From a virus: a DNA stretch of 64,000 nt. Under the pieces are notes generated by a model. That model saw only the letters and a program-made list of their open reading frames with translations, did not search any database and had not been told where the DNA came from. A program made the translations under genes and the position numbers. How positions within the stretch are numbered: position 1 is the first letter of the stretch; each line of letters begins with the position of its first letter. The stretch lies in IMG/VR virus record IMGVR_UViG_3300036770_005778, positions 11,032 through 75,031 of that record, one strand, 5' to 3'. Positions 1 to 64,000 of the stretch are shown in pieces.

Positions 1-29
1 TGCCCAGAGTTCCCGCCCACCTTTTTTGG

Positions 30-58
30 TTGACAAATCAGCGACACGACATTATAAT
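30..58 (+). promoter_or_regulatory. sigma70-type early promoter
   Basis: TTGACA(30-35)-N17-TATAAT(53-58), then RBS and ATG at 86. Confidence 0.9.
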
Positions 59-85
59 AGATACATACAGTAAGGAGAGCGAGCA

Positions 86-1300
86 ATGTCAAATTCAGCG
101 ATCATCGAAAAGTTAACCACAGCCCGAGTAGGCCTGCTACTCAAAGCACCGTTCTTCGGCAACATGGCCACCCGCATGAAACTGATCGAATCAGATGACT
201 GGTGCCCGACTGCGGCCACAGACGGACGCAACTTCTTCTACTCTACCAAGTTCGTAGAGAAACTGTCAGTCAAGAAACTAGAGTTCCTGTTCGCACACGA
301 GATCTGCCACGCTATCTTCGATCACTTTGGTCGCGTGGGTTCGCGTGATCGTACCCTGTCTAACATCGCGCAGGACTATGCCGTCAACCAGATCCTCGTA
401 GATGAGCGCATCGGTGAGAAGATCACTGAAGTGCAGATCTGCTACGATCCCAAGTATCGCGGCATGGCCTGGGAAGAGATCTACGATGAACTCTGGGAAA
501 AAGCAGAGAAGATCAGCCTGCCCGAACTGATGAAGCAACTGGGCGATCTGCTTGACGAGCACATCAAAGAAGAAGAGGGTGCCGGTGCTGGCGACAAAGA
601 CAAAGATGGCAAAGGCAAGCCCAGCCTTACCAAAGAAGAAGCAGAGCAGATCCGCCAGGAGATCAAGAATGCTATGATCCAAAGTGCCGCGGCCAGTGGT
701 GCAGGTAAAGTGCCCGCAGGTATCCAGCGTATGATCAAGAACTTGACCGAGCCCAAGATGGATTGGCGTCAACTTGTTCGTCAGGAGATCCAAAGCATCG
801 TCCGCAATGACTATTCTTTTACCCGCCCTAATCGTAAGAGTATGCACTCAGGTGCCATCCTTCCGGGCATGAAAGAGGCTACTACTATCGATGTGGCTAT
901 TGGCATCGATATGAGCGGAAGCATCGGCGATGAGGATGCCAAAGTGTTCTTGAGCGAAGTCAAAGGTATCATGGATCAGTACGAGGACTTCAAGATCAAT
1001 ATCTGGTGCTTTGACACAGAGATCTATAACGCACAAGAGATCACGCACGATAACAGTGAGGACCTCGTTGACTACGAGCCCATGGGCGGTGGTGGCACGG
1101 ACTTTGAAGTCAACTGGACATTCATGCAAGATAATGGTATCCAGCCCAAGAAGTTCATCATGTTCACAGACGGCTACCCTTGCGGTTCGTGGGGTGACGA
1201 AGACTACTGCGATACCATATTCGTTGTCAAAGGCAACGACAAGGCGCAGGCTCCGTTTGGACAGACTGTGATCTACGAGCGGGAGACAGCGGCGGCCTAA
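86..1300 (+). CDS. DUF2201-type metallopeptidase-like N-terminal domain + VWA domain protein
   Basis: HEICH (HExxH) motif; MIDAS DMSGS, GGGGTDF and FTDGY motifs; family usually paired with a MoxR AAA ATPase. Confidence 0.85.
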   Translation: MSNSAIIEKLTTARVGLLLKAPFFGNMATRMKLIESDDWCPTAATDGRNFFYSTKFVEKLSVKKLEFLFAHEICHAIFDHFGRVGSRDRTLSNIAQDYAVNQILVDERIGEKITEVQICYDPKYRGMAWEEIYDELWEKAEKISLPELMKQLGDLLDEHIKEEEGAGAGDKDKDGKGKPSLTKEEAEQIRQEIKNAMIQSAAASGAGKVPAGIQRMIKNLTEPKMDWRQLVRQEIQSIVRNDYSFTRPNRKSMHSGAILPGMKEATTIDVAIGIDMSGSIGDEDAKVFLSEVKGIMDQYEDFKINIWCFDTEIYNAQEITHDNSEDLVDYEPMGGGGTDFEVNWTFMQDNGIQPKKFIMFTDGYPCGSWGDEDYCDTIFVVKGNDKAQAPFGQTVIYERETAAA

Positions 1301-1311
1301 GTGCCGGGGGC

Positions 1312-1329
1312 TGTGGCTTTTTTGCAACA
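1312..1329. repeat. TGTNGC-N6-GCAACA quasi-palindrome, candidate operator
   Basis: TGTGGC-TTTTTT-GCAACA; related copies at 6435, 6860 and 7276. Confidence 0.5.
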
Positions 1330-1359
1330 GGCCCCGCTGTTATACGTGTGCGTACAGAG

Positions 1360-1388
1360 TTGACAAAAGACTTATCCGATCGTATAAT
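1360..1388 (+). promoter_or_regulatory. sigma70-type early promoter
   Basis: TTGACA-N17-TATAAT; GGAGCG RBS downstream. Confidence 0.9.
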
Positions 1389-1420
1389 ATAGATACTGAG
1401 AAACAACTTAGGAGCGAGCA

Positions 1421-1690
1421 ATGAATGATCTAAGAAACATCCTAGTAGACATCCGCAACGGTGATTTCAACAATGATGATCTTAACCTGATCATCGAGGC
1501 CGTCAAGTTCAAGCGAGCACAGAATGCCCGCAAGGCTGCGAATACTCTTAGGATCGGTGAGCAGGTCACGTTCAACGGTAAGAACGGTCCTGTGGTAGGA
1601 CGTCTTGAGCAGATCAAGATCAAAAAGGCCATCGTGGTCAGTGGTATGACCCGTTGGAATGTTCCACTGGCAATGTTGGAGGCTGTATAA
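1421..1690 (+). CDS. hypothetical early protein
   Basis: Promoter + AGGAGCG RBS; 89 aa ORF. Confidence 0.8.
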   Translation: MNDLRNILVDIRNGDFNNDDLNLIIEAVKFKRAQNARKAANTLRIGEQVTFNGKNGPVVGRLEQIKIKKAIVVSGMTRWNVPLAMLEAV

Positions 1691-1818
1691 TGCAACTACT
1701 GATTGGGTTTATCCTAGGAGTCGTGGTGTCTACGATCGGATTCTCGGGCGTGGCCTATTACGCCGATCAAGGCGTCAACAAGATCAAAGAAATCACACAA
1801 GAGGCGACTAACAAATGA
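1690..1818 (+). CDS. small membrane protein (42 aa, not in ORF track)
   Basis: MQLLIGFILGVVVSTIGFSGVAYYADQG...; TAATG overlap upstream, ATGA overlap downstream. Confidence 0.7.
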   Translation: MQLLIGFILGVVVSTIGFSGVAYYADQGVNKIKEITQEATNK

Positions 1819-1994
1819 GCATCATGAAAGACCTAGCCTATGATATCGAACAGATGTGGATCGAAGGATATCGTCCGATCACGATCGCAGGTCTGCTCGA
1901 TTGCCACGTAGACCTAGTCTACGATTGGATCGAGTCCAACAACCTGAGTGCCGACGAGGCTTCGTATGACCCGCACGACACCATCAACTCCTAA
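1815..1994 (+). CDS. small acidic hypothetical protein (59 aa, not in ORF track)
   Basis: MSIMKDLAYDIEQMWIEG...; coupled via ATGA. Confidence 0.7.
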   Translation: MSIMKDLAYDIEQMWIEGYRPITIAGLLDCHVDLVYDWIESNNLSADEASYDPHDTINS

Positions 1995-2074
1995 CCGCGA
2001 TCCTGCGCCGGCAGACGACTCATACGAACTGCCCCCGCATACAGATTAAGAATTGTTCTTGTTGCGCTCCCTTT

Positions 2075-2102
2075 GACCCTGCTCGCATCAGGGTCTTTTT
2101 TT
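2075..2102 (+). terminator. rho-independent terminator
   Basis: GACCCTG-loop-CAGGGTC followed by T-run. Confidence 0.8.
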
Positions 2103-2104
2103 GG

Positions 2105-2133
2105 TTGACAATTGGGTGCTCTGGCTGTAGAAT
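2105..2133 (+). promoter_or_regulatory. sigma70-type early promoter
   Basis: TTGACA-N17-TAGAAT. Confidence 0.85.
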
Positions 2134-2160
2134 AGAGATACTGGATAACAAGGAGCGGCT

Positions 2161-2361
2161 ATGGGCTACACGGTATTCGAGCGGGATGTGAACTACGGAC
2201 CACGTAACGGACTGGAAGGACCCTTCCACTATCCAAACGGGCAGGTCCTGTACTATGATCCCAAAGCGGGCGAGTACTGGGATCCAACCACGGACTTCTA
2301 CGTGCCCAACGAAGATGTGGCTCGTTTGCAACAGACGATCTTCGACTCAATCCGTGGTTGA
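2161..2361 (+). CDS. hypothetical early protein
   Basis: AAGGAGCG RBS; stop TGA lies within the next TTGACA. Confidence 0.8.
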   Translation: MGYTVFERDVNYGPRNGLEGPFHYPNGQVLYYDPKAGEYWDPTTDFYVPNEDVARLQQTIFDSIRG

Positions 2362-2386
2362 CAATTGGACGATTTGGCTGTAGAAT
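2358..2386 (+). promoter_or_regulatory. sigma70-type early promoter
   Basis: TTGACA-N17-TAGAAT. Confidence 0.85.
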
Positions 2387-2420
2387 TATGATACTGGGAA
2401 AACAAAACAAGGAGCGAAAG

Positions 2421-2768
2421 ATGACTGCAACATTCGATACCGTAAAAGTGCAAATGGCCCACGCATTGGCCCTGCATGAAGCCAAACACGCCGCGTATGG
2501 CTTCGCCCATAAGCACATGGGTGGCAAGGATGGCGGACCCTGCGGATTTGCCTGGGTCAACATCTACAAGGTCAGGAAGAACTCCAAACTGGGAAAGGCC
2601 TTGGAGGCAGTAGGGTTCCGTAAATCCTACGATGGCAGTTTCCAACTCTGGAACAAGTGGTGGCCAGGGCAGAGCGTGGATGCGGCCGATGCTGGTGCGT
2701 GTGCCTATGCAGAGACCATGCGCAGAGAATTAGGTCTGGACTTCTACGCAGGTAGCAGGCTGGACTAA
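2421..2768 (+). CDS. hypothetical early protein
   Basis: Start moved to ATG 2421 after AAGGAGCG; contains CGFAWV motif and ends SRLD. Confidence 0.8.
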   Translation: MTATFDTVKVQMAHALALHEAKHAAYGFAHKHMGGKDGGPCGFAWVNIYKVRKNSKLGKALEAVGFRKSYDGSFQLWNKWWPGQSVDAADAGACAYAETMRRELGLDFYAGSRLD

Positions 2769-2830
2769 GTCCCAGGTTGATCGCTGGGCCAGGGTGGGCG
2801 AGCAACCCCCGCCCTGTTAGAACAAATTGG

Positions 2831-2859
2831 TTGACAATTGGACGGTCTGGGCTTATACT
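2831..2859 (+). promoter_or_regulatory. sigma70-type early promoter
   Basis: TTGACA-N17-TATACT. Confidence 0.85.
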
Positions 2860-2889
2860 GTAGGTATAGTGAAAGACAAGGAGCGCGAA

Positions 2890-3138
2890 ATGCAGACAGA
2901 AAAAGAAAAGGTAGTAGGCGCCCTGCGGGGTTGGGAATTCATCCGTGAGCGCCACGGTAGCCTGTTTGATCGCGGCAGTGCCGATTCCTACTACGGTCGG
3001 GCACCTGATCCGCACTACGGTGGCGTTGGTGGCGACAGTGGGATCCGTGTCAAGGTTATGTACACAGAAGCCGTGGCAGAATACATGGCGGGCTACGAGG
3101 ACAACGAGAAGTTCGGTCACAAGAAGGACTACGCCTAA
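2890..3138 (+). CDS. hypothetical early protein
   Basis: Start ATG 2890 after AAGGAGCG. Confidence 0.8.
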   Translation: MQTEKEKVVGALRGWEFIRERHGSLFDRGSADSYYGRAPDPHYGGVGGDSGIRVKVMYTEAVAEYMAGYEDNEKFGHKKDYA

Positions 3139-3485
3139 TGGAAGCGGTCCGTGAGATCACTGCTTGGGATGTAGAGTACCGACAGCCCAATCACATCTAC
3201 CTGCTAGACGGGGACCGTGTTAAGGCCTACATCAAGTGGGGCGAAGGTCCGGTAGAATGGCTGTCAGGAAAGGTCAAGATTGATCGCCGTGGCCGTAAGT
3301 TCGAGAAAGCAGACATTGGTCTGTTCGAAGTTAAAGAAGCAAAGGATCCTGTGATCTTGGAAGTGCCTGGTAGCAAGGGTGCGACCTACTATGTGAACAC
3401 AGAAACTGGGACCTGCACCTGCCCTGGATTCACTTTCCGTGGTGCCTGTAAACACACAAAGGAGTTAGAACTTGAAGACTACTGA
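3138..3485 (+). CDS. SWIM zinc-finger protein
   Basis: C-terminal CTCPGFTFRGACKH = CxC...CxH SWIM motif. Confidence 0.75.
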   Translation: MEAVREITAWDVEYRQPNHIYLLDGDRVKAYIKWGEGPVEWLSGKVKIDRRGRKFEKADIGLFEVKEAKDPVILEVPGSKGATYYVNTETGTCTCPGFTFRGACKHTKELELEDY

Positions 3486-3591
3486 TCAAGAATACGCGAG
3501 ATGGGTTTGGACTACTACGGGCCGTATGTTCCTACAGGCCGTGGCGATCTACGGTGGGCTGTTAGGTGCCTATTGGGTGCTAGTAGGATGA
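3472..3591 (+). CDS. small membrane protein (39 aa, TTG start; not in ORF track)
   Basis: AAGGAG 5' of TTG; MKTTDQEYARWVWTTTGRMFLQAVAIYGGLLGAYWVLVG; ATGA overlap with next gene. Confidence 0.55.
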   Translation: MKTTDQEYARWVWTTTGRMFLQAVAIYGGLLGAYWVLVG

Positions 3592-3836
3592 TCGACCAGT
3601 TCCTTTGGTTCTGCCTGCCTGAGGAGGACAAGAGGTTCTTAGAACCATACAGATCCCCTAAGACCGAGACCAGCCTGTTCAAATGGATACCTGTGGCAGA
3701 AAAGCCACGAGCACGGGATCTCTGCTTGAAACTGGGGCTGCGTGTCCGGGTAGTCTACAGAGGGCCTAGGAAGCGGTGGGCAGCTCACACGGCCCAAGAA
3801 GATGCTACCCATTTCACGGTCTATCCAATCGGTTGA
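3588..3836 (+). CDS. hypothetical protein
   Basis: Start ATG 3588 by ATGA coupling; stop within next TTGACA. Confidence 0.65.
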   Translation: MIDQFLWFCLPEEDKRFLEPYRSPKTETSLFKWIPVAEKPRARDLCLKLGLRVRVVYRGPRKRWAAHTAQEDATHFTVYPIG

Positions 3837-3861
3837 CAATTGGCGGGTTTGGCCGTATAAT
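3833..3861 (+). promoter_or_regulatory. sigma70-type early promoter
   Basis: TTGACA-N17-TATAAT. Confidence 0.9.
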
Positions 3862-3891
3862 GTAAGTATAGTGAAAAACAAGGAGCGAAAA

Positions 3892-4158
3892 ATGACATCA
3901 GCACAATCCAAATTCAACGCATATCTAGACGAATGCCGTGAAACCCGAGAGGCTTTGGGTGCCTTTGAGAAGGCAGTCCACGAAAAGTATGATGGTTCGG
4001 GCTACGCCTATATCGCAGGCTACATGATGACCCAACTACAGGATGCTATCACCCACTTGCCCAAAGCCAAACGGGCAGAGTTCCGTGAGACTTTCCTCCG
4101 TGCAGCCAAGAAGTTCGAGCAAGAGAACCTCATGAAGATGATCAAGGAGACTGCATGA
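3892..4158 (+). CDS. hypothetical early protein
   Basis: Start ATG 3892 after AAGGAGCG. Confidence 0.8.
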   Translation: MTSAQSKFNAYLDECRETREALGAFEKAVHEKYDGSGYAYIAGYMMTQLQDAITHLPKAKRAEFRETFLRAAKKFEQENLMKMIKETA

Positions 4159-4343
4159 TCACCAACATCAACTATCTGAAGACAGCCATAGGAGTCCTCG
4201 AACAAGGGCAGACTCCTATGACGGAAGCCAAGATCCTTAAGATCATGCGGGATATCTGCGAGATGAACATCCAGCGGATCGAGCAGAATTTGGTTGACAA
4301 AGTAGAAGATCGGTTGTATAATAAAGATACAGTAAACGAATAG
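4155..4343 (+). CDS. hypothetical protein
   Basis: AAGGAG RBS, ATGA overlap. Confidence 0.65.
   Translation: MITNINYLKTAIGVLEQGQTPMTEAKILKIMRDICEMNIQRIEQNLVDKVEDRLYNKDTVNE
4294..4322 (+). promoter_or_regulatory. sigma70-type early promoter
   Basis: TTGACA-N17-TATAAT inside upstream ORF. Confidence 0.85.
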
Positions 4344-4352
4344 GAGCGAACT

Positions 4353-4469
4353 ATGGAATTTGAAGATCTGTTTGATGATGTAGACGAAACTGTGATAGAT
4401 GAAGATCTAGACATCGACGAAGCAGTAGATATCCTCTACGATGCGATCTATGGAGACGACAATGCCTAA
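4353..4469 (+). CDS. very acidic 38-aa peptide (not in ORF track)
   Basis: Promoter + AGGAGCG RBS; MEFEDLFDDVDETVIDEDLDIDEAVDILYDAIYGDDNA. Confidence 0.75.
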   Translation: MEFEDLFDDVDETVIDEDLDIDEAVDILYDAIYGDDNA

Positions 4470-5085
4470 TTGGTGCTCGAATTACATTTCCGTGCGCGGT
4501 CGTAGACAAGAGGCCGTGCAGAAGTTGGCGGATGCCTTTGATGCAGGTGAATTCTGCAATGCAGTGATCCCCTGTCCAGAAGATCTACTGCGTGATGGCA
4601 GTAGCACCCACGGCGGTCCTAACGCAGATGCCTACGACCAGATCCGTGCAGAGAACAAGGCCAAACACGGCTACGACAACTGGTATGACTTCAATGTGGC
4701 CAATTGGGGAACCAAATGGGACATCACTGTCAGTTCAGAGTGCGAGCGTGACGAAGACGGATTGAGTTTCAGCGGACAGTTCGACACAGCCTGGTCGCCA
4801 CCTATGGGCATCGTAGAGCGATTGACCCAGCAGGGCTACGATGTCACCCTCTACTACTACGAGCCGGGCATGGGCTTTGTAGGCAAGTATGAGGACGGTG
4901 TAGATGACTACTATGAACTGTCAGGTTTGGACAGTTCCACCGTGGCGGCCACCATCGGTGACGAATTGGACGACTTCTTTGGCATCTCTGAACAGATGGC
5001 CGAATACGAGTCAGAGCAGGAAGAAGAAGAGCTCACAGAATGGATCAAAGATGGCGCTGACAAGCGTGGATTGGTCACTGTATGA
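4462..5085 (+). CDS. DUF1281/YubB-like (ferredoxin-like fold) phage protein
   Basis: MPNWCSN start, WYDF..NWGTKWD, FDTAWSPP and YYEPGMGFVG motifs. Confidence 0.75.
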   Translation: MPNWCSNYISVRGRRQEAVQKLADAFDAGEFCNAVIPCPEDLLRDGSSTHGGPNADAYDQIRAENKAKHGYDNWYDFNVANWGTKWDITVSSECERDEDGLSFSGQFDTAWSPPMGIVERLTQQGYDVTLYYYEPGMGFVGKYEDGVDDYYELSGLDSSTVAATIGDELDDFFGISEQMAEYESEQEEEELTEWIKDGADKRGLVTV

Positions 5086-5273
5086 GAACTTACCGTTTCC
5101 AATTTGAAGTGATCTGTGCCGGCCAAGGTCGGCCCGATCTCAAGAGAGTCGAAGACATGCTGGATCTCAGCATGCAGGATCTGGTCATGGACGACGAGTT
5201 TGTCGCCGCCCTAGACGAGACGGAAGCGGTGACCATCCAGGTTACGCCGCTGTTTGGTGATACAGATGGTTGA
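5082..5273 (+). CDS. hypothetical protein
   Basis: ATGA coupling; stop within next TTGACA. Confidence 0.7.
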   Translation: MRTYRFQFEVICAGQGRPDLKRVEDMLDLSMQDLVMDDEFVAALDETEAVTIQVTPLFGDTDG

Positions 5274-5298
5274 CATCTGGATTGGTTGAGTATATAAT
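5270..5298 (+). promoter_or_regulatory. sigma70-type promoter
   Basis: TTGACA-N17-TATAAT. Confidence 0.85.
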
Positions 5299-5346
5299 TA
5301 ATATACTTGGTAGTTAGTTAACGCACACACACTTAGGAGATTTAGA

Positions 5347-5661
5347 ATGGCAACTTCAAAGACTTTCGCTGTAGCAGGTGTTTCCACCCACAAAGACGGC
5401 ACCAAGATCCGTTTCGCCAACGATGCGGCTCGCGTCAAGATCTTGATCAAGAACGGACACACGGACATCGAGCTGATCGACCTGCCCCGGGAGATGACCA
5501 AGGCAGAGATCGCCCAATACCTGTTCGAAACCGACTTCGCTAAAGGTCGTGTTGCGGTCATGGACGCGATCAAGGATCTAGCCAAAAAGAACCGTGTGAA
5601 GGCAGTGCCTGAAGTAAGTAAAAGTACCACTGCCGCGAAGGCAGAGGCCGTCGCCCAGTAA
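5347..5661 (+). CDS. hypothetical protein with Lys/Ala-rich C-terminus
   Basis: AGGAG RBS, own promoter and terminator. Confidence 0.8.
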   Translation: MATSKTFAVAGVSTHKDGTKIRFANDAARVKILIKNGHTDIELIDLPREMTKAEIAQYLFETDFAKGRVAVMDAIKDLAKKNRVKAVPEVSKSTTAAKAEAVAQ

Positions 5662-5696
5662 GACCGATTCGCTCCCGGTTTGGGTGACACTTGGGG

Positions 5697-5730
5697 GGCT
5701 GCTTTAACGGGCAGCCCTCTTTTTTTTCTT
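5697..5730 (+). terminator. rho-independent terminator
   Basis: GGGCTGC-loop-GCAGCCC followed by T-run. Confidence 0.8.
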
Positions 5731-5745
5731 CGGAGTAAATACAAG

Positions 5746-6129
5746 ATGATCATCGAATTCCTTATAGTCTTTGCTGTGGGTTTTTGGTTGGGCAGCCTCT
5801 TCCGGGGTGCCTGGATGGCTCTGAGTTTCCGTGAAATCCTCAAGGATCTAGGAGTCACTGATCAGCAACTGCGTAACCTAGCAAAGAAGAATGGCCTAGA
5901 TCTCGATGATCCAGAACCCACTGCTCGAAATGAGAAAGACGATCTTCCGGTGCTAGAAGTCCGCATCGAACAGCATCCAGAAGGCCTGTTCGCATATCGC
6001 AAAGAGGACAACTTCTTTATCGCACAGGGCTCAGACCGCACCACACTGATGGAGAACCTGGTCAACAACCTCACCAACGTCAGGGTCGTGGTAGCCAAAG
6101 AAGACGGGGCTGATCTGATCAACCCCTAG
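5746..6129 (+). CDS. membrane-anchored hypothetical protein
   Basis: Start ATG 5746, 4 nt after TAAATA; N-terminal hydrophobic helix. Confidence 0.7.
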   Translation: MIIEFLIVFAVGFWLGSLFRGAWMALSFREILKDLGVTDQQLRNLAKKNGLDLDDPEPTARNEKDDLPVLEVRIEQHPEGLFAYRKEDNFFIAQGSDRTTLMENLVNNLTNVRVVVAKEDGADLINP

Positions 6130-6132
6130 GCA

Positions 6133-6150
6133 GTTAGTAAGCACTTACTT
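6133..6150. repeat. left boundary palindrome of the TC/CC-free island
   Basis: GTTAGTAAGCACTTACTT; core AGTAAG-CA-CTTACT (6136-6149) is a perfect inverted repeat. Confidence 0.7.
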
Positions 6151-6184
6151 AATCCCGACTACGTTACTACACTATTATAAAAAA

Positions 6185-6250
6185 CACTTGCAAATTGGGC
6201 TGTGTTGCGCTATAATGTTTTTGTGTTAGTTAATAAGCAAATAGGAGCGT
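6185..6250 (+). repeat. 66-bp promoter/RBS cassette, copy 1 (TTGCAA-N17-TATAAT)
   Basis: Matches 6464-6529 with 3 mismatches; -35 at 6188, -10 at 6211. Confidence 0.9.
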
Positions 6251-6253
6251 AAT

Positions 6254-6439
6254 ATGCAACAAGTAAACAATGTTTTAGTAGCACTGCAAACAGCACACGC
6301 AACAGTGCGCATGGCTAAAGACTACGAGCAAGAAGAAGCAGTAAACGACACAGCGTTTGCAATTGTGGAACTACTGCGCACACTGCACGACAACGATTTT
6401 GACATTGCAGATTTAGCACAGCAAGCGTTAGAGATGTAG
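6254..6439 (+). CDS. island gene 1, small acidic proline-free protein
   Basis: Own promoter and AGGAGCG RBS; 61 aa. Confidence 0.8.
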   Translation: MQQVNNVLVALQTAHATVRMAKDYEQEEAVNDTAFAIVELLRTLHDNDFDIADLAQQALEM

Positions 6440-6463
6440 CATAAACGCAACAGCACTACACAG

Positions 6464-6529
6464 CACTTGCAATTTGGGCTGTGTAGTGCTATAATGTTTT
6501 TGTGTTAGTTAATAAGCAAATAGGAGCGT
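6464..6529 (+). repeat. 66-bp promoter/RBS cassette, copy 2; -35 in loop of a 13-bp hairpin
   Basis: TTGCAA 6467, TATAAT 6490; AGCACTACACAGC(6452-6464)/GCTGTGTAGTGCT(6478-6490). Confidence 0.9.
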
Positions 6530-6531
6530 GT

Positions 6532-6864
6532 ATGTTAAAAATTACAAACACTACAGTAGAGCGTGATGAAGAAGAAGGCATGACTTACACGAGCTATGAC
6601 GTAGAAGGCTTTGCTACGCTAGACGGTACGAGCATTTGGGACTACGACTATGCTAAGGAAGGCACACAGGTTAAAGTTACGCACATAGGCGTGACGGAGT
6701 ACGACGACGAAGATTACGGCAAGAGCATTTATGTGACGCACGACAAAGGCTGGGAGATTTACACAGACAGAGGCTTTGAGCAGAGCATTAGTAGTGTGCT
6801 GGGCTTTGACGTTACGTTTACAGAGCAAGGCATGCAAGACGACGAACTTGCGAGCATGGAGTAA
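6532..6864 (+). CDS. island gene 2, strongly acidic proline-free protein
   Basis: Start ATG 6532 after AGGAGCG; 110 aa, about 26 D/E versus 7 K/R. Confidence 0.8.
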   Translation: MLKITNTTVERDEEEGMTYTSYDVEGFATLDGTSIWDYDYAKEGTQVKVTHIGVTEYDDEDYGKSIYVTHDKGWEIYTDRGFEQSISSVLGFDVTFTEQGMQDDELASME

Positions 6865-6875
6865 CTTTTACGCAA

Positions 6876-6914
6876 CACTACGCACTTGACATTTTGGGTG
6901 CGTAGTGCTATAAT
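6876..6914 (+). promoter_or_regulatory. sigma70-type promoter with -35 in loop of a 10-bp hairpin
   Basis: TTGACA 6886-N17-TATAAT 6909; CACTACGCAC(6876-6885)/GTGCGTAGTG(6898-6907). Confidence 0.9.
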
Positions 6915-6942
6915 GCTTACACACTAAACAAACGGAGCGAAT

Positions 6943-7260
6943 ATGCAACTAGCAACTACAAAACAAACACGTAAAATTGTAAGCAACTACTTTAACGGTA
7001 TTAGTTTTAGCGGTAACAGTTGGACAGACAAGTGTGCAGGCGACGAGACTATGCGGCGTGTGGCGTTTAAGATTTGCGGCGGTAGCATGGAAGCAACTAG
7101 GCTAGAAACTATACGCAAAGACTTGCAGGCGCTGTTTATGCTGGCAGGCTTTGCTAACGAAGTTAAAACAACGGACAGCACGAGCAAGCGTGTAGGGCTT
7201 TTGGCATACTGTAGGGACGACAGCGGTTGCTACGTGCGTGTTAAAGCACGGGCAAGTTAG
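6943..7260 (+). CDS. island gene 3, basic proline-free protein
   Basis: GGAGCG RBS; 105 aa; all Ser codons AGY. Confidence 0.8.
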   Translation: MQLATTKQTRKIVSNYFNGISFSGNSWTDKCAGDETMRRVAFKICGGSMEATRLETIRKDLQALFMLAGFANEVKTTDSTSKRVGLLAYCRDDSGCYVRVKARAS

Positions 7261-7271
7261 CACTAACTAAC
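7254..7271. repeat. right boundary palindrome of the TC/CC-free island
   Basis: AAGTTAGCACTAACTAAC; core AGTTAG-CA-CTAACT (7255-7268); reverse complement matches 6133-6150 at 14/18. Confidence 0.7.
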
Positions 7272-7272
7272 A

Positions 7273-7296
7273 GGGTGTTGCGTTTTTGCAACACCC
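7273..7296. repeat. inverted repeat GGGTGTTGC-N6-GCAACACCC
   Basis: 9-bp stem; same TGTNGC-N6-GCAACA core as 1312. Confidence 0.6.
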
Positions 7297-7317
7297 CCCG
7301 GCCCCGCTGCTAGCCGG

Positions 7318-7346
7318 TTGACAATTGGCGGGTTTGGCTGTAGAAT
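7318..7346 (+). promoter_or_regulatory. sigma70-type early promoter
   Basis: TTGACA-N17-TAGAAT. Confidence 0.85.
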
Positions 7347-7375
7347 GTAGTTACAGTGAAACAAAGGAGCGAACT

Positions 7376-7489
7376 ATGTTGAAACTCATCGGAATTGCGG
7401 CAGTAGTGTACGTGGGTTGGATCACCGGCATCATCCAAGCAGCACTTCTAATCACAGCCGCAGGGCTGACTACTGTGGCGGGGCTGTGA
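7376..7489 (+). CDS. 37-aa hydrophobic peptide (not in ORF track)
   Basis: AAGGAGCG RBS; MLKLIGIAAVVYVGWITGIIQAALLITAAGLTTVAGL. Confidence 0.7.
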   Translation: MLKLIGIAAVVYVGWITGIIQAALLITAAGLTTVAGL

Positions 7490-7671
7490 TGTTTGGATTC
7501 AATCATCGAGTAAGCCGCCCAGCGACCAACGAACTCATCGACCTAGCAGAAGGCGGAGTCATCGACTGGGAGTCATTGGCCCGAGATCTGTTGGGCTGGA
7601 TGAGCGAGCACGAAGTCGCAGAGTTCGCCCGACGCAATGACTACATCCGGGAGGAGGACGAGGATGCCTAA
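7489..7671 (+). CDS. small acidic hypothetical protein
   Basis: TGATG coupling; start moved to 7489. Confidence 0.65.
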   Translation: MFGFNHRVSRPATNELIDLAEGGVIDWESLARDLLGWMSEHEVAEFARRNDYIREEDEDA

Positions 7672-7891
7672 GTATGTGTTCGAGCGCACCAGCCTAGTCA
7701 CAGAGACTTTCACCGTGACGGCTGACGACGAGGATCAAGCCCTGGACCTAGTCCGGGACGGTGGGCCTACAGTCAAAGTTGGTCCTATGCAGTGGCAGGA
7801 TTGGTACGATGAGGAATACAGCCTAGATTCAGTAGAAGATGAACTGGTAACGTTCCTAAACTCAAAGGTGAAAGAATGCGCTATTTCCTGA
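7664..7891 (+). CDS. acidic hypothetical protein
   Basis: GGAGG RBS upstream of ATG 7664. Confidence 0.7.
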   Translation: MPKYVFERTSLVTETFTVTADDEDQALDLVRDGGPTVKVGPMQWQDWYDEEYSLDSVEDELVTFLNSKVKECAIS

Positions 7892-8229
7892 TATCGTTTG
7901 ACTGCAACGGCCTGGAGTGCCTGCAGGACATCTCAGAGTTCCATCCCGACAACTGGGACAAGAACCAACTCATGGGCATAATGATGGGCAAGGCCTACAA
8001 GAAGGCGCCCATCCATGCCCAGATCTCGCAGATGGTCATGCGGGCCAAATTCAACCCACAGCGCCACTACGAGATCTACATACAGCAGGCCGATGACGAT
8101 ATCTCAGCCGCAGATTTCGCCAGTGTGTTTAACGACGATCCGCAGTTCTGGGCGGATTACGTCCGTGAGCATCATAGTGTAAAGATATACAGTGATCGCA
8201 TCAAGAAGGGATCTAGGGTCATCGAGTGA
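7876..8229 (+). CDS. hypothetical protein
   Basis: 117 aa ORF in operon. Confidence 0.75.
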   Translation: MRYFLISFDCNGLECLQDISEFHPDNWDKNQLMGIMMGKAYKKAPIHAQISQMVMRAKFNPQRHYEIYIQQADDDISAADFASVFNDDPQFWADYVREHHSVKIYSDRIKKGSRVIE

Positions 8230-8235
8230 TTTTGG

Positions 8236-8264
8236 TTGACAACTCCTTGTTTTGGACCTATAAT
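8236..8264 (+). promoter_or_regulatory. sigma70-type early promoter
   Basis: TTGACA-N17-TATAAT. Confidence 0.9.
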
Positions 8265-8298
8265 AGAAACATAGGATAACAAAACAAGGAGCGACAAA

Positions 8299-8574
8299 AT
8301 GTACTTGGTTTATTCCGTGATAGCAGAACGTGATCACTACGAGGGCGATCGTGTGTATCCTTTGGCAGTGTTCGCAACCCGTGAAGAAGCAGTGGATTAC
8401 GGTGTGGGCTACCTGTTCGATGACGATGGCGATGACCCTCGCATAGGCGTTATGGATTCCGTGCGTGTGGTAGAGTTCGACGGTGCCCTCCCTGCGGTGG
8501 ACCTGTATGCTTACCGCGATGGTCTGGTAGGGCGTGGCGCTGGTGAGTGCGTGATGCGTTTGGCTGTGGCCTAA
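8299..8574 (+). CDS. acidic hypothetical early protein
   Basis: AAGGAGCG RBS. Confidence 0.8.
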   Translation: MYLVYSVIAERDHYEGDRVYPLAVFATREEAVDYGVGYLFDDDGDDPRIGVMDSVRVVEFDGALPAVDLYAYRDGLVGRGAGECVMRLAVA

Positions 8575-8579
8575 TTTGG

Positions 8580-8608
8580 TTGACAATTCCCTAGTTTGGC
8601 AGCATAAT
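8580..8608 (+). promoter_or_regulatory. sigma70-type early promoter
   Basis: TTGACA-N17-CATAAT. Confidence 0.8.
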
Positions 8609-8641
8609 AACAACTGTAGCAAAACACAACAAGGAGCGAAA

Positions 8642-8860
8642 ATGAAAGACATTGCACTGAACGTAGCCAACATAGCCTATAAGACCGTGATTGGCATCAT
8701 CATACTGCCCTTTATCGCAGTGGCTTTTGGCATAACCAAACTGCTGGGCGGCGAGCCCCTCAGCATGGACGACATGGGCGCGGGCTTCATGATCATGTGT
8801 GCCATAGCCATTGGCTTAGCGATCGCTACGGTAGCATTCGGCATAGGATACCTGCTGTAA
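8642..8860 (+). CDS. two-TM membrane protein
   Basis: Start 8642 after AAGGAGCG; two hydrophobic segments. Confidence 0.75.
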   Translation: MKDIALNVANIAYKTVIGIIILPFIAVAFGITKLLGGEPLSMDDMGAGFMIMCAIAIGLAIATVAFGIGYLL

Positions 8861-9081
8861 TGCCGTTAACTGCCCTAAAATGGCTGGGCACTGGGTTTAC
8901 CATACTGGGAGCCCTGCTGACGAGCCTGGGATCATATGATCCTTATAATGTCACAGCATTCAACCTGGGTGCGGTGTTTTGGCTGTGGGCTTCGATCCGT
9001 ATGCGAGATCCAGCGCTGATCACTGTGAACGCAGTGCTGTTGACAATCTATGTGTTTGGCAGTATACTAAGACTACAGTAA
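8860..9081 (+). CDS. three-TM small membrane protein
   Basis: TAATG coupling; hydrophobic throughout. Confidence 0.7.
   Translation: MPLTALKWLGTGFTILGALLTSLGSYDPYNVTAFNLGAVFWLWASIRMRDPALITVNAVLLTIYVFGSILRLQ
9040..9068 (+). promoter_or_regulatory. sigma70-type early promoter
   Basis: TTGACA-N17-TATACT. Confidence 0.8.
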
Positions 9082-9097
9082 ACTAAAGGAGCAAGCA

Positions 9098-9274
9098 ATG
9101 ACTAAACTAGCAATGACATTTATCTTTGGTGGCGTCCTACTGATGTTTGGCGCCGTGGGTGGCATGGAAGATCCTGCCAAAGCAGACTACTTCTTGGAGC
9201 AGTTAGTCATAGCACTGGTGGGCGTGTTCTTTGCCTTCGTGGGCACACGCCTGCTGCCCCAGGAGCAGGTATGA
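9098..9274 (+). CDS. two-TM membrane protein (58 aa, not in ORF track)
   Basis: AAGGAG RBS; MTKLAMTFIFGGVLLMFGAVGG... Confidence 0.7.
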   Translation: MTKLAMTFIFGGVLLMFGAVGGMEDPAKADYFLEQLVIALVGVFFAFVGTRLLPQEQV

Positions 9275-9486
9275 TCACCATACAAGGATTCACAGCCCTG
9301 CAGCGTGACATCGCTGACCGCATATGGGCCATGGACACTGAGCACGAAGTAGAACACTACATACAGAGCATGCCCCGTCGTATGCAGCCACAGGCCCGGG
9401 TAGTGCTCGACATGATCATAGCCACAGAACTAGACTCATACATGGAGATCACGGATGAAGTACGCGATTATCTCTGCAGCCGCTAG
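9271..9486 (+). CDS. hypothetical protein
   Basis: GGAG RBS, ATGA coupling. Confidence 0.7.
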   Translation: MITIQGFTALQRDIADRIWAMDTEHEVEHYIQSMPRRMQPQARVVLDMIIATELDSYMEITDEVRDYLCSR

Positions 9487-9658
9487 CCTAGCGTTACTGC
9501 AAGGCTGCGGTACAGTGCGCGATCACAGAGATGCTGCCTGGGATCCCGCGCCAGGCCGACTGCTGTTCGAACAGATCCCCCCGTGGGATGATCGGGCGCA
9601 TAGGATCTGCTGTGGCCATCTCAGGGAATGCCAGCCTCACCAATCGCCTCGGTGCTGA
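9455..9658 (+). CDS. putative small lipoprotein
   Basis: MKYAIISAAASLALLQG-C signal peptide with lipobox-like Cys. Confidence 0.6.
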   Translation: MKYAIISAAASLALLQGCGTVRDHRDAAWDPAPGRLLFEQIPPWDDRAHRICCGHLRECQPHQSPRC

Positions 9659-9704
9659 GGTCATGGTGGGGTCTATGGTGGCCGACCGGTATACAGCGTA
9701 GCAT

Positions 9705-9722
9705 GTTAGTATGCGCTAACTT
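9705..9722. repeat. third copy of the island-boundary motif
   Basis: GTTAGTATGCGCTAACTT, 15/18 identical to 6133-6150; at the end of the early region. Confidence 0.55.
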
Positions 9723-9827
9723 AGGCTAGTGGTCTAAAATCACCACCCTGAAAATTTAAGTACTCCACCTAAATTTTTTGCGCGGCTGTTTTTTTCCCCT
9801 GCAGGACCCATTTGGGCTACATACTGT

Positions 9828-10682
9828 ATGTCCACACTACACACTTTTGGCTGCTCTATCACACAGGGATTCGCTTTACCGGACCTAGTACGACCTATCA
9901 CTGACCACCATGGACAGCCGCTCACGGGACAGCAGATCCGTGATCTCGATCGACCCATAGATTGGCAAGACATACACGTCTACGAACCCAGCCAATTCGC
10001 TTGGCCTGCTGTGTTAGCCCGACTGCTGGACCTTCCCGTACACAATCATGCACGTCGCGGAGCCTGTTTTAACCAGATCGCTCGACAGTGTGTCCTGGCT
10101 GCTCCCACTATACGATCCCAGGACACAGTCATCGTGATGTGGACCTATCTGAGTAGGATCAGCCTGCAGTGGCCTGCTCGCACCGCAGTACCATTCTGTA
10201 ACCTAGTCGATCCCGCGGGACACGGTTGGCGCACTCTAATCCTAGGTTTTAACAAGTGGTTTGGACTAGATCGTGCTGATCAAACACGTGATGATCGTGT
10301 GTTAAAGTACATACACGACAGCACACGTATCACACATCTAGATCCATTGGGAGTCTACGATAGATACTATAATCATCTAGTTTTACAGATCACGGTCGAC
10401 GGTCTACTGCAGAGCACAGGTGCTCGTGTCATACACCTTTCAGTAGAGCCCGAATCCTATCTTGATCAACTGGAAACTGCAAGGCTAGAACTAGAACCTT
10501 CGCTGCAAGCACCCTATCAAATACCCGATCCTCGCAGTTGGTATACGCTCGACACGGATCATCACAGTTGTCGCGTCATACTAGATCCCTCAATTCCACC
10601 AGCAGAAAATGACATGCATCCCAGCTGCCAGCATCATCAAAACTTCGCTGATCACCTCCGCCGCCTGTATTTTTCTGGCTAG
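9828..10682 (+). CDS. SGNH/GDSL-like hydrolase-fold protein
   Basis: N-terminal FGCSITQG block, C-terminal DMHP (DxH-like). Confidence 0.6.
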   Translation: MSTLHTFGCSITQGFALPDLVRPITDHHGQPLTGQQIRDLDRPIDWQDIHVYEPSQFAWPAVLARLLDLPVHNHARRGACFNQIARQCVLAAPTIRSQDTVIVMWTYLSRISLQWPARTAVPFCNLVDPAGHGWRTLILGFNKWFGLDRADQTRDDRVLKYIHDSTRITHLDPLGVYDRYYNHLVLQITVDGLLQSTGARVIHLSVEPESYLDQLETARLELEPSLQAPYQIPDPRSWYTLDTDHHSCRVILDPSIPPAENDMHPSCQHHQNFADHLRRLYFSG

Positions 10683-10909
10683 TCTTCTAGGATCTGCCAC
10701 TTCGCGCCAGGTTGGCACCAACTCAGCGCGAATAAAGTATATGCTCGATCATCAGTGAACGTGACACTGAGCCTATAGTAAGTGATCCTAGTAGTGTACT
10801 CGAAACCATAGAGATCTCGCCATCGCGCCAGTTCACGATTAAGCACGGAGCATGAGTAGTGTGCGGCCTGCCCACCCGCTCCGGAAGGCAATTTGAATTC
10901 CACATGCAT
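10679..10909 (-). CDS. hypothetical protein
   Basis: TAAATA 6 nt upstream of ATG. Confidence 0.6.
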   Translation of the reverse strand: MHVEFKLPSGAGGQAAHYSCSVLNRELARWRDLYGFEYTTRITYYRLSVTFTDDRAYTLFALSWCQPGAKWQILED

Positions 10910-10933
10910 CACTGTTATTTACATATATACTGT

Positions 10934-11125
10934 ATGAAAACATTTGTGTTACAGTTGCTCACAGCAGTCACGGCCACGGGTTTTATCACATTCACTGTTA
11001 CGCACCTACATCAACCTATGATCGCATGGTCGCTTTGGGCTCTACACTGGATCCTAGCCATTCCCATAGCCTTGGTCACTGTGCGTTACGTCGCACCTTT
11101 TTACAAGCGAGTGTTTGGGCTATGA
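10934..11125 (+). CDS. small two-TM membrane protein
   Basis: MKTFVLQLLTAV...; hydrophobic. Confidence 0.6.
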   Translation: MKTFVLQLLTAVTATGFITFTVTHLHQPMIAWSLWALHWILAIPIALVTVRYVAPFYKRVFGL

Positions 11126-11161
11126 TCGCAGATAAATATTTTCAACAAGGAGCACCATAAC

Positions 11162-11344
11162 ATGGCCAAAACCACCAAAGAAACACAGCAGTTGACTGCC
11201 CAGACCGAGCGTGAAAATCGCGGTCGAGAAGCACAGGGTCGAGCACCTGAACAGCCTCAGCAGTCGCAGGATCCCACGATCAGTACCACGCCTGACAATC
11301 CACAGGTCTACGATGCCAGCCAACACGGACTGCGCCCAGTCTAA
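11162..11344 (+). CDS. small Gln/Thr-rich protein
   Basis: TAAATA and AAGGAG upstream. Confidence 0.65.
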   Translation: MAKTTKETQQLTAQTERENRGREAQGRAPEQPQQSQDPTISTTPDNPQVYDASQHGLRPV

Positions 11345-11353
11345 CTGATCACC

Positions 11354-11785
11354 ATGCTGGCCGCCCAGCAGCAGTTTCTAGCGTTGGTACAGGATCACAG
11401 CCAGCGCACGGGATTTTCAGCACCCGAGGATCTTTTGGCCTATTTGGCTCTGATCCTAGCCGAGCGTCTAGATCGACCCGATTTCATACCTGCGACATTC
11501 GCTGAGCAGTATCTCACGCTGTATGCGGCCTACCATCGCGGCGTCTATCGCGAGTTCGCTGACACCACGCTGATATTCTGCAGTCTCTTGCCCGACTACG
11601 GTCATCGGCGCGGCCTCAACATGGACTACTATGCCACCATGGGCATTTCTACCTACTACACTCTGGGCGATCTAGCCCAGGATCCTAGATTCACGCAGTT
11701 AGGCAATTGGTTCTATCACTGCCAGCGATTTTTAACCAGCCTGCTGCATCCAGATCGCGGGCTAGAGTTGGTGAGATTCAGATAA
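11354..11785 (+). CDS. hypothetical protein
   Basis: 143 aa ORF in operon. Confidence 0.7.
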   Translation: MLAAQQQFLALVQDHSQRTGFSAPEDLLAYLALILAERLDRPDFIPATFAEQYLTLYAAYHRGVYREFADTTLIFCSLLPDYGHRRGLNMDYYATMGISTYYTLGDLAQDPRFTQLGNWFYHCQRFLTSLLHPDRGLELVRFR

Positions 11786-11792
11786 TTACTGG

Positions 11793-12362
11793 ATGTTACA
11801 TGTGGTCGATGATCTACTACAGCCTCAGCATTTTGCCTATGCACAGGCCAAGTTTTCCAGCATAGAAATACCCTGGTTCTATCTGCCCTTTACGGCCAAT
11901 CCACGTGATCTAGATCACTTGCCTGAATATGCGGGATCTTTCAGCCACTTGGTCTACAAAGATGACGAACCTGCCAGCCCTCTGGCCGAAGCAGCCATAC
12001 ACATCTTGATCACGGCCTGCGATCGGCTGGGTCACGATCTAGATCGTGTCATAAGGATACGACTGGGCATGAGCACACGCACACCCCGACAGATACAGCA
12101 CACGCCTCACAAGGATCAGCAGTATCCGCATCGTGCGGCCATATGGTATCCCATCACTGCCTCGGGCGACACCGTGATCTTTGAAGAAACTGCGGTCAGC
12201 CGTCGCTACACTGAATGCTATCGCTGCTCGCCCGTGGCCAATCGTTGGCTGGATTTTCCTGGAGAGCACATGCATGCCAGCACCACACCTGATCAGCACG
12301 AACAGCGCATAGTCCTAAACTTTAACTATACTGTTCGTGGCATGCCCCCGCCCCCGGGCTAG
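11793..12362 (+). CDS. 2OG-Fe(II) oxygenase family protein
   Basis: HKD (HxD)...HAS (distal His)...RIVLNFN pattern. Confidence 0.75.
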   Translation: MLHVVDDLLQPQHFAYAQAKFSSIEIPWFYLPFTANPRDLDHLPEYAGSFSHLVYKDDEPASPLAEAAIHILITACDRLGHDLDRVIRIRLGMSTRTPRQIQHTPHKDQQYPHRAAIWYPITASGDTVIFEETAVSRRYTECYRCSPVANRWLDFPGEHMHASTTPDQHEQRIVLNFNYTVRGMPPPPG

Positions 12363-12370
12363 AAAAAATC

Positions 12371-12431
12371 TCGCGCTGCGCTTCGCGCTGGAATTTTCGC
12401 GCTGGGCTGCGCCCCGGATCGGGGCTAAATA
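12371..12431. repeat. triple TCGCGCTG repeat + GC hairpin + TAAATA
   Basis: TCGCGCTG at 12371, 12383, 12397; GCCCCG-GAT-CGGGGC 12411-12425; TAAATA 12426. Confidence 0.7.
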
Positions 12432-12453
12432 TTTCAGCAACGAGGAGAAGTCT

Positions 12454-12660
12454 ATGAAAGCATGGAAGATCATGGCCCGCAACACACGCACTCACATGCG
12501 CATCCAAAAACAGTTTCTAGACGGCTATGTGATCACTGATCACGCAGTGGCCAACGCAGAAGCACAGCGTTTCGCACAGGCCCAGGCAGATCGCACACGC
12601 GAGCCTTGGGTAGCAGAAGTATCGCAGTACGAAGTAGGCCGTAGACCCAGCCTTCAGTGA
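12454..12660 (+). CDS. hypothetical protein
   Basis: GAGGAG RBS before ATG 12454. Confidence 0.7.
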   Translation: MKAWKIMARNTRTHMRIQKQFLDGYVITDHAVANAEAQRFAQAQADRTREPWVAEVSQYEVGRRPSLQ

Positions 12661-13088
12661 TATAGATAGTTCACGGTGTCCGAGTTGACTCGATATCGAC
12701 TGGCACCATTGTTGAGGTGGAATCGCTCGGCCATTTCCGTTTTTGGGCTCAGTGTCACGAACGTTTTGACTTCTGGATGCTGCGATCGTATCTCAGCCTG
12801 GGCCTGCTCTATCAGCCTGCGACCAGCACCTCGCGCATAACTCCAAATGGTATAGAACACCGCAGTGGTAGCAGTGTTTGACAGCAGGTATAGATCTTCC
12901 ACGGTCTGTGGTATGTCAGCCAGCAGTTTCACGCAGGTCACTGCCAAAGGCTGTCCTTGATCGTCTTTGAGCACGAACACTCTACCTCGATCCGAAACAC
13001 GGAATTCCGGAGGTATGTCCGGGCGCACGGGATCGTCCCTCAGCAGTCCTAGCAGTTCTTCAGTGAGTTCGGTGATGGTGTCTAGCAT
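12654..13088 (-). CDS. GNAT-fold protein resembling malonyl-CoA decarboxylase catalytic domain
   Basis: TAVFYTIWS...GAGRRLI...FVTLSP motifs. Confidence 0.55.
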   Translation of the reverse strand: MLDTITELTEELLGLLRDDPVRPDIPPEFRVSDRGRVFVLKDDQGQPLAVTCVKLLADIPQTVEDLYLLSNTATTAVFYTIWSYARGAGRRLIEQAQAEIRSQHPEVKTFVTLSPKTEMAERFHLNNGASRYRVNSDTVNYLYH

Positions 13089-13172
13089 GTCAGTGTCGCA
13101 GTATAATGTGTGTATTTAACTCGAGATGGAAAAAAATCCTGCCGATCTCGATGCTGAGATAATTACAAGCAT

Positions 13173-14057
13173 ATGACCACTATCTATGTTTTCGGTGATT
13201 CTTTCACTGTGCCCAATCAGATCTATACCAGCAGCGGTGAGCAGGGCCTCTACGCCAGTCCTGGTGAAAGTTGGAGCCAGGGCGCTCCGAAACCCAAATG
13301 CCCCACATGGATCAATCTCGTAGCCGCGGCCCTGAGCCAGCAGCATCAGGAACTGGATTTGATCAACTACAGCCAGCACGGTGTGGCACAAGATTTCTGT
13401 TGGCTGCAGTTGATCAAAGCCTTGCCCGTGATACGGCCCGAAGACTACGTGATCGTGGCAGTGACGCATCCCAACAGATTTTGGTATCTGGAAGAGCATC
13501 CCAATCTGTCAAATCATCATATAATCAATCTAGAAAACATGCTGACCGAACAGCAGGCTTTGGCCGTGAAACTGTTCATGCAGCATATACAGCGACCCCA
13601 ATTGGACACACTGCACCAGACCAACCGCATGCGCAGCCTGGCCTATGAAGTGTTGAAACGAGGACTGCGGCGCCCTATGATGCTGAACTGTTTTGCTTCA
13701 GACATCACGGAAGTAGAACAACTAGATGATCTCATGTGGGCCAAAGGCAATCTTTTCAGCATACAGGCTCTGGAATATCTGGACGGCGAGGAAGAAAGCA
13801 CTACGTTTTTCAATGGCGTCGACTGCCGTTACAATCATCTATGCCTCAGCAATCACAGGATCTTGGCTGATAAAATACTCAGTGCGTTCAACCAAGGCAC
13901 TGTGGTAGATCTGGATCAGGGATTCCATCAAGGGCTGCTCAAAGACGGAGTGCTAGAAGACACTGAGTTTTGCCTGCAAGAACTGGACTGGGATAAACTA
14001 CAGTTTACCAGACAGCAAGAGAAAACCAAAAAATATCCTTGGTTAAAGTTGAGATAA
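13173..14057 (+). CDS. SGNH/GDSL-like protein
   Basis: VFGDSF block I; DCRYNHL C-terminal motif. Confidence 0.65.
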   Translation: MTTIYVFGDSFTVPNQIYTSSGEQGLYASPGESWSQGAPKPKCPTWINLVAAALSQQHQELDLINYSQHGVAQDFCWLQLIKALPVIRPEDYVIVAVTHPNRFWYLEEHPNLSNHHIINLENMLTEQQALAVKLFMQHIQRPQLDTLHQTNRMRSLAYEVLKRGLRRPMMLNCFASDITEVEQLDDLMWAKGNLFSIQALEYLDGEEESTTFFNGVDCRYNHLCLSNHRILADKILSAFNQGTVVDLDQGFHQGLLKDGVLEDTEFCLQELDWDKLQFTRQQEKTKKYPWLKLR

Positions 14058-14058
14058 T

Positions 14059-14922
14059 ATGGGTAGATTATTCGTTATAGGTGACAGTTTTTCCGCCAGC
14101 CCACGACGGGGTGACGAAACCAAGAATTGGTGCAGGCTGCTGGCAGAACTGCTGCATCAAAGAACAGGACAGGACATCACGTTGATCAACAACAGCCTGA
14201 TAGGAACCAGCCAAGATTGGTGTTGGACGCATCTCCAGATATGGTTGAACTATGAAATGACTGCCGATGATTATCTGGTCATCTGTCTCACGCATCCCAG
14301 CAGGGTCTGGTTCCTAGAACGCATGCCTGAAATGACCAATTCCAACATCATCGATCTAGATCGTTGGGTCACCAAAGAAGAAGCCAAGGCCATAGAACTG
14401 TATATCAGATACATACAGCGCCCTATGATAGATCTCATGAACGTCAATAATAGGCTGGCCTATGTGGCCTATCAGACGCAGCGCAGATCTCTGAGAAAAC
14501 CAGTGATCATCAAATGCTTTGATCAAGATCTAGATCAGGGAGAAGAATTTCCAGAGATCCAGATCGCACAGGGATCTCTGATGTCAGACGTGCAATATCA
14601 CGAATTCGATGATCCCGAAGCAGAAAGAGAAAGCAGATATTGGAGAGGTATCGACTGCCGATACAACCATCTGTGTCTCAGCAATCACAAGATCTTGGCA
14701 GAAAAGATCGCAGACAGTTTGGTATCAGGTCAAACCATAGATCTCAAAACTGGATTCCATAGAGGCCTATTGAAGGACGGCGGCCTTGACGATCTGGAGT
14801 TTTGCCAACGAGAATTGGACATGCATACCAGAGAAAACAATCTAAACAACGCCGATAAATTCAAACCAATCATACCTTGGGCTAAAAAAGTCGGAGTCAA
14901 AACCGGCCTAATAGAGCCTTGA
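14059..14922 (+). CDS. SGNH/GDSL-like protein (tandem paralog)
   Basis: VIGDSF; shares THP.R.W.LE and DCRYNHLCLSNH.ILA.KI with upstream gene. Confidence 0.65.
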   Translation: MGRLFVIGDSFSASPRRGDETKNWCRLLAELLHQRTGQDITLINNSLIGTSQDWCWTHLQIWLNYEMTADDYLVICLTHPSRVWFLERMPEMTNSNIIDLDRWVTKEEAKAIELYIRYIQRPMIDLMNVNNRLAYVAYQTQRRSLRKPVIIKCFDQDLDQGEEFPEIQIAQGSLMSDVQYHEFDDPEAERESRYWRGIDCRYNHLCLSNHKILAEKIADSLVSGQTIDLKTGFHRGLLKDGGLDDLEFCQRELDMHTRENNLNNADKFKPIIPWAKKVGVKTGLIEP

Positions 14923-14925
14923 TCG

Positions 14926-14954
14926 TTGACAGGTTTGATAAATTAGTATATAAT
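14926..14954 (+). promoter_or_regulatory. sigma70-type promoter
   Basis: TTGACA-N17-TATAAT, AAGGAG downstream. Confidence 0.85.
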
Positions 14955-14979
14955 ATCATTATCTTTTAAGGAGTCTAAA

Positions 14980-15651
14980 ATGGATTATCAACTTTCTGCT
15001 GCACAATCATTGAATTCGGCTGTGGCAGGTGTACTGGCTCGTATGGCAGTCGGAGTCGCAGCCACATTGGTTGCTGCTGGAGCGATCAGCGCCATGGGTT
15101 TAGTCCCATTGCTGTTTTCTTCAGTACTGGGTTGGATATTGATGTTTGCGCCGCTGGCCATGAGCCTTTACATCGGGTTCCGCGGCCAGTCTATGAGCGA
15201 ATCACAGATCAAGACCTGGTATTTCGCGTTTGCTGCTGTTATGGGCGTGAGTCTTAGCCTGATCATCAGCATGTTCACTACCGCATCTATCGTCACAGCA
15301 CTGTTAGGTACCACAGTATCGTTTGGAGCGCTGGCGTTCTGGGGCTACTTCACCAAACGTGATCTCAGTGGCTTTGGTCCGTTCTTGTTTGCTGGTGTGA
15401 TCGGTTTGATCGTAGCAGGTATCGCTAATATCTTTATCGCATCTACTGCCTTGCAGATGACATTGAACGTGATCTGTATTTTGGTATTCTTAGGTCTCAC
15501 AGCCTACGATATGAACAGAATCAGAGATATGTTTTGGTCCGCATCTCAAGATGACATCGCCCGCATGCAATGGTTCGGAGCATTGAGCCTTTACATCAAC
15601 TTTATCAACATCTTTGTCAGCATGTTGCAGTTGTTCGGCAATCGAGAATAA
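14980..15651 (+). CDS. Bax inhibitor-1/YccA family membrane protein
   Basis: Seven TM segments; TKRDLS, TAYD and ALSLYINFINIF..LQLFG motifs. Confidence 0.9.
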   Translation: MDYQLSAAQSLNSAVAGVLARMAVGVAATLVAAGAISAMGLVPLLFSSVLGWILMFAPLAMSLYIGFRGQSMSESQIKTWYFAFAAVMGVSLSLIISMFTTASIVTALLGTTVSFGALAFWGYFTKRDLSGFGPFLFAGVIGLIVAGIANIFIASTALQMTLNVICILVFLGLTAYDMNRIRDMFWSASQDDIARMQWFGALSLYINFINIFVSMLQLFGNRE

Positions 15652-15652
15652 A

Positions 15653-16366
15653 CTAATCTAGAAGATTGTTTTGTTGTTCTAAAGAGAGCTCTTGATCTTC
15701 GAGCTCTCTTATTTTTTCTGTGATTTGATCGATAAGACCTAGGTTGCGGAGTATCTTGAACACTAGGTTTTCTACCGACCACTCTCCTGCTCGCTCCAAG
15801 CCCGCTTTACGCATCTTAGTGATCTTTTCTTTGACCAGTCGCAGTTTGGCCAGATCCTTGCTGAGCATAGCAGATTCTATGTCACGCATTATGCTGTCTT
15901 TTTTAGCTTCTACTGCGGCATCGTCTATCTTAGGTTTGACTTTCTTGGGCTCTACCAGCCACTTGTTCTTTACGATACTGTAAACACCGGTTGAGTGATG
16001 CGGTTCGTCCTCGCCCTGTATATAGGTTTCTACAGGCAGGCCTTTGATAGTGATGTTGTGCTGCTCACCCCAAAGAGATTTCTTAGCATTGAAAAGCTCA
16101 CGCTGTTCTTCTGTAGGAGTGCCGGGAATGATCAAATGCAGATCTAGGTCGCTGTATTCTGTCCAGGTATAATTGGCATTGGATCCAGTTACGGTATAAT
16201 CTATGACATCTAGTTCTATGCCCACAAACTCTTCGAACGCACGGGCGATATCTTTGAGTTTGCCTATGACTTCTGGATTGAGACGATCGTCTTGCCAAAT
16301 TTTGGGATTAAGGCGACGATTAACAGTGACTAGATTCGATCTTTCGTGTAATTCTCTAAGACGCAT
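15653..16366 (-). CDS. pol-beta superfamily nucleotidyltransferase-like protein
   Basis: TGSNANY...SDLDLH (GS...DxD) and VETY third acidic residue. Confidence 0.7.
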   Translation of the reverse strand: MRLRELHERSNLVTVNRRLNPKIWQDDRLNPEVIGKLKDIARAFEEFVGIELDVIDYTVTGSNANYTWTEYSDLDLHLIIPGTPTEEQRELFNAKKSLWGEQHNITIKGLPVETYIQGEDEPHHSTGVYSIVKNKWLVEPKKVKPKIDDAAVEAKKDSIMRDIESAMLSKDLAKLRLVKEKITKMRKAGLERAGEWSVENLVFKILRNLGLIDQITEKIRELEDQELSLEQQNNLLD

Positions 16367-16369
16367 CCA

Positions 16370-16615
16370 TTATTTAGCCCACATTAGATGATAGGCTGTG
16401 AGTGTTTTCTGATCGTAAAATTCTGCTACTAATTTAACATCTGCGCCAGATTTATCCATGACCAATTGGCAGTGTGTTTTTGGTTGATCTAACAGCCAAC
16501 TCAGTTGATCTCGTCCTATAGTTTTCTGTACGTGAGGCCAATCTATATCTAAAAAATTAGCAGATTCGTCGGTAGTATACTGCCATTCAACTAATACTAT
16601 TCGATCACTCTTCAT
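16370..16615 (-). CDS. hypothetical protein
   Basis: 81 aa ORF overlapping helicase stop. Confidence 0.6.
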   Translation of the reverse strand: MKSDRIVLVEWQYTTDESANFLDIDWPHVQKTIGRDQLSWLLDQPKTHCQLVMDKSGADVKLVAEFYDQKTLTAYHLMWAK

Positions 16616-18017
16616 CGCCGCCCATATTGTTCAAGATTTCTCTGAGTTTCGTGCTCTGCACTTCTGCTCTGATTTTCCCTACGGCCAACCCATCAGTAGG
16701 ATCGTCTCTCTGCACTTCTGTTTTTCGCTTGATATTTTCGATGATACTGCTCGTGCCGCGATTAGCACCATTATGGCTTTCTTGTTCTTCTTCTGGAAGA
16801 TCTGAAATCTTCAGCGTTTCTAGATTGAATTCTAGATCTACTTTCTGCCCCACTCCACTAGATGAACGTGTCTTCATCAACTGTATCTGATATCGGCCAC
16901 GCTCACGCATAGCACGACTGGTAAAGATACCAAACACATTATCTGCAGTCTGGATCTTTGAAAGACCACCCGAAATGTGGCTGTGATCAAACTCTACTTC
17001 TTCTACGGCACCACGATTCAACTGCGCCGCAGTGACTAAAATACATTGACGTTCCACTGCGAGATTTCTCAGTTCTTCCGATACATATTTGTCTTTGATA
17101 AAAAGATCTGCTGGACTGATCTTTTTACTAATAGGCATCAACAAGTCTAGATAATCTACTAGCAACACATCTACTTTGCGGCTGGTTTTAATTTCATATT
17201 CTTTGAGATAAGCGCGAATATCATTGGCAGTTTTGCCCGAAGGCATGTACTTAACCTGATATGCTCCAGACTTTTTTCCGATGATCCGAACTTTCATTTC
17301 GACATCATCGAGCTCTTTGAAAATCTCTTTGGTATGTATACCTGTGGTCATAGCATCCATGCGCATACAGACCAAGTCTTCGGAAAGTTCTAGTGTTAGA
17401 TAAACAACATTAAGACCTTGTAGTGCCCAGTTCACACCTAAGTTAGCCAAGAACAAAGATTTACCTGCACCCGATCCACCTGCGAAGATGTTGAGTTCAC
17501 CTCTATTCATTCCGCCAAATAGCCTACGATCGAGGCTGGGCCAACCAGTGCTGATCTGTCCGTTCTTGTCTTTGATACGCATCAATCGGCTTCTAGGATC
17601 AGCAAAATAGTCTGTGCCCATATCTTTGGCTAGACCTATCTGCACAGCCTCTTTGATCATAACTTCTACTGCTCCGTAATCTTTTTTCTCTAGTAGGTCA
17701 GCAGAACTAATGATTGCACGTTCTAATGCTTTATGCCTAGTAAAGTTTTCAAATTCATCCATTAACCATTCGAGATGTCCCTCTTTGGCTTCTTCTGGTT
17801 TTTTCAGACTGATTTTACAAGTGGCGTTAACCATTTCATAATCAGGCAGCACCGAATATTGCTTGGCATATTCGTTGATGAACTCTGCAGCATCTTGTAG
17901 TTTACGATCAAATAGTGTATGATCGAAAATACCTTGACAGCGAACAAATACTTCAGCATCAGCCAGCATCAGTTCAAGATATAATTTTTGTTCTTCGTAA
18001 CCGTAATCTTTTATCAA
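16605..18017 (-). CDS. replicative DNA helicase (T4 gp41/DnaB-like)
   Basis: Walker A GGSGAGKS, TLELSE, VDYLDL, AAQLNR motifs. Confidence 0.93.
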   Translation of the reverse strand: MIKDYGYEEQKLYLELMLADAEVFVRCQGIFDHTLFDRKLQDAAEFINEYAKQYSVLPDYEMVNATCKISLKKPEEAKEGHLEWLMDEFENFTRHKALERAIISSADLLEKKDYGAVEVMIKEAVQIGLAKDMGTDYFADPRSRLMRIKDKNGQISTGWPSLDRRLFGGMNRGELNIFAGGSGAGKSLFLANLGVNWALQGLNVVYLTLELSEDLVCMRMDAMTTGIHTKEIFKELDDVEMKVRIIGKKSGAYQVKYMPSGKTANDIRAYLKEYEIKTSRKVDVLLVDYLDLLMPISKKISPADLFIKDKYVSEELRNLAVERQCILVTAAQLNRGAVEEVEFDHSHISGGLSKIQTADNVFGIFTSRAMRERGRYQIQLMKTRSSSGVGQKVDLEFNLETLKISDLPEEEQESHNGANRGTSSIIENIKRKTEVQRDDPTDGLAVGKIRAEVQSTKLREILNNMGGDEE

Positions 18018-18607
18018 TTTAAAACCTTATAATCAATGACTAAACATCTTCTAGGTGTATATAATACAGGATACACACCATGTAGTGTACTACCTTTCAT
18101 GGTAATTAGTCTACCAGGCATTGGTGGTATAGTACGCATTTCTTTACCTACTAAACAATAAAAACTTCCATAAACTTGTTCTTTGCGATCTTTTCCTTCT
18201 CGCATACTAGGGTTATCGTCAAAATATAAACATTGATTAATAGTATCAACGCCGTGACCGTGGACACTCTGCCAGCCACCTTTTTTATAATTTACGAACC
18301 AAGATGTCTGCGGTTTTATTTTTATATCGAGCCCGTTACTTTTTAATTCATCCTCTGTTAATTTACAAACATCATTGAGCAGACTTACGAACCCGGCATC
18401 TCTAAAATCATCGGCGAACGTTTTATGAGGTAGTCTACCTAGTTCTTTGGTCTGCCACACAGGTAATTGTTCGGCTTCAAATGCCGTGGTTTCCCAACTA
18501 TAATCTTTGCCCTGACAGTTTTCTAAATAATATAAAAATTTTTTATAGTTTGGATAATAACTATCCAACACAAAATTTTCATCGATATCTGATTTTACAA
18601 AATTCAT
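18014..18607 (-). CDS. putative 2OG-Fe(II) oxygenase
   Basis: WFVNY..GGWQSVHGH...LHGVYP...RRCL pattern. Confidence 0.7.
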   Translation of the reverse strand: MNFVKSDIDENFVLDSYYPNYKKFLYYLENCQGKDYSWETTAFEAEQLPVWQTKELGRLPHKTFADDFRDAGFVSLLNDVCKLTEDELKSNGLDIKIKPQTSWFVNYKKGGWQSVHGHGVDTINQCLYFDDNPSMREGKDRKEQVYGSFYCLVGKEMRTIPPMPGRLITMKGSTLHGVYPVLYTPRRCLVIDYKVLN

Positions 18608-19578
18608 AGTTTATTATACACTAGAGGAACATGTTTTGCAAGATTCATGTCCCATCGCATACGTATCTGCTTTTTATAAAGAACAGCACCAATAGCACTG
18701 GAACTGTCTCCAGGTATCGGAAGACTCCATATGCCTTGCCATTGTTTGGGCAGTCTAGTATTGAATTTACTGTTCATAGCGCAGCCGCCCATATATACTA
18801 GGTTATCGCTACTGGTTAAAACTTTAGCCCATCTCATCACCTCGTCGGCTTTTTCTTCAAATACTCGTTGTGTGGCAGCCGCGATATCTGCTGAATCCGA
18901 TTCAGCGATAGGACCCCAGTCTCTAACACCTTTGTGCAGATTAGTCCTTATGGTCCAATCATCTCTCCAATAGGATTTGATCTTTTCGTAGAATCGATCA
19001 GAATCGCCTTGATCGCTGAGTTGTTGTAGTTTATGTTCTTCTCTGACCGGTGTCAGCCCAATCAGATGAGTAAACGCCGAATAGAACAGCCCGAGACTGG
19101 TAGGATAACTGCGGCTCCAAACTTTTTCCAATCTAGTGCCTTTGCCTTTCCATATGGTGGCTGATTCCCATTCTCCGATAGCATCTAATACCACGACAGT
19201 GGCTTCATCAAACGGACTGGTTAGAAATCCAGCGGCTGCATGACTAAGATGATGGGGCATGTAGGATATCCTGGCATAGCCCAAATTAAATTTTTTTAGA
19301 TATCTAGTTGGCAATTCATCTAAATCTAACGCCCATCCCCATTGACCTGCATAGGTCTGCCTAGTTTTTTTCAACCAAGGGCGTTCGTACCAAATGATAT
19401 GATCAGGACCTCGGTCGCTGGCTGATCTAAATGCATCTCGGATCAGATCTCCGTTGATCTGATCATCGCCGGGCTGGCCGGTATATTCGCTGCTGCGTTT
19501 CCAAAATTTTAATTGGTTATTGTCAAATACAGCAATACTAGCATCGTGATTTAATGCATTGATTCCCCAGGTGATCAT
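18604..19578 (-). CDS. carbamoyltransferase (NodU/CmcH family), N-terminal Kae1-like domain only
   Basis: HDAS, HHLSHAA, DAIGE, SLGLFYS, GGCAMN, PGD motifs; 324 aa. Confidence 0.85.
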   Translation of the reverse strand: MITWGINALNHDASIAVFDNNQLKFWKRSSEYTGQPGDDQINGDLIRDAFRSASDRGPDHIIWYERPWLKKTRQTYAGQWGWALDLDELPTRYLKKFNLGYARISYMPHHLSHAAAGFLTSPFDEATVVVLDAIGEWESATIWKGKGTRLEKVWSRSYPTSLGLFYSAFTHLIGLTPVREEHKLQQLSDQGDSDRFYEKIKSYWRDDWTIRTNLHKGVRDWGPIAESDSADIAAATQRVFEEKADEVMRWAKVLTSSDNLVYMGGCAMNSKFNTRLPKQWQGIWSLPIPGDSSSAIGAVLYKKQIRMRWDMNLAKHVPLVYNKL

Positions 19579-19712
19579 ATCATATTACTCCGCCTACAAT
19601 CTATTTCGTATGTCATGATATATTCTGGAATACGGATCACAGACAGAATCGCTAAAAATAAAAAAGTCGCTGCCATGAAACCTATGAAAAAAGAAAGAAA
19701 GTATTTTTTCAT
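19575..19712 (-). CDS. small membrane protein (45 aa, not in ORF track)
   Basis: MKKYFLSFFIGFMAATFLFLAILSVIRIP...; ATGA overlaps on both sides. Confidence 0.55.
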   Translation of the reverse strand: MKKYFLSFFIGFMAATFLFLAILSVIRIPEYIMTYEIDCRRSNMI

Positions 19713-19825
19713 TTGTAGATAAACGGATCTCTTTTTCTAAGTTCTTCCAGTCTTTTCTTCCAGGCGCGGTTTTGTTGATAGCGTTTATATGGCCAAATAA
19801 TAAAATCTATGATTTTCTTAAACAT
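19709..19825 (-). CDS. small basic protein (38 aa, not in ORF track)
   Basis: MFKKIIDFIIWPYKRYQQNRAWKKRLEELRKRDPFIYK. Confidence 0.6.
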   Translation of the reverse strand: MFKKIIDFIIWPYKRYQQNRAWKKRLEELRKRDPFIYK

Positions 19826-20840
19826 CTGTTTTCTCCATTTCAGCGAACTTATTTAGAAGTTTTCTTTTTTCAATTTCGATCTTTGCGGGATTGTCTGTGG
19901 CAGATTTTATTAAATCGATGATAACGAATAATTTACCATATCTTTTTACAGCATCTGCGCAGTCTTTTATATCTTCATCCCAATTAGGAAAAGCCACTTT
20001 CCAGCCCAACTTTTGTGCTTGATCGATCAATACTAGTCCTGCTCGATCTTGATCAGGAATAACTATGGTTTCTTTACCTATATTGTTAATTATTCTACTC
20101 TGTTGTTCCGACACTTCGTTAGTGAGCAAGGCCACGCCCCCGACGCTTAATGCATCAAATGGACCTTCGGATACGAATAGATACTTGTATTCCTCTTTCT
20201 GTGCATCAACATTATAGACAAAGAACGGGTGTTGATCTGAAAGATATTTCGGTCTTCCTTCTACAATTTTTCTAGCAGTGTTTCCTACAATTTTGCCATG
20301 ATAGAAAAAAGGAATTATTACTCGATTTACGTATCCAGGTAATGGAGTCCAATAAAAATTTTCGCTGGTAGGATCAAACCCTCTATGATAGATGTAATCA
20401 ATAACTGGTTCGAGATCGTCAACTACTTCCTCGAAGTATCCGCTATTAATCCAGTCATTTATAGGCATAGCACCTTCGGGCAATTCTTTTTCGTCGAATT
20501 CAATCTTTTGTTCTATATACTGGTCAGGAACATAATCATCACCTTCGGTTTTTAATGCTTCGAAAGTTAGTTCTTTAATAACGGTGTCATCAGCCCCTAA
20601 CCATTGACATAATGTTTTGAACTTTGGAGATAAGGTAGATCCCGGTTTCCAGCCTGTGGAAAATTTACAATTGAAACAATTGTAAACGATTCCGTCACCA
20701 AGCATGACTCCTGCACGTTTTCTAGTATCTGTGCGGTGCCCTCGATGGTGGCAACAAGGGGCATTAAAACTCATCCATCCGCTAGGGCTGGTCTTGAGTT
20801 TGGGAAGAAGAGATCTGAATTTATCTACAACCAAGGTCAT
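19818..20840 (-). CDS. DNA primase (T4 gp61-like)
   Basis: Zn finger (CC..YNCFNC), EGPFDA and DQD TOPRIM motifs. Confidence 0.9.
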   Translation of the reverse strand: MTLVVDKFRSLLPKLKTSPSGWMSFNAPCCHHRGHRTDTRKRAGVMLGDGIVYNCFNCKFSTGWKPGSTLSPKFKTLCQWLGADDTVIKELTFEALKTEGDDYVPDQYIEQKIEFDEKELPEGAMPINDWINSGYFEEVVDDLEPVIDYIYHRGFDPTSENFYWTPLPGYVNRVIIPFFYHGKIVGNTARKIVEGRPKYLSDQHPFFVYNVDAQKEEYKYLFVSEGPFDALSVGGVALLTNEVSEQQSRIINNIGKETIVIPDQDRAGLVLIDQAQKLGWKVAFPNWDEDIKDCADAVKRYGKLFVIIDLIKSATDNPAKIEIEKRKLLNKFAEMEKTDV

Positions 20841-20846
20841 ACAGAC

Positions 20847-20875
20847 AGTATACTATCTGTAAAGAATCTTGTCAA
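20847..20875 (-). promoter_or_regulatory. sigma70 promoter for primase, probably leaderless
   Basis: TTGACA(20875-20870)-N17-TATACT(20852-20847); ATG 6 nt downstream. Confidence 0.75.
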
Positions 20876-21923
20876 TAGTCCCGGCAGTAGGAGTACCTGT
20901 GGCCCCCAAAACATAACTTCTATCGTTTGGAGCAGAAACGCCACTGAAAGAAATTCCAGTTATCGCTCCATTGATATTGATAGCATCTACGGTAATAGTA
21001 AGATCATTGACCCCAGAAAAACCGCCGAGCAAATCGCCAGTAATTACCAATTCTTGACCAACGGTATATCCGCTACCCCCGTCATATACGCTGACGCTAT
21101 AGGAACCTGCAAATGTTTGCCCAATCACAAATTGAGCCGAATTATTAAAGGTATTACCAAATCTAATCCTAAACCAATTCCATTTACCTACGATGTTTTT
21201 GTATGTGGAATTTGATTGATTGGTCATAGTTTCGGTATCTAGATCTACCCAGACTCCCGGATTGCCTCCATCGCTTTGGCTTCCTTGTATGATAATCGTG
21301 CCCGTGTAATTTGTAAAATAAAACTGAAAGGTATGCAAGGATTGCGGAGTGCTTAACTGTGGATTCGCGTCAATGATGCTGGATATTAAATACTTTTCTT
21401 GAGAACCAGTCGATATAAGGAATTCTCTAAATTCATCGATTTTTAAACTATCGATTGGTTCTCCAAATACATCACCGTATATTTCTAAGGTTGAAAAAGT
21501 TCCATATTGAGAGTCGATATACAATGGGGTTCTAGATGAAATTATCGTATCATCGCTGTTGTTTCTGATCTGACCTACTATTGAATATTGATAGAAACCT
21601 GTTTCTATCTCTGTCAACTCGTTCTCAGTCAACACCACATAAATTTTTCCGCTGGCAGAACTTTGGACGATACAATCTTTAGTCAGTACTAGTTCTTTGG
21701 TTTCACGATTGACTATGTTAAAAACAAAATCATCATAACTACTGACGTCGTAGTTTTTTTCGTCCGAATTCCGTATTTGAATATCAACGCGGTTATCGGC
21801 GCCGCGATACAGTTTTAAATTTCGATTATACACTTTGCGATACCTCTCTGTTTTCCAAGAGGCCAGATAATTTGTATAAGCATCGACCTTGTTTGGATAT
21901 AAATAAACTGAAATTAGTTGCAT
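20853..21923 (-). CDS. putative virion structural protein
   Basis: TAAATA upstream; beta-rich, GGSGYTVG-type C-terminal repeat. Confidence 0.55.
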   Translation of the reverse strand: MQLISVYLYPNKVDAYTNYLASWKTERYRKVYNRNLKLYRGADNRVDIQIRNSDEKNYDVSSYDDFVFNIVNRETKELVLTKDCIVQSSASGKIYVVLTENELTEIETGFYQYSIVGQIRNNSDDTIISSRTPLYIDSQYGTFSTLEIYGDVFGEPIDSLKIDEFREFLISTGSQEKYLISSIIDANPQLSTPQSLHTFQFYFTNYTGTIIIQGSQSDGGNPGVWVDLDTETMTNQSNSTYKNIVGKWNWFRIRFGNTFNNSAQFVIGQTFAGSYSVSVYDGGSGYTVGQELVITGDLLGGFSGVNDLTITVDAININGAITGISFSGVSAPNDRSYVLGATGTPTAGTIDKILYR

Positions 21924-21947
21924 ATAGGACCCTTCCAATATTTATCT

Positions 21948-22319
21948 ATGAGAATCACAGAAAATTTACAAGAAAATTTTCCATTTATTACAGTACTAAA
22001 TCATGTTAATGCAGAATACGTGGGCATCGTTATCAATCAAGATGCACAGGTTACTAGTTTTTATGATTATGCCAGTATACGTTCCGATCAAGAAAAACAA
22101 CGATTTTTGGAATTAGGCGAAGTATGGTGGTGGGAGTCAAATAGACAAATTCCTATTAATATTTTCTTAAACAGAGAAATCATCGAATTCCGATATGCTA
22201 TACGTAACTTCAGTACCAAAGATGTCAAAATAATGTTAGGGCCTTGTACTAGTCTTAACGATATCATCGTAAAAAGAATAAAACGTAAATCAATTACGTT
22301 GATTAGAAAACCTTCTTAA
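21948..22319 (+). CDS. hypothetical protein
   Basis: Start 21948; WWWESNR.IPI motif. Confidence 0.65.
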   Translation: MRITENLQENFPFITVLNHVNAEYVGIVINQDAQVTSFYDYASIRSDQEKQRFLELGEVWWWESNRQIPINIFLNREIIEFRYAIRNFSTKDVKIMLGPCTSLNDIIVKRIKRKSITLIRKPS

Positions 22320-22891
22320 CTATATCCATAACTGATTTGTTCACAGATTAAATTCATCTGGACTACAACTGCCATGGCATATGCGGTAGCATGAGATTTT
22401 TTGAAATAATACTCACCTGTTTCCGGTTTCATCCATACTTCTTTCATTATCGTAGTCCAATCTTTCCCAATCAGATAACGTTTGGCTGGGCGAATCATAG
22501 CAAGGACGGCAGCTAATTGTTCCACGGAAGTCGGCCGGGTCTTGCGGATTATATCTCCATGCCCGTTCAAATGAAATAATAGATCCACAAATTCGTGTTG
22601 TAATAATAGGTCCCATAGCGGCTCCTGATTCATTAGATAAGAAAGATGTTTTTCATCTTTCACACCTTTGTATATTCCTACATTAAGAAAGTCTATTTTA
22701 AAATAACCTTTTTCTTCTGCCTGTTCATAAGGAATTTCGCACAATCCTGTTTTTAAATCAACAGGGACCTGATGTAAATAGATTCCAGTATTATGCTTTA
22801 CAAGATCGCCATTATCCAATCGACTGGCCACTTTGTGTTTGAATAATTTTAATGCTTGGTCTCGGTCGACAAAGTCTATATCGATATCCAT
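22316..22891 (-). CDS. miniature DNA polymerase III alpha (DnaE)-like protein
   Basis: DIDIDF, HNTGIY, FKIDFL, AMIRP and YYFKKSHA.AYA motifs of family C polymerases in 191 aa. Confidence 0.8.
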   Translation of the reverse strand: MDIDIDFVDRDQALKLFKHKVASRLDNGDLVKHNTGIYLHQVPVDLKTGLCEIPYEQAEEKGYFKIDFLNVGIYKGVKDEKHLSYLMNQEPLWDLLLQHEFVDLLFHLNGHGDIIRKTRPTSVEQLAAVLAMIRPAKRYLIGKDWTTIMKEVWMKPETGEYYFKKSHATAYAMAVVVQMNLICEQISYGYS

Positions 22892-22894
22892 TTA

Positions 22895-23119
22895 TTATTG
22901 TACCTTAGTCGTTTCGAATAACAACAATGGAAGATTATCTGCTAAGAATTGAGCATATTCCTCTGCATCTTCTTCATCGTTAAATCCTGAAAATTGCACC
23001 ATGATTACGGGTTCGTCTGCCATGACTCTTACTTCGATATCAATATCATCGCGGGAAATAAACTCTTCGTTTTCTTTTAGTTCTACTTCTTCGATTTCTT
23101 CTTTTACACGTTTATTCAT
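22895..23119 (-). CDS. small acidic protein
   Basis: 74 aa, Glu/Asp-rich. Confidence 0.65.
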   Translation of the reverse strand: MNKRVKEEIEEVELKENEEFISRDDIDIEVRVMADEPVIMVQFSGFNDEEDAEEYAQFLADNLPLLLFETTKVQ

Positions 23120-23802
23120 TATAAAATTTTAGCCTCTCTAATGACATCTTTGATCAATTCAACATCTGCAGGTAAAGATTTAAAACGTTTTAACCAATAT
23201 TGCGGATCTATTATTGGACTGACGATTTCTAATTGTTCGTCATTCATTCTCTTCAGCATGTCTTTTCCTGCCTTTGTATTTAATACTAACCAAGGACTAA
23301 TCAGTCCTTCTTTTATGTCATGTGTGGCACGATTTAAATTAACATATGCAAAATAGTGTTCCCATTGCGCAGAGTTTATTTCTCCCCAATCCATCATTGT
23401 GGTAATAGATCTCTGTACAGCACCGTCTGCAGGTTCGTTTTTTATTAATTCAGTCACATAAGAATAATACAGTTCGTCTCTGCACCAATGGTCTAATTTT
23501 ATTCCGCTTTTAATCACATATTCGATAAACATTTCTGGATACACGGGATTGGTATTAGTTAAAAAACTACCAAATTTCACAAATGCAGTGTAATAAGGGC
23601 TCTGCACGAAATCATCGAATGTTTTCTTCGATTTTCCTTTTTGTGCCCAATCATAAAATTTTTGAAATGTCAGTAGACCTGTTTGGACATGCTTTTCATT
23701 TTTATTTAGATATCGTCTTTTCTGTTCGCAAACATGGACAGCCAAAGTTTTTTCTTTGGCAAATTCTTTTTGACAATATTCGCACTTATAATTTAAGTTC
23801 AT
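23119..23802 (-). CDS. zinc-finger-containing hypothetical protein
   Basis: YKCEYC..EF....L..H.C at N-terminus; start moved to 23802. Confidence 0.7.
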   Translation of the reverse strand: MNLNYKCEYCQKEFAKEKTLAVHVCEQKRRYLNKNEKHVQTGLLTFQKFYDWAQKGKSKKTFDDFVQSPYYTAFVKFGSFLTNTNPVYPEMFIEYVIKSGIKLDHWCRDELYYSYVTELIKNEPADGAVQRSITTMMDWGEINSAQWEHYFAYVNLNRATHDIKEGLISPWLVLNTKAGKDMLKRMNDEQLEIVSPIIDPQYWLKRFKSLPADVELIKDVIREAKIL

Positions 23803-24265
23803 TGATTTGTTTTTTATCCCAACCAAGAGATAGCGCATATTCTTTGATTTCATCATTAGTGATAATTTTGGCCAATGTTTCGATATCTGCCATTTTCATA
23901 TTCGGAAATTGTTCTGCTAGAAATTCTTCTTTTTTATTTCTGTGAACTTTTAATGGTATCCATTCGTGAAATTGTGTTTTTTTGCTTTCATGACTACATA
24001 AAGTCAACGTCTGCCATTGCAGTTTAGGATGATGCTGTAGGCCGGCCCAGTGTTTGTTATAAAACTCGTTGACAGTTAAGACAAAATGCTCTTGTAATTC
24101 TCTGTTAGTAGTTTTACAACTACTGATGTATCTATTAAGATTCCAAAGATCACCTTTGATCTCTTTTCGACCTTCATCGGTGGCAGCATCCCATAATTCT
24201 TTGATCCCCATGTCTACTGCAGGAATCATATCTTTAAAAAGATCTACGTGTTTATTCTTTCCCAT
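23786..24265 (-). CDS. putative clamp-loader small subunit (T4 gp62-like)
   Basis: LNRYISS...VNE...LQW...W pattern; replication context. Confidence 0.5.
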   Translation of the reverse strand: MGKNKHVDLFKDMIPAVDMGIKELWDAATDEGRKEIKGDLWNLNRYISSCKTTNRELQEHFVLTVNEFYNKHWAGLQHHPKLQWQTLTLCSHESKKTQFHEWIPLKVHRNKKEEFLAEQFPNMKMADIETLAKIITNDEIKEYALSLGWDKKQINELKL

Positions 24266-24521
24266 CTTTTTTACTCAAGTGATATATCATTTTAGCACGA
24301 TCTAACGCTTCTTGCAAGAGAGGATTAGTTTTGGCAGCACGTCGTATTTCTCCCCAAAGTTTGTTGTCTCTGAGATCATCTATCAACGGCCTACCATCCT
24401 CTGTTCGAGGATCATATTCCCATCCGATCGCTTCTTCTTCGAGATCGTCTTTTTCTTGTTGATAAACTACCCCGTCTCTCCGAGTATAGATATATTCAAC
24501 TCCTGGTTTTAGTTTTCCCAT
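24252..24521 (-). CDS. hypothetical protein
   Basis: 89 aa ORF in operon. Confidence 0.7.
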   Translation of the reverse strand: MGKLKPGVEYIYTRRDGVVYQQEKDDLEEEAIGWEYDPRTEDGRPLIDDLRDNKLWGEIRRAAKTNPLLQEALDRAKMIYHLSKKDGKE

Positions 24522-24864
24522 CTTTTGAAAATCCTACAGTTTCTCGCTCAATATCTTCGTGATCGAACTCCGCCCAATAAAGTTCGAAGGCTATGGTATT
24601 TTCTGCAGCCTCAAACTGATGATATTCGCCAGGTGCCACTTTGGTATATTGTCCTGCAGTTAAAACAGTTTCGTCTACTAGATCATAATTATTCTTCCAG
24701 ACTCTGATAATTAATTTTCCAGACTCTACAAAAAATCCATTCCATTTAAATTTGTGTTTATGTTTAGAACAGACTCCGCCCGATTTGATTTCTATTCTAT
24801 GGAATTCTAGTACACCATTGGCTTCTAATAGTTCTGTTTGTCCCCATACTTTGCCCGCAATCAT
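24496..24864 (-). CDS. cupin domain protein
   Basis: KVWG, CSKHKH..K.N.F.V..G, PGEYHQF. Confidence 0.8.
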   Translation of the reverse strand: MIAGKVWGQTELLEANGVLEFHRIEIKSGGVCSKHKHKFKWNGFFVESGKLIIRVWKNNYDLVDETVLTAGQYTKVAPGEYHQFEAAENTIAFELYWAEFDHEDIERETVGFSKDGKTKTRS

Positions 24865-24879
24865 ATCATATTCCTTATA

Positions 24880-25386
24880 TTAAATTATCTTATGTAATTG
24901 TACGATTTCGCTTTGCCTGCTAACCTCTTTGACAAAGAACGCACAAGGAGGATTTTCATGAGAATGCAAAGGTACTGTTAAAAATTGTCCATTCTTCATC
25001 TTGGGGAAATACCAGCGCACATCTTGGAAAATATTTAAGATTTTTATTGTCATGTATTCGCATTTAAATCCGTTGATAGGATTGAATATAAAAGCATCGA
25101 ACCCACGCTCATTAATACTGGTCAATGGCAAAACTTCTGGGTCGAGCCCGCATTCTTTATCTCCTACTACCATACACCAATCTAATGGCATCTGCACTTC
25201 GTGTCCTCCTATATCTAACAATATCGCAGGACTGTTAAAAGATTCTAAAAAGATCAACGGCATAAAGAAGAAATCCGGGTCGCTTGGATTACTATTATCT
25301 AATACCGAAAATCTAGTATCTTCATCTATCTCGTCAGGCAATTCGTTGAGATCGAATGCTCTATTATTTAAAGTTAATATTCTCAT
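24880..25386 (-). CDS. hypothetical protein
   Basis: Start MRILTL at 25386 after GAGGA. Confidence 0.7.
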   Translation of the reverse strand: MRILTLNNRAFDLNELPDEIDEDTRFSVLDNSNPSDPDFFFMPLIFLESFNSPAILLDIGGHEVQMPLDWCMVVGDKECGLDPEVLPLTSINERGFDAFIFNPINGFKCEYMTIKILNIFQDVRWYFPKMKNGQFLTVPLHSHENPPCAFFVKEVSRQSEIVQLHKII

Positions 25387-26090
25387 TTGTTCCTCTTTTC
25401 TAACATTGCTCGTGTTTTTTGATATGATAATCCGAACGAATGATTCCATCGTCCAAAATATTTGTTCCATTCTCGATCATCAAACAAATTGATATCCATA
25501 TCCCAGTCCTCTTCAAACAAAGGAACGAACTGTGCAAGAGCCTGTCCTGCTTTTATATGAATCATATAAGGTTTTTCTTTTAATTTCAACAGGCAATTAA
25601 TGTTACTGACATGTTGATATCTAAATTCTAAAACACCCGGAGATACTGTCCATTCTAGAGGATCTTTTTGATCCCAGATCGGAGGCATCATCAACCATTT
25701 TACCATTCGATCAGTTTTAAAATACCAAGGACTCATTAATTTGATATTGCAGTAACCGGGCCAAGCACCTGAAGCCTGGCTGTCGATATGATGTCTTTCC
25801 AATGGCAATTTAATTTCTTCTTTGCAGGCAAAATCGTAGGCAATGCTACCGTCTGGTCGTACTTCAATATCGATATCTGACCACGATCTAATGACAAAAC
25901 TATTTTTATAAAGATCTCGAAATCCGTTGCAATGCCTTACTGTGATCCATTCGGGATCTTTATTTAGATTGAAATACCAATCGGGTAGAGATCCGCTACC
26001 TATCTGTGGGGGGAACAAATCGACCAAACTCTGCATAGTAGTGTAACAGTTAAGTTTGATTTTTTTCTTTTTAAAATTAAAAAAATTCAT
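25383..26090 (-). CDS. hypothetical protein
   Basis: 235 aa; TVRHC.G..D, KL.SPW and IKAG.AL.Q..P motifs. Confidence 0.65.
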   Translation of the reverse strand: MNFFNFKKKKIKLNCYTTMQSLVDLFPPQIGSGSLPDWYFNLNKDPEWITVRHCNGFRDLYKNSFVIRSWSDIDIEVRPDGSIAYDFACKEEIKLPLERHHIDSQASGAWPGYCNIKLMSPWYFKTDRMVKWLMMPPIWDQKDPLEWTVSPGVLEFRYQHVSNINCLLKLKEKPYMIHIKAGQALAQFVPLFEEDWDMDINLFDDREWNKYFGRWNHSFGLSYQKTRAMLEKRNK

Positions 26091-27544
26091 TATGTGATAA
26101 CCTTGGTTATTGTAAAAGGATATTTTGCATCCTTGTAAAATTTCTTTCGTTCTGTAAGATGCCGCTTGGCATACTTGCAGGTACTGGTTATGTCCCAGAT
26201 CTGTACAAAGTCTTTGTCTTCGGCCTTACGTATTCCTCGGCCGATGCTTTGTATCACCCGAACAAAACTTTTGCCAGGTTCCAAAAGAACCAGGTTGAAA
26301 ATGCGAGGTATGTTGATACCAACAGCGGCAACGCCATAAGTCGCCACGATGATTTTATTATCGCTGGTTTTGATTTCATCATATTCTTCTTTCCTATCAT
26401 CTAACTTGACTGCACCGCTGATAAACACTGCGTCTTTTAAGATATCTACTAATTTATTTCCTGTATCGATTCTATTAACTAATACCAGTGTGTTGCCTGC
26501 ATCCGATATTTCTTGTATCTTATTAGCGATCCAGGCTATGCGTTTTTGGTCAGTGACTAGCCATGTGTATTCTTCTTGATATGATCGAAATTCTTCGATG
26601 TCTGTGGTTTGTAATATATTGATTTCTAGTTTCGCCAGGACATCTTTCTGTTGGAGATCATAGGCAGATACTTGATTGATTACTGGTCCTATGCTGGATA
26701 GTAGACTCTGAAATTCCCATTTTTCTTTAGGTATAGTTCCGGTGAGACCCCATCGTATCGGACAATTGCGAAAATTCTGTGTGGCCAATCTCATCAATAC
26801 ATCTGCTTTTGCTTGGTGTACTTCGTCGACGATGATCGCTACGACCCCTTCACAGAATTCTGCTAGGCTCAATGTATCGTCATCGTAACTTTTCTTCTCT
26901 AGAACATTTAAACTCTGCCATGTGCAGATGGTGTGTGTCTTGCCTAGTTCTTTACGATCACCGAAATATACGCCGACGTCTAAGCCTAGATTTTTGTAGT
27001 CTTCTTCAGTTTGTACAACAAGCGATTTGTTCGGAACAATAACCATCGTACGGCCATATGGTTCACAAAGATGCGATAACGTCGCAGTAGTAATTGTTTT
27101 ACCCGCACCTGTTGCTACTTCCTGTAATGATTGCGGATTCTCTAGAAATTTATTAACGACATCGTATTGATAATCTCTTAGAACGATAGGTTGGCCGGCC
27201 ATGGGATGACCTTCGGGCCATGTTTTACCTTGACTGCTCCAATAATTTTCATCAACTGGATTGAATTTTAATGATCGATTTTGTCGAAGATCTTCGACAT
27301 CTATGTCATAGCCTGCTTCTTCTATAATAGGTAATATAATATCTAAATGAGCGAGATATCCGGTACCACCGATGCCGAAAAATGTTTTAGTACCATCCCA
27401 TCTGCCAAGTTTATAAGCGGGCATATGCCTTGCGTACGGTAAGTCATATTTTAACGAGTTAACTATTTTTCTTCGGACTTCAACACTGAGTCCTTCGACT
27501 TTGATATTAACTTCATCCTTAATAACTAGTTTACAAATTGACAA
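26090..27544 (-). CDS. uvsW: SF2 DNA helicase, UvsW-like
   Basis: LRDYQ, ATGAGKT, DEVH, GLTGT, QSIGRG.R. Confidence 0.88.
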   Translation of the reverse strand: MSICKLVIKDEVNIKVEGLSVEVRRKIVNSLKYDLPYARHMPAYKLGRWDGTKTFFGIGGTGYLAHLDIILPIIEEAGYDIDVEDLRQNRSLKFNPVDENYWSSQGKTWPEGHPMAGQPIVLRDYQYDVVNKFLENPQSLQEVATGAGKTITTATLSHLCEPYGRTMVIVPNKSLVVQTEEDYKNLGLDVGVYFGDRKELGKTHTICTWQSLNVLEKKSYDDDTLSLAEFCEGVVAIIVDEVHQAKADVLMRLATQNFRNCPIRWGLTGTIPKEKWEFQSLLSSIGPVINQVSAYDLQQKDVLAKLEINILQTTDIEEFRSYQEEYTWLVTDQKRIAWIANKIQEISDAGNTLVLVNRIDTGNKLVDILKDAVFISGAVKLDDRKEEYDEIKTSDNKIIVATYGVAAVGINIPRIFNLVLLEPGKSFVRVIQSIGRGIRKAEDKDFVQIWDITSTCKYAKRHLTERKKFYKDAKYPFTITKVIT

Positions 27545-28730
27545 TTTTAAAATTCCTTATCACTGTTGGCTTTACCTCTCCTAGATAACACAAACAGGGA
27601 TGATGAAAAATCCATGTAGAAGTAATAGAATCACTGAGTGGTGGTACATAACAGTTTGTACCTATAATTTTAACATCTATTTTATTTTTAAACAACCACT
27701 TAGGTGGTTTCTGTAAAAATATATATAGGTTGCCCTGATCGACTTTTCCGCCTAATTGATTTTCTTTGATCCAACGGTTGATTTGAGAATCGTCATCGAC
27801 TGTTTCTCTAAAACAGATCTTTATATCATTCTTGCAACCGGCGATTTCAGCATCAGAAACGAACCGTTTCAGCCAGCCAAACAAATCTTTGGTGTTTTTA
27901 TCTAAAATCACAGCAGCCTTTCCGCCTACTGATTTGTACAATTCAAAAAATTTGGAATTTTCCTTTAACCAAAATTGATTGGCAGTATTCGTAGAAATAA
28001 CTTCGGTCAAGGTGATCGGAGATTTTTCTAATTTTAAGACAAATCCCATGGTTTTTGCCAGGAAGATATCTTGTTCATAGACCGAAGTTCGACGAGACTG
28101 AAAGTTCGTGACTGCATCCTCTGTGGCATTGACTAATGTGACATTGCCTTGATCGATAGAGGCGTATGGTACTATCGAATCTTGCTGTTGCCATATTTCT
28201 TCGACACTGCTAACCAGGTCTAAAAACGTATTATCGATGTCAAAATTATGGTAATTTACAAATTCATTGATGTGCATGATATTATGCTTGTAGGCTTCTA
28301 CCATCCTCAATTTTTTTTCATGATTCCATCGATTATTTTCACTGTTTGATCTTTCGTCTTTGATTTCTTTGTCAAATGTTTCTTTTAAAGAAAACGGAAA
28401 TTTTAGGCAAATCCAGATTTTTTTCTGGCTATCAACTTCGACGAATACCTTTTTAGATAAATCTAAAGTACGAAAAGTTTTTTTCCAAGAAGGGTTTAAA
28501 ATTTCAGATTTATAATCTAGACCAAGATCAAAACTTTCATTTTTATATCTAGATAAAATTTTTAGGAGATAGTTGGCCTGGTTAACGGTCAATGATTTTT
28601 CTTCATCTACGCAATAATCATAGAGACTATGTGCAGCCATTAGGTCTTGTTTAGTGATCAATAATTGTTGTGCAACAATCAACGAGTAGAACTGATCAAA
28701 AATATCTTCTATATAAACGGGTTTCGACAT
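27531..28730 (-). CDS. hypothetical protein
   Basis: ~400 aa; TTGACT-N17-TAAACT immediately upstream. Confidence 0.75.
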   Translation of the reverse strand: MSKPVYIEDIFDQFYSLIVAQQLLITKQDLMAAHSLYDYCVDEEKSLTVNQANYLLKILSRYKNESFDLGLDYKSEILNPSWKKTFRTLDLSKKVFVEVDSQKKIWICLKFPFSLKETFDKEIKDERSNSENNRWNHEKKLRMVEAYKHNIMHINEFVNYHNFDIDNTFLDLVSSVEEIWQQQDSIVPYASIDQGNVTLVNATEDAVTNFQSRRTSVYEQDIFLAKTMGFVLKLEKSPITLTEVISTNTANQFWLKENSKFFELYKSVGGKAAVILDKNTKDLFGWLKRFVSDAEIAGCKNDIKICFRETVDDDSQINRWIKENQLGGKVDQGNLYIFLQKPPKWLFKNKIDVKIIGTNCYVPPLSDSITSTWIFHHPCLCYLGEVKPTVIRNFKIVNL

Positions 28731-28769
28731 CATAATAGTTTACTATAAATCTTTGTCTAAGTCAAGTGT

Positions 28770-29600
28770 TCAAGATCTAGGAAAAATCCTGGTAAAAGGC
28801 AGACCCGATTGTATTTCTGGAATGGTCCATTCGGTATGACATAATTTTAAAAACCATTCTTCTCTGTCAGGTAATTTCGGATCTTCTAAATTGACCCATC
28901 GATCCGAAACTGGATATGCAAGGCTAGACTGATCGCAGATAACTGGGTTTCCTTCTATGGCTGATCGAACCGCTGGACCGCTGTTAAAGTTGATCACACA
29001 ATGGTAAGAATAGTCTATGTCAAAATCGTCATAGGAATTTGGTATTTTAACAGGTCTAACTAGTCGTGTGCCCGGCAAATTTATATTAATAGGCGATCGA
29101 GGATGGGGCCTAATTTCAATAGGACGATCAGAATACTGTCTGATCTGATCTACAGTGTCTGCGACCCATCGAACCATGCTTGGCTGACCTTGCCACTGAA
29201 GGCTGTGTTCGTGTTGGCATGCGATAAGAATGTTTTCTTTTCGATTCTCGTTAATTGGTCGTAGGACTGCACCTAGTTTTCTAGGACGATCAAGGTCGAG
29301 ATCGCAGTCGTTGCCGAATTTTCCAAGACCATGGATATGATCGAGACTCAATCTCCATGTTCGGCCTCTGAAGAGATTCCCTACCTCTATGATCATCACA
29401 GGCCTGTTTTGATTTTTAGCCTGGTCGAAAACGAATTTATTAGATTTCATCCGACCATACCATAGCACCGACCATATTACATCAACGTCTTGATGGTCGT
29501 TGACCACTGCCATGCCGATATTTTTTAGCCCTTGTTCAACAGCAGCGAAGACTGGCGGACTATTGAGAGCACCGTGCTCTCTCCATAATTTGAATTTCAT
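28770..29600 (-). CDS. KpsS/KpsC-like GT-B glycosyltransferase
   Basis: IRPHP...VINFNSGPA..AIEG.P motif. Confidence 0.65.
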   Translation of the reverse strand: MKFKLWREHGALNSPPVFAAVEQGLKNIGMAVVNDHQDVDVIWSVLWYGRMKSNKFVFDQAKNQNRPVMIIEVGNLFRGRTWRLSLDHIHGLGKFGNDCDLDLDRPRKLGAVLRPINENRKENILIACQHEHSLQWQGQPSMVRWVADTVDQIRQYSDRPIEIRPHPRSPININLPGTRLVRPVKIPNSYDDFDIDYSYHCVINFNSGPAVRSAIEGNPVICDQSSLAYPVSDRWVNLEDPKLPDREEWFLKLCHTEWTIPEIQSGLPFTRIFPRS

Positions 29601-29638
29601 AATGTCTTATAAATAACCTAGTATTTAATGATAAAATT

Positions 29639-30034
29639 ATGAGTAAATTCGCCAAACGGATAAAAAAGTTAAACAAAAAAACCAGAAACATCCTTGTAGC
29701 AGGAAATGCTTGGGGTAATCTATCAGAACTGGTGGATTCGTTTGGAACTATATTCTTAATCGACGACAACAAAAGAATACTACGTGGAAAAAATATCGTT
29801 TACCGTGAGAATTTTGACAATATTTCTCATCTCTATGACGTCGATACTGTTTTAATCAATTTAGATCATGAAAATCATATCATCGAACTTTTGCCATTGT
29901 TAAAAAGATGGAATTCTCTCATAGTTATCGAAGGACCTGCATTGATTTCTCAAGAAAATCAAAAATTTCTCAAATCTCACAACTATCAAATCGTCGATGT
30001 TTATAAAAATTGCTATGTCTGGAAATTAAGATGA
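29639..30034 (+). CDS. hypothetical protein
   Basis: 131 aa; TAAATA upstream. Confidence 0.6.
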   Translation: MSKFAKRIKKLNKKTRNILVAGNAWGNLSELVDSFGTIFLIDDNKRILRGKNIVYRENFDNISHLYDVDTVLINLDHENHIIELLPLLKRWNSLIVIEGPALISQENQKFLKSHNYQIVDVYKNCYVWKLR

Positions 30035-30082
30035 CCAGAAATGTACGCTATAAATAAAACAATATTTTAATCTGGAAAAAAA

Positions 30083-31093
30083 ATGAAAAAAATCGCATTT
30101 GTTACAGGAATGACTGGCCAAGATGGTCCCTACCTTGCAAAATTACTGATTGAAAAAGGCTACAAGGTATATGGATTGATAAAACGATATTCAAATCCCA
30201 ATCTTGACAATATTAGATATTTAGAAATCGAAAATGACATCGAATTAATCACTGGAGATATCACTGATGATGGAAATATGAATCATCTAGTGAAAAATAT
30301 CAGACCGAATGAATTTTATAATCTGGCTGCCCAGAGTTTTGTCGGCGCCAGTTGGGATCTCAACAAATTAACTACCGAAGTCAACGCCATCGGTCCGTTA
30401 AATATTCTCAATGCTATCAAACAACACAGCCCTGAAACTAGATTTTATCAGGCTTCTACTTCAGAGATGTACGGAAACAGCATAGAAATTTCAGGAGGTC
30501 AGCAAGACGAATCAACGCCGTTCTGGCCACGAAGTCCTTATGGTGTTGCTAAACTATACGCCTATTGGATGACCATAAATTTTAGAGAAAGTTATAGTTT
30601 GCATGCATCGAATGGTATTTTATTCAATCACGAAAGTCCTATCCGTGGTAAAGAATTCGTCACAAGAAAAATCACAGACGGAGTCGCTAAAATCAAATGT
30701 GGACTAGCAGATAGCATCACGTTAGGTAATCTAGATGCCAAACGAGATTGGGGATTTGCTGGCGATTTTGTCGAAGCAATGTGGCTGATGTTGCAACAAA
30801 ATGAACCAGGTGATTATGTTGTGGCCACAGGTCAGCAGTATACTATTGGGGATTTACTAGAACGTGCTTTTAAATACGCCGGCATCGGCGATTGGCAGAA
30901 ATATGTCAAGACTGATCCGAGATTTAAACGTCCTGCTGAACTTCACAGTCTCTGTGGTAGTCCTAAAAAGGCAGAAACCGTTTTAGGTTGGCAACGACGC
31001 ACTGATTTTGACACTTTGGTAAAAATGATGGTCGAAGCCGACATTAAACGATGCGGCGGCAATGTTGATGATTGGACTTTGCAAACTAAATGA
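30083..31093 (+). CDS. gmd: GDP-mannose 4,6-dehydratase
   Basis: TGMTGQDG.YL, LAAQSFV, QASTSE, SPYGVAK, LFNHESP.RG..FVTRKI, RDWG. Confidence 0.95.
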   Translation: MKKIAFVTGMTGQDGPYLAKLLIEKGYKVYGLIKRYSNPNLDNIRYLEIENDIELITGDITDDGNMNHLVKNIRPNEFYNLAAQSFVGASWDLNKLTTEVNAIGPLNILNAIKQHSPETRFYQASTSEMYGNSIEISGGQQDESTPFWPRSPYGVAKLYAYWMTINFRESYSLHASNGILFNHESPIRGKEFVTRKITDGVAKIKCGLADSITLGNLDAKRDWGFAGDFVEAMWLMLQQNEPGDYVVATGQQYTIGDLLERAFKYAGIGDWQKYVKTDPRFKRPAELHSLCGSPKKAETVLGWQRRTDFDTLVKMMVEADIKRCGGNVDDWTLQTK

Positions 31094-31845
31094 AATTTAC
31101 ACTCCCTTACGAAAAACAAGGTTATAGCCAATACGGAGAAACTGGTATAATAGAGTTCTTAACTGAAAAAATTATCAATCCGAAAAACAATTTTGTTGAG
31201 ATTGGGTTTGGCACTGGGAATCAAAATATGACTCTCGATCTATTAGACCGTGGATTTACCGGAATAGGTATCGATGTACGAGATTGGAATCCTTCGACTC
31301 CGAATAGATGGGGAGATAATATTCATAAAATTCAAGCACTCATTAATCCGGATAATATTTTTGATTTGTTAAAAACATCAGATCAAAATTGTGATTTTTT
31401 TAGTTTAGACATTGATAGTTTTGATTTCGAAATAGCGAAAACGTTAGTTGAAAAAAATTTTCATCCTTCGGTAATTTGTGTTGAAATAAATCCTTGGTTT
31501 GGTTCAGATGTTGAAGCTAGTTTTCCTTATATTGCTGCGACAGGAAAAAAAACATATACACGAAGACATTTTCGAGGGGCTAGTCTTCAAAAATACATAA
31601 ACTTATTTAAAAAATACAATTATGAATTCTTTACTTTGAACAGTTGGTCTTATCATAACGGATTTTTTTATGACCCGAGTTGTTTAACATCTTTTTCGGC
31701 TCCGAGAATTACTAAAATAAACGAAAATAATTCTACAGAATTTTTAGATCCTGTAATTTACGATCCTTTGTGGTTAAGGGCTGCTATAGAATCGCATAAT
31801 GTATGGAAAAATTATGTAGATATAATTTATAGCGAGTATAAATGA
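31090..31845 (+). CDS. FkbM-like SAM-dependent methyltransferase
   Basis: YSQYGE.G, FVEIG.G, SLDIDSFD. Confidence 0.65.
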   Translation: MKFTLPYEKQGYSQYGETGIIEFLTEKIINPKNNFVEIGFGTGNQNMTLDLLDRGFTGIGIDVRDWNPSTPNRWGDNIHKIQALINPDNIFDLLKTSDQNCDFFSLDIDSFDFEIAKTLVEKNFHPSVICVEINPWFGSDVEASFPYIAATGKKTYTRRHFRGASLQKYINLFKKYNYEFFTLNSWSYHNGFFYDPSCLTSFSAPRITKINENNSTEFLDPVIYDPLWLRAAIESHNVWKNYVDIIYSEYK

Positions 31846-32666
31846 AAAAAGCCGTAGTTACCACTTTCCACAAAGAAGGATACGACAAATATGCCAAGAG
31901 GATGATTCAGACATTCTTGGAAACTTGGCCGGAAGATATTACGTTATATGCCTATCCTCAAGATCATGCTATAGAAGAATCTGCCAACAATCTTGTGGTC
32001 AGAGATTTACATGATTCTTGTCCCGATCTTGTTGCTTTTAAAAACAAATGGGGTAATGATCCCAAGGCCAAGGGTGAAGTGGCCACAGGACCCGTTGATC
32101 GAAAAGGGAAACAGCCCGGAATAGGCTTTCGCTGGGATGCTATAAGGTTTAGCCATAAAATATATGCTGTCTGCCATGCGGCTCGTAACACAGATGCAGA
32201 TATATTGCTATGGATGGACGCTGACATGATCTGTCATACTCCAATTCCTCATCATTTCATTGACAGAATGTGCCAACCCCATATCGGTTTAGGTTTTTTA
32301 GGCAGAGAAAAAAAGTTCACGGAATGCGGTCTATATTATATGAACTTAAAAGATTCTCACACCCAGAAATTTCTGTTTGAATTTCAACGAGCCTACGATA
32401 CAGGAAGATTATTTCAGTTCAGCGAATGGAATGATTGTTGGGTATTTGACGAAGTTCGAAAAGAAATCAAACAGCAACATCCGGCATGGCAGTGGAACGA
32501 TTGGTGCAAGGGTCTAATCAAAGAAGAAGGGCATCCGTTGGTCAATTCTGAATGGGGCGCCTACTTAGATCACCTCAAAGGTAATAGGAAGAATTCAGGA
32601 AAAAGCCTAGCGTCTGATTTTATTAGGCCAAGGACTGAAAAATATTGGACTACTCGTCAGAGTTAA
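31842..32666 (+). CDS. GT-A glycosyltransferase
   Basis: RFSHK, LWMDAD (DxD), ECG, DC.VFD, DHLKG. Confidence 0.75.
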   Translation: MKKAVVTTFHKEGYDKYAKRMIQTFLETWPEDITLYAYPQDHAIEESANNLVVRDLHDSCPDLVAFKNKWGNDPKAKGEVATGPVDRKGKQPGIGFRWDAIRFSHKIYAVCHAARNTDADILLWMDADMICHTPIPHHFIDRMCQPHIGLGFLGREKKFTECGLYYMNLKDSHTQKFLFEFQRAYDTGRLFQFSEWNDCWVFDEVRKEIKQQHPAWQWNDWCKGLIKEEGHPLVNSEWGAYLDHLKGNRKNSGKSLASDFIRPRTEKYWTTRQS

Positions 32667-33366
32667 ACTCTGCTTTGCTATGCTTGGCCTTATAGTGTTC
32701 CATATAAGGGCCTAGTACAGTATGTCGCATCGGAGTTTTGTAAGGTTTGACAAAATCTTTACAAAGATCTAGTCCCGGAGCTTTCAATTTCTCAAATACA
32801 TAACCGTACACATCGTTATCGTAGAATCTACGAAGATCTTTGTGGTCGTGTTCTACATAGTGTCGTCTGTATTCTTTTCTAAATTCATCAAATAGCGGAT
32901 GTTGTGTGTTGACTGCAAAAAATCCTGTTTCTGGTACGAACCAACGACCTGAAGTTCCATCTTTAGAAGATAGATAAGTCACACCCATGTGTGTGCTTAA
33001 TATATCGTCAGGTAATATAGAGTTTATAAATTTTCTGTCTAAAAAGTTTATATGAAGAACATCGGCGTCTAACCATATGATTCTATCTGCAGATGAATTA
33101 TACATCGCATGTATAAAACTCCATGCTTTTTTAGCAAATTTCTTTACTTGCTTGTGTGCAGTCTCTTGGAATTCAAAATATTCTTTTTCAAATTTATCGA
33201 ATGATATCTGCTTTAATCTAGGATTATGCGGTAATTTAAATTCTTCAACGTAACAGGTCAAAGTCATTTCTTTTGGCCAATACTTTAACCAAGTTTCGAC
33301 AGCATCTTTACCTATAAGGTCATAGTAATGTTGATTAAAACTAGTAATAACTTCTATATTAGACAT
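32650..33366 (-). CDS. GT-A glycosyltransferase
   Basis: KFAKK, IWLDAD, ETGF; paralog of 31842 and 41419. Confidence 0.75.
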   Translation of the reverse strand: MSNIEVITSFNQHYYDLIGKDAVETWLKYWPKEMTLTCYVEEFKLPHNPRLKQISFDKFEKEYFEFQETAHKQVKKFAKKAWSFIHAMYNSSADRIIWLDADVLHINFLDRKFINSILPDDILSTHMGVTYLSSKDGTSGRWFVPETGFFAVNTQHPLFDEFRKEYRRHYVEHDHKDLRRFYDNDVYGYVFEKLKAPGLDLCKDFVKPYKTPMRHTVLGPYMEHYKAKHSKAEFNSDE

Positions 33367-34294
33367 AATTCCTCATATGACTCCAACACTCTCCGTTTCC
33401 AATTTCACCGAAGTTCCAATGAAACATACTGATTCTTTCAACCCACTGCTGTCTATCAAACAGCATAGGAGTTTCTATGTTTTTTAGATCTGTGTTAGCG
33501 ATCTCTCGACACTGACTTCTTTCTGGATCTGTTACGAAAATCGGATACCCTTCTATGGCTGCACCGACTACGGGACTAGAGTTATGATTCACCACGGCCC
33601 AACACTTGTGAAGATCGTCCATCAACGTCGCATTAGGTTTCGATAGCCTAACATTTTTAAGAATTCCGATTTTATTCATTAAATTTTTAGGACTCAGATA
33701 TGCCCCAGAACCTTTATCACCGGGATGTGCCCGGATAACTATTTCTCGATCAGTGTACTTTCTTAACTCCCTTATAGTTGACGCGGTCCAATCTACGACA
33801 TCGTATCCGGCCATGCTCCAACCGCCGTTACGCTGAAGACATAAAAGTATATGATGGCCGTTTTTTCTATAATCTTTCATGGTTATACCGCTGTTCTGGG
33901 ATAAACGTTTCCATCTATCAGGATCTACCTTATCATCGCAATAGATTCCGGTGTTTGGAAATATACCGTTAAAACTGTATCTAAGATAATGCAATGGATT
34001 TTCTTTATTTGCATAAAGAAACAGATTACTATCTGCTAACAATACTTTTTTCTTATGCGATAATTGATGATCAATAATAGATTTTCTTAATTTTAAATGC
34101 GGAACGTCTTTAGAATCTTCATGTACCCAACCTACGCTTAGGGCTACATCACTATCGATCAAGGTATGACCTTGATGTAACAAGATTTCGTCGCCGGCTG
34201 CTAGCACTCCTTGAGAAAATCTAGGAAGGATTTCTCCTTTTTCGATATTCTTGTTGTTAAGAGGCAAACAAGACAGGTAAGCAACTACTTTCAT
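33359..34294 (-). CDS. KpsS/KpsC-like GT-B glycosyltransferase
   Basis: IRAHP...VVNHNSSP...AIEGYP. Confidence 0.65.
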   Translation of the reverse strand: MKVVAYLSCLPLNNKNIEKGEILPRFSQGVLAAGDEILLHQGHTLIDSDVALSVGWVHEDSKDVPHLKLRKSIIDHQLSHKKKVLLADSNLFLYANKENPLHYLRYSFNGIFPNTGIYCDDKVDPDRWKRLSQNSGITMKDYRKNGHHILLCLQRNGGWSMAGYDVVDWTASTIRELRKYTDREIVIRAHPGDKGSGAYLSPKNLMNKIGILKNVRLSKPNATLMDDLHKCWAVVNHNSSPVVGAAIEGYPIFVTDPERSQCREIANTDLKNIETPMLFDRQQWVERISMFHWNFGEIGNGECWSHMRNYV

Positions 34295-35280
34295 TTTTTC
34301 TTCTTTTTAGATTCTTCTGGAACTGAAAGACTCTGTGCGTATGCTGTGCTTTCTACGATTGGCTGGAGATGTGACCATGCGATGCCTTCTCTCATTTCGG
34401 CCACACTCCATTGCGAATAGGCTAGATTAAGTAACCATTTTTTTATCTCGTCATCTGAAGGAATTTTTATGGAATTTATTTCATCTGGATAGCGAGAACT
34501 GATCTCGAACGTAAAATTACCCGGATCGCAGGCAATAGTCGGGATTCCGAACAATACCGAATCTATAGCCGATCCGCTGGTATAAGAAACTGAGCAATAA
34601 GCACCGTCGAGAGTTTTTTGTAGAGTCGTTTCTTTCGGGTCTACGAATTCTATGTTTTCGATTTTGTTTTTATGCAGATCAAAAAAGAAATCATAAAATT
34701 CCTCGCCGGCACGCAATGGAGCCAATGGATGCGGTCTGACCACGATTTTTTTATCTGTTTGTGTTCTTATAGATTCTACCGTAGATTTAGCCCAAGAATA
34801 TATGTTCGCACCTCTTAAAGACGCATCGGCTGGTAATTGCAGTAATAATACAATATGACCGTTTTTACTGTAATCCCATCCTCGCCAACTCGCTCCTATT
34901 TTTTGCAATCTAGAAGGATCGTAGGTCTCAGACGGATCAGTAAAGAATCCCTGATTATTCAAAAATCCATTAACTCCGATTCTGTAGTAGGTATTTTCTT
35001 CTTGTACTTTTCTATTCAACAATGGTGTTTCAATGCAGACAAAAACTTTAGAATTAAAGGCGACGCTAGATCTAACTGCATGGTGTCCCTTTTCTCTGGC
35101 CTTCCAAGATCCTATCATCAAAGCAACATCACAGGGGACATAGACCTCGTCGAGATCATATTCTACTTCATAGTCTAAACCTTTTTCATTTGAATAACGT
35201 TCAATACCTTCGGTAAACTTCATTAATATCTGCTGTTCTTGAAAATCTCTAGCAGTTTGTATAAAAGATCTAATTTTCAT
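34291..35280 (-). CDS. KpsS/KpsC-like GT-B glycosyltransferase
   Basis: LQLPAD, VRPHP, YTSGSA...GIP, YSQW...E. Confidence 0.65.
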   Translation of the reverse strand: MKIRSFIQTARDFQEQQILMKFTEGIERYSNEKGLDYEVEYDLDEVYVPCDVALMIGSWKAREKGHHAVRSSVAFNSKVFVCIETPLLNRKVQEENTYYRIGVNGFLNNQGFFTDPSETYDPSRLQKIGASWRGWDYSKNGHIVLLLQLPADASLRGANIYSWAKSTVESIRTQTDKKIVVRPHPLAPLRAGEEFYDFFFDLHKNKIENIEFVDPKETTLQKTLDGAYCSVSYTSGSAIDSVLFGIPTIACDPGNFTFEISSRYPDEINSIKIPSDDEIKKWLLNLAYSQWSVAEMREGIAWSHLQPIVESTAYAQSLSVPEESKKKKK

Positions 35281-36076
35281 TAAGAATTCTCCAGGCAGTA
35301 CCATCTTTTAATTCGTTGACATGAAATTGTCCGTAAGCGAGATGGCTGGCCCATGCATATACTTTATCCTTTTCTGGGTAGTAGGGTTTTTCAATCTGAC
35401 TTAGATCTTGAGAAGTGACTGGTTTAGCGGCATGTGTAGGAGACAGCGTGAATGCAGGATAGCCATACATCACTGCTTCAGTGGCAGCATTGCTATTGAA
35501 TGTTACTAGACAATGCGTGTCATCGTCTAATACTTCTTTCAAAGAATTGTTGTGCATCCTTTCGACTCTGCTCTTTACACGTTCTCTGATCACGATAGGT
35601 CTATCTGTATATTTCTTTATAATTTCTATGGTTTCATTTAACCAGTCATCTAATTCTAGACCATAAAATTTCATAGGTTTTTCATCGGGCTTCGCAATAA
35701 CTATTTTTCTTCCGCCTTTTTTCCAGGGATAAAGAGGTATCGCTAATTTTTTAAATCGATCATCTGGTCTAGGAACTATTTCATTATCGTGTTGTAAATC
35801 ATTTTTAACGATTCTGTGATAATATTTCCACCCCATGGGATTAATAGCACTGCGCTGATTTCCCATATAGCCAGTATCCATAAAATAAAAATCTCTGTTG
35901 TACAACCAACATTTTTTCATTATTTTATGTTTTAATATTCCTCGTAGAACGATAGGATCTTCCGAATCATTGTATTCAAAGTCGTCGGTGTTTATGACTC
36001 TTCCGCCACTACCTATAGCGAACATATTAATATATTCGTCTTTGCCGTCTTTGCTGAGAAATATCCAATTATTCAT
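35270..36076 (-). CDS. KpsS/KpsC-like GT-B glycosyltransferase
   Basis: VTFNSNAA.EA...GYP, LAYGQF...E..G.AW. Confidence 0.65.
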   Translation of the reverse strand: MNNWIFLSKDGKDEYINMFAIGSGGRVINTDDFEYNDSEDPIVLRGILKHKIMKKCWLYNRDFYFMDTGYMGNQRSAINPMGWKYYHRIVKNDLQHDNEIVPRPDDRFKKLAIPLYPWKKGGRKIVIAKPDEKPMKFYGLELDDWLNETIEIIKKYTDRPIVIRERVKSRVERMHNNSLKEVLDDDTHCLVTFNSNAATEAVMYGYPAFTLSPTHAAKPVTSQDLSQIEKPYYPEKDKVYAWASHLAYGQFHVNELKDGTAWRILNEN

Positions 36077-36088
36077 TTTCTAATCTGG

Positions 36089-36874
36089 TTAATTTTTACT
36101 CTTGAATCTGGTTGATTCAAATACAGTGTTCCAATATTCGTCGTCACAATAAATCAAATTATCATTTTTTATAAATCTATCAAATTCGTCGTCGTTAGAC
36201 AAACAGACAAAAATTGCTCTTGTCGGTCTAGGTAAATTTTCTTTGGTAATAAAAATATGTTTATAGCCAGCATCTTTCATCCAACTAGCGTAGCAGGCCG
36301 AAGTGGCCCCGGTCCAATTAGATATAGGTCCTAATTCTTTGGTTCTATAGAATTTAGATTGTGCTATATATTGATTAGATTTAACATCGATAAATGATTC
36401 AAAAATAGCGATTCCTTTGCATACAGATTTTGTTCTTTCGATGGCTAACAAAGGATGTCTAAGATGATATAACAAACCATGGCAAAATATAACATCAAAC
36501 TGTCCTTTGACCTCGTATATGCTTTCTTTTTTGACAACTACTTTACTGTTTAAATTTTTATGATGAAAATCGAAAACTTTTCTACCGCCACGATTTGCAT
36601 TTAGCCCATTGATCCATTCCCAATCTTTTTCTGCCCCCCAATCGTAGTCTTCTCCTAATTCTACATCACTGGCTTCAACGTAATCTGCACCTTGCATTTC
36701 AGCCCAGAAAGCCCACCAACCTTCGTCGGTGGCTATGTCTAAGACACGTTTTCCTTTAAAATTAAAGTCAGTAATTCCTAATAAATTAGTCCATTGAAAA
36801 AAATCTTTTTTTCCTTCGTACGTGGTACCGTTAGGATAAATGATTTTCATTCTAAATATATTCGGGACACTCAT
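36089..36874 (-). CDS. class I SAM-dependent methyltransferase
   Basis: GKRVLDIA...G, FDVIFC.GLLYHL.HP. Confidence 0.8.
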   Translation of the reverse strand: MSVPNIFRMKIIYPNGTTYEGKKDFFQWTNLLGITDFNFKGKRVLDIATDEGWWAFWAEMQGADYVEASDVELGEDYDWGAEKDWEWINGLNANRGGRKVFDFHHKNLNSKVVVKKESIYEVKGQFDVIFCHGLLYHLRHPLLAIERTKSVCKGIAIFESFIDVKSNQYIAQSKFYRTKELGPISNWTGATSACYASWMKDAGYKHIFITKENLPRPTRAIFVCLSNDDEFDRFIKNDNLIYCDDEYWNTVFESTRFKSKN

Positions 36875-37542
36875 TTTAACATTTCTATTAGATAATTTTT
36901 CCACACATCGTGATAATCACAATGTCGATAATCCTTAAACCAAGGGCCGCCTTCGGTATAGTGTATGGCTTTGGGGGACCCATCACCGGGCTCTTTGTAC
37001 CAATTAACTAACCAATTCCATTTATGGTCGACAGAGCCGATTTCATGATCATCGAGCCACTGAAATCTATGAAGATACTGACCTGTTTCTTCGTTAACTG
37101 TTTTTAGATCGAGTTTCCGATTTGATGTATGTCCGCAATTCCATAAAATTAATGAACTCCAATTTTTTCGAGGATAAGGCAGTTGTCGGCAGCCGTCCAT
37201 CTTGACTCCTTCTTTAGGAGTATAATCATGCTTGGCTACCATAGCAGCATATCGATCGTCTGCGAGATCAAACAACTCAGAAATATCTGTCGTCCATAGA
37301 AAATCACAGTCACAAAATACTGCCCAACCAGTGTAATCTGAAAGGTAAGGAACGAGAAATCTAGTAAATGTAAATTCAGTCGAACTGAGATTATCAACTG
37401 GGCGTTGATATATTCCGGCATCTCTTAGATCTTTTTGTTTGAGAGGAATAACTTCAGCAGTCGGTTGATGTTTTAAAATGCTGTATTCGCAAACTTGGTA
37501 AGTTATATCTTCTCTTGTGTCATAACCTACAAAAATTTTCAT
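36871..37542 (-). CDS. GT-A (GT8-like) glycosyltransferase
   Basis: IFVGYD.RE, STEFTFTRF.VP, FCDCD, YPRKNWSS, HYT.GGPW. Confidence 0.8.
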   Translation of the reverse strand: MKIFVGYDTREDITYQVCEYSILKHQPTAEVIPLKQKDLRDAGIYQRPVDNLSSTEFTFTRFLVPYLSDYTGWAVFCDCDFLWTTDISELFDLADDRYAAMVAKHDYTPKEGVKMDGCRQLPYPRKNWSSLILWNCGHTSNRKLDLKTVNEETGQYLHRFQWLDDHEIGSVDHKWNWLVNWYKEPGDGSPKAIHYTEGGPWFKDYRHCDYHDVWKNYLIEMLK

Positions 37543-38303
37543 TTGCGTTCGATGTCCTCTTCGACACAATTTTCTCCGTATTGTATTTCAATAATTTTCA
37601 ATGGTTGGTCGGTTTCATTGCATAATTGGTGCCATTCTGTGCGATTGATATGTATATGATTAAATTTTTTAAATTCGCCAAGTAATTCAACATCAGTGCT
37701 ACGATTGATCGTATAGACTGTTGCTGTACCTTCAGATACGAACCAGTGTTCTGCACGTTCTTTGTGTTTTTGCATCGACAATTTTTTTCCAGGATCGACA
37801 GTTAGTTCTTTTAACTTAACTTCTCGGCCTTGCTCGTGAAGCACACGATAATATCCCCAGGGCCGTTCAGTTTTAGGTGCTTTCCATTCTTGTAATATCC
37901 AAGAACTGGAATTCATTTTGTGTTCACCACCAACACCGAATACAAATTCTAAATTTTTATCGATTAAATCCATCTCTGGAATATTAACTTTAGTTCGATC
38001 GCCCCCATTAGCGAAAACTATTTTATCATTCGGGAAAATTTGACGAACTTTTTTAATGGCGTCTTTTGCTGATCCATCCGAATCGTTAAAATTAATAACT
38101 CGATCCACATCTTTGATAGCACTTAAAATACTAGCACGTTCTTCCCAGGGCATAAATTCTTGCCCTTTCTTTCTACGCAACCATTCGTCGGAGTTTGCCC
38201 CGACAATTAGAATATCACCTAGTTTACGTGCTTCTTTAATATAATTGATATGACCCGAATGGATGGGATCAAAACCACCTGTTGCAATTACAATTATTTT
38301 CAT
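37539..38303 (-). CDS. cytidylyltransferase fused to mannose-6-phosphate-isomerase-type cupin
   Basis: GGFDPIHSGH (HxGH); RPWG...LSMQKH..R.EHW. Confidence 0.85.
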   Translation of the reverse strand: MKIIVIATGGFDPIHSGHINYIKEARKLGDILIVGANSDEWLRRKKGQEFMPWEERASILSAIKDVDRVINFNDSDGSAKDAIKKVRQIFPNDKIVFANGGDRTKVNIPEMDLIDKNLEFVFGVGGEHKMNSSSWILQEWKAPKTERPWGYYRVLHEQGREVKLKELTVDPGKKLSMQKHKERAEHWFVSEGTATVYTINRSTDVELLGEFKKFNHIHINRTEWHQLCNETDQPLKIIEIQYGENCVEEDIERK

Positions 38304-38962
38304 ATAAGATCCTTATGGATATACATCACATCGCTTTCAAAAGTGGTCCTTTCTACATAACCCCAATTACTTAAAAGGTCGTCAATCTTTTCTTTCATCC
38401 AACCATATGCATCACCAAACCCGTTAATTTCTAATACAATTACTGGTTTAGATCTTTTAATCGTTTCCTCTGCGCCCAACAATGCAAACCCTTCAAACCC
38501 TTCAATATCCAAATGTATTAAAGACGGGCTTAAACCAAAACAATCTATTTTTACCTGAGGTATAACTCCTTCACCGGCAATTCGTAATCCTCCGAGATTA
38601 AAATCGTGATCTTTATGTAGTTCTAAACTAAGGGGAGTGTTGTTGTTACCAATACAAGATCTGAATTTAAACACATTTTCTTCAGGAACATTATACGAAA
38701 GACAATAAAAATTTCTATGATCGGGTTCAAATGTCACTACAGTATCAAATAATTTAGAATACTGTTTTGGATAATAGCCAGCATTTCCGCCTGCCTGAAT
38801 AACTAACTTTTTTTCTTTGCAATGTTCTGCAATTTTTTTTGGCAGGTTCCGGAATCTTTCTTTATTTAAATGGTGCCAGCACCATGTGTCGTCAATCGGC
38901 CATAACCAATCGCTGCCCTCTTTTGGATCTTTTCTAATTTCTAAATTTAAATGTTTAAACAT
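38300..38962 (-). CDS. FkbM family methyltransferase
   Basis: QAGGNAG, FEPD..N, LDIEGFE. Confidence 0.8.
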   Translation of the reverse strand: MFKHLNLEIRKDPKEGSDWLWPIDDTWCWHHLNKERFRNLPKKIAEHCKEKKLVIQAGGNAGYYPKQYSKLFDTVVTFEPDHRNFYCLSYNVPEENVFKFRSCIGNNNTPLSLELHKDHDFNLGGLRIAGEGVIPQVKIDCFGLSPSLIHLDIEGFEGFALLGAEETIKRSKPVIVLEINGFGDAYGWMKEKIDDLLSNWGYVERTTFESDVMYIHKDLI

Positions 38963-39522
38963 GATTTCCATTCATCAAATGACATCGGCACAAAATTAAT
39001 ATCGTTTCTTACAAACCAAGTTTCGAATTTTTTATTTTTTCTATCGTCTGGGTACACATCATATATCACGGGCTTGTAATTATATTTTGCCAGATATTCT
39101 ATAGAAATTACATTCCAGTCTTTTTTAGCAGCATAATTATCATGTTCGTAAGTGATACAATCAAATGTAATTCCTTGTGACAATACTTGTTGTAAGGCTG
39201 AAAATGTGTTTTCTGGAGGCTCAATGTCGCAACTTAAATAACCAAGATGCATTGGAAGATCGTTATCGGCTACTGCCTTTGCATAATCAAAGGTTAATGC
39301 ATCCTCCCAATATATTTTATTTGTGCGCTCGGGATGCGCTGCCCAAATAGATTGATAATTAGTATTCAATTCAATACTAAAACCCTTCCAGCCCCCCATC
39401 TCTAAATTATAGGTATTGCTCCACTTAACAGGCTCATACCCACCAATTTCAATATAGGTCTTATTTTTAGTTATAAGATTTGATACAAATATATCTTGTA
39501 ATGCTTGTGAGTTGCTTATCAT
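38947..39522 (-). CDS. FkbM-like methyltransferase
   Basis: SQALQD, YIEIG, SNTY.LE..GW.G, YLS.DIEP, TYEHD. Confidence 0.7.
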   Translation of the reverse strand: MISNSQALQDIFVSNLITKNKTYIEIGGYEPVKWSNTYNLEMGGWKGFSIELNTNYQSIWAAHPERTNKIYWEDALTFDYAKAVADNDLPMHLGYLSCDIEPPENTFSALQQVLSQGITFDCITYEHDNYAAKKDWNVISIEYLAKYNYKPVIYDVYPDDRKNKKFETWFVRNDINFVPMSFDEWKSCLNI

Positions 39523-39863
39523 AAAAAGCCTTTGTTTCTTACCACATTCCATGCAATCGCAGTTTTTAATCCTGCGGGTTTGGTATCATTAATAATTATC
39601 CTTTCTCCGGTTGGCAGGTTGAATAGTGCAAAATTATAACGTAAGCCATTTTTTTGTAAAAGAGCCAGTGTAGATTTTCGATATTGATCAGAGCGTCCTG
39701 TAGTAATCACAATATAATCATGGGCTGGAATTGTACTCCAGAACTCAATAACCCCCGGTAATAATCGATCCCCGTCGCGCAGATGTGCGTTATGATCCAG
39801 TACAGTCCCATCTAGGTCAATAAACCAAGTGTGTGGTAAATCACTTAACTCAAACGGAATCAT
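39519..39863 (-). CDS. HAD-superfamily hydrolase
   Basis: FIDLDGT, TTGR, IIND. Confidence 0.8.
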   Translation of the reverse strand: MIPFELSDLPHTWFIDLDGTVLDHNAHLRDGDRLLPGVIEFWSTIPAHDYIVITTGRSDQYRKSTLALLQKNGLRYNFALFNLPTGERIIINDTKPAGLKTAIAWNVVRNKGFL

Positions 39864-41377
39864 AATTGTTGTAATCCCTTTTCAAGATAATAAAGACCGA
39901 GGTAAAAACTGCCGATGACACTATCAATGTCATCTTTTGCATATCCGCTTAACGCAAGCCAAATCAATCCGTGTAATATTTTAATTTTAGCGATGTCTTT
40001 ACCGAAATGTTCAGTAAAAATTTCCTCAGCGTATATTTCAAATCTCGTTGGCTCTTGTAAAATTTCTACAGTCTCTCTGTCAATATATAATTTAAATTTT
40101 CTACGATTAAACATGTCGTATCCGCCAACTGCACTGTAATATACCTTAGCAAAGTCGTACATCGGATCTCCCCATATGCCGGGTTTGCTAAAGTAGCCGC
40201 GAGGATCAATGTACCATATTTTTAAATTTTTATCTATAAGACTATTACTAAATGTCGGATCTCCGTGTATAGGGGTAAACACTAACGGGTGAATAAATGT
40301 TAAAATAGTTTCGAATAAATGTTTATGTTTTTCTGAAAATATATTTTTACATTTTAACCCGTTTACGGTAATAGATTCTTGATCAAAATTAGGAATTATC
40401 TTTGAAACGCTGTTAACACGAGTTAATGTTTTTGTAATGTATGTGTCAATAACATCTTCATTTACTGCTGGTCTGGTAGATAAGTCATGTAAACCTATAA
40501 GTGAATCAATATAGTCAGCAAGTACCGCACGTTTTTCTCGTTCAGTAAGATCTGACATTTGATAAGCATGATAGCCGTTGATTCTGGTCATTACATAAGG
40601 GTTTATAGAAATTATCTTTGGTATTCTACGAAATCCTAAATCGCTAACACTTTTATACCAGTCTTGTTCTTTTCCAATTAAATGTAGATAATTAGAATCA
40701 ATTACACGTTTTTCAACAGTAGATTCGTTAATCTTAACTTCGTTAAAGAATCTACTAAATCCTGCTCGATCGTTTTGCGTTTCAATAGTTGAGAAGTCAC
40801 CTAATTCTTCTAGGTCGTTGCATAGTACCGTATTAAATTGTGTTACATTTTTGCTAAACCACTTCACAAATTCCCCGCTTGGCGGAGGTTCTGGAAAATA
40901 TTCTGCCTGGCTGGCATAAAATATACCAGGAATACCGTTAGGTCCGGGCTGCTCTATCAATACTCCTGCATTGTTTTGTGTCCAGCGACAGGTAAAAGCG
41001 TTGGTTGTAATAACAGTTGGAAGAGTAGAGTTTAAAATTGTTGGCATGCTCCCAATAATTAAATCACTCCATGTAATTATAAGTTCAGCATCTTTTGGAA
41101 TAGTTTTAAGTGCTTCACTAATTCCACTAGCGGTACCCTTCTCATTAGTTTGTGTTAAAGTATATTCGACTGCCGGAGTATTTACTTGTAAATAGTTTTC
41201 AAGTTGATCATACGCATAGTCACCGATTATGTGAAAATGTGCTGTAGAAAATCGATCAAATAAATGATACAATAACGGTTTTCCTCGAACACTTACTAAG
41301 CATTTTGGTTTATTCCACGTGTGGTGACGTAAACGACTGCCGCGACCGCCTGCTTGAACAATAATATGTAAATTCAT
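39860..41377 (-). CDS. NTP-transferase fused to APH/choline-kinase-like phosphotransferase
   Basis: QAGGRGSRL...KPKCL; HGDPTFSN...IDPRG..GDP.YD.AK. Confidence 0.85.
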   Translation of the reverse strand: MNLHIIVQAGGRGSRLRHHTWNKPKCLVSVRGKPLLYHLFDRFSTAHFHIIGDYAYDQLENYLQVNTPAVEYTLTQTNEKGTASGISEALKTIPKDAELIITWSDLIIGSMPTILNSTLPTVITTNAFTCRWTQNNAGVLIEQPGPNGIPGIFYASQAEYFPEPPPSGEFVKWFSKNVTQFNTVLCNDLEELGDFSTIETQNDRAGFSRFFNEVKINESTVEKRVIDSNYLHLIGKEQDWYKSVSDLGFRRIPKIISINPYVMTRINGYHAYQMSDLTEREKRAVLADYIDSLIGLHDLSTRPAVNEDVIDTYITKTLTRVNSVSKIIPNFDQESITVNGLKCKNIFSEKHKHLFETILTFIHPLVFTPIHGDPTFSNSLIDKNLKIWYIDPRGYFSKPGIWGDPMYDFAKVYYSAVGGYDMFNRRKFKLYIDRETVEILQEPTRFEIYAEEIFTEHFGKDIAKIKILHGLIWLALSGYAKDDIDSVIGSFYLGLYYLEKGLQQL

Positions 41378-41418
41378 ATCAATATTTATGTACGCATTTA
41401 ATTGACTAAATAATTTTC

Positions 41419-42153
41419 ATGAGCACAAATAGTTTAACGATAGTATCTACATTTACTAAAGATCTTTGGGAAGAATACGGTAACAGATCAATTCCTACGT
41501 GGTTTCAATATTTTGATTCGACAGTTAAGTTTCATCTTCATACAGAATTTAAACCTATCATCGATCAACGAATAACTTATTTTTTAGATACCAAAGAAAA
41601 ATTAGATTTCTTAAAAAGAAACACTCGAATTAATCGACAAGGCACTAAAGATATGCACCCAGTAGGAAGAAAATGGGATACTTATTGTCATAAGGTATAC
41701 GCCCAATACGAATCTTTCAAAAAATCCGATACTCGTTATCTTTTATTTTTAGATGCAGATGTTGCTGCATTAAAATCCTTTAACGGGAACATTGCTGCCG
41801 ATTTATTAGATAATCATTTTTGCGGGTTTATTGGCAGAGATTCGTTATTAACTGAAACTGGATTTATTTTATACGACTTACACTATCCGGGATCATCTCA
41901 ATTCTTTGAAAGTTTTATAGACTTATATAATAAAGATCAATTATTTAATTTAACGTCGTGGTGCGATTGTGGAGCATTTGATCACATTAGAACTAATTCT
42001 CCCTTATTATTTAAAAATCTTTCTGGACAATACAGTCACTTTATTGATCCGATCGCGGTTGGAGAAATAGGAGAATATTTCGATCATTGGATTAGTAAAA
42101 AAAGTAAAAGAAAGGGATTCAGTAAACACAGAAAATTTAGAAACAAAGTATGA
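41419..42153 (+). CDS. GT-A glycosyltransferase
   Basis: CHKV, FLDAD, ETGF, DC..FD. Confidence 0.75.
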   Translation: MSTNSLTIVSTFTKDLWEEYGNRSIPTWFQYFDSTVKFHLHTEFKPIIDQRITYFLDTKEKLDFLKRNTRINRQGTKDMHPVGRKWDTYCHKVYAQYESFKKSDTRYLLFLDADVAALKSFNGNIAADLLDNHFCGFIGRDSLLTETGFILYDLHYPGSSQFFESFIDLYNKDQLFNLTSWCDCGAFDHIRTNSPLLFKNLSGQYSHFIDPIAVGEIGEYFDHWISKKSKRKGFSKHRKFRNKV

Positions 42154-42875
42154 TAAAGAAAATTTTTTTAAAATATAATAAAGACCCAAGAGAGAATCCG
42201 TCGTCGTTACACTGTTTAAATTTCTGGTTAAGTGTTTTTGCAGACAGAGATATATGCATAATCTGTGATATATTTGATTCAAATTTAGGATTTCCAAAAC
42301 AATTTAAAAATTATTCATCGTATAAATTTATAAATTCTAATTATTCTTTATCCGAACCAATCGATGATCTGTTAGAATCAAAAAGATGGAAAAATGTTGC
42401 TGCATCAAATTTATCGTGCTATGAAAAAAGTGAGTTTGATCCTTTTTGGTTAATAGATGCTGATGATACGTTGTTTATAACATTTGATCTATCTTTAATA
42501 AAAGAAAAAATAAAATCGGCTGAAGATTATTTTTTAGAAAATGGTTTAGATGGATTTTCTTTAGATTTTTATAGAACGTTTAAAAGAGATCACTGGAGTT
42601 TCGGTGTTTCGTTGTTGCAAAATAAGCCTGATCTCATTTCTATTCTGTGTTCGACAGATTTAGATTTTTTTCAAACATTAAAACTGCCATACAATCTTGA
42701 TGCATTATTTGATTGCAACAGAAGACAAGGAAAATTAAAATTAGAAAGTTTTATTTTTGATAATATGTTTTTTCAACATCAGTTAGACCAAAAATTTTTG
42801 CCATATGGGATTTATAGGTGGGAAAATCAAAAGCTATGGAATATGGAACTAAATCCCGAGGTTAAGATTTTTTGA
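42150..42875 (+). CDS. putative glycosyltransferase
   Basis: FWLIDADD DxD motif; cluster context. Confidence 0.5.
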   Translation: MIKKIFLKYNKDPRENPSSLHCLNFWLSVFADRDICIICDIFDSNLGFPKQFKNYSSYKFINSNYSLSEPIDDLLESKRWKNVAASNLSCYEKSEFDPFWLIDADDTLFITFDLSLIKEKIKSAEDYFLENGLDGFSLDFYRTFKRDHWSFGVSLLQNKPDLISILCSTDLDFFQTLKLPYNLDALFDCNRRQGKLKLESFIFDNMFFQHQLDQKFLPYGIYRWENQKLWNMELNPEVKIF

Positions 42876-43823
42876 ATAAAACTCACTAGTTCTAAGCCAG
42901 TTATAATAAATTTCAAATCCTTCATCGATATCTACTTTAGGATCGAAACCAAAATCTCTGCGGGCGGCCGTAATATCTAATGCACCTCGGCTAGGAAAAT
43001 CTGCATCTTTTTCTCGAACTTCGATACTGCCTTTGCCTACTAATTTAATAGCCAGTTCGGCAGCAGCAAGTAAAGTCTTACTGTGACTTTTTGTTATATT
43101 ATAGGTTTTGTTTTTGGTATTTTCGCTTAATAGTGCTTCTACGATTCCATTAGCAGCATCGTCGACATAGGTAAAATCTAGAGTTTCATTTACACCGTTA
43201 ACTTTTAACACTCCGCTTCTCATAGCAGTTAAAAGAAATTTACTAATAACTCTATCTTCAACGTCGAGCGGACCATATACAGCACTGGGGCGAAATATCG
43301 TATAGTTAATTCCGCGACGTTGATAATCTTTAATAAGCCACTCACCTGCTAATTTAAGAATACCGTATTGACCTTGTGGATGGCAAACAGCATCTTCGGT
43401 AACATAATCATTGAAATCGCCATATACCATACTACTGCTAGTATATAAAAATCTATTACAGTTATATTTTACACAGGCTTCTAACAGATTAAGCAAACCT
43501 TCGCTCATTACCTTTGCACCGAGAGCAGGATTAGCATTGACTACTTTTTGTCTAGGAAAACTGGCTAGATGTATAACAGCATCTGGTCGATACTGCCTGA
43601 ATAGCCATTCGGCATTTTCTCGGTCACTTATATCTATTCTATGTATTTTTTCTGTTTGAATAAATTTAACACGCTCTGAGATAAGATAATCTATTTCCTG
43701 TTGAGGAATGATATTGTAATTTGTTTTTGTGTCTGTGATGATTACTTCATGACCGTGTTGTTCTAATTTTTTAACAACATTATGTCCAATTAATCCCAGG
43801 CCACCAGTTACTAAAATATTCAT
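42849..43823 (-). CDS. NAD-dependent epimerase/dehydratase
   Basis: TGGLGLIG, SSSMVYG, YGILK (YxxxK), DFTYVDD. Confidence 0.9.
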   Translation of the reverse strand: MNILVTGGLGLIGHNVVKKLEQHGHEVIITDTKTNYNIIPQQEIDYLISERVKFIQTEKIHRIDISDRENAEWLFRQYRPDAVIHLASFPRQKVVNANPALGAKVMSEGLLNLLEACVKYNCNRFLYTSSSMVYGDFNDYVTEDAVCHPQGQYGILKLAGEWLIKDYQRRGINYTIFRPSAVYGPLDVEDRVISKFLLTAMRSGVLKVNGVNETLDFTYVDDAANGIVEALLSENTKNKTYNITKSHSKTLLAAAELAIKLVGKGSIEVREKDADFPSRGALDITAARRDFGFDPKVDIDEGFEIYYNWLRTSEFYSKNLNLGI

Positions 43824-44275
43824 AGTGTTGCGTCTTCTAATCCTGCGACTCTTAATTTAACGATGTTACTTAGGTGCCATTGTTTCTGATCAAGTGCTTT
43901 GATAATACCTAACCATTTATTACGAAGCAAGGCGAAGTCATTGATGATTTTTTCAAAGTCTACAACGTCTGCTTCACCTTCTACGAACTTTTCACAGTCT
44001 CTAGAAGATAAAGCACGTTGATAGTTTTCGAGATACTTACGAAAATGCTGACTACGCAGTCTACGAAGTTCGATATTGAGGTATTCAAGAATGCCCTCAA
44101 TTTCTTGGAGTTGATTGAATCGGTTTTCTACGATGCCTGGCATAGCAGCCGATGCTCGTTCGATGTTTCCCGCTATGCGGGCATCTTTTTTTGCTTCTAG
44201 CAGTTCGCTTTCATAGTATGCTACAGCATCTGGAATTTCAGAAATGTCTTTCGAAACTCGCTCATACCAATTCAT
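43820..44275 (-). CDS. uvsY: recombination mediator, UvsY-like
   Basis: C-terminal K.W.L.NIVKLR.AG; helical; next to UvsX. Confidence 0.75.
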   Translation of the reverse strand: MNWYERVSKDISEIPDAVAYYESELLEAKKDARIAGNIERASAAMPGIVENRFNQLQEIEGILEYLNIELRRLRSQHFRKYLENYQRALSSRDCEKFVEGEADVVDFEKIINDFALLRNKWLGIIKALDQKQWHLSNIVKLRVAGLEDATL

Positions 44276-44512
44276 TTATTCCTCATCTTCGTTATAATCG
44301 TCGTATTCTTCTTCGATTTCCTCATCGTCGATGGCGTAGTCGATGGCTTCATCGAGATGAGTGTCAATACCTAAAAGACTCTGGAGTGTAGATTCTTTGA
44401 TTCCATAGTCTAATAATGTGTTAACGAAACCGGAGGCTACATCTGCTCTGGCTTTTTCTGGGATATGTTCTACTACCAATGTCCAAATGTCTGCAATTAA
44501 ATCTTCTTTCAT
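44276..44512 (-). CDS. small acidic protein
   Basis: 78 aa with acidic tail. Confidence 0.7.
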   Translation of the reverse strand: MKEDLIADIWTLVVEHIPEKARADVASGFVNTLLDYGIKESTLQSLLGIDTHLDEAIDYAIDDEEIEEEYDDYNEDEE

Positions 44513-45588
44513 TCCACGCTCTCCAAATTGGTTGTGACATCTTTAATTATCCCGGATTCGATTTTTTCGCCATGTTTCGAAAACTCATTCATAACGACGT
44601 CGAGACAACCATTTTCGTTGCGTTCCCACTCTTTGCGATAAAACTTAAGGATTTCACCATCGCCGGTGGTGAAAGATAATCTGTTACCATCCTTTACCAA
44701 CATGCCTTTGGCTTCTGCGAGATCTACTAATCCGCTGTAGGGATTCATACCTGTCTCATAGGGAATCTTGACCTGCACTGATTCAAAAGGTTTGGCATAA
44801 CGTGTTTTCATGATCTTACAGGCAGCACGGATGCCTTTGACTTCTGAAATCTTGTTACCATCCTCATCTTCTTTCAACTTCAACTTCTTCATTGCAACCA
44901 CGATAGAACTTGCGTAAATGAAGCCTTGTCCACCTGAGATCTTATCGTCAGGATCGAACATGTCCTGTGATGCATAAGTGTGATTCGTAGCCACTAATCC
45001 AATATTAAGGCTACCAAACATATTAACACAGTTGCGCACCAGAGCCGTAAGTGCTTTTGGCTTACGGCCCATATCACCTTTAAGGTCTCCTGCTTCAAAC
45101 TGATTGACATCTGTAGGAGTCAACAACATACCAAGGCTATCGAGAACAAATAGAACTTTAGGTCTTCCGTCTTCTGGCATGGTTTTGTATTCTGCTACAA
45201 ATTCTGTGATGGTCTTGGCCACATCATCGATCATGGCCATGTTGAGTTTTAGGAGTTTATCTTCTGAAGTATCCACTCCTAATGCCTTGAGCCAATCCTC
45301 GTCTAATGCATTTTCTGTATCAACTAAGATCGGATAGATGCCCTGCGCCTGTGCGGCTTTGATGAGATTACCGGAGCAGATATATGATTTGCCTGCACCA
45401 CTTTCTCCTGCGAATACAGTGACTTTACCTAGCGGAACTCCTCTATGGAAATCTCCGCTGATCAAATAGTTTAAGGCATAATTGCCTGTGCTGACCCAAT
45501 CTGTGGGATCATTAAAACCAATACTCAATCCATCGATAGATTTAGTGATCGATTTTCTAAATTTAGAAATATCAAATGCTTTTGCCAT
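44509..45588 (-). CDS. uvsX: RecA-like recombinase (UvsX)
   Basis: GESGAGKS, DTENA, LDSLG, NHTY, SGG.G..YASS. Confidence 0.93.
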   Translation of the reverse strand: MAKAFDISKFRKSITKSIDGLSIGFNDPTDWVSTGNYALNYLISGDFHRGVPLGKVTVFAGESGAGKSYICSGNLIKAAQAQGIYPILVDTENALDEDWLKALGVDTSEDKLLKLNMAMIDDVAKTITEFVAEYKTMPEDGRPKVLFVLDSLGMLLTPTDVNQFEAGDLKGDMGRKPKALTALVRNCVNMFGSLNIGLVATNHTYASQDMFDPDDKISGGQGFIYASSIVVAMKKLKLKEDEDGNKISEVKGIRAACKIMKTRYAKPFESVQVKIPYETGMNPYSGLVDLAEAKGMLVKDGNRLSFTTGDGEILKFYRKEWERNENGCLDVVMNEFSKHGEKIESGIIKDVTTNLESVE

Positions 45589-45610
45589 TATTATTTTCCT
45601 GTGATGAAAA

Positions 45611-45633
45611 GAGTGTGGGATTACCCCACACTC
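45611..45633 (-). terminator. hairpin, probable terminator after SSB
   Basis: GAGTGTGGG-ATTAC-CCCACACTC with short A-run on the left. Confidence 0.6.
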
Positions 45634-45646
45634 GTTACTTTAGCCG

Positions 45647-46633
45647 TTACTGGCCCTGGCGAGCGCGGATCTTGGCAAGGATGTCTTGCGCACGGCTCGC
45701 ACTTTCGCCGGTGGCCGCTGATGATTCTGCTTTAGGGGCAGGAGCACTTCGAACGGCGGCTGGTTCGTCATCACTGTCCTCATCTACAGGAGCAGATGCA
45801 CGAGATGCTGCTGGCTTGTTAGGATCACCGGTAGCCTGGCCCATGCCTGCGGGTTTGAAATACTGTCCCCAACGATCCATATCATAGGCTTCGCCGTCAA
45901 CACTTGCTTCGAACATTTCTTTCATTACTTTAAGTTCGACATCGGTGGGCTTTTTGGGCAAGAAACTAGACAGATCAAACAGGCCGTATTGATCGATGGC
46001 TGCTTTCTCTTGATCAGTCAATGATCTCTCACGACGGCTCCACTTAGAAGTAGAGTAGTCAGCGAATCCGCCTTTCGATGTTTTAGCGATGCGGAAATCC
46101 ACTCCACGGAGGAAATCGGTTGGCAGTTCTTCAAGTTCTGGATCCATCAGTGCAGAGCGGATGATCTGATAGATCTGAGGTCCGATGATGAATCTACGGA
46201 TGGGATTATCCGGAGTAGTATCTTCTTTGAGAGGATCTTCGACTACGAAACCTTGGAAGATGTAGGAACGCTTCTTCCAATACTTACGGCCCATCTCTTC
46301 AAGATTTTTATCTTTGAACCAGCCACGAACTTCTGAAAGGATCGGACATGTCGTACCATCGTTGTACATTTCCACGCAGGGAACTTGAACTTGCACTGCA
46401 CGGCTATCGGTTTCACCTTTGACACCTGCGAACGGCAGTTTGATCATCGCTCGTTCCACCCAGAAGAATGTGTTATTTTGATTGCCATCAGGAAGAAAAC
46501 GGACTACCGCTTCTTTGCCTTCTTGCATGTTCCAGTGGGGGTAAATTGCGTTGTCTCCACCGCCTGTGGAGTTGCCGGATGTTTTGCTTTGTGCTTCTTG
46601 AAGTTTTGCACGGATTTCTGCTAGAGTTGCCAT
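45647..46633 (-). CDS. single-stranded DNA-binding protein (T4 gp32-like)
   Basis: VRFLPD, CP, YWKKRSY, G.DF.I.K, DYS.S; acidic C-terminus. Confidence 0.88.
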   Translation of the reverse strand: MATLAEIRAKLQEAQSKTSGNSTGGGDNAIYPHWNMQEGKEAVVRFLPDGNQNNTFFWVERAMIKLPFAGVKGETDSRAVQVQVPCVEMYNDGTTCPILSEVRGWFKDKNLEEMGRKYWKKRSYIFQGFVVEDPLKEDTTPDNPIRRFIIGPQIYQIIRSALMDPELEELPTDFLRGVDFRIAKTSKGGFADYSTSKWSRRERSLTDQEKAAIDQYGLFDLSSFLPKKPTDVELKVMKEMFEASVDGEAYDMDRWGQYFKPAGMGQATGDPNKPAASRASAPVDEDSDDEPAAVRSAPAPKAESSAATGESASRAQDILAKIRARQGQ

Positions 46634-46689
46634 TTTAAATTGCCTCCTTGTAAATTTGCCTTAAAATGTATGCCTTACGCATAAAACAT

Positions 46690-46718
46690 ATTATGCGTGT
46701 TTTATTTAGTAAGGTCAA
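46690..46718 (-). promoter_or_regulatory. sigma70 promoter for SSB, with TAAATA in the spacer
   Basis: TTGACC-N17-CATAAT on - strand; AGGAGG RBS downstream. Confidence 0.65.
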
Positions 46719-46745
46719 GATCTTTTTAAGAATTTTTAGCCAAAA

Positions 46746-46770
46746 GAAAAGGCTCCGGAGAGCCTTTCTT
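46746..46770 (-). terminator. rho-independent terminator
   Basis: AAAGGCTC-CGGA-GAGCCTTT. Confidence 0.75.
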
Positions 46771-46778
46771 GTTACAGA

Positions 46779-48992
46779 TTAATAACCTATGCCTTGTGCT
46801 ATGCCCGACAGTCTACGAATATCTTCCAATTCTGGTGAAACGCTTTGGATATCCTCACCTTTTGGCTTACTGTGATGCTGTACTCGAGCATATGTATCGA
46901 GTAGATCTCCAACAAAATCTTCATCGTGCCTTAAAATGTAGCTGGCTCTCTTCTTGCCCAGATCGTTGACCATAAATTCATACGCTGCATCAACCACTTC
47001 GTCTCCTCGGCCTTTTGCGCTGAGATTCGGATTCATCTTAAATACCCTGCTTGCCAGAGCATAGACATAATCTTCATCGTAGAAAGAATCTCCTACATCG
47101 TCTGGATCTTCTTCCGGACTCATGTCTCTAATACGATCCCCTTCGTTTTGAACACCGGCTAATTCTTTCATCCTAGATAATTCTTGCATTTGTTCTGCAC
47201 CCTGTTCTTGATGCGGAGCCATACGCTCTACGAACTTACGGGCTACTTGTTCTGCCTGCTCGCCAAACTTCTTGCCTACCATTGTGCAAACGCTTTCTGG
47301 TCCTTTAGGGAATGTGCCTGTGTTGCGATCATAGAATGAAGTGATGTACTCGGCTAATTCTTTAACATCCATGGCCTGACGCATTCCCTGCTTGGCCAAA
47401 TGTTTAGCGGTCGATGGTCCGATACCATATTTTCCTGCTTTGGCAGAAGGCGGCTTATCATCTGGATCAGCATCAAATGGCGTATCATCCTTGTCATCGT
47501 CTTTGCTTCGTTGGGTAGGATCGTCGGCGGACATCTGTGGTTCTTCTTCCGGTGCAGTTTGATCACCTCCTTCGCCTGCTGCCGGCTCATCGACCATATC
47601 GCCGAAGTCCAATTGATCTACTACTTCTGGTGCGTTCTGTTCTAGCCAATTTTTTATTAAAGGTCTTACACAACCGTCTGGGTCTGTCTTTGCCTGGTCT
47701 TTGATTTCTTTATACAACTGAGGATCTTCTATGATGCCCTTGAGACTCTCGATGGCATTAGAACCGTCCACTCCAGCAGGGAAATGTTCCCCTACTAGAT
47801 CTTGTAACTCTTTAACTGCCTGGCTTTGTTCTTCCGGATCTTGGCTGACTATAGCAGATTCTTCTCCTAGAGCCATGACCCAGTTTTCGAACCTGTCAAA
47901 ATAATTATTTTCATCGTGTTCGATTACATCTACTTCATCGTTAACGATATTTTCTTGTGTCATCGCGACTATGTCGTCATAGCCTAAGGTATTTTCTTCC
48001 TGCATCAACCGGTATATAACAGGAAATACAGATTTGATGTCTTCTTTGAAATTTTTAACTGTGAATTTTTCAATATATTCTTCTGCTACTTCTTGTGGAA
48101 CTTCTATTTGTTCTCTAGATTGAAAATTTTCTTTATACGCTTCGTAGTGGCTCTGCTTAGATATTTTTTGTATAGTTTCTCTTAGATTGTTTAATGCCTG
48201 CGTACTACGTTCTACGATACCGTTGGTTTCTGAATTCATTAGATCGTTACGAACGACATAATTTCCAAAACTTTTAAGTTGTGCGATTTCTTCGCTCATT
48301 TGTATGATGCTTTTACCTAGTTCGTCATACGGTAATCCGCCGTTGGCCACGTGTCTCTGCATAGCGCGGGCGCCTGCTAGATGGATGAATGGATATTTAA
48401 ATCTTTCACCGTCTTGGTTTTCTACGAACAGCGCAGATATATGTCTCGTTCTGGCTCCAGGCTGTGTATCATCCATCACTGCTTGGCTATGTTTGATAAT
48501 AAGACGAGTATCCATTAATTTTTGATAACTCATGGTCTTAGTACCATAAAGTGTGCTTTCGTTCATAACTTGTTCTCCGACCGGCTGTACGATAGTATTT
48601 GATTGTTCTTTGGGTTTGTTATGCTGGCTTAAAAATTCATAATCTCTTTTATCTAAATTGTCTTTAGCGATATCTCGAGTATCAAAAGCCATCAGTCTAC
48701 GTTTGGCAAAAATGCGTAATTCTTTTAGGAATTCGTACCAATGATCTTTTTGCTTGGTGTCCATGCCCTCCGTGATTCCGGTGCTGAAGTAAACTTTCAT
48801 CGAATTTTCTTCTGCTAGGCTGATACTAACATGACCTATAGGAGTTTCGCCTTCCATATAATCAAAATCGAAGAATCTTGCTTCCTCGGGATTGATCGTT
48901 AGTTGACCCGATTCGTCACCTAATTTTAATCCACGAAAACGGCTACGCACCTTGTAAAAAAGATCTGTGGCAATATTATTTGTAGCATTCAT
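46779..48992 (-). CDS. large acidic protein, probably virion/head-associated
   Basis: Start moved to 48992 (TAAATA-N5-ATG); downstream of terminase. Confidence 0.7.
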   Translation of the reverse strand: MNATNNIATDLFYKVRSRFRGLKLGDESGQLTINPEEARFFDFDYMEGETPIGHVSISLAEENSMKVYFSTGITEGMDTKQKDHWYEFLKELRIFAKRRLMAFDTRDIAKDNLDKRDYEFLSQHNKPKEQSNTIVQPVGEQVMNESTLYGTKTMSYQKLMDTRLIIKHSQAVMDDTQPGARTRHISALFVENQDGERFKYPFIHLAGARAMQRHVANGGLPYDELGKSIIQMSEEIAQLKSFGNYVVRNDLMNSETNGIVERSTQALNNLRETIQKISKQSHYEAYKENFQSREQIEVPQEVAEEYIEKFTVKNFKEDIKSVFPVIYRLMQEENTLGYDDIVAMTQENIVNDEVDVIEHDENNYFDRFENWVMALGEESAIVSQDPEEQSQAVKELQDLVGEHFPAGVDGSNAIESLKGIIEDPQLYKEIKDQAKTDPDGCVRPLIKNWLEQNAPEVVDQLDFGDMVDEPAAGEGGDQTAPEEEPQMSADDPTQRSKDDDKDDTPFDADPDDKPPSAKAGKYGIGPSTAKHLAKQGMRQAMDVKELAEYITSFYDRNTGTFPKGPESVCTMVGKKFGEQAEQVARKFVERMAPHQEQGAEQMQELSRMKELAGVQNEGDRIRDMSPEEDPDDVGDSFYDEDYVYALASRVFKMNPNLSAKGRGDEVVDAAYEFMVNDLGKKRASYILRHDEDFVGDLLDTYARVQHHSKPKGEDIQSVSPELEDIRRLSGIAQGIGY

Positions 48993-49003
48993 AAGAGTAT
49001 TTA

Positions 49004-50590
49004 TCAAAAACCTGTACTGACGAAAATAGGCATAGGCATTTGATCTTCGGTGATCTTATCAGTCATTTTTTCGTAGATCTTTGGATCCCAATCGGCTAAT
49101 ATAGCAGCCATTCGCAATATCAATAATGTGCTAGATACGAGATCGTCGTTCTCTCCTGTTTTGGCGCCAAATCCTACGCCATGCGCAACGTAATTTTTTA
49201 ATTCACTGACCAAAGGTTTGCTGTGTATGCGCATCTTACCAGTTTCTACCATGTGTTTAAATTGGCTGCAGGCTGCGATTTTCGATTTATGGGTGGTATT
49301 AAATCCTTTGCGAAATTTTCGAAAGTGCCCTTTGCGTATTGGTTCGCTAAGGAACAGGCCAGCAAAATTTTCTTCGCCTATGTTATTAATACAGATTAAA
49401 GCACTTTCGCCCACAGTATTATTTTCAACTGAATAATATATCTGCGGATTTCCGCCTCGCTCTTTGCCTCTAGTAGAGATATAATTACAAATTTCTTTGA
49501 GATGTTTGGCTTGATTTTGCACGGGGGTAAGATTGTGATGCCATTCCGCCACCTGTTCCATAGCAGGCAATTCAAAAACCTGTATCGCAGAATAATCGCC
49601 GCCTGTACCTAAACTAGGATCTAGTGCCACTAGATAGGTGCATCTAGGATCTATATCTTTATACCAACGAGTCTGCCCCATGATCATATATGGATCATCA
49701 CCTTTGAGTTCTGCTAATTTAACAGAATTGATCAATGTCTCGTCAAAGATTAAAAATTCGCAATCGAATTCTCTACGGAATCGTTCTTCACCGATCTTGG
49801 CACGCTCAACGCGAGCCCATTCTTCGTCTCGATCTGGATGTTCGTTCCAATGGGCAAAATATGAAAAGAAGCCGTTGGTTCCTAGTTTTTGTTCATTACC
49901 GTAGTCATCAAACCGATTGTTGGCTTCGGTCCAAATTAATGCGAACTGATCTTCGTCTGAATTAGGTGTCGATGTGATGATACATTTACCACCTGTTGAC
50001 AGTGTTGGAGAAAGTGCTGTCCAGAACTCTTTGGCTTTTTCCGGTGGCTGCACGAACGCAAACTCGTCACAATAAATTAGAGATAGGGATTTACCACGAC
50101 CTGTGTTTTCTGTGGTTGTAGTTGCTTGTATACGGCTTCCGTTATCGTATTCGATGGTATTCCTATTATATGAATACACCCCTGCACGGACGAAATCGGG
50201 CAAGTTCTCGTAGCCATAGCGATAGCGATTCATGATATCCTGCGCACCTTCATATTTGTGAGCAGCGATTAGAACCTGTGCTTCTGGCACGAACATAGTA
50301 TACCATAACAGATAACCGGTGGCGCAGGTAGTCTTACCCATCTGGCGAGGTAACATAGCGATACACTGTTTGTTTTCATGATAGGCCTGGATCAAACGTT
50401 CTTGATAATCATAGGGATCGAATTTTATCGCTCCGCGAGTAGGGTGTTGTATCTTTAGAAAATTCTTACAGAAATATAAAGGTCCAGTCACAGGATCCAT
50501 GCAGGCTTCGAGATGCTTGACTTCTTCCAGAGTGTATTTCTGGACAGCATGTGCCTTTTTGATCAGTACTCCGTCTAATGATTTTGCCAT
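49004..50590 (-). CDS. terL: terminase large subunit (T4 gp17-like)
   Basis: PRQMGKT, YCDEFAF, TSTPN, RNaseH-like LDPS.G.GGDYS, DDLV. Confidence 0.95.
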   Translation of the reverse strand: MAKSLDGVLIKKAHAVQKYTLEEVKHLEACMDPVTGPLYFCKNFLKIQHPTRGAIKFDPYDYQERLIQAYHENKQCIAMLPRQMGKTTCATGYLLWYTMFVPEAQVLIAAHKYEGAQDIMNRYRYGYENLPDFVRAGVYSYNRNTIEYDNGSRIQATTTTENTGRGKSLSLIYCDEFAFVQPPEKAKEFWTALSPTLSTGGKCIITSTPNSDEDQFALIWTEANNRFDDYGNEQKLGTNGFFSYFAHWNEHPDRDEEWARVERAKIGEERFRREFDCEFLIFDETLINSVKLAELKGDDPYMIMGQTRWYKDIDPRCTYLVALDPSLGTGGDYSAIQVFELPAMEQVAEWHHNLTPVQNQAKHLKEICNYISTRGKERGGNPQIYYSVENNTVGESALICINNIGEENFAGLFLSEPIRKGHFRKFRKGFNTTHKSKIAACSQFKHMVETGKMRIHSKPLVSELKNYVAHGVGFGAKTGENDDLVSSTLLILRMAAILADWDPKIYEKMTDKITEDQMPMPIFVSTGF

Positions 50591-50608
50591 ATAATTATTT
50601 ACTGAAAA

Positions 50609-50632
50609 AAATAGGCTCTGTAGAGCCTATTT
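50609..50632 (-). terminator. rho-independent terminator
   Basis: AAATAGGCTC-TGTA-GAGCCTATTT with A-run. Confidence 0.8.
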
Positions 50633-50655
50633 GATTATCGCAAGTTGCGAATTTT

Positions 50656-51366
50656 TTAAGATTTCTTTGCTTCGTTTAATCTCTGTAACAGTTCAGCACG
50701 AATTTGTGCTCGAAGGTCACTGCCCTCCATCTTTTGCATAGGATTGTCACCGCCTGCTACTTTAGGAAATGTTTTCTTAGGTCTGTTCAGATCGTTACCA
50801 TCTGGAATAATAGCATCTATTCCTTTATACTCGGAGTCTGAATCGTCCATAGAGTTAGCAAATGCTTCTTCTTTATCTTTTTTCTTTTCTATATCATGAT
50901 CATCCATGTCATGATCGCCGTCGTCGTCTTTGTCTAGACTTTTTAGCAGTGGTTTCTCGGAAGCATGATCTTTTTCGTGAGGATCTAATTTTCCATCTTT
51001 GTTGTAATCGGAATCCATCTCTCCGCCGATCTTGCTGTCATTGTCAGCATCGAAGTCGGGAAGCATTTTTAATGGCGGCAAACTGGGTTTGATACTCATG
51101 ATGCTAGGTTCTGGACTCAGTGCGGGCAACGGTGGTAAAGAAGGTTTATCCATGTCTGGATTAACTTTCGTGACCAATTTCATTAGATCTTCGATGTTCT
51201 CCATTCCTTGTGCATTTAAATTAATGCTCATGCTAGGAGGAGCCACTGGTGGATCGTTGGGAGGCGGCATCGGAGATCCGCAGCCCATTTCGTCTGTTAT
51301 TTGTTCTACTGTAGATGCAGGTTTATCTAACTGCTGCATCTTGGCTAATAATTCATGAAAATTCAT
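50656..51366 (-). CDS. low-complexity Pro/Asp-rich protein, possibly head-internal
   Basis: DYNKDGKLD and DKDDDGDHD EF-hand-like loops; GGDNP motif. Confidence 0.65.
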   Translation of the reverse strand: MNFHELLAKMQQLDKPASTVEQITDEMGCGSPMPPPNDPPVAPPSMSINLNAQGMENIEDLMKLVTKVNPDMDKPSLPPLPALSPEPSIMSIKPSLPPLKMLPDFDADNDSKIGGEMDSDYNKDGKLDPHEKDHASEKPLLKSLDKDDDGDHDMDDHDIEKKKDKEEAFANSMDDSDSEYKGIDAIIPDGNDLNRPKKTFPKVAGGDNPMQKMEGSDLRAQIRAELLQRLNEAKKS

Positions 51367-51368
51367 AT

Positions 51369-51935
51369 TTAACTCCCCATTGGGCTTTTTGTACCTGCTT
51401 TATCGATCTTGGCCTTGGGCAGTTTGTATTCGGTCTGTCCCTGATCTTTTTTACGAGCCTTGGCTGATTTTTCTAGATCTTTTAAAAATGATTTATTAAA
51501 ATCGTCGCCAAAATAATCCTTATGTTTAACTTTTCCGGTGTTCTTGTCTAAGTCAGTTTCACTGAGTAATGCTTCATTTTTGGTATCACTATTTAACATA
51601 ACCTGATCTTCTTCTGAAGGTTCGCTGCTGCCGCGAACACGGAAACAACCTTCGTCGATGCCCATATGTTTGATATCTTGAGAAATCTCTGGAGCAGTTA
51701 TAGGATATTCACAGATCACTTCAAAAATATGCACTTCTTTGTTTTCCATATTTGGAAAATCTAATGGTAATTTTTGTATAGGCGTGGTCGTGATTTTTTC
51801 AATAGTCATTACTTTACAGCGATCGAGTCTTGTTTTTAATCCCTCCTGAAATTTTTCAGGTAATTCGCCGGCAATCTTGACTTTGAAACTGTAAACTTTT
51901 TGGCTCTCAGTGAGATATTGTTTAAAACTTTTCAT
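51369..51935 (-). CDS. hypothetical late protein
   Basis: N-terminus MKSFKQYLTE; TAAATA-N5-ATG. Confidence 0.75.
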   Translation of the reverse strand: MKSFKQYLTESQKVYSFKVKIAGELPEKFQEGLKTRLDRCKVMTIEKITTTPIQKLPLDFPNMENKEVHIFEVICEYPITAPEISQDIKHMGIDEGCFRVRGSSEPSEEDQVMLNSDTKNEALLSETDLDKNTGKVKHKDYFGDDFNKSFLKDLEKSAKARKKDQGQTEYKLPKAKIDKAGTKSPMGS

Positions 51936-51943
51936 ATGTGTAT

Positions 51944-52423
51944 TTATTCCTTGTTGCCTAGTTTTTTCAACAACTCGTTTCGATCAGTAATGATGTATCC
52001 TTGACCATTAATCACATCATTTGAATCTCCGGTAGAATCTTTATCTATTTTATATTTCTTTAATTGTAGATCTACTGCTTTTAACTTTTTCTCAATTTTT
52101 GCACTTTTAGCATCTATAGCATTCTTTAACATCGTGCCCGCAACTTCAAAAATCCTACCGCTGTAACGAACTTCTACGTTCATACCTAAATCCATTAGAT
52201 CGTCGTAGGCCTGCTCTGCTTTGCTGGCCAAATTGTCTAACTCTTTGTCGTCTAATTCATCTAATTCCTTTATCTGAGGCAGTCCTTTGGTAATTTCGCT
52301 GACTGCTCGATAACTTTCGTCGAGGCTTTTTACTTCTTGATTTTCCGCGAGAGATTTTGGCACGGTTTCTTTTTTTGTCGAGGATTCTTCGAGATTTAAC
52401 AGTTCTTCTAATTTTTTAGTCAT
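51944..52423 (-). CDS. helical protein, possible terminase small subunit
   Basis: Start MTKKLEELLNL; RIFEVA..ML and DRNELLK motifs; size and position. Confidence 0.45.
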   Translation of the reverse strand: MTKKLEELLNLEESSTKKETVPKSLAENQEVKSLDESYRAVSEITKGLPQIKELDELDDKELDNLASKAEQAYDDLMDLGMNVEVRYSGRIFEVAGTMLKNAIDAKSAKIEKKLKAVDLQLKKYKIDKDSTGDSNDVINGQGYIITDRNELLKKLGNKE

Positions 52424-52430
52424 AGTGTAC

Positions 52431-52871
52431 TTATTTACGTTTTCCGCCTTGATGGAAAATATCATCTTCATTGATAATCCGAAATTTAACGTTCTGTTGG
52501 CGGCACCACTTGCTGGCTGCTTCCCATTTGGCCATGTTTTTAATATACTGTTCTTGATTGTAAAGACTTTTGCCTACTCGCTCTAGAATCATTTGATTGC
52601 TGGGCTTGACTTCCACCACTTCGGCGTGTTTTTTTCCGCCTTTGTCTTTGTAAACTATAAAAAAATCAGGGACATATATGGTATATTTTCCGCTCAGAGG
52701 ATCTCTGTAAGGAATCTGTATGCTTTCGCTAGCCCAATTTTCTACGCCGGGGTGCTCATCTAACATCCTCATGAAAACAAATTCCCACGAACTGCGAGCC
52801 AACGGAGTCTTTTTCCCTACATACTTGTCGGGATTTTTCATCTCAAATCGTCCTTGCGCAAACTTAGCCAT
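52431..52871 (-). CDS. head completion nuclease (T4 gp4/TnsA-like)
   Basis: NPDKY.G, RSSWE, WASE...IPY, YVPDF, EVKP, KW.AA. Confidence 0.88.
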   Translation of the reverse strand: MAKFAQGRFEMKNPDKYVGKKTPLARSSWEFVFMRMLDEHPGVENWASESIQIPYRDPLSGKYTIYVPDFFIVYKDKGGKKHAEVVEVKPSNQMILERVGKSLYNQEQYIKNMAKWEAASKWCRQQNVKFRIINEDDIFHQGGKRK

Positions 52872-53242
52872 CAAGCAAAAATATTTCTAGTTTGATTTTG
52901 TTTTTCGACGGAAGTTATTTTATAACCAAGCACACTGGTCGCATTTCTATTATTGTTTAATATTTCTGCGACTATGGCACTGATTTGTACGCCGTTGAAT
53001 GTTTTCAGCGTGTCTAATAATCTAAACACGGGGATTCCGTCGATCTTGGCTTGTCTAAGCAATACCTGAGCAGTCACGATACTAGCATCAGTGTCGAATC
53101 CCCGAGATTGGAAAAATCCTATAGATGCAGAAACTTCGTTAGCGGTAAATTCTAATTGTAAATTACCATAGGTGTTAAAAAACGCTTTGGTTGCGGCAGC
53201 ACTGTCGTTGTCCGCTTTAAAAGGCAAATTGGTCAAAGGCAT
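52871..53242 (-). CDS. hypothetical protein
   Basis: AGGAG RBS; 123 aa. Confidence 0.75.
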   Translation of the reverse strand: MPLTNLPFKADNDSAAATKAFFNTYGNLQLEFTANEVSASIGFFQSRGFDTDASIVTAQVLLRQAKIDGIPVFRLLDTLKTFNGVQISAIVAEILNNNRNATSVLGYKITSVEKQNQTRNIFA

Positions 53243-53259
53243 TTTAATCTCCTAGTAAA

Positions 53260-54354
53260 TTATCGATCATCCGCCGGGTTGACTAATCTTTTTTGTGTCG
53301 CGGTCGTGCCTGTATTAGTTCCTGTATTTTTAGGAAATGCTGCTCCTACTATACCGCCTACAGTATTAATAGTTCCTCGTATAGTAGCAGGATTGCTTAG
53401 GATATTTATGGCTTCCTGTTTAAAAGTTCCCTTGTCTTTAATTTCTTTAATATTATTATATGTATTAATGGCTTTGATAGCAGTACCTAAAAATCCTCCT
53501 ACAGACCCGAATGCTTCTCCACCAGCCACATCTCCGAAAATTTGTTCAAGACCGTCTAAAACTCCGCCATCTCCAAAAACATTAGCGACACCACCGCCCG
53601 CTACTGAAAGTGGGCTAGGAACATTATCATAATAGAGATTGGCAAATCCTTTGGGATTGTTTCTCGAAACGTTTCCGGTGCTGTATATAACCGACTCGTA
53701 TTCTATGTCCATGGTGGTTTCATTGAACTCGCTGGCAGAATAATCCATGCTGCCATGGCTCCATGACGTGATTTTAGGATTTATTAATGTGTAGCCGAGA
53801 AATCTTCGGCGGCTCATGGTATAAATGCTGATCGATTTAAAGAAATCTGTAGATCGACCTTGACGATCTAGACCATATCGATAACTGTCGACTACTGATC
53901 CTTCTGCGCGAAGCGCTGTTTTAAAAAATGCACGTTCGGGATTGTGTCTATCTTGAACATATGCTCCCATGTACAATGCCCATAGCGCATTAATAACACC
54001 AGCACTGTCGTCGTGGAATGTCATGTTTATACCTTCATAGGTAAAATTCTTATAAAATATTTTTTTTCTGTTATATTGATTCTTTGTTACAGTCTCAAAT
54101 TTAAATTTTGGAAGGTCAGTGGTTTTGATCAAGTATCCGATTTCATCGGCATGTTTATTGGAGAACGCCGGTGATGATAAAATAGATTTATCTATTTCAA
54201 ATCTCACATAATAAAGGAATTTAGTACGAGGGGCTAATCTATAACTATTGTCTAAAAATAGTCTAGATGCATGTCTCCAGTCGGCTAGTCCGCCTTTGGG
54301 AGTAAGTAATCCATCGCCCACTCCTTTGAGAAATCTCGTGAATTTATTTGCCAT
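53260..54354 (-). CDS. tail-tube-like baseplate/tube initiator protein
   Basis: LPKF..E...QYNRK, TFHDD, L.NP.I motifs; adjacent to tail tube. Confidence 0.65.
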   Translation of the reverse strand: MANKFTRFLKGVGDGLLTPKGGLADWRHASRLFLDNSYRLAPRTKFLYYVRFEIDKSILSSPAFSNKHADEIGYLIKTTDLPKFKFETVTKNQYNRKKIFYKNFTYEGINMTFHDDSAGVINALWALYMGAYVQDRHNPERAFFKTALRAEGSVVDSYRYGLDRQGRSTDFFKSISIYTMSRRRFLGYTLINPKITSWSHGSMDYSASEFNETTMDIEYESVIYSTGNVSRNNPKGFANLYYDNVPSPLSVAGGGVANVFGDGGVLDGLEQIFGDVAGGEAFGSVGGFLGTAIKAINTYNNIKEIKDKGTFKQEAINILSNPATIRGTINTVGGIVGAAFPKNTGTNTGTTATQKRLVNPADDR

Positions 54355-54372
54355 ACAAATATTTATGCCACA

Positions 54373-54400
54373 AAAAAACCCAGAAAAATCTGGGTTTTTT
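54373..54400 (-). terminator. rho-independent terminator
   Basis: AAAAAACCCAGA-AAAA-TCTGGGTTTTTT. Confidence 0.8.
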
Positions 54401-54417
54401 GTAAAGCACTTTAATTA

Positions 54418-55059
54418 TTAAGCAGCACCGCTGCGGCCAGTCACAGTCTCGCCTAGAGTTCTTCCTACTACTGCTCCTATACCACGCTCTGGTCCAGCAC
54501 CATTGGCGCCTGCGAATTGCACAGCATTATCATATTTCAGTGTAAGAGCCACCGTCATGGGTTCGTTATTAGCGTAATTCGCTTCACCGTAATCCACGCT
54601 AGACAAGAAGCATCCATATAGTTCCCATTTTTCTAAGATATTTGGTTCAAGTGCGCCATTGCCACCGTCCATCATTTCGATGTTAGTTTGGAATTTATAG
54701 TCAATACCTGATCTTGCAGAAGCCTGTTCCATAAAATCAAATTGTTTCTGGATCTGTTGTCCGACTAGTTTCTGCACCTGACCATTGGCATCATCACGCA
54801 GATTGATAGTCACGTCATCCCAATTTGGTTTACCTGCCAACTTGACTCTGGAGTTATAAATTGGAATCTCCATTTCTTCAAAAGTTACCGTTGGACGTTT
54901 TACATCGCTGACCTGTTTAGTCAACTCTGTACTGGCTTCAACTCCAAACCCTAGCAATATCACTCTAAAGCGATATTGTAGTTTTGGCATCAGCAGCGCG
55001 GTACCGCTGTTACCGTTACTGGTTGGGACTGAAATTCTATTTAAGGATGTTAGTGCCAT
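54418..55059 (-). CDS. tail tube protein (T4 gp19-like)
   Basis: LAGKP.W..V...RDD, W.LYGCF; follows sheath. Confidence 0.85.
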   Translation of the reverse strand: MALTSLNRISVPTSNGNSGTALLMPKLQYRFRVILLGFGVEASTELTKQVSDVKRPTVTFEEMEIPIYNSRVKLAGKPNWDDVTINLRDDANGQVQKLVGQQIQKQFDFMEQASARSGIDYKFQTNIEMMDGGNGALEPNILEKWELYGCFLSSVDYGEANYANNEPMTVALTLKYDNAVQFAGANGAGPERGIGAVVGRTLGETVTGRSGAA

Positions 55060-55061
55060 TT

Positions 55062-58000
55062 TTAAATCTCTCCTGTGTTCTTAACACGCAATGGTATGTA
55101 GATGAATTCAACTGCCTTCACCGGTTCAATCGCGATATCAACATATAGTTCATTACGATCAATCCTAGATGGTGTGTTATTAGATTCATCACAGACCACA
55201 GCAAAGTCGTAGAGTGCTCTTAATCCAACTAATTCTAGCAACAGACTTTCTACAGCACCTTTGATTTCGTCTCTGGTAATCTTATCATTGGGTTCAAATA
55301 TATATGGTCGAGCCAGTTTTTGCAGTTGGCTACGTAGATACACCACCAATCTTGCTACATTGATTCTGTCCAATGCGCTGGCATTTCTAGCACGAGTTTT
55401 TTGACCGTATGCAACTAAACCGACGCCTACAAAGAAAGGAATTGGATTGACTTTTAGTTCATAAAGCGTATCACGCTGACCTTCGTTTAATGCCACGCTC
55501 TGGAACTCACCAGTTAGGCTATCGATATAACCTACTGCTGTTGCGTTGGTAATTCCACCACGTCTTGTTCCTGCTGGTGCAAACCACGGATATGAAACTT
55601 GATCGCTTAGAGCGATAGTTCTTAGCATCATATGAGTCGCAGGAACCACAGCATTTGCTCCGCTTAGATCTGTTGTAAATCCGTTTGGATAGTATACAGC
55701 ACAATATTCGTCATAACTTACGATACCGGTATCACCGTTGTCTAAAGCGCCGTTGGCATTGGTACCCCATGCTGTTAAACTGGTAGCATCTGCGGGTAGA
55801 CGCAGCGGTGTATCGCCAAGAACGAATGCAGTTAATCCACGATCTAAGTTCAGATTGATCAAGTTGCTAAGAGTTTCCGGATATCCTGGGCAAGCGATTA
55901 AGTTAAAGTTTCTGCGCTCTTCGTCGCGGATCTCTGAGCTGGTATCGATACAACTCTTTAGTTTCTGTTGTACCAGAGCACGTTGGGCCTTGCGACCAAA
56001 TGATCCCGAACCATCTTCGTTGTTAGGAGATGCTGTGGTCCAACGATCTGTCCAATAATTGGTCATTGCGTCGCCTAGAATAGGATCAAGACCTAATGCT
56101 GCTCTAGATGCTTGGAATCTCGGATTGTTCTCTGCAGTATTGATATAGTTATTTTGATAACGCTTAACATTACCACCGCTTCTGCGCAGATTCCACAACA
56201 ACATTCCTTTTGGATACAATGCAGGATCTGGAGCATCCGGATCTAAGAAATTGCTGGTTAGCAATTCTATGATAGTGGCTTCTCCTGTGCCGCCGTCGGT
56301 ATTCCATCTAGCATCTGCAAATAAAATGCCATCTTCAGTGGTTTGATCTGTTTTATCTATCAACGACCATGCAGCACTGGTTGTACCTGCATTAGTATAT
56401 CTGTAGATAGTTGGAAAGTTTTCGAGATCAGCAGTACTGATCCATAGATCATTATCTACCAGTGCTGTGCCGTCACTTTGTGCAGTGGGCTCAGAAGCGC
56501 TGACGATAGGACCTTCTGGATCTGTACCGGTGTACAAGGAATATGTATTTTTGTAGCCTACCCAGGTAGTACCGTTATGTACCATGATATCAACTTCGGA
56601 GAAGTTAGGAGTATACCATAATTGTCCATCGGCAGGTTCTGCCAGTGGTTGATCGCCCTGTGCAGCAAAATTTTCAGTGGCTAGAGGCTTCCAAAGAGTA
56701 GCAATATATTCGGTACCGTTGTCGGCTTCGTATAGATTTACTGTACCATCTTGATCTTCAATATCATACGGCGTGAATACTGATTCGATCACTGTACCGG
56801 TTCCGCCTAGGACGAATCTCATATCCCCGCCTGCGGTATGGCTTATTCTTACAGTGTTCGTAGAAGTTACTTCTGCGGTCACGTAATTAGTGTAAGCGAT
56901 AGGATTAGACGGATCAGTGTTATCAAATCCAAAGTTTGCCGCGTTGATTGCTGCGGCGAAAGCCTGTGCATCGCTTTCTGCATCGCTGGCAGAATTAAAA
57001 GTTACTGTAGTACTGATTAATTCTTCGTAACCTGGATGACTTTGTTTCAAGACAAAATCGTTACCAGTAACTGTGCCAAATGTCGCATTGGTAATTGCTG
57101 AAGTTTCAACAGTTGTGGAACCCTGTCCACCGCGTCTCCAAATTCTATATTCAACAGTTTCTGGAGAACTGTCATTGCCGCTGTTTTCGCTGGCATTGGT
57201 CTGAACGAACAGTTCTTCTTGATCGATACCTACGCCACCACCACTGCGATCTAGACCATAAAGTGCGGCATGTGTTGAGGCATACAAAGGTGCTGAATAT
57301 GAAACCCATAACTGTGCAGGACTGTTCCAACGCTTGATCAGCCATCTAGATCCGCTATTTGGGGTAGTAGTTTTAATCCATACAGATCCTGTTGGTCTTG
57401 CTGCCGCGTCAGTTGACTTGTATGCAGGAACTTGGGTGTGAGGTGTCTGCTGCAGTTTAGGAGAATAGTATGTGCCTGCGGTAATACCGAAGGGCGACCA
57501 ATCTCCTTCTAATGTTAATGCACCATCTGCTGTAGTGGTGCTACCATCTGAGCGTGTTGTACCGTCAGAATAGATATAAAGTCTATTATTAACTGCCTGT
57601 GCAGTAATTCCCACAGGTACTAGACCGTTTATTACTGTGGCTAATGTAGCCGCCGATCTCGATCCAGCAGTAATTGCAGTACCATTTAGAACTAATTCAC
57701 CGTGCGCTACTGGGTTCGCAACTGCTGTGGTTCCCTGCACTGCAGGATGGCTGGCTTTCCATTCTGGAGAACCGACCAGGACCCAAGTGCCCGATACTAC
57801 ACCTTGATCTCCAGCCCCACCGTTTCCTGCGCTTTTGTACCATAATTTGATATATTCTTTAGTCGCATCAACGTTTGTGTCTACACCAATAGTCTGTGCC
57901 ACGATCGCATAATCGCCTATCGAACCTACTGATGCTAATGGTCCATATGGATCTCCGTCTAATTTGCTAACATCTTCGTCAGTGAGCACTAACGGCACTT

Positions 58001-58493
58001 TGTTAGAAAATTTCTGACCGCCGACAACTGTTGACGGTGCTCCGTTCCATTCTTGGATACCCCATGATGTTGAAAGTGTATCTAACCACCATTTACCGTT
58101 TGTCGGTTCTGCTCCCGGGGCAGTAGTTTGTGCTTCCAATTCTGCGAGATTTACATCTGCTCGAACAATAAACGCTGCATTACTTACTCCGAGGTAACTG
58201 TATGCTGTTAATAGTCCATATTCATTTCTTTCGCCGCCGTGTACCGGACTGGCAGAAGGAGTCTGTTCAAAGAATGGAATGCCAAAAGTGTCTACTAGTT
58301 CTCTCTGACTAGTGATCTTAAATGCTTTCAGTGCATTCGCTGCGGTAGTGCCTATAGCAGTACCCGTGCCTGCTGCGTTAGATTTATCCTGTGCGGTAGC
58401 GATTACAATAAGAGGAGTAGTACCAGGTTCTGCTGGTGTATAAAAACTCTCGTCAATTACTGTAACTTGTACGCCTGGTGATGTTAGTGCCAT
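55062..58493 (-). CDS. contractile tail sheath protein (T4 gp18-like) with large central insertion
   Basis: SPGVQV..IDES, WFAPAG.RRG, LDRINVARL, FEPND..TR, CDESNNTP, IEPVKAVEFIYIP. Confidence 0.95.
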   Translation of the reverse strand: MALTSPGVQVTVIDESFYTPAEPGTTPLIVIATAQDKSNAAGTGTAIGTTAANALKAFKITSQRELVDTFGIPFFEQTPSASPVHGGERNEYGLLTAYSYLGVSNAAFIVRADVNLAELEAQTTAPGAEPTNGKWWLDTLSTSWGIQEWNGAPSTVVGGQKFSNKVPLVLTDEDVSKLDGDPYGPLASVGSIGDYAIVAQTIGVDTNVDATKEYIKLWYKSAGNGGAGDQGVVSGTWVLVGSPEWKASHPAVQGTTAVANPVAHGELVLNGTAITAGSRSAATLATVINGLVPVGITAQAVNNRLYIYSDGTTRSDGSTTTADGALTLEGDWSPFGITAGTYYSPKLQQTPHTQVPAYKSTDAAARPTGSVWIKTTTPNSGSRWLIKRWNSPAQLWVSYSAPLYASTHAALYGLDRSGGGVGIDQEELFVQTNASENSGNDSSPETVEYRIWRRGGQGSTTVETSAITNATFGTVTGNDFVLKQSHPGYEELISTTVTFNSASDAESDAQAFAAAINAANFGFDNTDPSNPIAYTNYVTAEVTSTNTVRISHTAGGDMRFVLGGTGTVIESVFTPYDIEDQDGTVNLYEADNGTEYIATLWKPLATENFAAQGDQPLAEPADGQLWYTPNFSEVDIMVHNGTTWVGYKNTYSLYTGTDPEGPIVSASEPTAQSDGTALVDNDLWISTADLENFPTIYRYTNAGTTSAAWSLIDKTDQTTEDGILFADARWNTDGGTGEATIIELLTSNFLDPDAPDPALYPKGMLLWNLRRSGGNVKRYQNNYINTAENNPRFQASRAALGLDPILGDAMTNYWTDRWTTASPNNEDGSGSFGRKAQRALVQQKLKSCIDTSSEIRDEERRNFNLIACPGYPETLSNLINLNLDRGLTAFVLGDTPLRLPADATSLTAWGTNANGALDNGDTGIVSYDEYCAVYYPNGFTTDLSGANAVVPATHMMLRTIALSDQVSYPWFAPAGTRRGGITNATAVGYIDSLTGEFQSVALNEGQRDTLYELKVNPIPFFVGVGLVAYGQKTRARNASALDRINVARLVVYLRSQLQKLARPYIFEPNDKITRDEIKGAVESLLLELVGLRALYDFAVVCDESNNTPSRIDRNELYVDIAIEPVKAVEFIYIPLRVKNTGEI

Positions 58494-58602
58494 TCCCTAA
58501 TCTCCTGGTAATAGTTGCTCATATTATTTAGCGGGTTATTACAAAAATGGGCTGTTATGCAACGAAGAAAAGGGCAAGAAAAGGGCGGTTAATAAATATT
58601 GT

Positions 58603-58938
58603 ATGCGTCCTCTATGTAAAACCTGTGGATCTAAACCCTGTGCTGTAAACTATCACAAGGCTAAGAAAACTTTTTATCGCAGCCAATGCGATACCTGTGC
58701 CAGAGGAGCGAATCCTAAACGTCCTCGTTGGTATCAGTCAGGATATAGGCAAAAAGATCAATGCGAGAAATGCGGTTTTAAAAGTCGATTCATAGAACAG
58801 TTTAACGTGTTCCATGTCGACGGAAATCTAGATAACTGCCGCCCTAGCAACCTGAAGACAATATGCGCGAACTGTCAACGAATTCTCCATCAAGAAGGGA
58901 TTCGCTGGAGGCAAGGAGATCTTCTTCCTGATGTATGA
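58603..58938 (+). CDS. HNH endonuclease-like zinc-finger protein
   Basis: CxxC pairs; VFHVDGNLDNCRPSNLKTICANC. Confidence 0.8.
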   Translation: MRPLCKTCGSKPCAVNYHKAKKTFYRSQCDTCARGANPKRPRWYQSGYRQKDQCEKCGFKSRFIEQFNVFHVDGNLDNCRPSNLKTICANCQRILHQEGIRWRQGDLLPDV

Positions 58939-59545
58939 TCAATGATCGTACTTGTTTATACAGGTCGTCAATAGTTCCATTATTGTCGATTTCGTGATCG
59001 AATTCGGTTCCTACCCAGGCAGTTTCGCTGGCATGAATTTTTCGACCTTTGAGATCTTGTACGGCCCAATTAAATCCGCTATTGGCCTTCAATGCGATAT
59101 CATACCATTCAGGCAAATTTCCTCTCTTCACCCATATGATTTTTCCGCCAGCGCTTTTAATAGACGAAATTTCATTAGGAAAACGACAATCACTAATTAC
59201 CACATGATCTCGACTATTACGCAGTTTGTTTTCTAGGCTGGCGATCCAGATATCATCGTGGAAGGCTTTGCGGCACACTTCGGTACCCCAGTACTGTAAT
59301 ATCCAACGGGGAGTTAGCGTAGGCATATCTAGACGTTCTGCCCACCACGGATCTACTTGCTCGCGCCACTCTCGGGCTTCCTTGGTACGCCCTTCTAACA
59401 GCGTTCGGTCCCATCCAAATACCGCGCTTACAGCATCTTTGAGAGTGTTGGCAAATGACTCTCGCCTGAATTCGTGAAAGTTAACTAGATAGTCAGCGAC
59501 TGTGTCCTTGCCGCTGCCGATAAATCCGCAAATACCTATGATCAT
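58844..59545 (-). CDS. deoxynucleoside monophosphate kinase (T4 gp1-like)
   Basis: GFIGSGKDT, FA..LKD, TPR..LQ..GTE, DCRFPNE, HASE. Confidence 0.92.
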   Translation of the reverse strand: MIIGICGFIGSGKDTVADYLVNFHEFRRESFANTLKDAVSAVFGWDRTLLEGRTKEAREWREQVDPWWAERLDMPTLTPRWILQYWGTEVCRKAFHDDIWIASLENKLRNSRDHVVISDCRFPNEISSIKSAGGKIIWVKRGNLPEWYDIALKANSGFNWAVQDLKGRKIHASETAWVGTEFDHEIDNNGTIDDLYKQVRSLIIHQEEDLLASSESLLDGEFVDSSRILSSGC

Positions 59546-59565
59546 AATTGTCTCCTCATAAGACG

Positions 59566-59594
59566 ATTATAATGTCGTCTTAATACTGTGTCAA
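59566..59594 (-). promoter_or_regulatory. sigma70 promoter for dNMP kinase
   Basis: TTGACA-N17-TATAAT on - strand, AGGAG RBS. Confidence 0.8.
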
Positions 59595-60554
59595 CTTATT
59601 TGTAGAAAGGATCATAGTCGATATCGGTTTCCATTTTTCTAATTTAATATCTGCAGGACACTTGCAATATTGTTTTGGACATATAATTGGATTTTGGTTT
59701 GGAACGAAATCTCTCAGAGTCGAAATTTTTTTAACTGAACAAAGACCAGCGTATATATTTCCCATCGCATCTATTTTAAATCCCTCTTGTCCGGCACGAC
59801 AATACCATCCCAAAAATTGATGTTTATTTTCTCTCGTTAGAGACAATGGATTAAGTCGTTGTTTGGTTCCGTCTTGATAGTTCAACCAACTGTTTCCTCT
59901 TCGATCATTTTCTGATATTTTCGACACAAGCCCTTGCATTTTATCTATTTGATCTTGTGTATAAGAATATAATTTCCCATCTATAGTTTTATCTTGACCG
60001 TCATATACCGTTAATATTTTTACATTTATAAACTGATGAAGATCAGAATCTAGATTATTATAGACTCGATCTATCCAATCCCAGTTTTCTGGATCAGCCA
60101 TTAGATTAAAACTTAAAAGAGTTCTTGATTTTAAAAATAAACCTAAATTATTGATTTTTTCTAAATCTGTAAATTCCGGATGGAGAGAAATTGTTATCGA
60201 ATCCGGCAGTGACGTTAATTTATTCCACCAACTGATAGGTCTGCTGCCATTTGTTACTAATTCTACAAACCCGTTGATTTTTTTAATCTGATTGATTATT
60301 AATTCTATGCTCGGATGAACTGTAGGTTTTCCTCCGGATAACGTTATTATAATTAGATAAGAATCCGTAAATTTTTCTAAACTGCCTATAAAATTTATTA
60401 TTTCATCATCGCCTGGGAATTCCGGACTTTTAGATTTTAATCCTTGATGTAAATTAGGAGGACAGTAACTACATTTAAAATTACAATAGTCAGTTAATAG
60501 CCAGTAAAAATACATGGCTTTAACGTCTCGAGTAATAGATGATAAGACAGCCAT
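59580..60554 (-). CDS. radical SAM protein with Cys-rich C-terminal extension
   Basis: CNFKCSYC; SGGKPT; TNGS; C-terminal C.AG...C...CP...C.C. Confidence 0.85.
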   Translation of the reverse strand: MAVLSSITRDVKAMYFYWLLTDYCNFKCSYCPPNLHQGLKSKSPEFPGDDEIINFIGSLEKFTDSYLIIITLSGGKPTVHPSIELIINQIKKINGFVELVTNGSRPISWWNKLTSLPDSITISLHPEFTDLEKINNLGLFLKSRTLLSFNLMADPENWDWIDRVYNNLDSDLHQFINVKILTVYDGQDKTIDGKLYSYTQDQIDKMQGLVSKISENDRRGNSWLNYQDGTKQRLNPLSLTRENKHQFLGWYCRAGQEGFKIDAMGNIYAGLCSVKKISTLRDFVPNQNPIICPKQYCKCPADIKLEKWKPISTMILSTNKLTQY

Positions 60555-60584
60555 CAATTTTTATTTTTAATTTATTTCAAACCG

Positions 60585-60923
60585 TTATCTATAAGGTTTC
60601 GGTTGTTTTGGTTTACCTGTATTCAATCGATTGGCCAATACACTGGCTGTGTTGATGGTTTTAGTTCTCTGGGTTCTACGAGCAGCCTGTACTTTTGTTC
60701 TAGCTCTCGTAGTTTTCATTTTTTGAGATTTGGCCATGTCTACTGGTTGATGGCATTTTGATGGATGGCTGACTTGTCTACCTGCTCTAGGACCTGTGCT
60801 ACAACGGAATTTTAGTTTAGTTTGGCCGCCGCGAGCGTCATGTTTGCCTACACCCCAAACCATTTTAGCAGTTTCGGTGTACATTTTTTCATCGCTTTCA
60901 AAAATAAATTCCGAGGCTCTCAT
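60585..60923 (-). CDS. small very basic protein
   Basis: MRASEFIFE N-terminus; Lys/Arg-rich. Confidence 0.7.
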   Translation of the reverse strand: MRASEFIFESDEKMYTETAKMVWGVGKHDARGGQTKLKFRCSTGPRAGRQVSHPSKCHQPVDMAKSQKMKTTRARTKVQAARRTQRTKTINTASVLANRLNTGKPKQPKPYR

Positions 60924-61678
60924 CCTATGATCCAGGTATATCCGTGGCCTCCAGGTACTGCAGTTTCTAATTCTTTAGTCAGTCTTTCGATATCGGCCTG
61001 ACCTTCGGATTTCATAGCAGCTCCGTTGAGTGCTGTGCCGCCTGTCGGACCTGCTATCGATGCGAATTTTTCACGGGCTTGCCCTAGCATTATTTTACAA
61101 TTGGCCAGACTGTAGTCTTTGATCCATTGATTGGCATAGGTATCTTCTATAATAGCGAAATCTGGGCGTTTGTTGTAGACCCATAGCATTACCTCTTCTT
61201 CTCCTCTAGGCCTCTGAAATATAGTTAGTTTTCTTGTCTGTGGATTGAATGAAAAATTTATAAACGATCCGAACATTTTACCCACAAGTTCTTGATATCC
61301 CGAGAATAATTCGTAAGTGGCTAGTCCGCCCATGTTAGTTGAACTCAGGAGATAGGTATTAGTATAAGCTAGATTAAACGGTTCAAAAACTGTGCCTCCG
61401 CCTCCTCCGCCAGAGCGAGATCCTATACTCCGTCTGTATATCTGTCTCACTTGCTGTATTTCTCTAGGTAAAATGTAATCATTTTGATCTTTTTGCAAAG
61501 TCAAAAATGCGTAAGATTCTTCTACAGCGTTATCAGATCGCTGACGAAAAACACCTAAACTGCGATCTAATGCTGTTTCGTAATGTGCAGGATCGAGTTC
61601 TACATCTATCATACCATCACCTAGCATGGTTTTACAATAGTTATAGACACTTTGTCGGGCTTGGTCAATGTTGCTCAT
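60920..61678 (-). CDS. neck protein (T4 gp13-like)
   Basis: LG...IDVEL, WIKDY..A..K..LG....KF...GG..LNG. Confidence 0.85.
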   Translation of the reverse strand: MSNIDQARQSVYNYCKTMLGDGMIDVELDPAHYETALDRSLGVFRQRSDNAVEESYAFLTLQKDQNDYILPREIQQVRQIYRRSIGSRSGGGGGGTVFEPFNLAYTNTYLLSSTNMGGLATYELFSGYQELVGKMFGSFINFSFNPQTRKLTIFQRPRGEEEVMLWVYNKRPDFAIIEDTYANQWIKDYSLANCKIMLGQAREKFASIAGPTGGTALNGAAMKSEGQADIERLTKELETAVPGGHGYTWIIG

Positions 61679-61711
61679 AACAGTATTTATCGTAGCGGTA
61701 AATATATGACT

Positions 61712-62980
61712 ATGCCAAGACTCAGCCTCTACCGCCCAGAAAAGGGCAATGATTTTAAATTTATAGATAAAACCGCTTGGGAAATGTTTCAGGTGGGCGG
61801 AACAGACGTTTTAATACACAAATATCTCGGTCCAGGCTCATCTGTTCAAGGAAATTCGCCCACCACTCCTACATATAATTCGACTGATCCCAGTCAAATA
61901 CAGGATCTACTATTTTTAGAAAATAGAGATCGAAAATACGATCCAGATGTATATGTATTAAGAGGCGTTTACAATATACAAGACACTGATTTTAATTTAA
62001 GTCAGTTCGGTCTATTTTTACAGAACGACACGATCTTCATCACGTTTCATATACGAGATACTGTAGAAAAATTAGGAAGAAAATTAATCAGCGGTGATGT
62101 CATAGAATTACCTCATCTCAAAGATGAATATGCTCTTAACGATCTGTCATTTGCTCTTAAAAGATTTTATGTTATAGAAGAAGTTACTCGTGCTGCAGAA
62201 GGATTTTCTGTAACTTGGTACCCGCACCTGTATCGTGCTAAATGCAAACCGTTGGTCGATAGTCAAGAGTACAAAGATATATTAGATGGACTCGCAGGAG
62301 AAGGTTCGGATATGACCCTGCGAGATCTGATGAGCACCTATGAAAAAGAAATGCAGATCACCCAAGCAGTTCTTGAGCAGGCCGAATTAGATTCTCCGAG
62401 AAGCGGATTTGATACCACGCAGCATTATATGTTGCAAAAAGATGAAACTGGAAAAGTCGAAATCGTGACCGCAGACAATGTCCAACTGCTGGCTTCGATG
62501 CAGACACAGGCCACAGATGCCAGTGGAAATCTATTGTTTGACGATCAAGGCAATCCTATATATGTAGGTGCTACTTCTTCTACGATATTCCAAAGTCCGG
62601 AATATAACGGTCCAATGACTGGTGATGGAGACGGCGTTCCGCCCAATGGTGCACCATTCACCGCAGGAATAGCATTTCCTTTACAGCCGGGTGTCGGACA
62701 GTTCCATCTACGGACAGATTACAGCCCCAAACGACTGTTTAGGTTTAGCGGAACGAGATGGATTAAAGTTGAAGACGTTACTCGAATGACATTAAATAAT
62801 CTAGGCTATGAAGATGTCGTTGCTGGAGGTTCTCCAGATGATGTGTTCTTAGGCAAAGAAGTGCGATTGACTCAAAAAACTACTTTTGTAAACAATATCA
62901 AACAGAGTACTGTCAACGGTAAAACCGTAAAAGAAAAACAGAGTCTTACCAAAGCTCTAAGACCAAAGGCGGATGAATAA
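61712..62980 (+). CDS. neck/head-closure protein (T4 gp14-like)
   Basis: QDLLFLENRDRKY, LSQFGLF, GDVIELP; divergent from gp13. Confidence 0.7.
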   Translation: MPRLSLYRPEKGNDFKFIDKTAWEMFQVGGTDVLIHKYLGPGSSVQGNSPTTPTYNSTDPSQIQDLLFLENRDRKYDPDVYVLRGVYNIQDTDFNLSQFGLFLQNDTIFITFHIRDTVEKLGRKLISGDVIELPHLKDEYALNDLSFALKRFYVIEEVTRAAEGFSVTWYPHLYRAKCKPLVDSQEYKDILDGLAGEGSDMTLRDLMSTYEKEMQITQAVLEQAELDSPRSGFDTTQHYMLQKDETGKVEIVTADNVQLLASMQTQATDASGNLLFDDQGNPIYVGATSSTIFQSPEYNGPMTGDGDGVPPNGAPFTAGIAFPLQPGVGQFHLRTDYSPKRLFRFSGTRWIKVEDVTRMTLNNLGYEDVVAGGSPDDVFLGKEVRLTQKTTFVNNIKQSTVNGKTVKEKQSLTKALRPKADE

Positions 62981-64000
62981 TGGATTGGTTCTACGACGGC
63001 CAGATAAGAAGATATGTCACACAATTTATGCGTATCTTTATCGGCTTCAAATACAAGACCGGGGATGATACTCTAAGACACATACCAGTATCTTACGGTG
63101 ATCTCACGAGACAGGTGGCTTCTATCATCATGGAAAACTCCGAAAATAAAATGATGACTGTGCCTAAAATCGCTTGTTATATTTCCGGACTAGAGTTAGA
63201 TACCGCTAGATTAGCCGATGCTAGTTTTGTCAGCAAAATGCAGATTCGAGAAAGAGCATTTGAAGATTTTTATCCAGATGATCATCCAGATGTTAGGCTG
63301 AGAGGCACACCTATATATGAAAATTATCAAGGAGGGGGATATACCGTTGAAAGATTGATGCCTACTCCTTTTAAACTATCGATGAAGGCAGAATTATGGA
63401 GTTCTAACACGGATCAAAAACTCCAGATTCTAGAACAAATATTAATGCTGTTTAATCCTAGCCTAGAAATACAAACGACAGATAATTACATCGATTGGAC
63501 CAGTATCAGCGTAGTAGATTTAAAAAATATAAACTTCAGTTCGAGAACCATTCCTCAAGGCGCTGACACCAACATAGATATTGCTACCATGGAATTTACT
63601 ATTCCTATCTATATCACACCTCCGGCCAAAGTCAAGAAAATGGGAGTTATACGCAATCTCGTGATGAATGTTTTCACAGATTCGGGCGATGTTAAAGATC
63701 TCGAAGAATTGATATACAATCAAGAAAATGGTGATGCGCGGGTTAATACCACTCCGGGACAGTTCGGAGTTCTACTACTCAAAAGCAGCAACGGACAAGA
63801 TAGAGATTATGATTTGTCTGTTATAAGTCCAGGCGAAGTGGTTTCTTCTATGGGACTCTTACCTCCAATTAAACAGGGAGAAAGAATAGACTGGGAAAAG
63901 ATTCTCAATGTTTATGGTGGATACAACCCAGGAATCAGCAAAATTTATTTCTTACAGCCAAACGGAAATGAGATAGGGGGAACATTCGTGATCAATGAAG
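62980..64000 (+). CDS. tail terminator/sheath stabiliser (T4 gp15-like), partial; not in ORF track
   Basis: MDWFYDGQIRRYVTQF...PVSYG...PTPF.L...QKLQILEQILMLFNP; appears open to window end. Confidence 0.75.
   Translation, partial: MDWFYDGQIRRYVTQFMRIFIGFKYKTGDDTLRHIPVSYGDLTRQVASIIMENSENKMMTVPKIACYISGLELDTARLADASFVSKMQIRERAFEDFYPDDHPDVRLRGTPIYENYQGGGYTVERLMPTPFKLSMKAELWSSNTDQKLQILEQILMLFNPSLEIQTTDNYIDWTSISVVDLKNINFSSRTIPQGADTNIDIATMEFTIPIYITPPAKVKKMGVIRNLVMNVFTDSGDVKDLEELIYNQENGDARVNTTPGQFGVLLLKSSNGQDRDYDLSVISPGEVVSSMGLLPPIKQGERIDWEKILNVYGGYNPGISKIYFLQPNGNEIGGTFVINE

Follow-up and report, generated by a model that had tools for sequence, protein, structure and literature searches.

The two palindromes at the ends of an early gene island that lacks TC and CC dinucleotides (YC-free) in an uncultured jumbo phage were found to belong to a wider motif family that many lake phages share, a quasi-palindrome with the consensus GTTAGT-RRGC-ACTNAC-TTA and two overlapping symmetry registers. 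The motif is not a general boundary signal of YC-free islands. The best explanation that we can offer, and we do so tentatively, is that the motif may be an operator-like site for a dimeric protein, placed at the boundaries between gene cassettes, that also acts as a recombination seam.

The DNA analysed here (the window, 64,000 nt) consists of bases 11,032 to 75,031 of a 75,031-nt linear IMG/VR contig, for which CheckV gives a completeness of 21%. Its genes include those for a 1,143-aa tail sheath, T4-type helicases, a UvsX-like recombinase, and a large terminase with 52% identity to the terminase of Pseudomonas phage PA5oct. Therefore, the contig was identified as a fragment of an uncultured jumbo myovirus. 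The lifestyle of this phage appears to be lytic. The G+C content of the first 25 kb of the contig (window position 1 to about 14,000) is about 51%, compared to about 38% elsewhere, and these 25 kb form an array of small genes on the + strand, with one promoter ahead of each and AAGGAGCG as the ribosome site. We identified about 25 consensus or near-consensus TTGACA-17-TATAAT promoters in this array, of the strong sigma-70-like kind and all on the + strand.

Palindrome copies and the YC-free island

The sequence-only reading of this DNA had proposed that two matching palindromes bracket the island. Their sequences and positions were confirmed: AGTAAGCACTTACT at 6136–6149 and AGTTAGCACTAACT at 7255–7268 each form a perfect 6-2-6 inverted repeat, and the two are distinguished by an A/T swap at arm position 4/11. 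Recomputation also gave the 14 of 18 matches reported between the 18-mer at 6133–6150 and the reverse complement of 7254–7271, and the 15 of 18 reported between the same 18-mer and a third copy at 9705–9722. The left palindrome ends 7 nt before the YC-free run starts, and the right palindrome lies inside the run, 26 nt from its end. When the whole contig was scanned with the relaxed pattern RGTWNGCRCTNACT, six copies were found in the first 25 kb, where 0.007 were expected, and none in the remaining 50 kb. Every one of the six maps to the + strand of the early promoter array, and only the left and right copies at the island (W1 and W2) are perfect palindromes; those at contig positions 4803, 4853, and 9758 and the third window copy (W3) are imperfect. 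The copies and the features around the island are as follows, in window positions unless the contig is named.

Contig 4803 and 4853 (upstream of the window), + strand: copies 1 and 2, downstream of three clustered tRNA genes and their terminator
Contig 9758 (upstream of the window), + strand: copy 3, in the tail of an ORF
6131–6152, + strand: W1, the left copy, CAGTTAGTAAGCACTTACTTAA; copy 4 (contig 17167, window 6136), left of the island; canonical 20-nt family member with the perfect 6-2-6 core at 6136–6149
6156–7294, + strand: the YC-free island, 1,139 nt without TC or CC
6188–6216, + strand: first island promoter, TTGCAA-17-TATAAT; the W1 centre is 45 nt ahead of its -35 hexamer
7254–7272, + strand: W2, the right copy, AAGTTAGCACTAACTAAC; copy 5 (contig 18286, window 7255), at the right end of the island; spacing variant with the half-sites GTTAG/CTAAC 4 nt closer than in the family consensus
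7273–7296, + strand: strong hairpin GGGTGTTGC-GTTTTT-GCAACACCC, directly 3′ of W2 and conserved in the closest relative, G001
7318–7346, + strand: next promoter, TTGACA-17-TAGAAT; the W2 centre is 56 nt ahead of its -35 hexamer, and synteny with G001 stops here
9703–9724, + strand: W3, the third copy, ATGTTAGTATGCGCTAACTTAG; copy 6 (contig 20739, window 9708); imperfect palindrome (9708–9721) at the end of the + strand promoter array

Five of the six copies are followed, 45 to 115 nt downstream, by a promoter's -35 hexamer, and the motif is present at only about 5 of some 25 early promoters. The scan therefore did not bear out a motif restricted to the island pair, as four of the six copies adjoin no YC-free segment. 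The contig contains 38 perfect 6-2-6 palindromes, such that single palindromes of this kind are frequent by chance, but a pair sharing 12 of 14 bases is not (0 expected, from 100 shuffles). The number of such palindromes, and the finding (given below) that the family as a whole does not show the A/T covariation, could be taken to mean that two unrelated small palindromes resemble each other by accident. We regard this as most improbable and as effectively refuted by the family data already: besides the zero pairs expected in shuffles, there are six related copies in this contig, and the left copy is present unchanged in the jumbo phages G001, G006, and G007, as well as in dozens of further contigs.

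The island stands out from the rest of the contig, in which the longest TC- and CC-free run on the + strand measures 89 nt (YC frequency 0.116). The island contains three small genes (6254–6439, 6532–6864, and 6943–7260), each with its own promoter, and the TAG stop codon of the third gene (7258–7260) is inside W2. The YC-free run is terminated by the descending arm of the 7273–7296 hairpin, and the segment 7248–7300 folds at -24.6 kcal/mol (z -4.6). Stable stem-loops are present after W2 and in some other intergenic gaps; there is none at W1. Comparison of the island DNA with cultured phages, in near and distant searches, gave no match, and the three island proteins and their neighbours matched no family in PHROGs or Pfam.

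The wider motif family, symmetry, and promoter phasing

W1 matches a 20-nt motif, GTTAGTAAGCACTWACTTA(C), for which at least 60 distinct contexts were identified in viral contigs, and the exact 17-mer TAGTAAGCACTWACTTA is present in at least 119 viral-contig stretches, of which we estimate that a few dozen could be chance matches. Among 88 unique contexts of the 17-mer, the preceding two bases are GT in 70% (6% expected) and the following base is C in 69% (25% expected), and so about 60 of them represent a real 20-nt family, GTTAGTAAGCACTWACTTAC. The spacing of the half-sites is fixed in most family copies, with W2 being 4 nt shorter and the right-border element of G001 4 nt longer.

Three kinds of context were distinguished. 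In jumbo contigs related to this phage, a single copy is located directly after a tRNA gene and ahead of a promoter. Elsewhere, a single copy is located just ahead of intrinsic terminators. The third kind, at 24 loci, consists of arrays of 5 to 11 degenerate copies (GTTAGTG-NN-CACTAAC, GTTAGTGAGCACTTACTTAC, and similar sequences) separated by about 23 to 35 nt, next to a C-rich tract and TGTGGACAA repeats. In 18 of the 24 cases, the array adjoins a conserved ORF of 149 aa located ahead of the large terminase gene, and the phages bearing these arrays are small, of a roughly 40-kb genome type with portal, family A polymerase, and primase genes. We found no proteins common to the jumbo phage and these small phages, and no match to cultured phages for the array region of one small phage. 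The motif is absent from the nearest cultured relatives by terminase (phage DSL-LC05 and a Manatee Spring phage), and a full-text literature search for the motif sequence retrieved no relevant paper.

The symmetry of the motif can be read in register A, AGTNAG-CA-CTNACT, which was the one used in the sequence-only reading, or in register B, GTTAGT-N4-ACTAAC. Covariation was scored on the family copies, leaving out the search seed. It was found that positions 4 and 11 of register A form Watson–Crick pairs in a fraction of 0.36 of copies, compared to 0.37 expected from base frequencies, and that pair 3 of register B does so in 0.44, compared to 0.48 expected. The compensatory A/T swap described earlier rests on two sequences, and the positions concerned vary independently across the family. 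Therefore, there is no compensatory evolution in either register, and the swap between W1 and W2 is most simply, and probably, due to chance. The half-sites are conserved while the variable positions do not covary, as in operators for dimeric proteins, and together with the arrays of sites this gives the motif what may be the look of a dimeric-protein binding site.

In a set of 16 non-redundant but partly related cases, with promoters called by consensus alone, the spacing between the motif centre and the -10 hexamer of the next consensus promoter was found to be periodic at 10.5 bp (R 0.56, permutation p 0.018). This is suggestive only, but it could mean that the position of the motif is tied to the helical phase of the downstream sigma-70 promoter.

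Several other identities were considered for the palindromes. A scan for intrinsic terminators called neither of them, the stem not being G+C-rich and W1 having no U-run. Anchoring of the motif to stop codons was rejected, the upstream frames being mostly short. A likeness to a tRNA D-loop and anticodon stem was also rejected, as ARAGORN and Rfam give only three real tRNAs and the motif has no D-stem. The Rfam search covered the first 12 kb of the contig and locus L013, with the window copies lying outside these stretches, and only the three tRNAs matched.

Relatives, island borders, and recombination breakpoints

In the closest relative, G001 (loci L007/L013), the island proteins are 84 to 90% identical to those of this phage, the YC-free run is 1,448 nt long, and AGTAAGCACTTACT ends 5 nt ahead of the run. 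The DNA homology between the two phages starts at about 6133, that is, at W1, with unrelated genes upstream, and stops at about 7328, at the -35 hexamer of the next promoter, with different genes downstream. Therefore, the island is a movable module with its left end at the motif. The left palindrome of G001 is extended to a perfect 8-2-8 repeat. At the place of W2, G001 has a longer hairpin, GGGTTAGTG-tgcaag-CACTAACCC, and its site homologous to W3 has the motif in the opposite orientation.

Many variants of this region were read from assembled contigs of public runs, which drop rare variants. One joint, from 6208 to 6488, deletes island gene 1, and others lead from 7247 and 7251 back to the island promoters. 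Loose ends were found at 6110 and 7276, and alternative joints also occur at promoter repeats. There is no change of strand among the joints listed for these contigs (20 further joints lie beyond those listed). Recombination breakpoints thus fall in the cassettes, both in the comparison with G001 and in the joints of the public contigs.

The arrangement at the left border is shared more widely. G007 has the order tRNA gene, motif, island, with an 874-nt run that has one interruption, and the complete 364-kb genome G006 has the same order ahead of about 1 kb with seven YC dinucleotides, compared to about 115 expected; a relative of G006 has the mirror-image arrangement on the other strand. In total, the motif is located 5 to 11 nt ahead of a YC-free or YC-poor zone, in the same orientation, in four jumbo lineages (this phage, G001, G007, and G006), an association that spans two gene contexts. 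At the right island border of G007 and G006, no motif was found. More distant relatives (L008–L012, one of them a complete 400-kb genome) have islands, and the motif is nowhere in their records.

A broader sample was obtained by a related-locus search and alignment of the 110-aa island protein, which gave 80 viral loci with homologues of this protein, from among roughly 190 viral and metagenome loci that carry it. About 45 of them have YC-free or YC-depleted islands, of up to 2.7 kb, and the motif is at the island border in one (G001), the other 44 or so being without it. The proposal that the motif delimits the island therefore holds for the left end in the four lineages above and fails for islands at large. 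The right palindrome did not survive as a border element, as it is a variant of non-canonical spacing that is not retained in relatives. The sequence-only reading had itself named absence of the motif from the borders of homologous islands as an outcome that would speak against it, and this is largely what was found.

Possible binders, competing explanations, and known systems

No cognate DNA-binding protein was found to co-occur with the motif. One clear winged-helix protein, and no other, was recognised in the early region (contig 8787–9059, Pfam HTH_39), and it has homologues in motif-less relatives as well. A 107-aa early protein (contig 4977–5300) adjoins two copies of the motif here and three copies in L097/L131. 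It has 2,587 homologues, the best 120 of which are at least 80% identical, and it belongs to no Pfam family; a GIY-YIG-like motif discerned by eye makes it a candidate, unproven nuclease. No recombinase was found near the motif or among the early proteins scanned.

Tandem TTAGT-N4-ACTAAC palindromes also occur at bacterial promoters, beside genes resembling those for DtxR- and TetR-type regulators, and so the format is typical of helix-turn-helix dimer operators. These sites are at the promoters of feoA/feoB-like and flavodoxin-like genes (judged from N-terminal sequences) beside DtxR-type regulators, and also between TetR-type regulator genes and acyl-CoA carboxylase genes. As a means of finding the host they were set aside, being local operators of several regulator types that are uninformative on this point, and a scan for single sites in bacteria gave no more matches than chance. 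The actinobacterial version is present at a single locus per genome and so is not a global host site there.

In the explanation that we tentatively favour, a dimeric, sequence-specific DNA-binding protein, encoded by the phage or by the host, would recognise the motif in the gaps between early transcription units, 45 to 115 nt upstream of some early sigma-70 promoters and all on the same helical face, and the bound protein would modulate or insulate those promoters. The motif would also serve as a crossover point when promoter–gene cassettes are shuffled: it is a block of at least 20 nt common to cassettes, and crossing over there would explain why, in some lineages, the motif and the left end of the YC-free module coincide. 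The part of the sequence-only reading that called for a dimeric protein is supported by the conserved half-sites, the lack of covariation, the arrays, and the phasing, from which we infer binding and any effect on transcription, and is weakened by the search for a binder, which gave none.

A different function, at the level of RNA, would be that of a short hairpin located in 3′ untranslated regions of the early messages, which would limit read-through, shield 3′ ends, or flag a site for processing, and which may pair with a TTAGTTA tag in early 5′ leaders. All six copies being on the transcribed strand and between units is consistent with this, as are the 8-2-8 left palindrome of G001, the copies at contig 4803 and 4853, whose pairing is kept only when G-U pairs are allowed, and a flank of W2, TAACTAACA, that is a 9-nt complement to the leader of island genes 1 and 2. 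The right border in this phage and G001 keeps a hairpin but neither sequence nor loop length, and this variable spacing of the half-sites fits a hairpin better than one rigid dimer. However, W1 forms only a weak hairpin (-3.5 kcal/mol, z 0.3), which, like the folds of W3 and the contig 9758 copy, is no better than shuffles. In addition, there is no covariation across some 60 to 100 family copies, the longest match of the G001 right-border element to that phage's own changed leader is 5 nt, with no co-variation, the orientation at the third site is flipped between the two phages, and no Rfam family beyond the tRNAs matches in the first 12 kb of the contig or in L013. We consider an RNA element unlikely. 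Nor does it seem probable that the motif is a passive linker, a conserved intergenic patch without a function of its own that is kept through homologous recombination between cassettes, in the manner of the PeSL elements described below. The early array does consist of repeated promoter cassettes with a mosaic gene order between relatives, the left breakpoint of the island module is at the motif, the public-run joints are at promoter repeats and at 7247–7276, and PeSL-mediated shuffling is documented (PMC2839356; PMC4122927). A passive linker would, however, leave unexplained the identical 20-mers in unrelated small phages, the arrays, and the promoter phasing, and most cassette joints in this phage are at promoters without the motif.

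The position of the motif, in constant orientation, ahead of the YC-free or YC-poor zone in four jumbo lineages, and the highly conserved 107-aa protein with its GIY-YIG-like motif next to several copies, point in another direction, to a nuclease or recombinase site (for a nick, cut, or inversion) that sets the start of a strand-specific YC-free zone. This is decidedly unlikely, given the 44 or so islands without a border motif and the four copies here without an island, the constant strand of the listed joints, and the lack of a recombinase near the motif, with the 107-aa protein being a putative nuclease only. More speculative still, and in our view a long shot, is that the motif and the short YC cluster that follows it form the start signal of a strand-specific process running into the island. 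If that were so, the motif could be a place where nicking or loading lays bare the coding strand, or where read-through RNA is processed; the lack of TC and CC downstream would be an adaptation to a pyrimidine-C-specific nuclease or deaminase; and the presence of the 20-mer in the arrays of small co-occurring phages would mean that unrelated phages of one host share or contest one DNA-binding activity.

The favoured reading, that of an operator-like site and recombination seam, can be set beside several known systems. The PeSL (promoter-early stem-loop) cassettes of T4-type phages combine a promoter with a G/C-rich terminator hairpin (PMC2839356; PMC4122927). The early region described here resembles them in its dense arrays of small genes to which no function is assigned, in the strong sigma-70-type promoter of each gene, in the stem-loops nearby, and in the use of cassettes as exchange points with a mosaic gene order, the island module having been exchanged between the motif and the next promoter. 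It differs in having, 45 to 115 nt upstream of the promoter, a 20-nt AT-rich quasi-palindrome that is common to unrelated small phages and is not in the PeSL description.

The stoperators of mycobacteriophage L5 and the C1 operators of phage P1 are dispersed repressor sites of temperate phages, to which one phage-encoded repressor, known in both cases, binds to affect transcription at or between units; those of L5 are asymmetric. The likeness is that of one short sequence repeated at many intergenic places, whereas here no binder was identified, there are one to six copies per jumbo genome, and the phage is apparently lytic. Operators of dimeric helix-turn-helix proteins with a 5-4-5 or similar layout include the FNR/CRP-type boxes and the DtxR/IdeR iron box, TTAGGTTAGSCTAACCTAA. 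The motif shares with these its dyad symmetry, half-sites of the GTTAG/CTAAC type, and upstream positions compatible with one face of the helix, but its sequence and spacing match no box known to us. Intrinsic terminators and REP/BIME-type palindromes are likewise intergenic inverted repeats near gene ends; the motif differs from them in the base composition of its stem, the missing U-run at W1, and the lack of stop-codon anchoring, and its copy number is far lower than that of REP families.

Because the motif is not a general boundary signal, YC avoidance has to be explained from the transcripts or the DNA of the island itself. Should the motif prove to be a protein site, it would offer a way to learn how a giant lake phage distinguishes particular early units, among them the unusual island that avoids TC and CC, with the 20-mer GTTAGTAAGCACTTACTTAC as a ready pull-down bait, and it would point to a DNA-binding activity common to unrelated phages of the same waters.

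YC avoidance and the island promoters

Avoidance of TC and CC (YC) on the coding strand was found to be a widespread trait, seen in many of the viral loci that carry homologues of the 110-aa protein encoded by the second gene of the YC-free island. For the 80 loci with homologues of window 6532-6861 (L376 to L455; L016/L375 and L031 were also considered), a YC-free or YC-depleted island was present in about 45, examples being L381 (2,042 nt with zero YC) and L382 (2,251 nt with one YC). Homologues at greater distance were not YC-free, and the jumbo phage lineages G006 and G007 had YC-avoiding islands built of different genes.

In both the second and the third island promoter, inverted repeats of 11-12 bp stand on either side of the -35 hexamer, and the differences between the two sets of repeats are compensatory:

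Window 6440-6500, inverted-repeat arms of the second island promoter: GCACTACACAGC...GCTGTGTAGTGC
Window 6866-6915, inverted-repeat arms of the third island promoter: CACTACGCAC...GTGCGTAGTG

Similar-looking island promoters were present in the relatives L008, L009 and L012. One contig from the run that is the probable source joined window position 6208 to 6488, with 42 letters shared at the joint. Either this variant lacks island gene 1, or the assembly collapsed over the promoter repeat.

Early proteins and genome composition

A 107-aa early protein is encoded upstream of the window (contig 4977-5300, locus L006), preceded by a tRNA cluster and two motif copies. It had 2,587 metagenome homologues, the best 120 of which were at least 80% identical, and a comparison with Pfam matched no family. 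Inspection by eye revealed an IIY...YIG...R...E pattern, like that of GIY-YIG nucleases. Locus L006 also encodes a winged-helix protein (contig 8787-9059; Pfam HTH_39, E 3e-8) that is kept across the jumbo relatives; in L009 such an HTH_39 protein (4865-5155) is immediately upstream of the YC-free island.

Beyond the third motif copy, non-coding sequence was more conserved between this phage and its closest jumbo relative (G001) than the neighbouring genes:

Window 9722-9830, conserved non-coding stretch: TGGTC.AAAATCACCACCC...AAGTACTCCACCTAAATTTTTTGC...

The sign of the G+C skew switches around this stretch. There is also a sharp compositional split within this one phage genome, the G+C content being about 51% in the early array (window 1-14000) and about 38% in the rest (14000-64000).

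The motif in small phages and bacteria

Small podovirus-like phages contain 5-11 motif copies (L037 4940-5400, and likewise L018, L126, L027, L029 and others), followed by three tandem repeats of the DnaA-box-like 9-mer TGTGGACAA, then by A/T-rich sequence and further copies of this 9-mer in inverted orientation. The whole arrangement is upstream of a conserved 149-aa ORF, after which comes the large terminase gene, and it may serve in packaging recognition, as an origin or in immunity. A Manatee Spring relative (terminase 76% identical) has other repeats, GTTTACATAAAC, at the array position.

In bacterial genomes (loci L135-L254; Firmicutes, Spirochaetes and others), tandem GTTAGT-N4-ACTAAC palindromes overlap promoters of genes that, judged by N-terminal sequences, resemble feoA/feoB, flavodoxin, ferritin, phosphoglycerate mutase and DtxR-type regulators. 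In Actinobacteria, this type of site has TetR-type regulator genes on one side and acyl-CoA carboxylase genes on the other. No named regulon was found for the bacterial tandem sites, which are likely to represent regulons.

Follow-up and report, generated by a model that had tools for sequence, protein, structure and literature searches.

The window analysed here, a stretch of 64,000 nucleotides of viral DNA (IMG/VR record IMGVR_UViG_3300036770_005778), contains near its beginning an island of three small genes whose coding strand carries neither TC nor CC. These two dinucleotides, a pyrimidine followed by cytosine, are written YC below, and GA and GG are written GR. Every unit of the island comprises a sigma70 promoter of consensus type, a strong ribosome-binding site and a gene for a small, mostly very acidic protein. 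The features of the locus are as follows.

6136..6149, plus strand: upstream bracketing palindrome AGTAAG-CA-CTTACT, read from the sequence, at the end of the unit of the preceding ordinary gene
6157..7293, plus strand: YC-free island, without TC or CC on the coding strand (0 against 90-123 expected)
6188..6216, plus strand: promoter P1 (TTGCAA, 17-nt spacer, TATAAT)
6254..6439, plus strand: gene pA, 61 aa, acidic (pI 4.2), proline-free, Shine-Dalgarno sequence (SD) AGGAGCG
6452..6495, plus strand: hairpin with arms 6452-6464 and 6478-6490 and the -35 box of promoter P2 (6467-6472) in its loop
6532..6864, plus strand: gene pB, 110 aa, pI 4.1, proline-free, C-terminus ...TEQGMQDDE.ASME
6876..6914, plus strand: hairpin with arms 6876-6885 and 6898-6907 and the -35 box of promoter P3 in its loop
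Within 6876..6914, plus strand: promoter P3 (TTGACA, 17-nt spacer, TATAAT; 12/12 matches)
6943..7260, plus strand: gene pC, 105 aa, basic (pI 9.5), proline-free
7255..7268, plus strand: downstream bracketing palindrome AGTTAG-CA-CTAACT, overlapping the pC stop codon
7273..7296, plus strand: terminal hairpin GGGTGTTGC / GCAACACCC, local fold about -32 kcal/mol
7297..7310, plus strand: C-rich motif CCCGGCCCCGCTG, directly 3' of the island
7318..7346, plus strand: first ordinary early promoter downstream of the island

The palindrome at 6136..6149 has its counterpart at 7255-7268, a like arrangement being present in the closest relative, L047, and the final YC ahead of the island (6153-6156) sits 3' of the upstream copy. 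In the A/T-rich stretch upstream of P1 (6157-6187), all seven C residues are preceded by A. The element at 6452..6495 appears, from its sequence, to combine the end of pA with the start of pB, its arms being free of both YC and GR, and the P2 -10 box (6490-6495) is followed by a T-rich tract. The three sigma70-like promoters match the consensus at 12/12, 10/12 and 10/12 positions, in agreement with an earlier note on this DNA that had assigned each gene its own sigma70 promoter. The first YC after the island (7294-7295) is held in the descending arm of the terminal hairpin, and the C-rich motif that follows is repeated after the islands of relatives and ahead of another early promoter (1330-1340). 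The gene at 7376-7489, driven by the promoter at 7318..7346, contains YC at a normal rate.

Direct counting over 6157-7293 gives zero TC and zero CC on the plus strand, as the earlier note had stated, and the YC gap between CC at 6155-6156 and CC at 7294-7295 measures 1139 bp, the longest other YC gap in the window being 89 bp. A second such stretch is absent from either strand of the whole 75-kb contig, and the island is thus unique. Ordinary coding DNA contains 8.1 YC per 100 nt; the rate in the flanks predicts 122.7 YC in the island (log10 P(0) = -56) and the base composition of the island itself predicts 89.8 (2000 shuffles, mean 89.7, minimum 70), values that bracket the estimate of roughly one hundred in the earlier note. 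On the same strand, 68 GA and 54 GG remain, and the exclusion is therefore strand-specific. The ban spans UTRs, intergenic hairpins and all three codon phases, so that both the genes and the DNA between them are covered: the 300 non-coding bases alone would be expected to hold about 32 YC and hold none. It also takes priority over protein sequence. Since TC and CC are banned on the message strand, the three encoded proteins (61, 110 and 105 aa) are without proline; serine is encoded by AGC or AGT only, and the codons TTC, ATC, ACC and GCC, favoured by ordinary genes, are unused. All the factual statements of the earlier note, including the absence of proline, the restriction of serine to AGY and the avoidance of TTC and ATC, hold.

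Cytosine itself is tolerated, and only C after a pyrimidine is excluded. C still makes up 18.7% of the island, where purines amount to 57.8% and G exceeds C (292 vs 214); AC is enriched 1.65-fold and GC 1.83-fold, CA is enriched too, and TT is enriched 1.48-fold, neither TT nor CT being depleted. NAC codons stay preferred, with a GAC:GAT ratio of 264:82. Proline stands at 0% vs 3.2%, and serine is retained at 4.9% through AGY alone; the conserved proline of the sequence HDGPW gives way to T, A, S, G or K, the serine at this position again being coded by AGY. In the non-coding DNA of the island, GR is mildly lower (7.5 vs 10.2 per 100 nt).

The core island protein, pB, served as the marker for finding relatives. 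Strictly YC-free blocks of 350-2078 bp, on other viral contigs, hold 26 of 63 distinct pB homologues; these 26 contain no YC and the gene cargo of their blocks varies, so that the syntenic islands of variable gene content that the earlier note had proposed looking for do exist. Between the window and L047 there are 168 substitutions, about 34 of which would be expected to create a YC; none was observed (P ~2e-17), which shows that selection on the absence of YC is ongoing. Relaxation of the trait has occurred repeatedly among close relatives, with the sister pairs L105/L079, L077/L099 and L100/L120 differing in it; one relative (L066) shows a full GR ban in addition to the YC ban, and some relatives ban the step on both strands. 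Promoters with at least 11/12 matches lie upstream of 17/25 YC-free pB genes vs 0/22 YC-containing ones, and an SD is present in 21/25 vs 4/22, respectively; judged by these signals, the ban appears to go with stand-alone expression.

The limits of the blocks match those of transcription units. Blocks start directly after the terminator of the upstream gene, take in a consensus sigma70 promoter and run on to a terminator stem. In 22 of the 26 islands the block ends inside a stem, mostly in the descending arm of the hairpin that follows the last stop codon, and thus YC returns only once the RNA is finished and in double-stranded form; YC is abundant in the descending arms of the final terminators. 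All 26 islands, and every internal gene, are YC-free up to the terminal hairpin, the ban holding undiminished over the final 80 nt ahead of terminators. No YC occurs either in the -35/-10 spacer of the first island promoter, which is untranscribed (9/9 cases, against a comparison set of 241 ordinary promoters of which 26% are YC-free in this spacer), and the internal hairpin stems of the island are likewise without YC. We infer from the boundaries that RNA, and not exposed DNA, is the thing read.

The proteins themselves gave few clues. For pA, no Pfam or PHROG family match was obtained; the look-alikes of pC are viral and uncharacterised only; and pB was modelled by AlphaFold with a pLDDT of 93, a PDB search with this fold giving nothing above Z 4.6. 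Searches of Pfam, PHROGs, PDB Foldseek, VIA-align wide, BFVD and ESM Atlas yielded nothing usable on the function of the island proteins. A tblastn search with pB against 50,697 phage records returned no match, and a DNA-level search was likewise without match. Judged by the tail sheath, the most closely related cultured phages are Phosso, Atu_ph07 and PA5oct; pB is absent from all three, and scans of PA5oct and of the initial 400 kb of Phosso revealed no YC-free island.

A factor present in infected cells must recognise precisely the steps TC and CC. The explanation that we tentatively prefer, as the best available and still short of probable, is that the island encodes first-response messages which escape a factor, probably an endoribonuclease, that reads YC on single-stranded RNA and for which a single hit suffices. 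The island would be a block of immediate-early transcription units, with every pyrimidine-C step purged from their transcripts, so that a YC-acting factor on single-stranded RNA could not touch them. Such a reader would be a single-hit enzyme, one action of which ruins a message; the best candidate is an endoribonuclease, or otherwise an RNA-marking enzyme, and it may belong to host defence, as a collateral RNase, or to the phage, as a shut-off RNase that is carried in or newly made. Ordinary messages would be destroyed, and the few that are YC-free would survive and be translated, their products probably being first-response takeover or anti-defence proteins. The lack of any 3' relaxation fits a cut that leaves a message unprotected or non-stop, and with a patchy reader one would expect the trait to be lost repeatedly, as it has been among close relatives. 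We know of no YC-specific endoribonuclease, and RNase, HEPN, ART and nuclease domains were not found among 29 early-block proteins, on a contig that represents 21% of the genome. Against an RNA reader count the YC-free promoter spacer and the internal stems, which lack YC though a single-strand reader should tolerate it there; an RNA reader would explain the spacer ban only through read-through transcripts or through concerted evolution with transcribed inner promoter copies. The additional GA/GG ban of relatives fits a second reader, of the CmdT type (GA in mRNA) or a GA-cutting one; readers of GA include CmdT, acting on mRNA, and GA-cutting kinds (PMC12945103 table).

Several known systems resemble this arrangement in part. 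MazF cuts ACA, and ACA-free messages escape it, as in the single-protein-production system; there, as proposed here, total loss of a short cleavage motif protects a message while others are destroyed. Zero tolerance is expected in an escape of this type because one cut suffices, and absence of the motif over the whole transcript, UTRs included, was found in the window and in 26 relatives. Unlike the case of MazF, where the motif is a trinucleotide, the enzyme is known and the examples are engineered or single genes, the motif is here a degenerate dinucleotide and the avoidance is natural and conserved across many phages. In animal viruses, CpG is depleted against ZAP, UpA against RNase L and TC against APOBEC3, and the escape from a dinucleotide-reading host factor is similarly written in coding sequence; those depletions are graded and genome-wide, whereas in the island, part of a bacterial virus, the ban is total and limited to a few early genes. 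The collateral RNases of Cas13 prefer particular dinucleotides, AU, UC, AC and GA (PMC10196884), so that defence RNases can read a mere dinucleotide on single-stranded RNA, UC and GA being classes banned here or in relatives; these are, however, preferences and not strict specificities, and CC is outside the set. In the CmdTAC system, CmdT ADP-ribosylates the A of GA in single-stranded mRNA (PMC11618068), and one dinucleotide mark on mRNA blocks translation of a phage message, in the manner supposed here. CmdT reads GA, however, and the island mRNA of the window, with its 68 GA and 54 GG, is not depleted in GA; CmdT could bear only on the extra GA/GG ban of relatives.

The main rival, which we consider unlikely, is that YC-free transcripts give Rho no hold, so that the first genes would be transcribed fully before coupling or before a phage anti-terminator acts. 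Rho is, to our knowledge, the only known factor of exactly this specificity; it is nearly universal, which suits a trait spread over many phages and habitats, and it limits the early transcription of lambda and T4. Rho has six clefts, and 5'-YC is the ligand of these PBS clefts (Bogden 1999; Skordalakes & Berger 2003, as cited in PMC12360218), and E. coli Rho recognises at most six CC or UC dinucleotides (PMC13323073), a specificity that matches the banned dinucleotides exactly. The constraint tracks the coding strand and transcription units, depletion of the Rho ligand on the coding strand is complete (0 YC in 1137 nt, purines 57.8%), and a very C-rich patch follows directly after several islands. 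Bacterial genes evade Rho through coding-strand composition, termed 'purine bias' (Nat Microbiol 2026, PMC13323073), which, like the ban, is a cis property that removes the ligand of an RNA-reading factor, UC and CC in both cases, and without which foreign or recoded genes are silenced. Purine bias is, however, a genome-wide shift of a few per cent, whereas the ban is absolute, local (1-2 kb) and overrides amino-acid composition. Rho requires several YC within about 80 nt, B. subtilis genes escape with a mild purine bias, and an absolute ban over 1-2 kb that sacrifices conserved proline far exceeds what avoidance of Rho needs. Completion of a transcript cannot depend on a YC within ~80 nt of its terminator, yet the 26 islands and the internal genes remain purged there (26/26 YC-free to the hairpin). 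Total C shows no reduction, and both AC and CA are enriched; according to a review (PMC12360218), Rho-bound rut segments favour A and C. Repeated relaxation among close relatives would be odd for a universal essential factor, and neither the extra GA/GG ban of relatives nor the ban in the promoter spacer is explained by Rho.

The mechanism preferred in the earlier note, a bulky modification of virion DNA at GA/GG (or at the C of TC/CC) that would leave the template of the island unmodified and readable first by the host polymerase, appears improbable. A modification at every site would account for zero tolerance, for template-strand specificity and for the tolerance of sites within the last terminator; the extension of the ban into untranscribed promoter DNA, and its occurrence on both strands in some relatives, could have the same cause. 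The genome also encodes two 2OG-Fe(II) oxygenases. Adjacent early genes with the same promoter type, however, have normal GA/GG on the template, so that the polymerase must read a modified template anyway; most -35 boxes of the islands are TTGACA or TTGACG, which contain GA; and the island promoter spacers are GA/GG-rich on the plus strand. Phage CAjan carries the 7-deazaguanine preQ0 modification at GA and GGC, and resembles the present case in its dinucleotide-scale DNA context, G followed by a purine; CAjan-type modification is not known to produce modification-free gene islands, and the system needs an enzyme of the DpdA/TGT family. The dpdA and hmC-type genes that the earlier note had suggested looking for were not found in 11 related records (about 1.8 Mb in total, including five strict-island contigs that are 38-72% complete): PF01702 (TGT/DpdA) is absent from G000-G010, all but G004 being fragments, with a control positive in 14/14 genomes, and the thymidylate-synthase/hydroxymethylase (PF00303) and C5-methyltransferase families are also missing. 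These records contain one N4/N6 methyltransferase only, and the search for QueC gave marginal PP-loop matches (22.9 bits in G004 and 16.2 bits in G005). Had all strict-island phages carried a modification gene, incompleteness would have hidden it in every one of them with a probability of about 0.5-1.5%. The wider idea of an early-gene escape thus survives as regards separately promoted early-type genes and a dinucleotide reader, and not as regards virion-DNA modification. It is also quite doubtful that the ban protects the displaced non-template strand, during intense transcription, from a YC-specific enzyme of single-stranded DNA, candidates being a nuclease like T4 endonuclease IV (T^C), an APOBEC- or SsdA-like deaminase or a DarT2-type ADP-ribosyltransferase. 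T4 EndoIV reportedly cuts single-stranded DNA 5' of dC with TC preferred (Hirano et al. 2006), and such an enzyme would fit the pattern of strand and transcription units. The descending arms of the final terminators are nevertheless YC-rich, although transcribed and exposed on the non-template strand; nearby strongly promoted early genes are not purged, and the promoter spacer is purged although not melted. No DenB homologue was found, a single-sequence query with T4 DenB, which has no Pfam model, giving no match in G000 or G002-G005, and DarT2 modifies T in TNTC/TCTN of single-stranded DNA (PMC12945103), a reading that does not include CC. The alternative raised in the earlier note, a purging of targets on an exposed strand, therefore comes nearer to the RNA-level reading adopted here, but the boundaries indicate RNA, and UV dimers and DarT, two of the agents it named, do not fit. 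A mutational footprint, in which repeated C-to-U deamination at YC on an exposed strand eroded the sites, could be seen in the enrichment of TT; it is very improbable, and largely refuted by the replacement spectrum, proline having given way to Thr, Ala, Ser (AGY), Gly or Lys (CCN to RCN and others) and not to Leu or Phe, as an APOBEC-like footprint (TT/CT, Pro to Ser/Leu/Phe) would have it. The enrichment of RC and the preference for NAC codons are contrary to deamination, erosion cannot hit exactly zero in dozens of islands against protein constraint, and none of the 168 substitutions created a YC.

Other causes were considered and set aside. UV (6-4) photoproducts do not agree with purging of the non-template strand or with undepleted TT and CT, and UV dimers together with DarT meet the same undepleted TT/CT and the fact that CC is no DarT2 target. 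Oxidation of template-strand guanine at GG/GA has a lesion rate far too low for zero tolerance. Avoidance of CRISPR PAMs (CC, TTC, NGG) is contradicted by the persistence of PAMs of the opposite strand (54 GG, 68 GA), avoidance of restriction sites by the strand-specific, non-palindromic pattern, and a cause at the level of codons or tRNAs by the presence of the ban in all three phases and in non-coding DNA.

Motif avoidance as an escape from a sequence-reading factor is a known strategy, but an absolute, strand-specific ban of two dinucleotides was not described in the literature searched, least of all one that strips whole proteins of proline and persists across dozens of diverged phages. 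The ban constitutes a clean bioinformatic signature of a strong YC reader in infected cells. With the RNA-level reading we can envisage, as a reasonable possibility that does not reach an even chance, that an undescribed activity, widespread among infected bacteria, cleaves or marks single-stranded RNA wherever a pyrimidine precedes C, that some hosts have a second one directed at G-purine, and that a clade of jumbo phages answers with 'stealth' messages. The YC activity would be a host defence or a phage shut-off enzyme, and a large clade of uncultured jumbo phages would write its first-response genes in a reduced nucleotide and amino-acid alphabet. If Rho is the reader, the island would be the most extreme case of a recently proposed 'hidden code' of Rho avoidance, and evidence that phages depend on first genes that are proof against Rho; a nuclease or RNA-marking enzyme as the reader would represent a new defence or shut-off activity. 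Whichever the reader, recoding a 300-nt gene with and without YC would put the question to a direct test. Small acidic proteins of the islands also stand out as candidate first-response factors, among them a family of more than 3500 members whose fold is confidently predicted and unmatched. If the proposal is true, identifying the reader would uncover a new level of conflict between phage and host and provide a recoding rule for messages able to survive the reader.

The island (window 6157-7293) is confirmed: it has no counterpart elsewhere in its genome, it is conserved, and selection on it is active. On the coding (+) strand, TC and CC (together YC) are absent between a CC at 6155-6156 and a CC at 7294-7295, a gap of 1139 bp; the second-longest YC gap in the window is 89 bp, and no other gap on either strand of the whole 75-kb contig, an IMG/VR virus record with a CheckV completeness estimate of 21%, is comparable. 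From the base composition of the island itself 89.8 YC would be expected and none was observed, while 2000 shuffles of the island averaged 89.7 and never fell below 70. Scaling from the flanking early region instead predicts 122.7 YC (log10 P about -56), and about 32 are expected in the 300 non-coding bases alone. That strand has plenty of GA (68) and GG (54), which makes the rule strand-specific. The factual statements of the earlier note on the island, checked for dinucleotide counts, ORF composition and promoters, were all correct.

What is excluded is C after a pyrimidine, and not cytosine as such. AC is enriched 1.65-fold and GC 1.83-fold in the island, the GAC:GAT ratio is 264:82, and AAC, CAC, TAC, GGC and AGC are still preferred codons; in ordinary genes of this DNA, YC runs at 8.1 per 100 nt, and ATC, TTC, GCC and ACC are the favoured codons. 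The exclusion spans all codon phases and non-coding DNA, which rules out codon- or tRNA-level explanations. A simple C-to-T mutational footprint is disfavoured, since CCN is replaced by RCN and not by YTN, and RC is enriched. GA and GG (together GR) are mildly low in the non-coding parts of islands outside ribosome sites (7.5 versus 10.2 per 100 nt in ordinary non-coding DNA) and nearly normal in the coding parts.

The island comprises three genes, pA, pB and pC, and associated elements, with the following window positions:

6254-6439, + strand: ORF of pA, preceded by a sigma70-type promoter (P1, 10/12 matches)
6452-6495, + strand: hairpin-promoter element
6532-6864, + strand: ORF of pB, preceded by a sigma70-type promoter (P2, 10/12 matches)
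6876-6914, + strand: hairpin-promoter element
6943-7260, + strand: ORF of pC, preceded by a sigma70-type promoter (P3, 12/12 matches)
7273-7296, + strand: terminal hairpin, with the first YC in its descending arm

All three ORFs lack proline, encode serine only as AGC or AGT, avoid TTC, ATC, ACC and GCC, and have AGGAGCG- or GGAGCG-type ribosome sites ahead of them on the + strand. P1 and P2 are near-identical. Both hairpin-promoter elements are hairpins of 10-13 bp with the -35 box in the loop; the descending arm forms the promoter spacer, and the -10 box is overlapped by a T-rich tract. Each thus unites one gene's terminator with the following gene's promoter. With genes packed in this way, each terminating hairpin housing the next -35 box, practically all island bases are transcribed. 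Internal hairpin stems of the islands are without YC and GR steps. Islands typically start directly 3' of the terminator hairpin of the preceding ordinary gene, and YC first reappears within a predicted stem for 22 of 26 complete islands, mostly on the descending side of a strong hairpin that directly follows the last stop codon.

Similar palindromes bracket the island (AGTAAG-CA-CTTACT at 6136-6149 and AGTTAG-CA-CTAACT at 7255-7268), and L047, the closest relative of the window, is arranged alike. Island identity to this relative is 85% and that of the flanks only 50-60%, which, with the bracketing palindromes, hints at a mobile or exchangeable cassette. The C-rich motif GGCCCCGCTGT occurs at 1330-1340 and 7300-7310, and also in L047, L048, L062, L069, L109 and other loci of pB homologues; on the early-gene strand it directly follows islands and also precedes ordinary early promoters by 18-30 nt. 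Candidate roles are part of a terminator, a regulatory site or an entry patch for Rho. Base composition changes sharply within the window: the early block (1-14000) has about 50% G+C, and the rest (14000-64000) 33-45%. Two phages (window 4441-5082 and L007:4855-5406) share a conserved DUF1281_C (Api92-like, ferredoxin-like) protein starting with MPNWC, encoded a short way upstream of the island region. Genes for two 2OG-Fe(II) oxygenases lie side by side in the early block, which further contains genes for a MoxR-type AAA ATPase and a DUF2201 metallopeptidase/VWA protein, the ATPase and the VWA protein making up a MoxR-VWA pair; loci listed together for these genes are as follows:

L168:890-2049, - strand
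L168:9919-11001, + strand
window 86-1297, + strand

YC-free islands with variable gene content, which the earlier note had proposed to look for in relatives, were found around pB homologues. The first such loci showed YC-free blocks of 1448, 941, 722 and 654+240 bp. An alignment-based scan obtained 80 of at least 228 pB loci; among 63 distinct pB genes, 26 contain no YC (in YC-free blocks of 350 to 2078 bp), 13 contain few and 24 are normal (11-85 YC). Records scanned whole have one main island each, always on the coding strand; the relative L066 has further islands. The cargo varies: pB recurs, and its neighbours belong to no fewer than 15 further families of small proteins, mostly with a pI close to 4.1. 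The islands of the window and its closest relative differ by 168 substitutions; about 34 YC creations would be expected under neutrality and none was observed (P about 2e-17). YC-free forms are spread widely over the pB tree, with low-YC forms adjoining strict ones, and at least four changes of state are required by well-supported branches. The YC ban goes with stand-alone expression of pB: a promoter of at least 11/12 matches precedes 17/25 YC-free, 8/12 low-YC and 0/22 normal genes, and a Shine-Dalgarno site 21/25 YC-free versus 4/22 normal ones.

The pB family has more than 3500 members, all uncharacterised; its predicted fold is confident (pLDDT 93) and had no match among solved structures in the PDB. 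The proline of its HDGPW motif is conserved in YC-containing homologues and replaced by T, A, S, G or K in YC-free ones, so that the nucleotide rule overrides the protein. Most members of the normal-YC group are AT-rich marine contigs, where pB forms the core of fused proteins that are much longer (reaching about 600 aa) and keep HDGPW; the group's terminase nevertheless places it in the same broad jumbo-phage lineage. For a large share of pB loci, a contig end is only a few kb away (L069, L095, L100, L123, L076, L078, L103, L121, L007 and others); the island region may thus be near a physical genome end or an assembly-breaking repeat. In the complete 400-kb relative G004, tRNA genes for Met, Leu-UAA and Arg-UCU (L010:16149-16227 and 17631-17793) flank a decayed island; the main tRNA cluster lies elsewhere, around 317-322 kb.

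In L066 (IMGVR_UViG_3300025598_000072, 1-2900) about 1.4 kb of the + strand is free of TC/CC and GA/GG alike. ORFs of 115 and 188 aa in this stretch lack P, D, E, G and W, GGAG ribosome sites are absent, and terminators are made of AC, GT, GC and CG steps only. This double ban is followed by about 1.5 kb that is only YC-free, then ordinary DNA and then the pB island, so that the restriction weakens stepwise, with both bans first, then one, then none.

The earlier note had proposed that virion DNA carries a bulky modification at GA/GG (or TC/CC) and that the island keeps one strand unmodified. Nothing was found in support: in up to eleven related records (about 1.8 Mb, including the complete 400-kb relative and five strict-island contigs 38-72% complete), no TGT/DpdA, thymidylate-synthase/hydroxymethylase family or C5 methyltransferase was found, QueC gave marginal matches only, and a single N4/N6 methyltransferase occurred, in G006. 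Nearby early genes share the promoter type, yet have normal GA/GG on the template strand, and the -35 boxes and spacers of the island contain GA and GG themselves. The two 2OG-Fe(II) oxygenases of the contig would leave room for some other chemistry. On balance, strand-specific avoidance of a DNA modification is improbable. Slightly less credit still is due to protection of a displaced DNA strand. T4 endonuclease IV cuts single-stranded DNA at T^C, but a single-sequence search with T4 DenB gave no homologue in five records (G000 and G002-G005), and the terminal stems are transcribed yet YC-rich, which weighs against a reader of that strand. UV photoproducts, guanine oxidation, PAM avoidance and restriction avoidance are out on strand, rate or symmetry grounds.

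A reader of YC at the RNA level is the probable explanation, what probability remains beyond it and the two DNA-level readings belonging to explanations not thought of. This reader is quite possibly a single-hit enzyme, such as an endoribonuclease, which island messages would escape; a cut near the 3' end would leave a non-stop message or remove a protective hairpin. As a nuclease predicts, since a 3' cut harms the message, the YC ban shows no relaxation before the terminator in any island or internal gene. That the reader is Rho, evaded by messages without YC, seems rather unlikely. To terminate, Rho must first occupy about 80 nt of RNA and then catch up with the polymerase; any YC within roughly 80 nt of a terminator therefore comes too late to reduce the amount of full-length message, yet no relaxation is seen there. 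Bacterial genes evade Rho through a modest purine excess (2026 study, PMC13323073), and a total ban over up to 2 kb, with a conserved proline sacrificed, goes far beyond that, although phage populations are huge and can clear even sites that do little harm. On the pB tree, repeated relaxation suits a patchy reader more than a universal, essential one, and Rho leaves the GA/GG ban of L066 unexplained. The main point against a purely RNA-level reading is YC-free promoter DNA: the untranscribed spacer of the first promoter is YC-free in 9/9 islands versus 26% of 241 ordinary promoters (P about 4e-5), and the 30 nt upstream of the -35 box in 5/9 versus 9%. Such spacers could be accounted for by read-through messages, whose YC-free 3' part would remain functional after upstream cleavage, or, P1 and P2 being near-identical, by concerted evolution with inner promoter copies.

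Defence RNases that read dinucleotides, including UC and GA, exist among Cas13 orthologues (PMC10196884). Known nucleic-acid ADP-ribosyltransferases recognize GA in mRNA (CmdT), TNTC/TCTN in single-stranded DNA (DarT2) or G and C without context (ScARP), and none has a specificity matching YC (PMC12945103). The GA/GG ban of L066 would be explicable by a second, GA reader (CmdT or a GA-preferring RNase) or by a DNA-level reader of YC/GR on both strands. The most fitting description of the island itself is a group of messages, probably the first to be expressed, that are spelled without the pyrimidine-C step.
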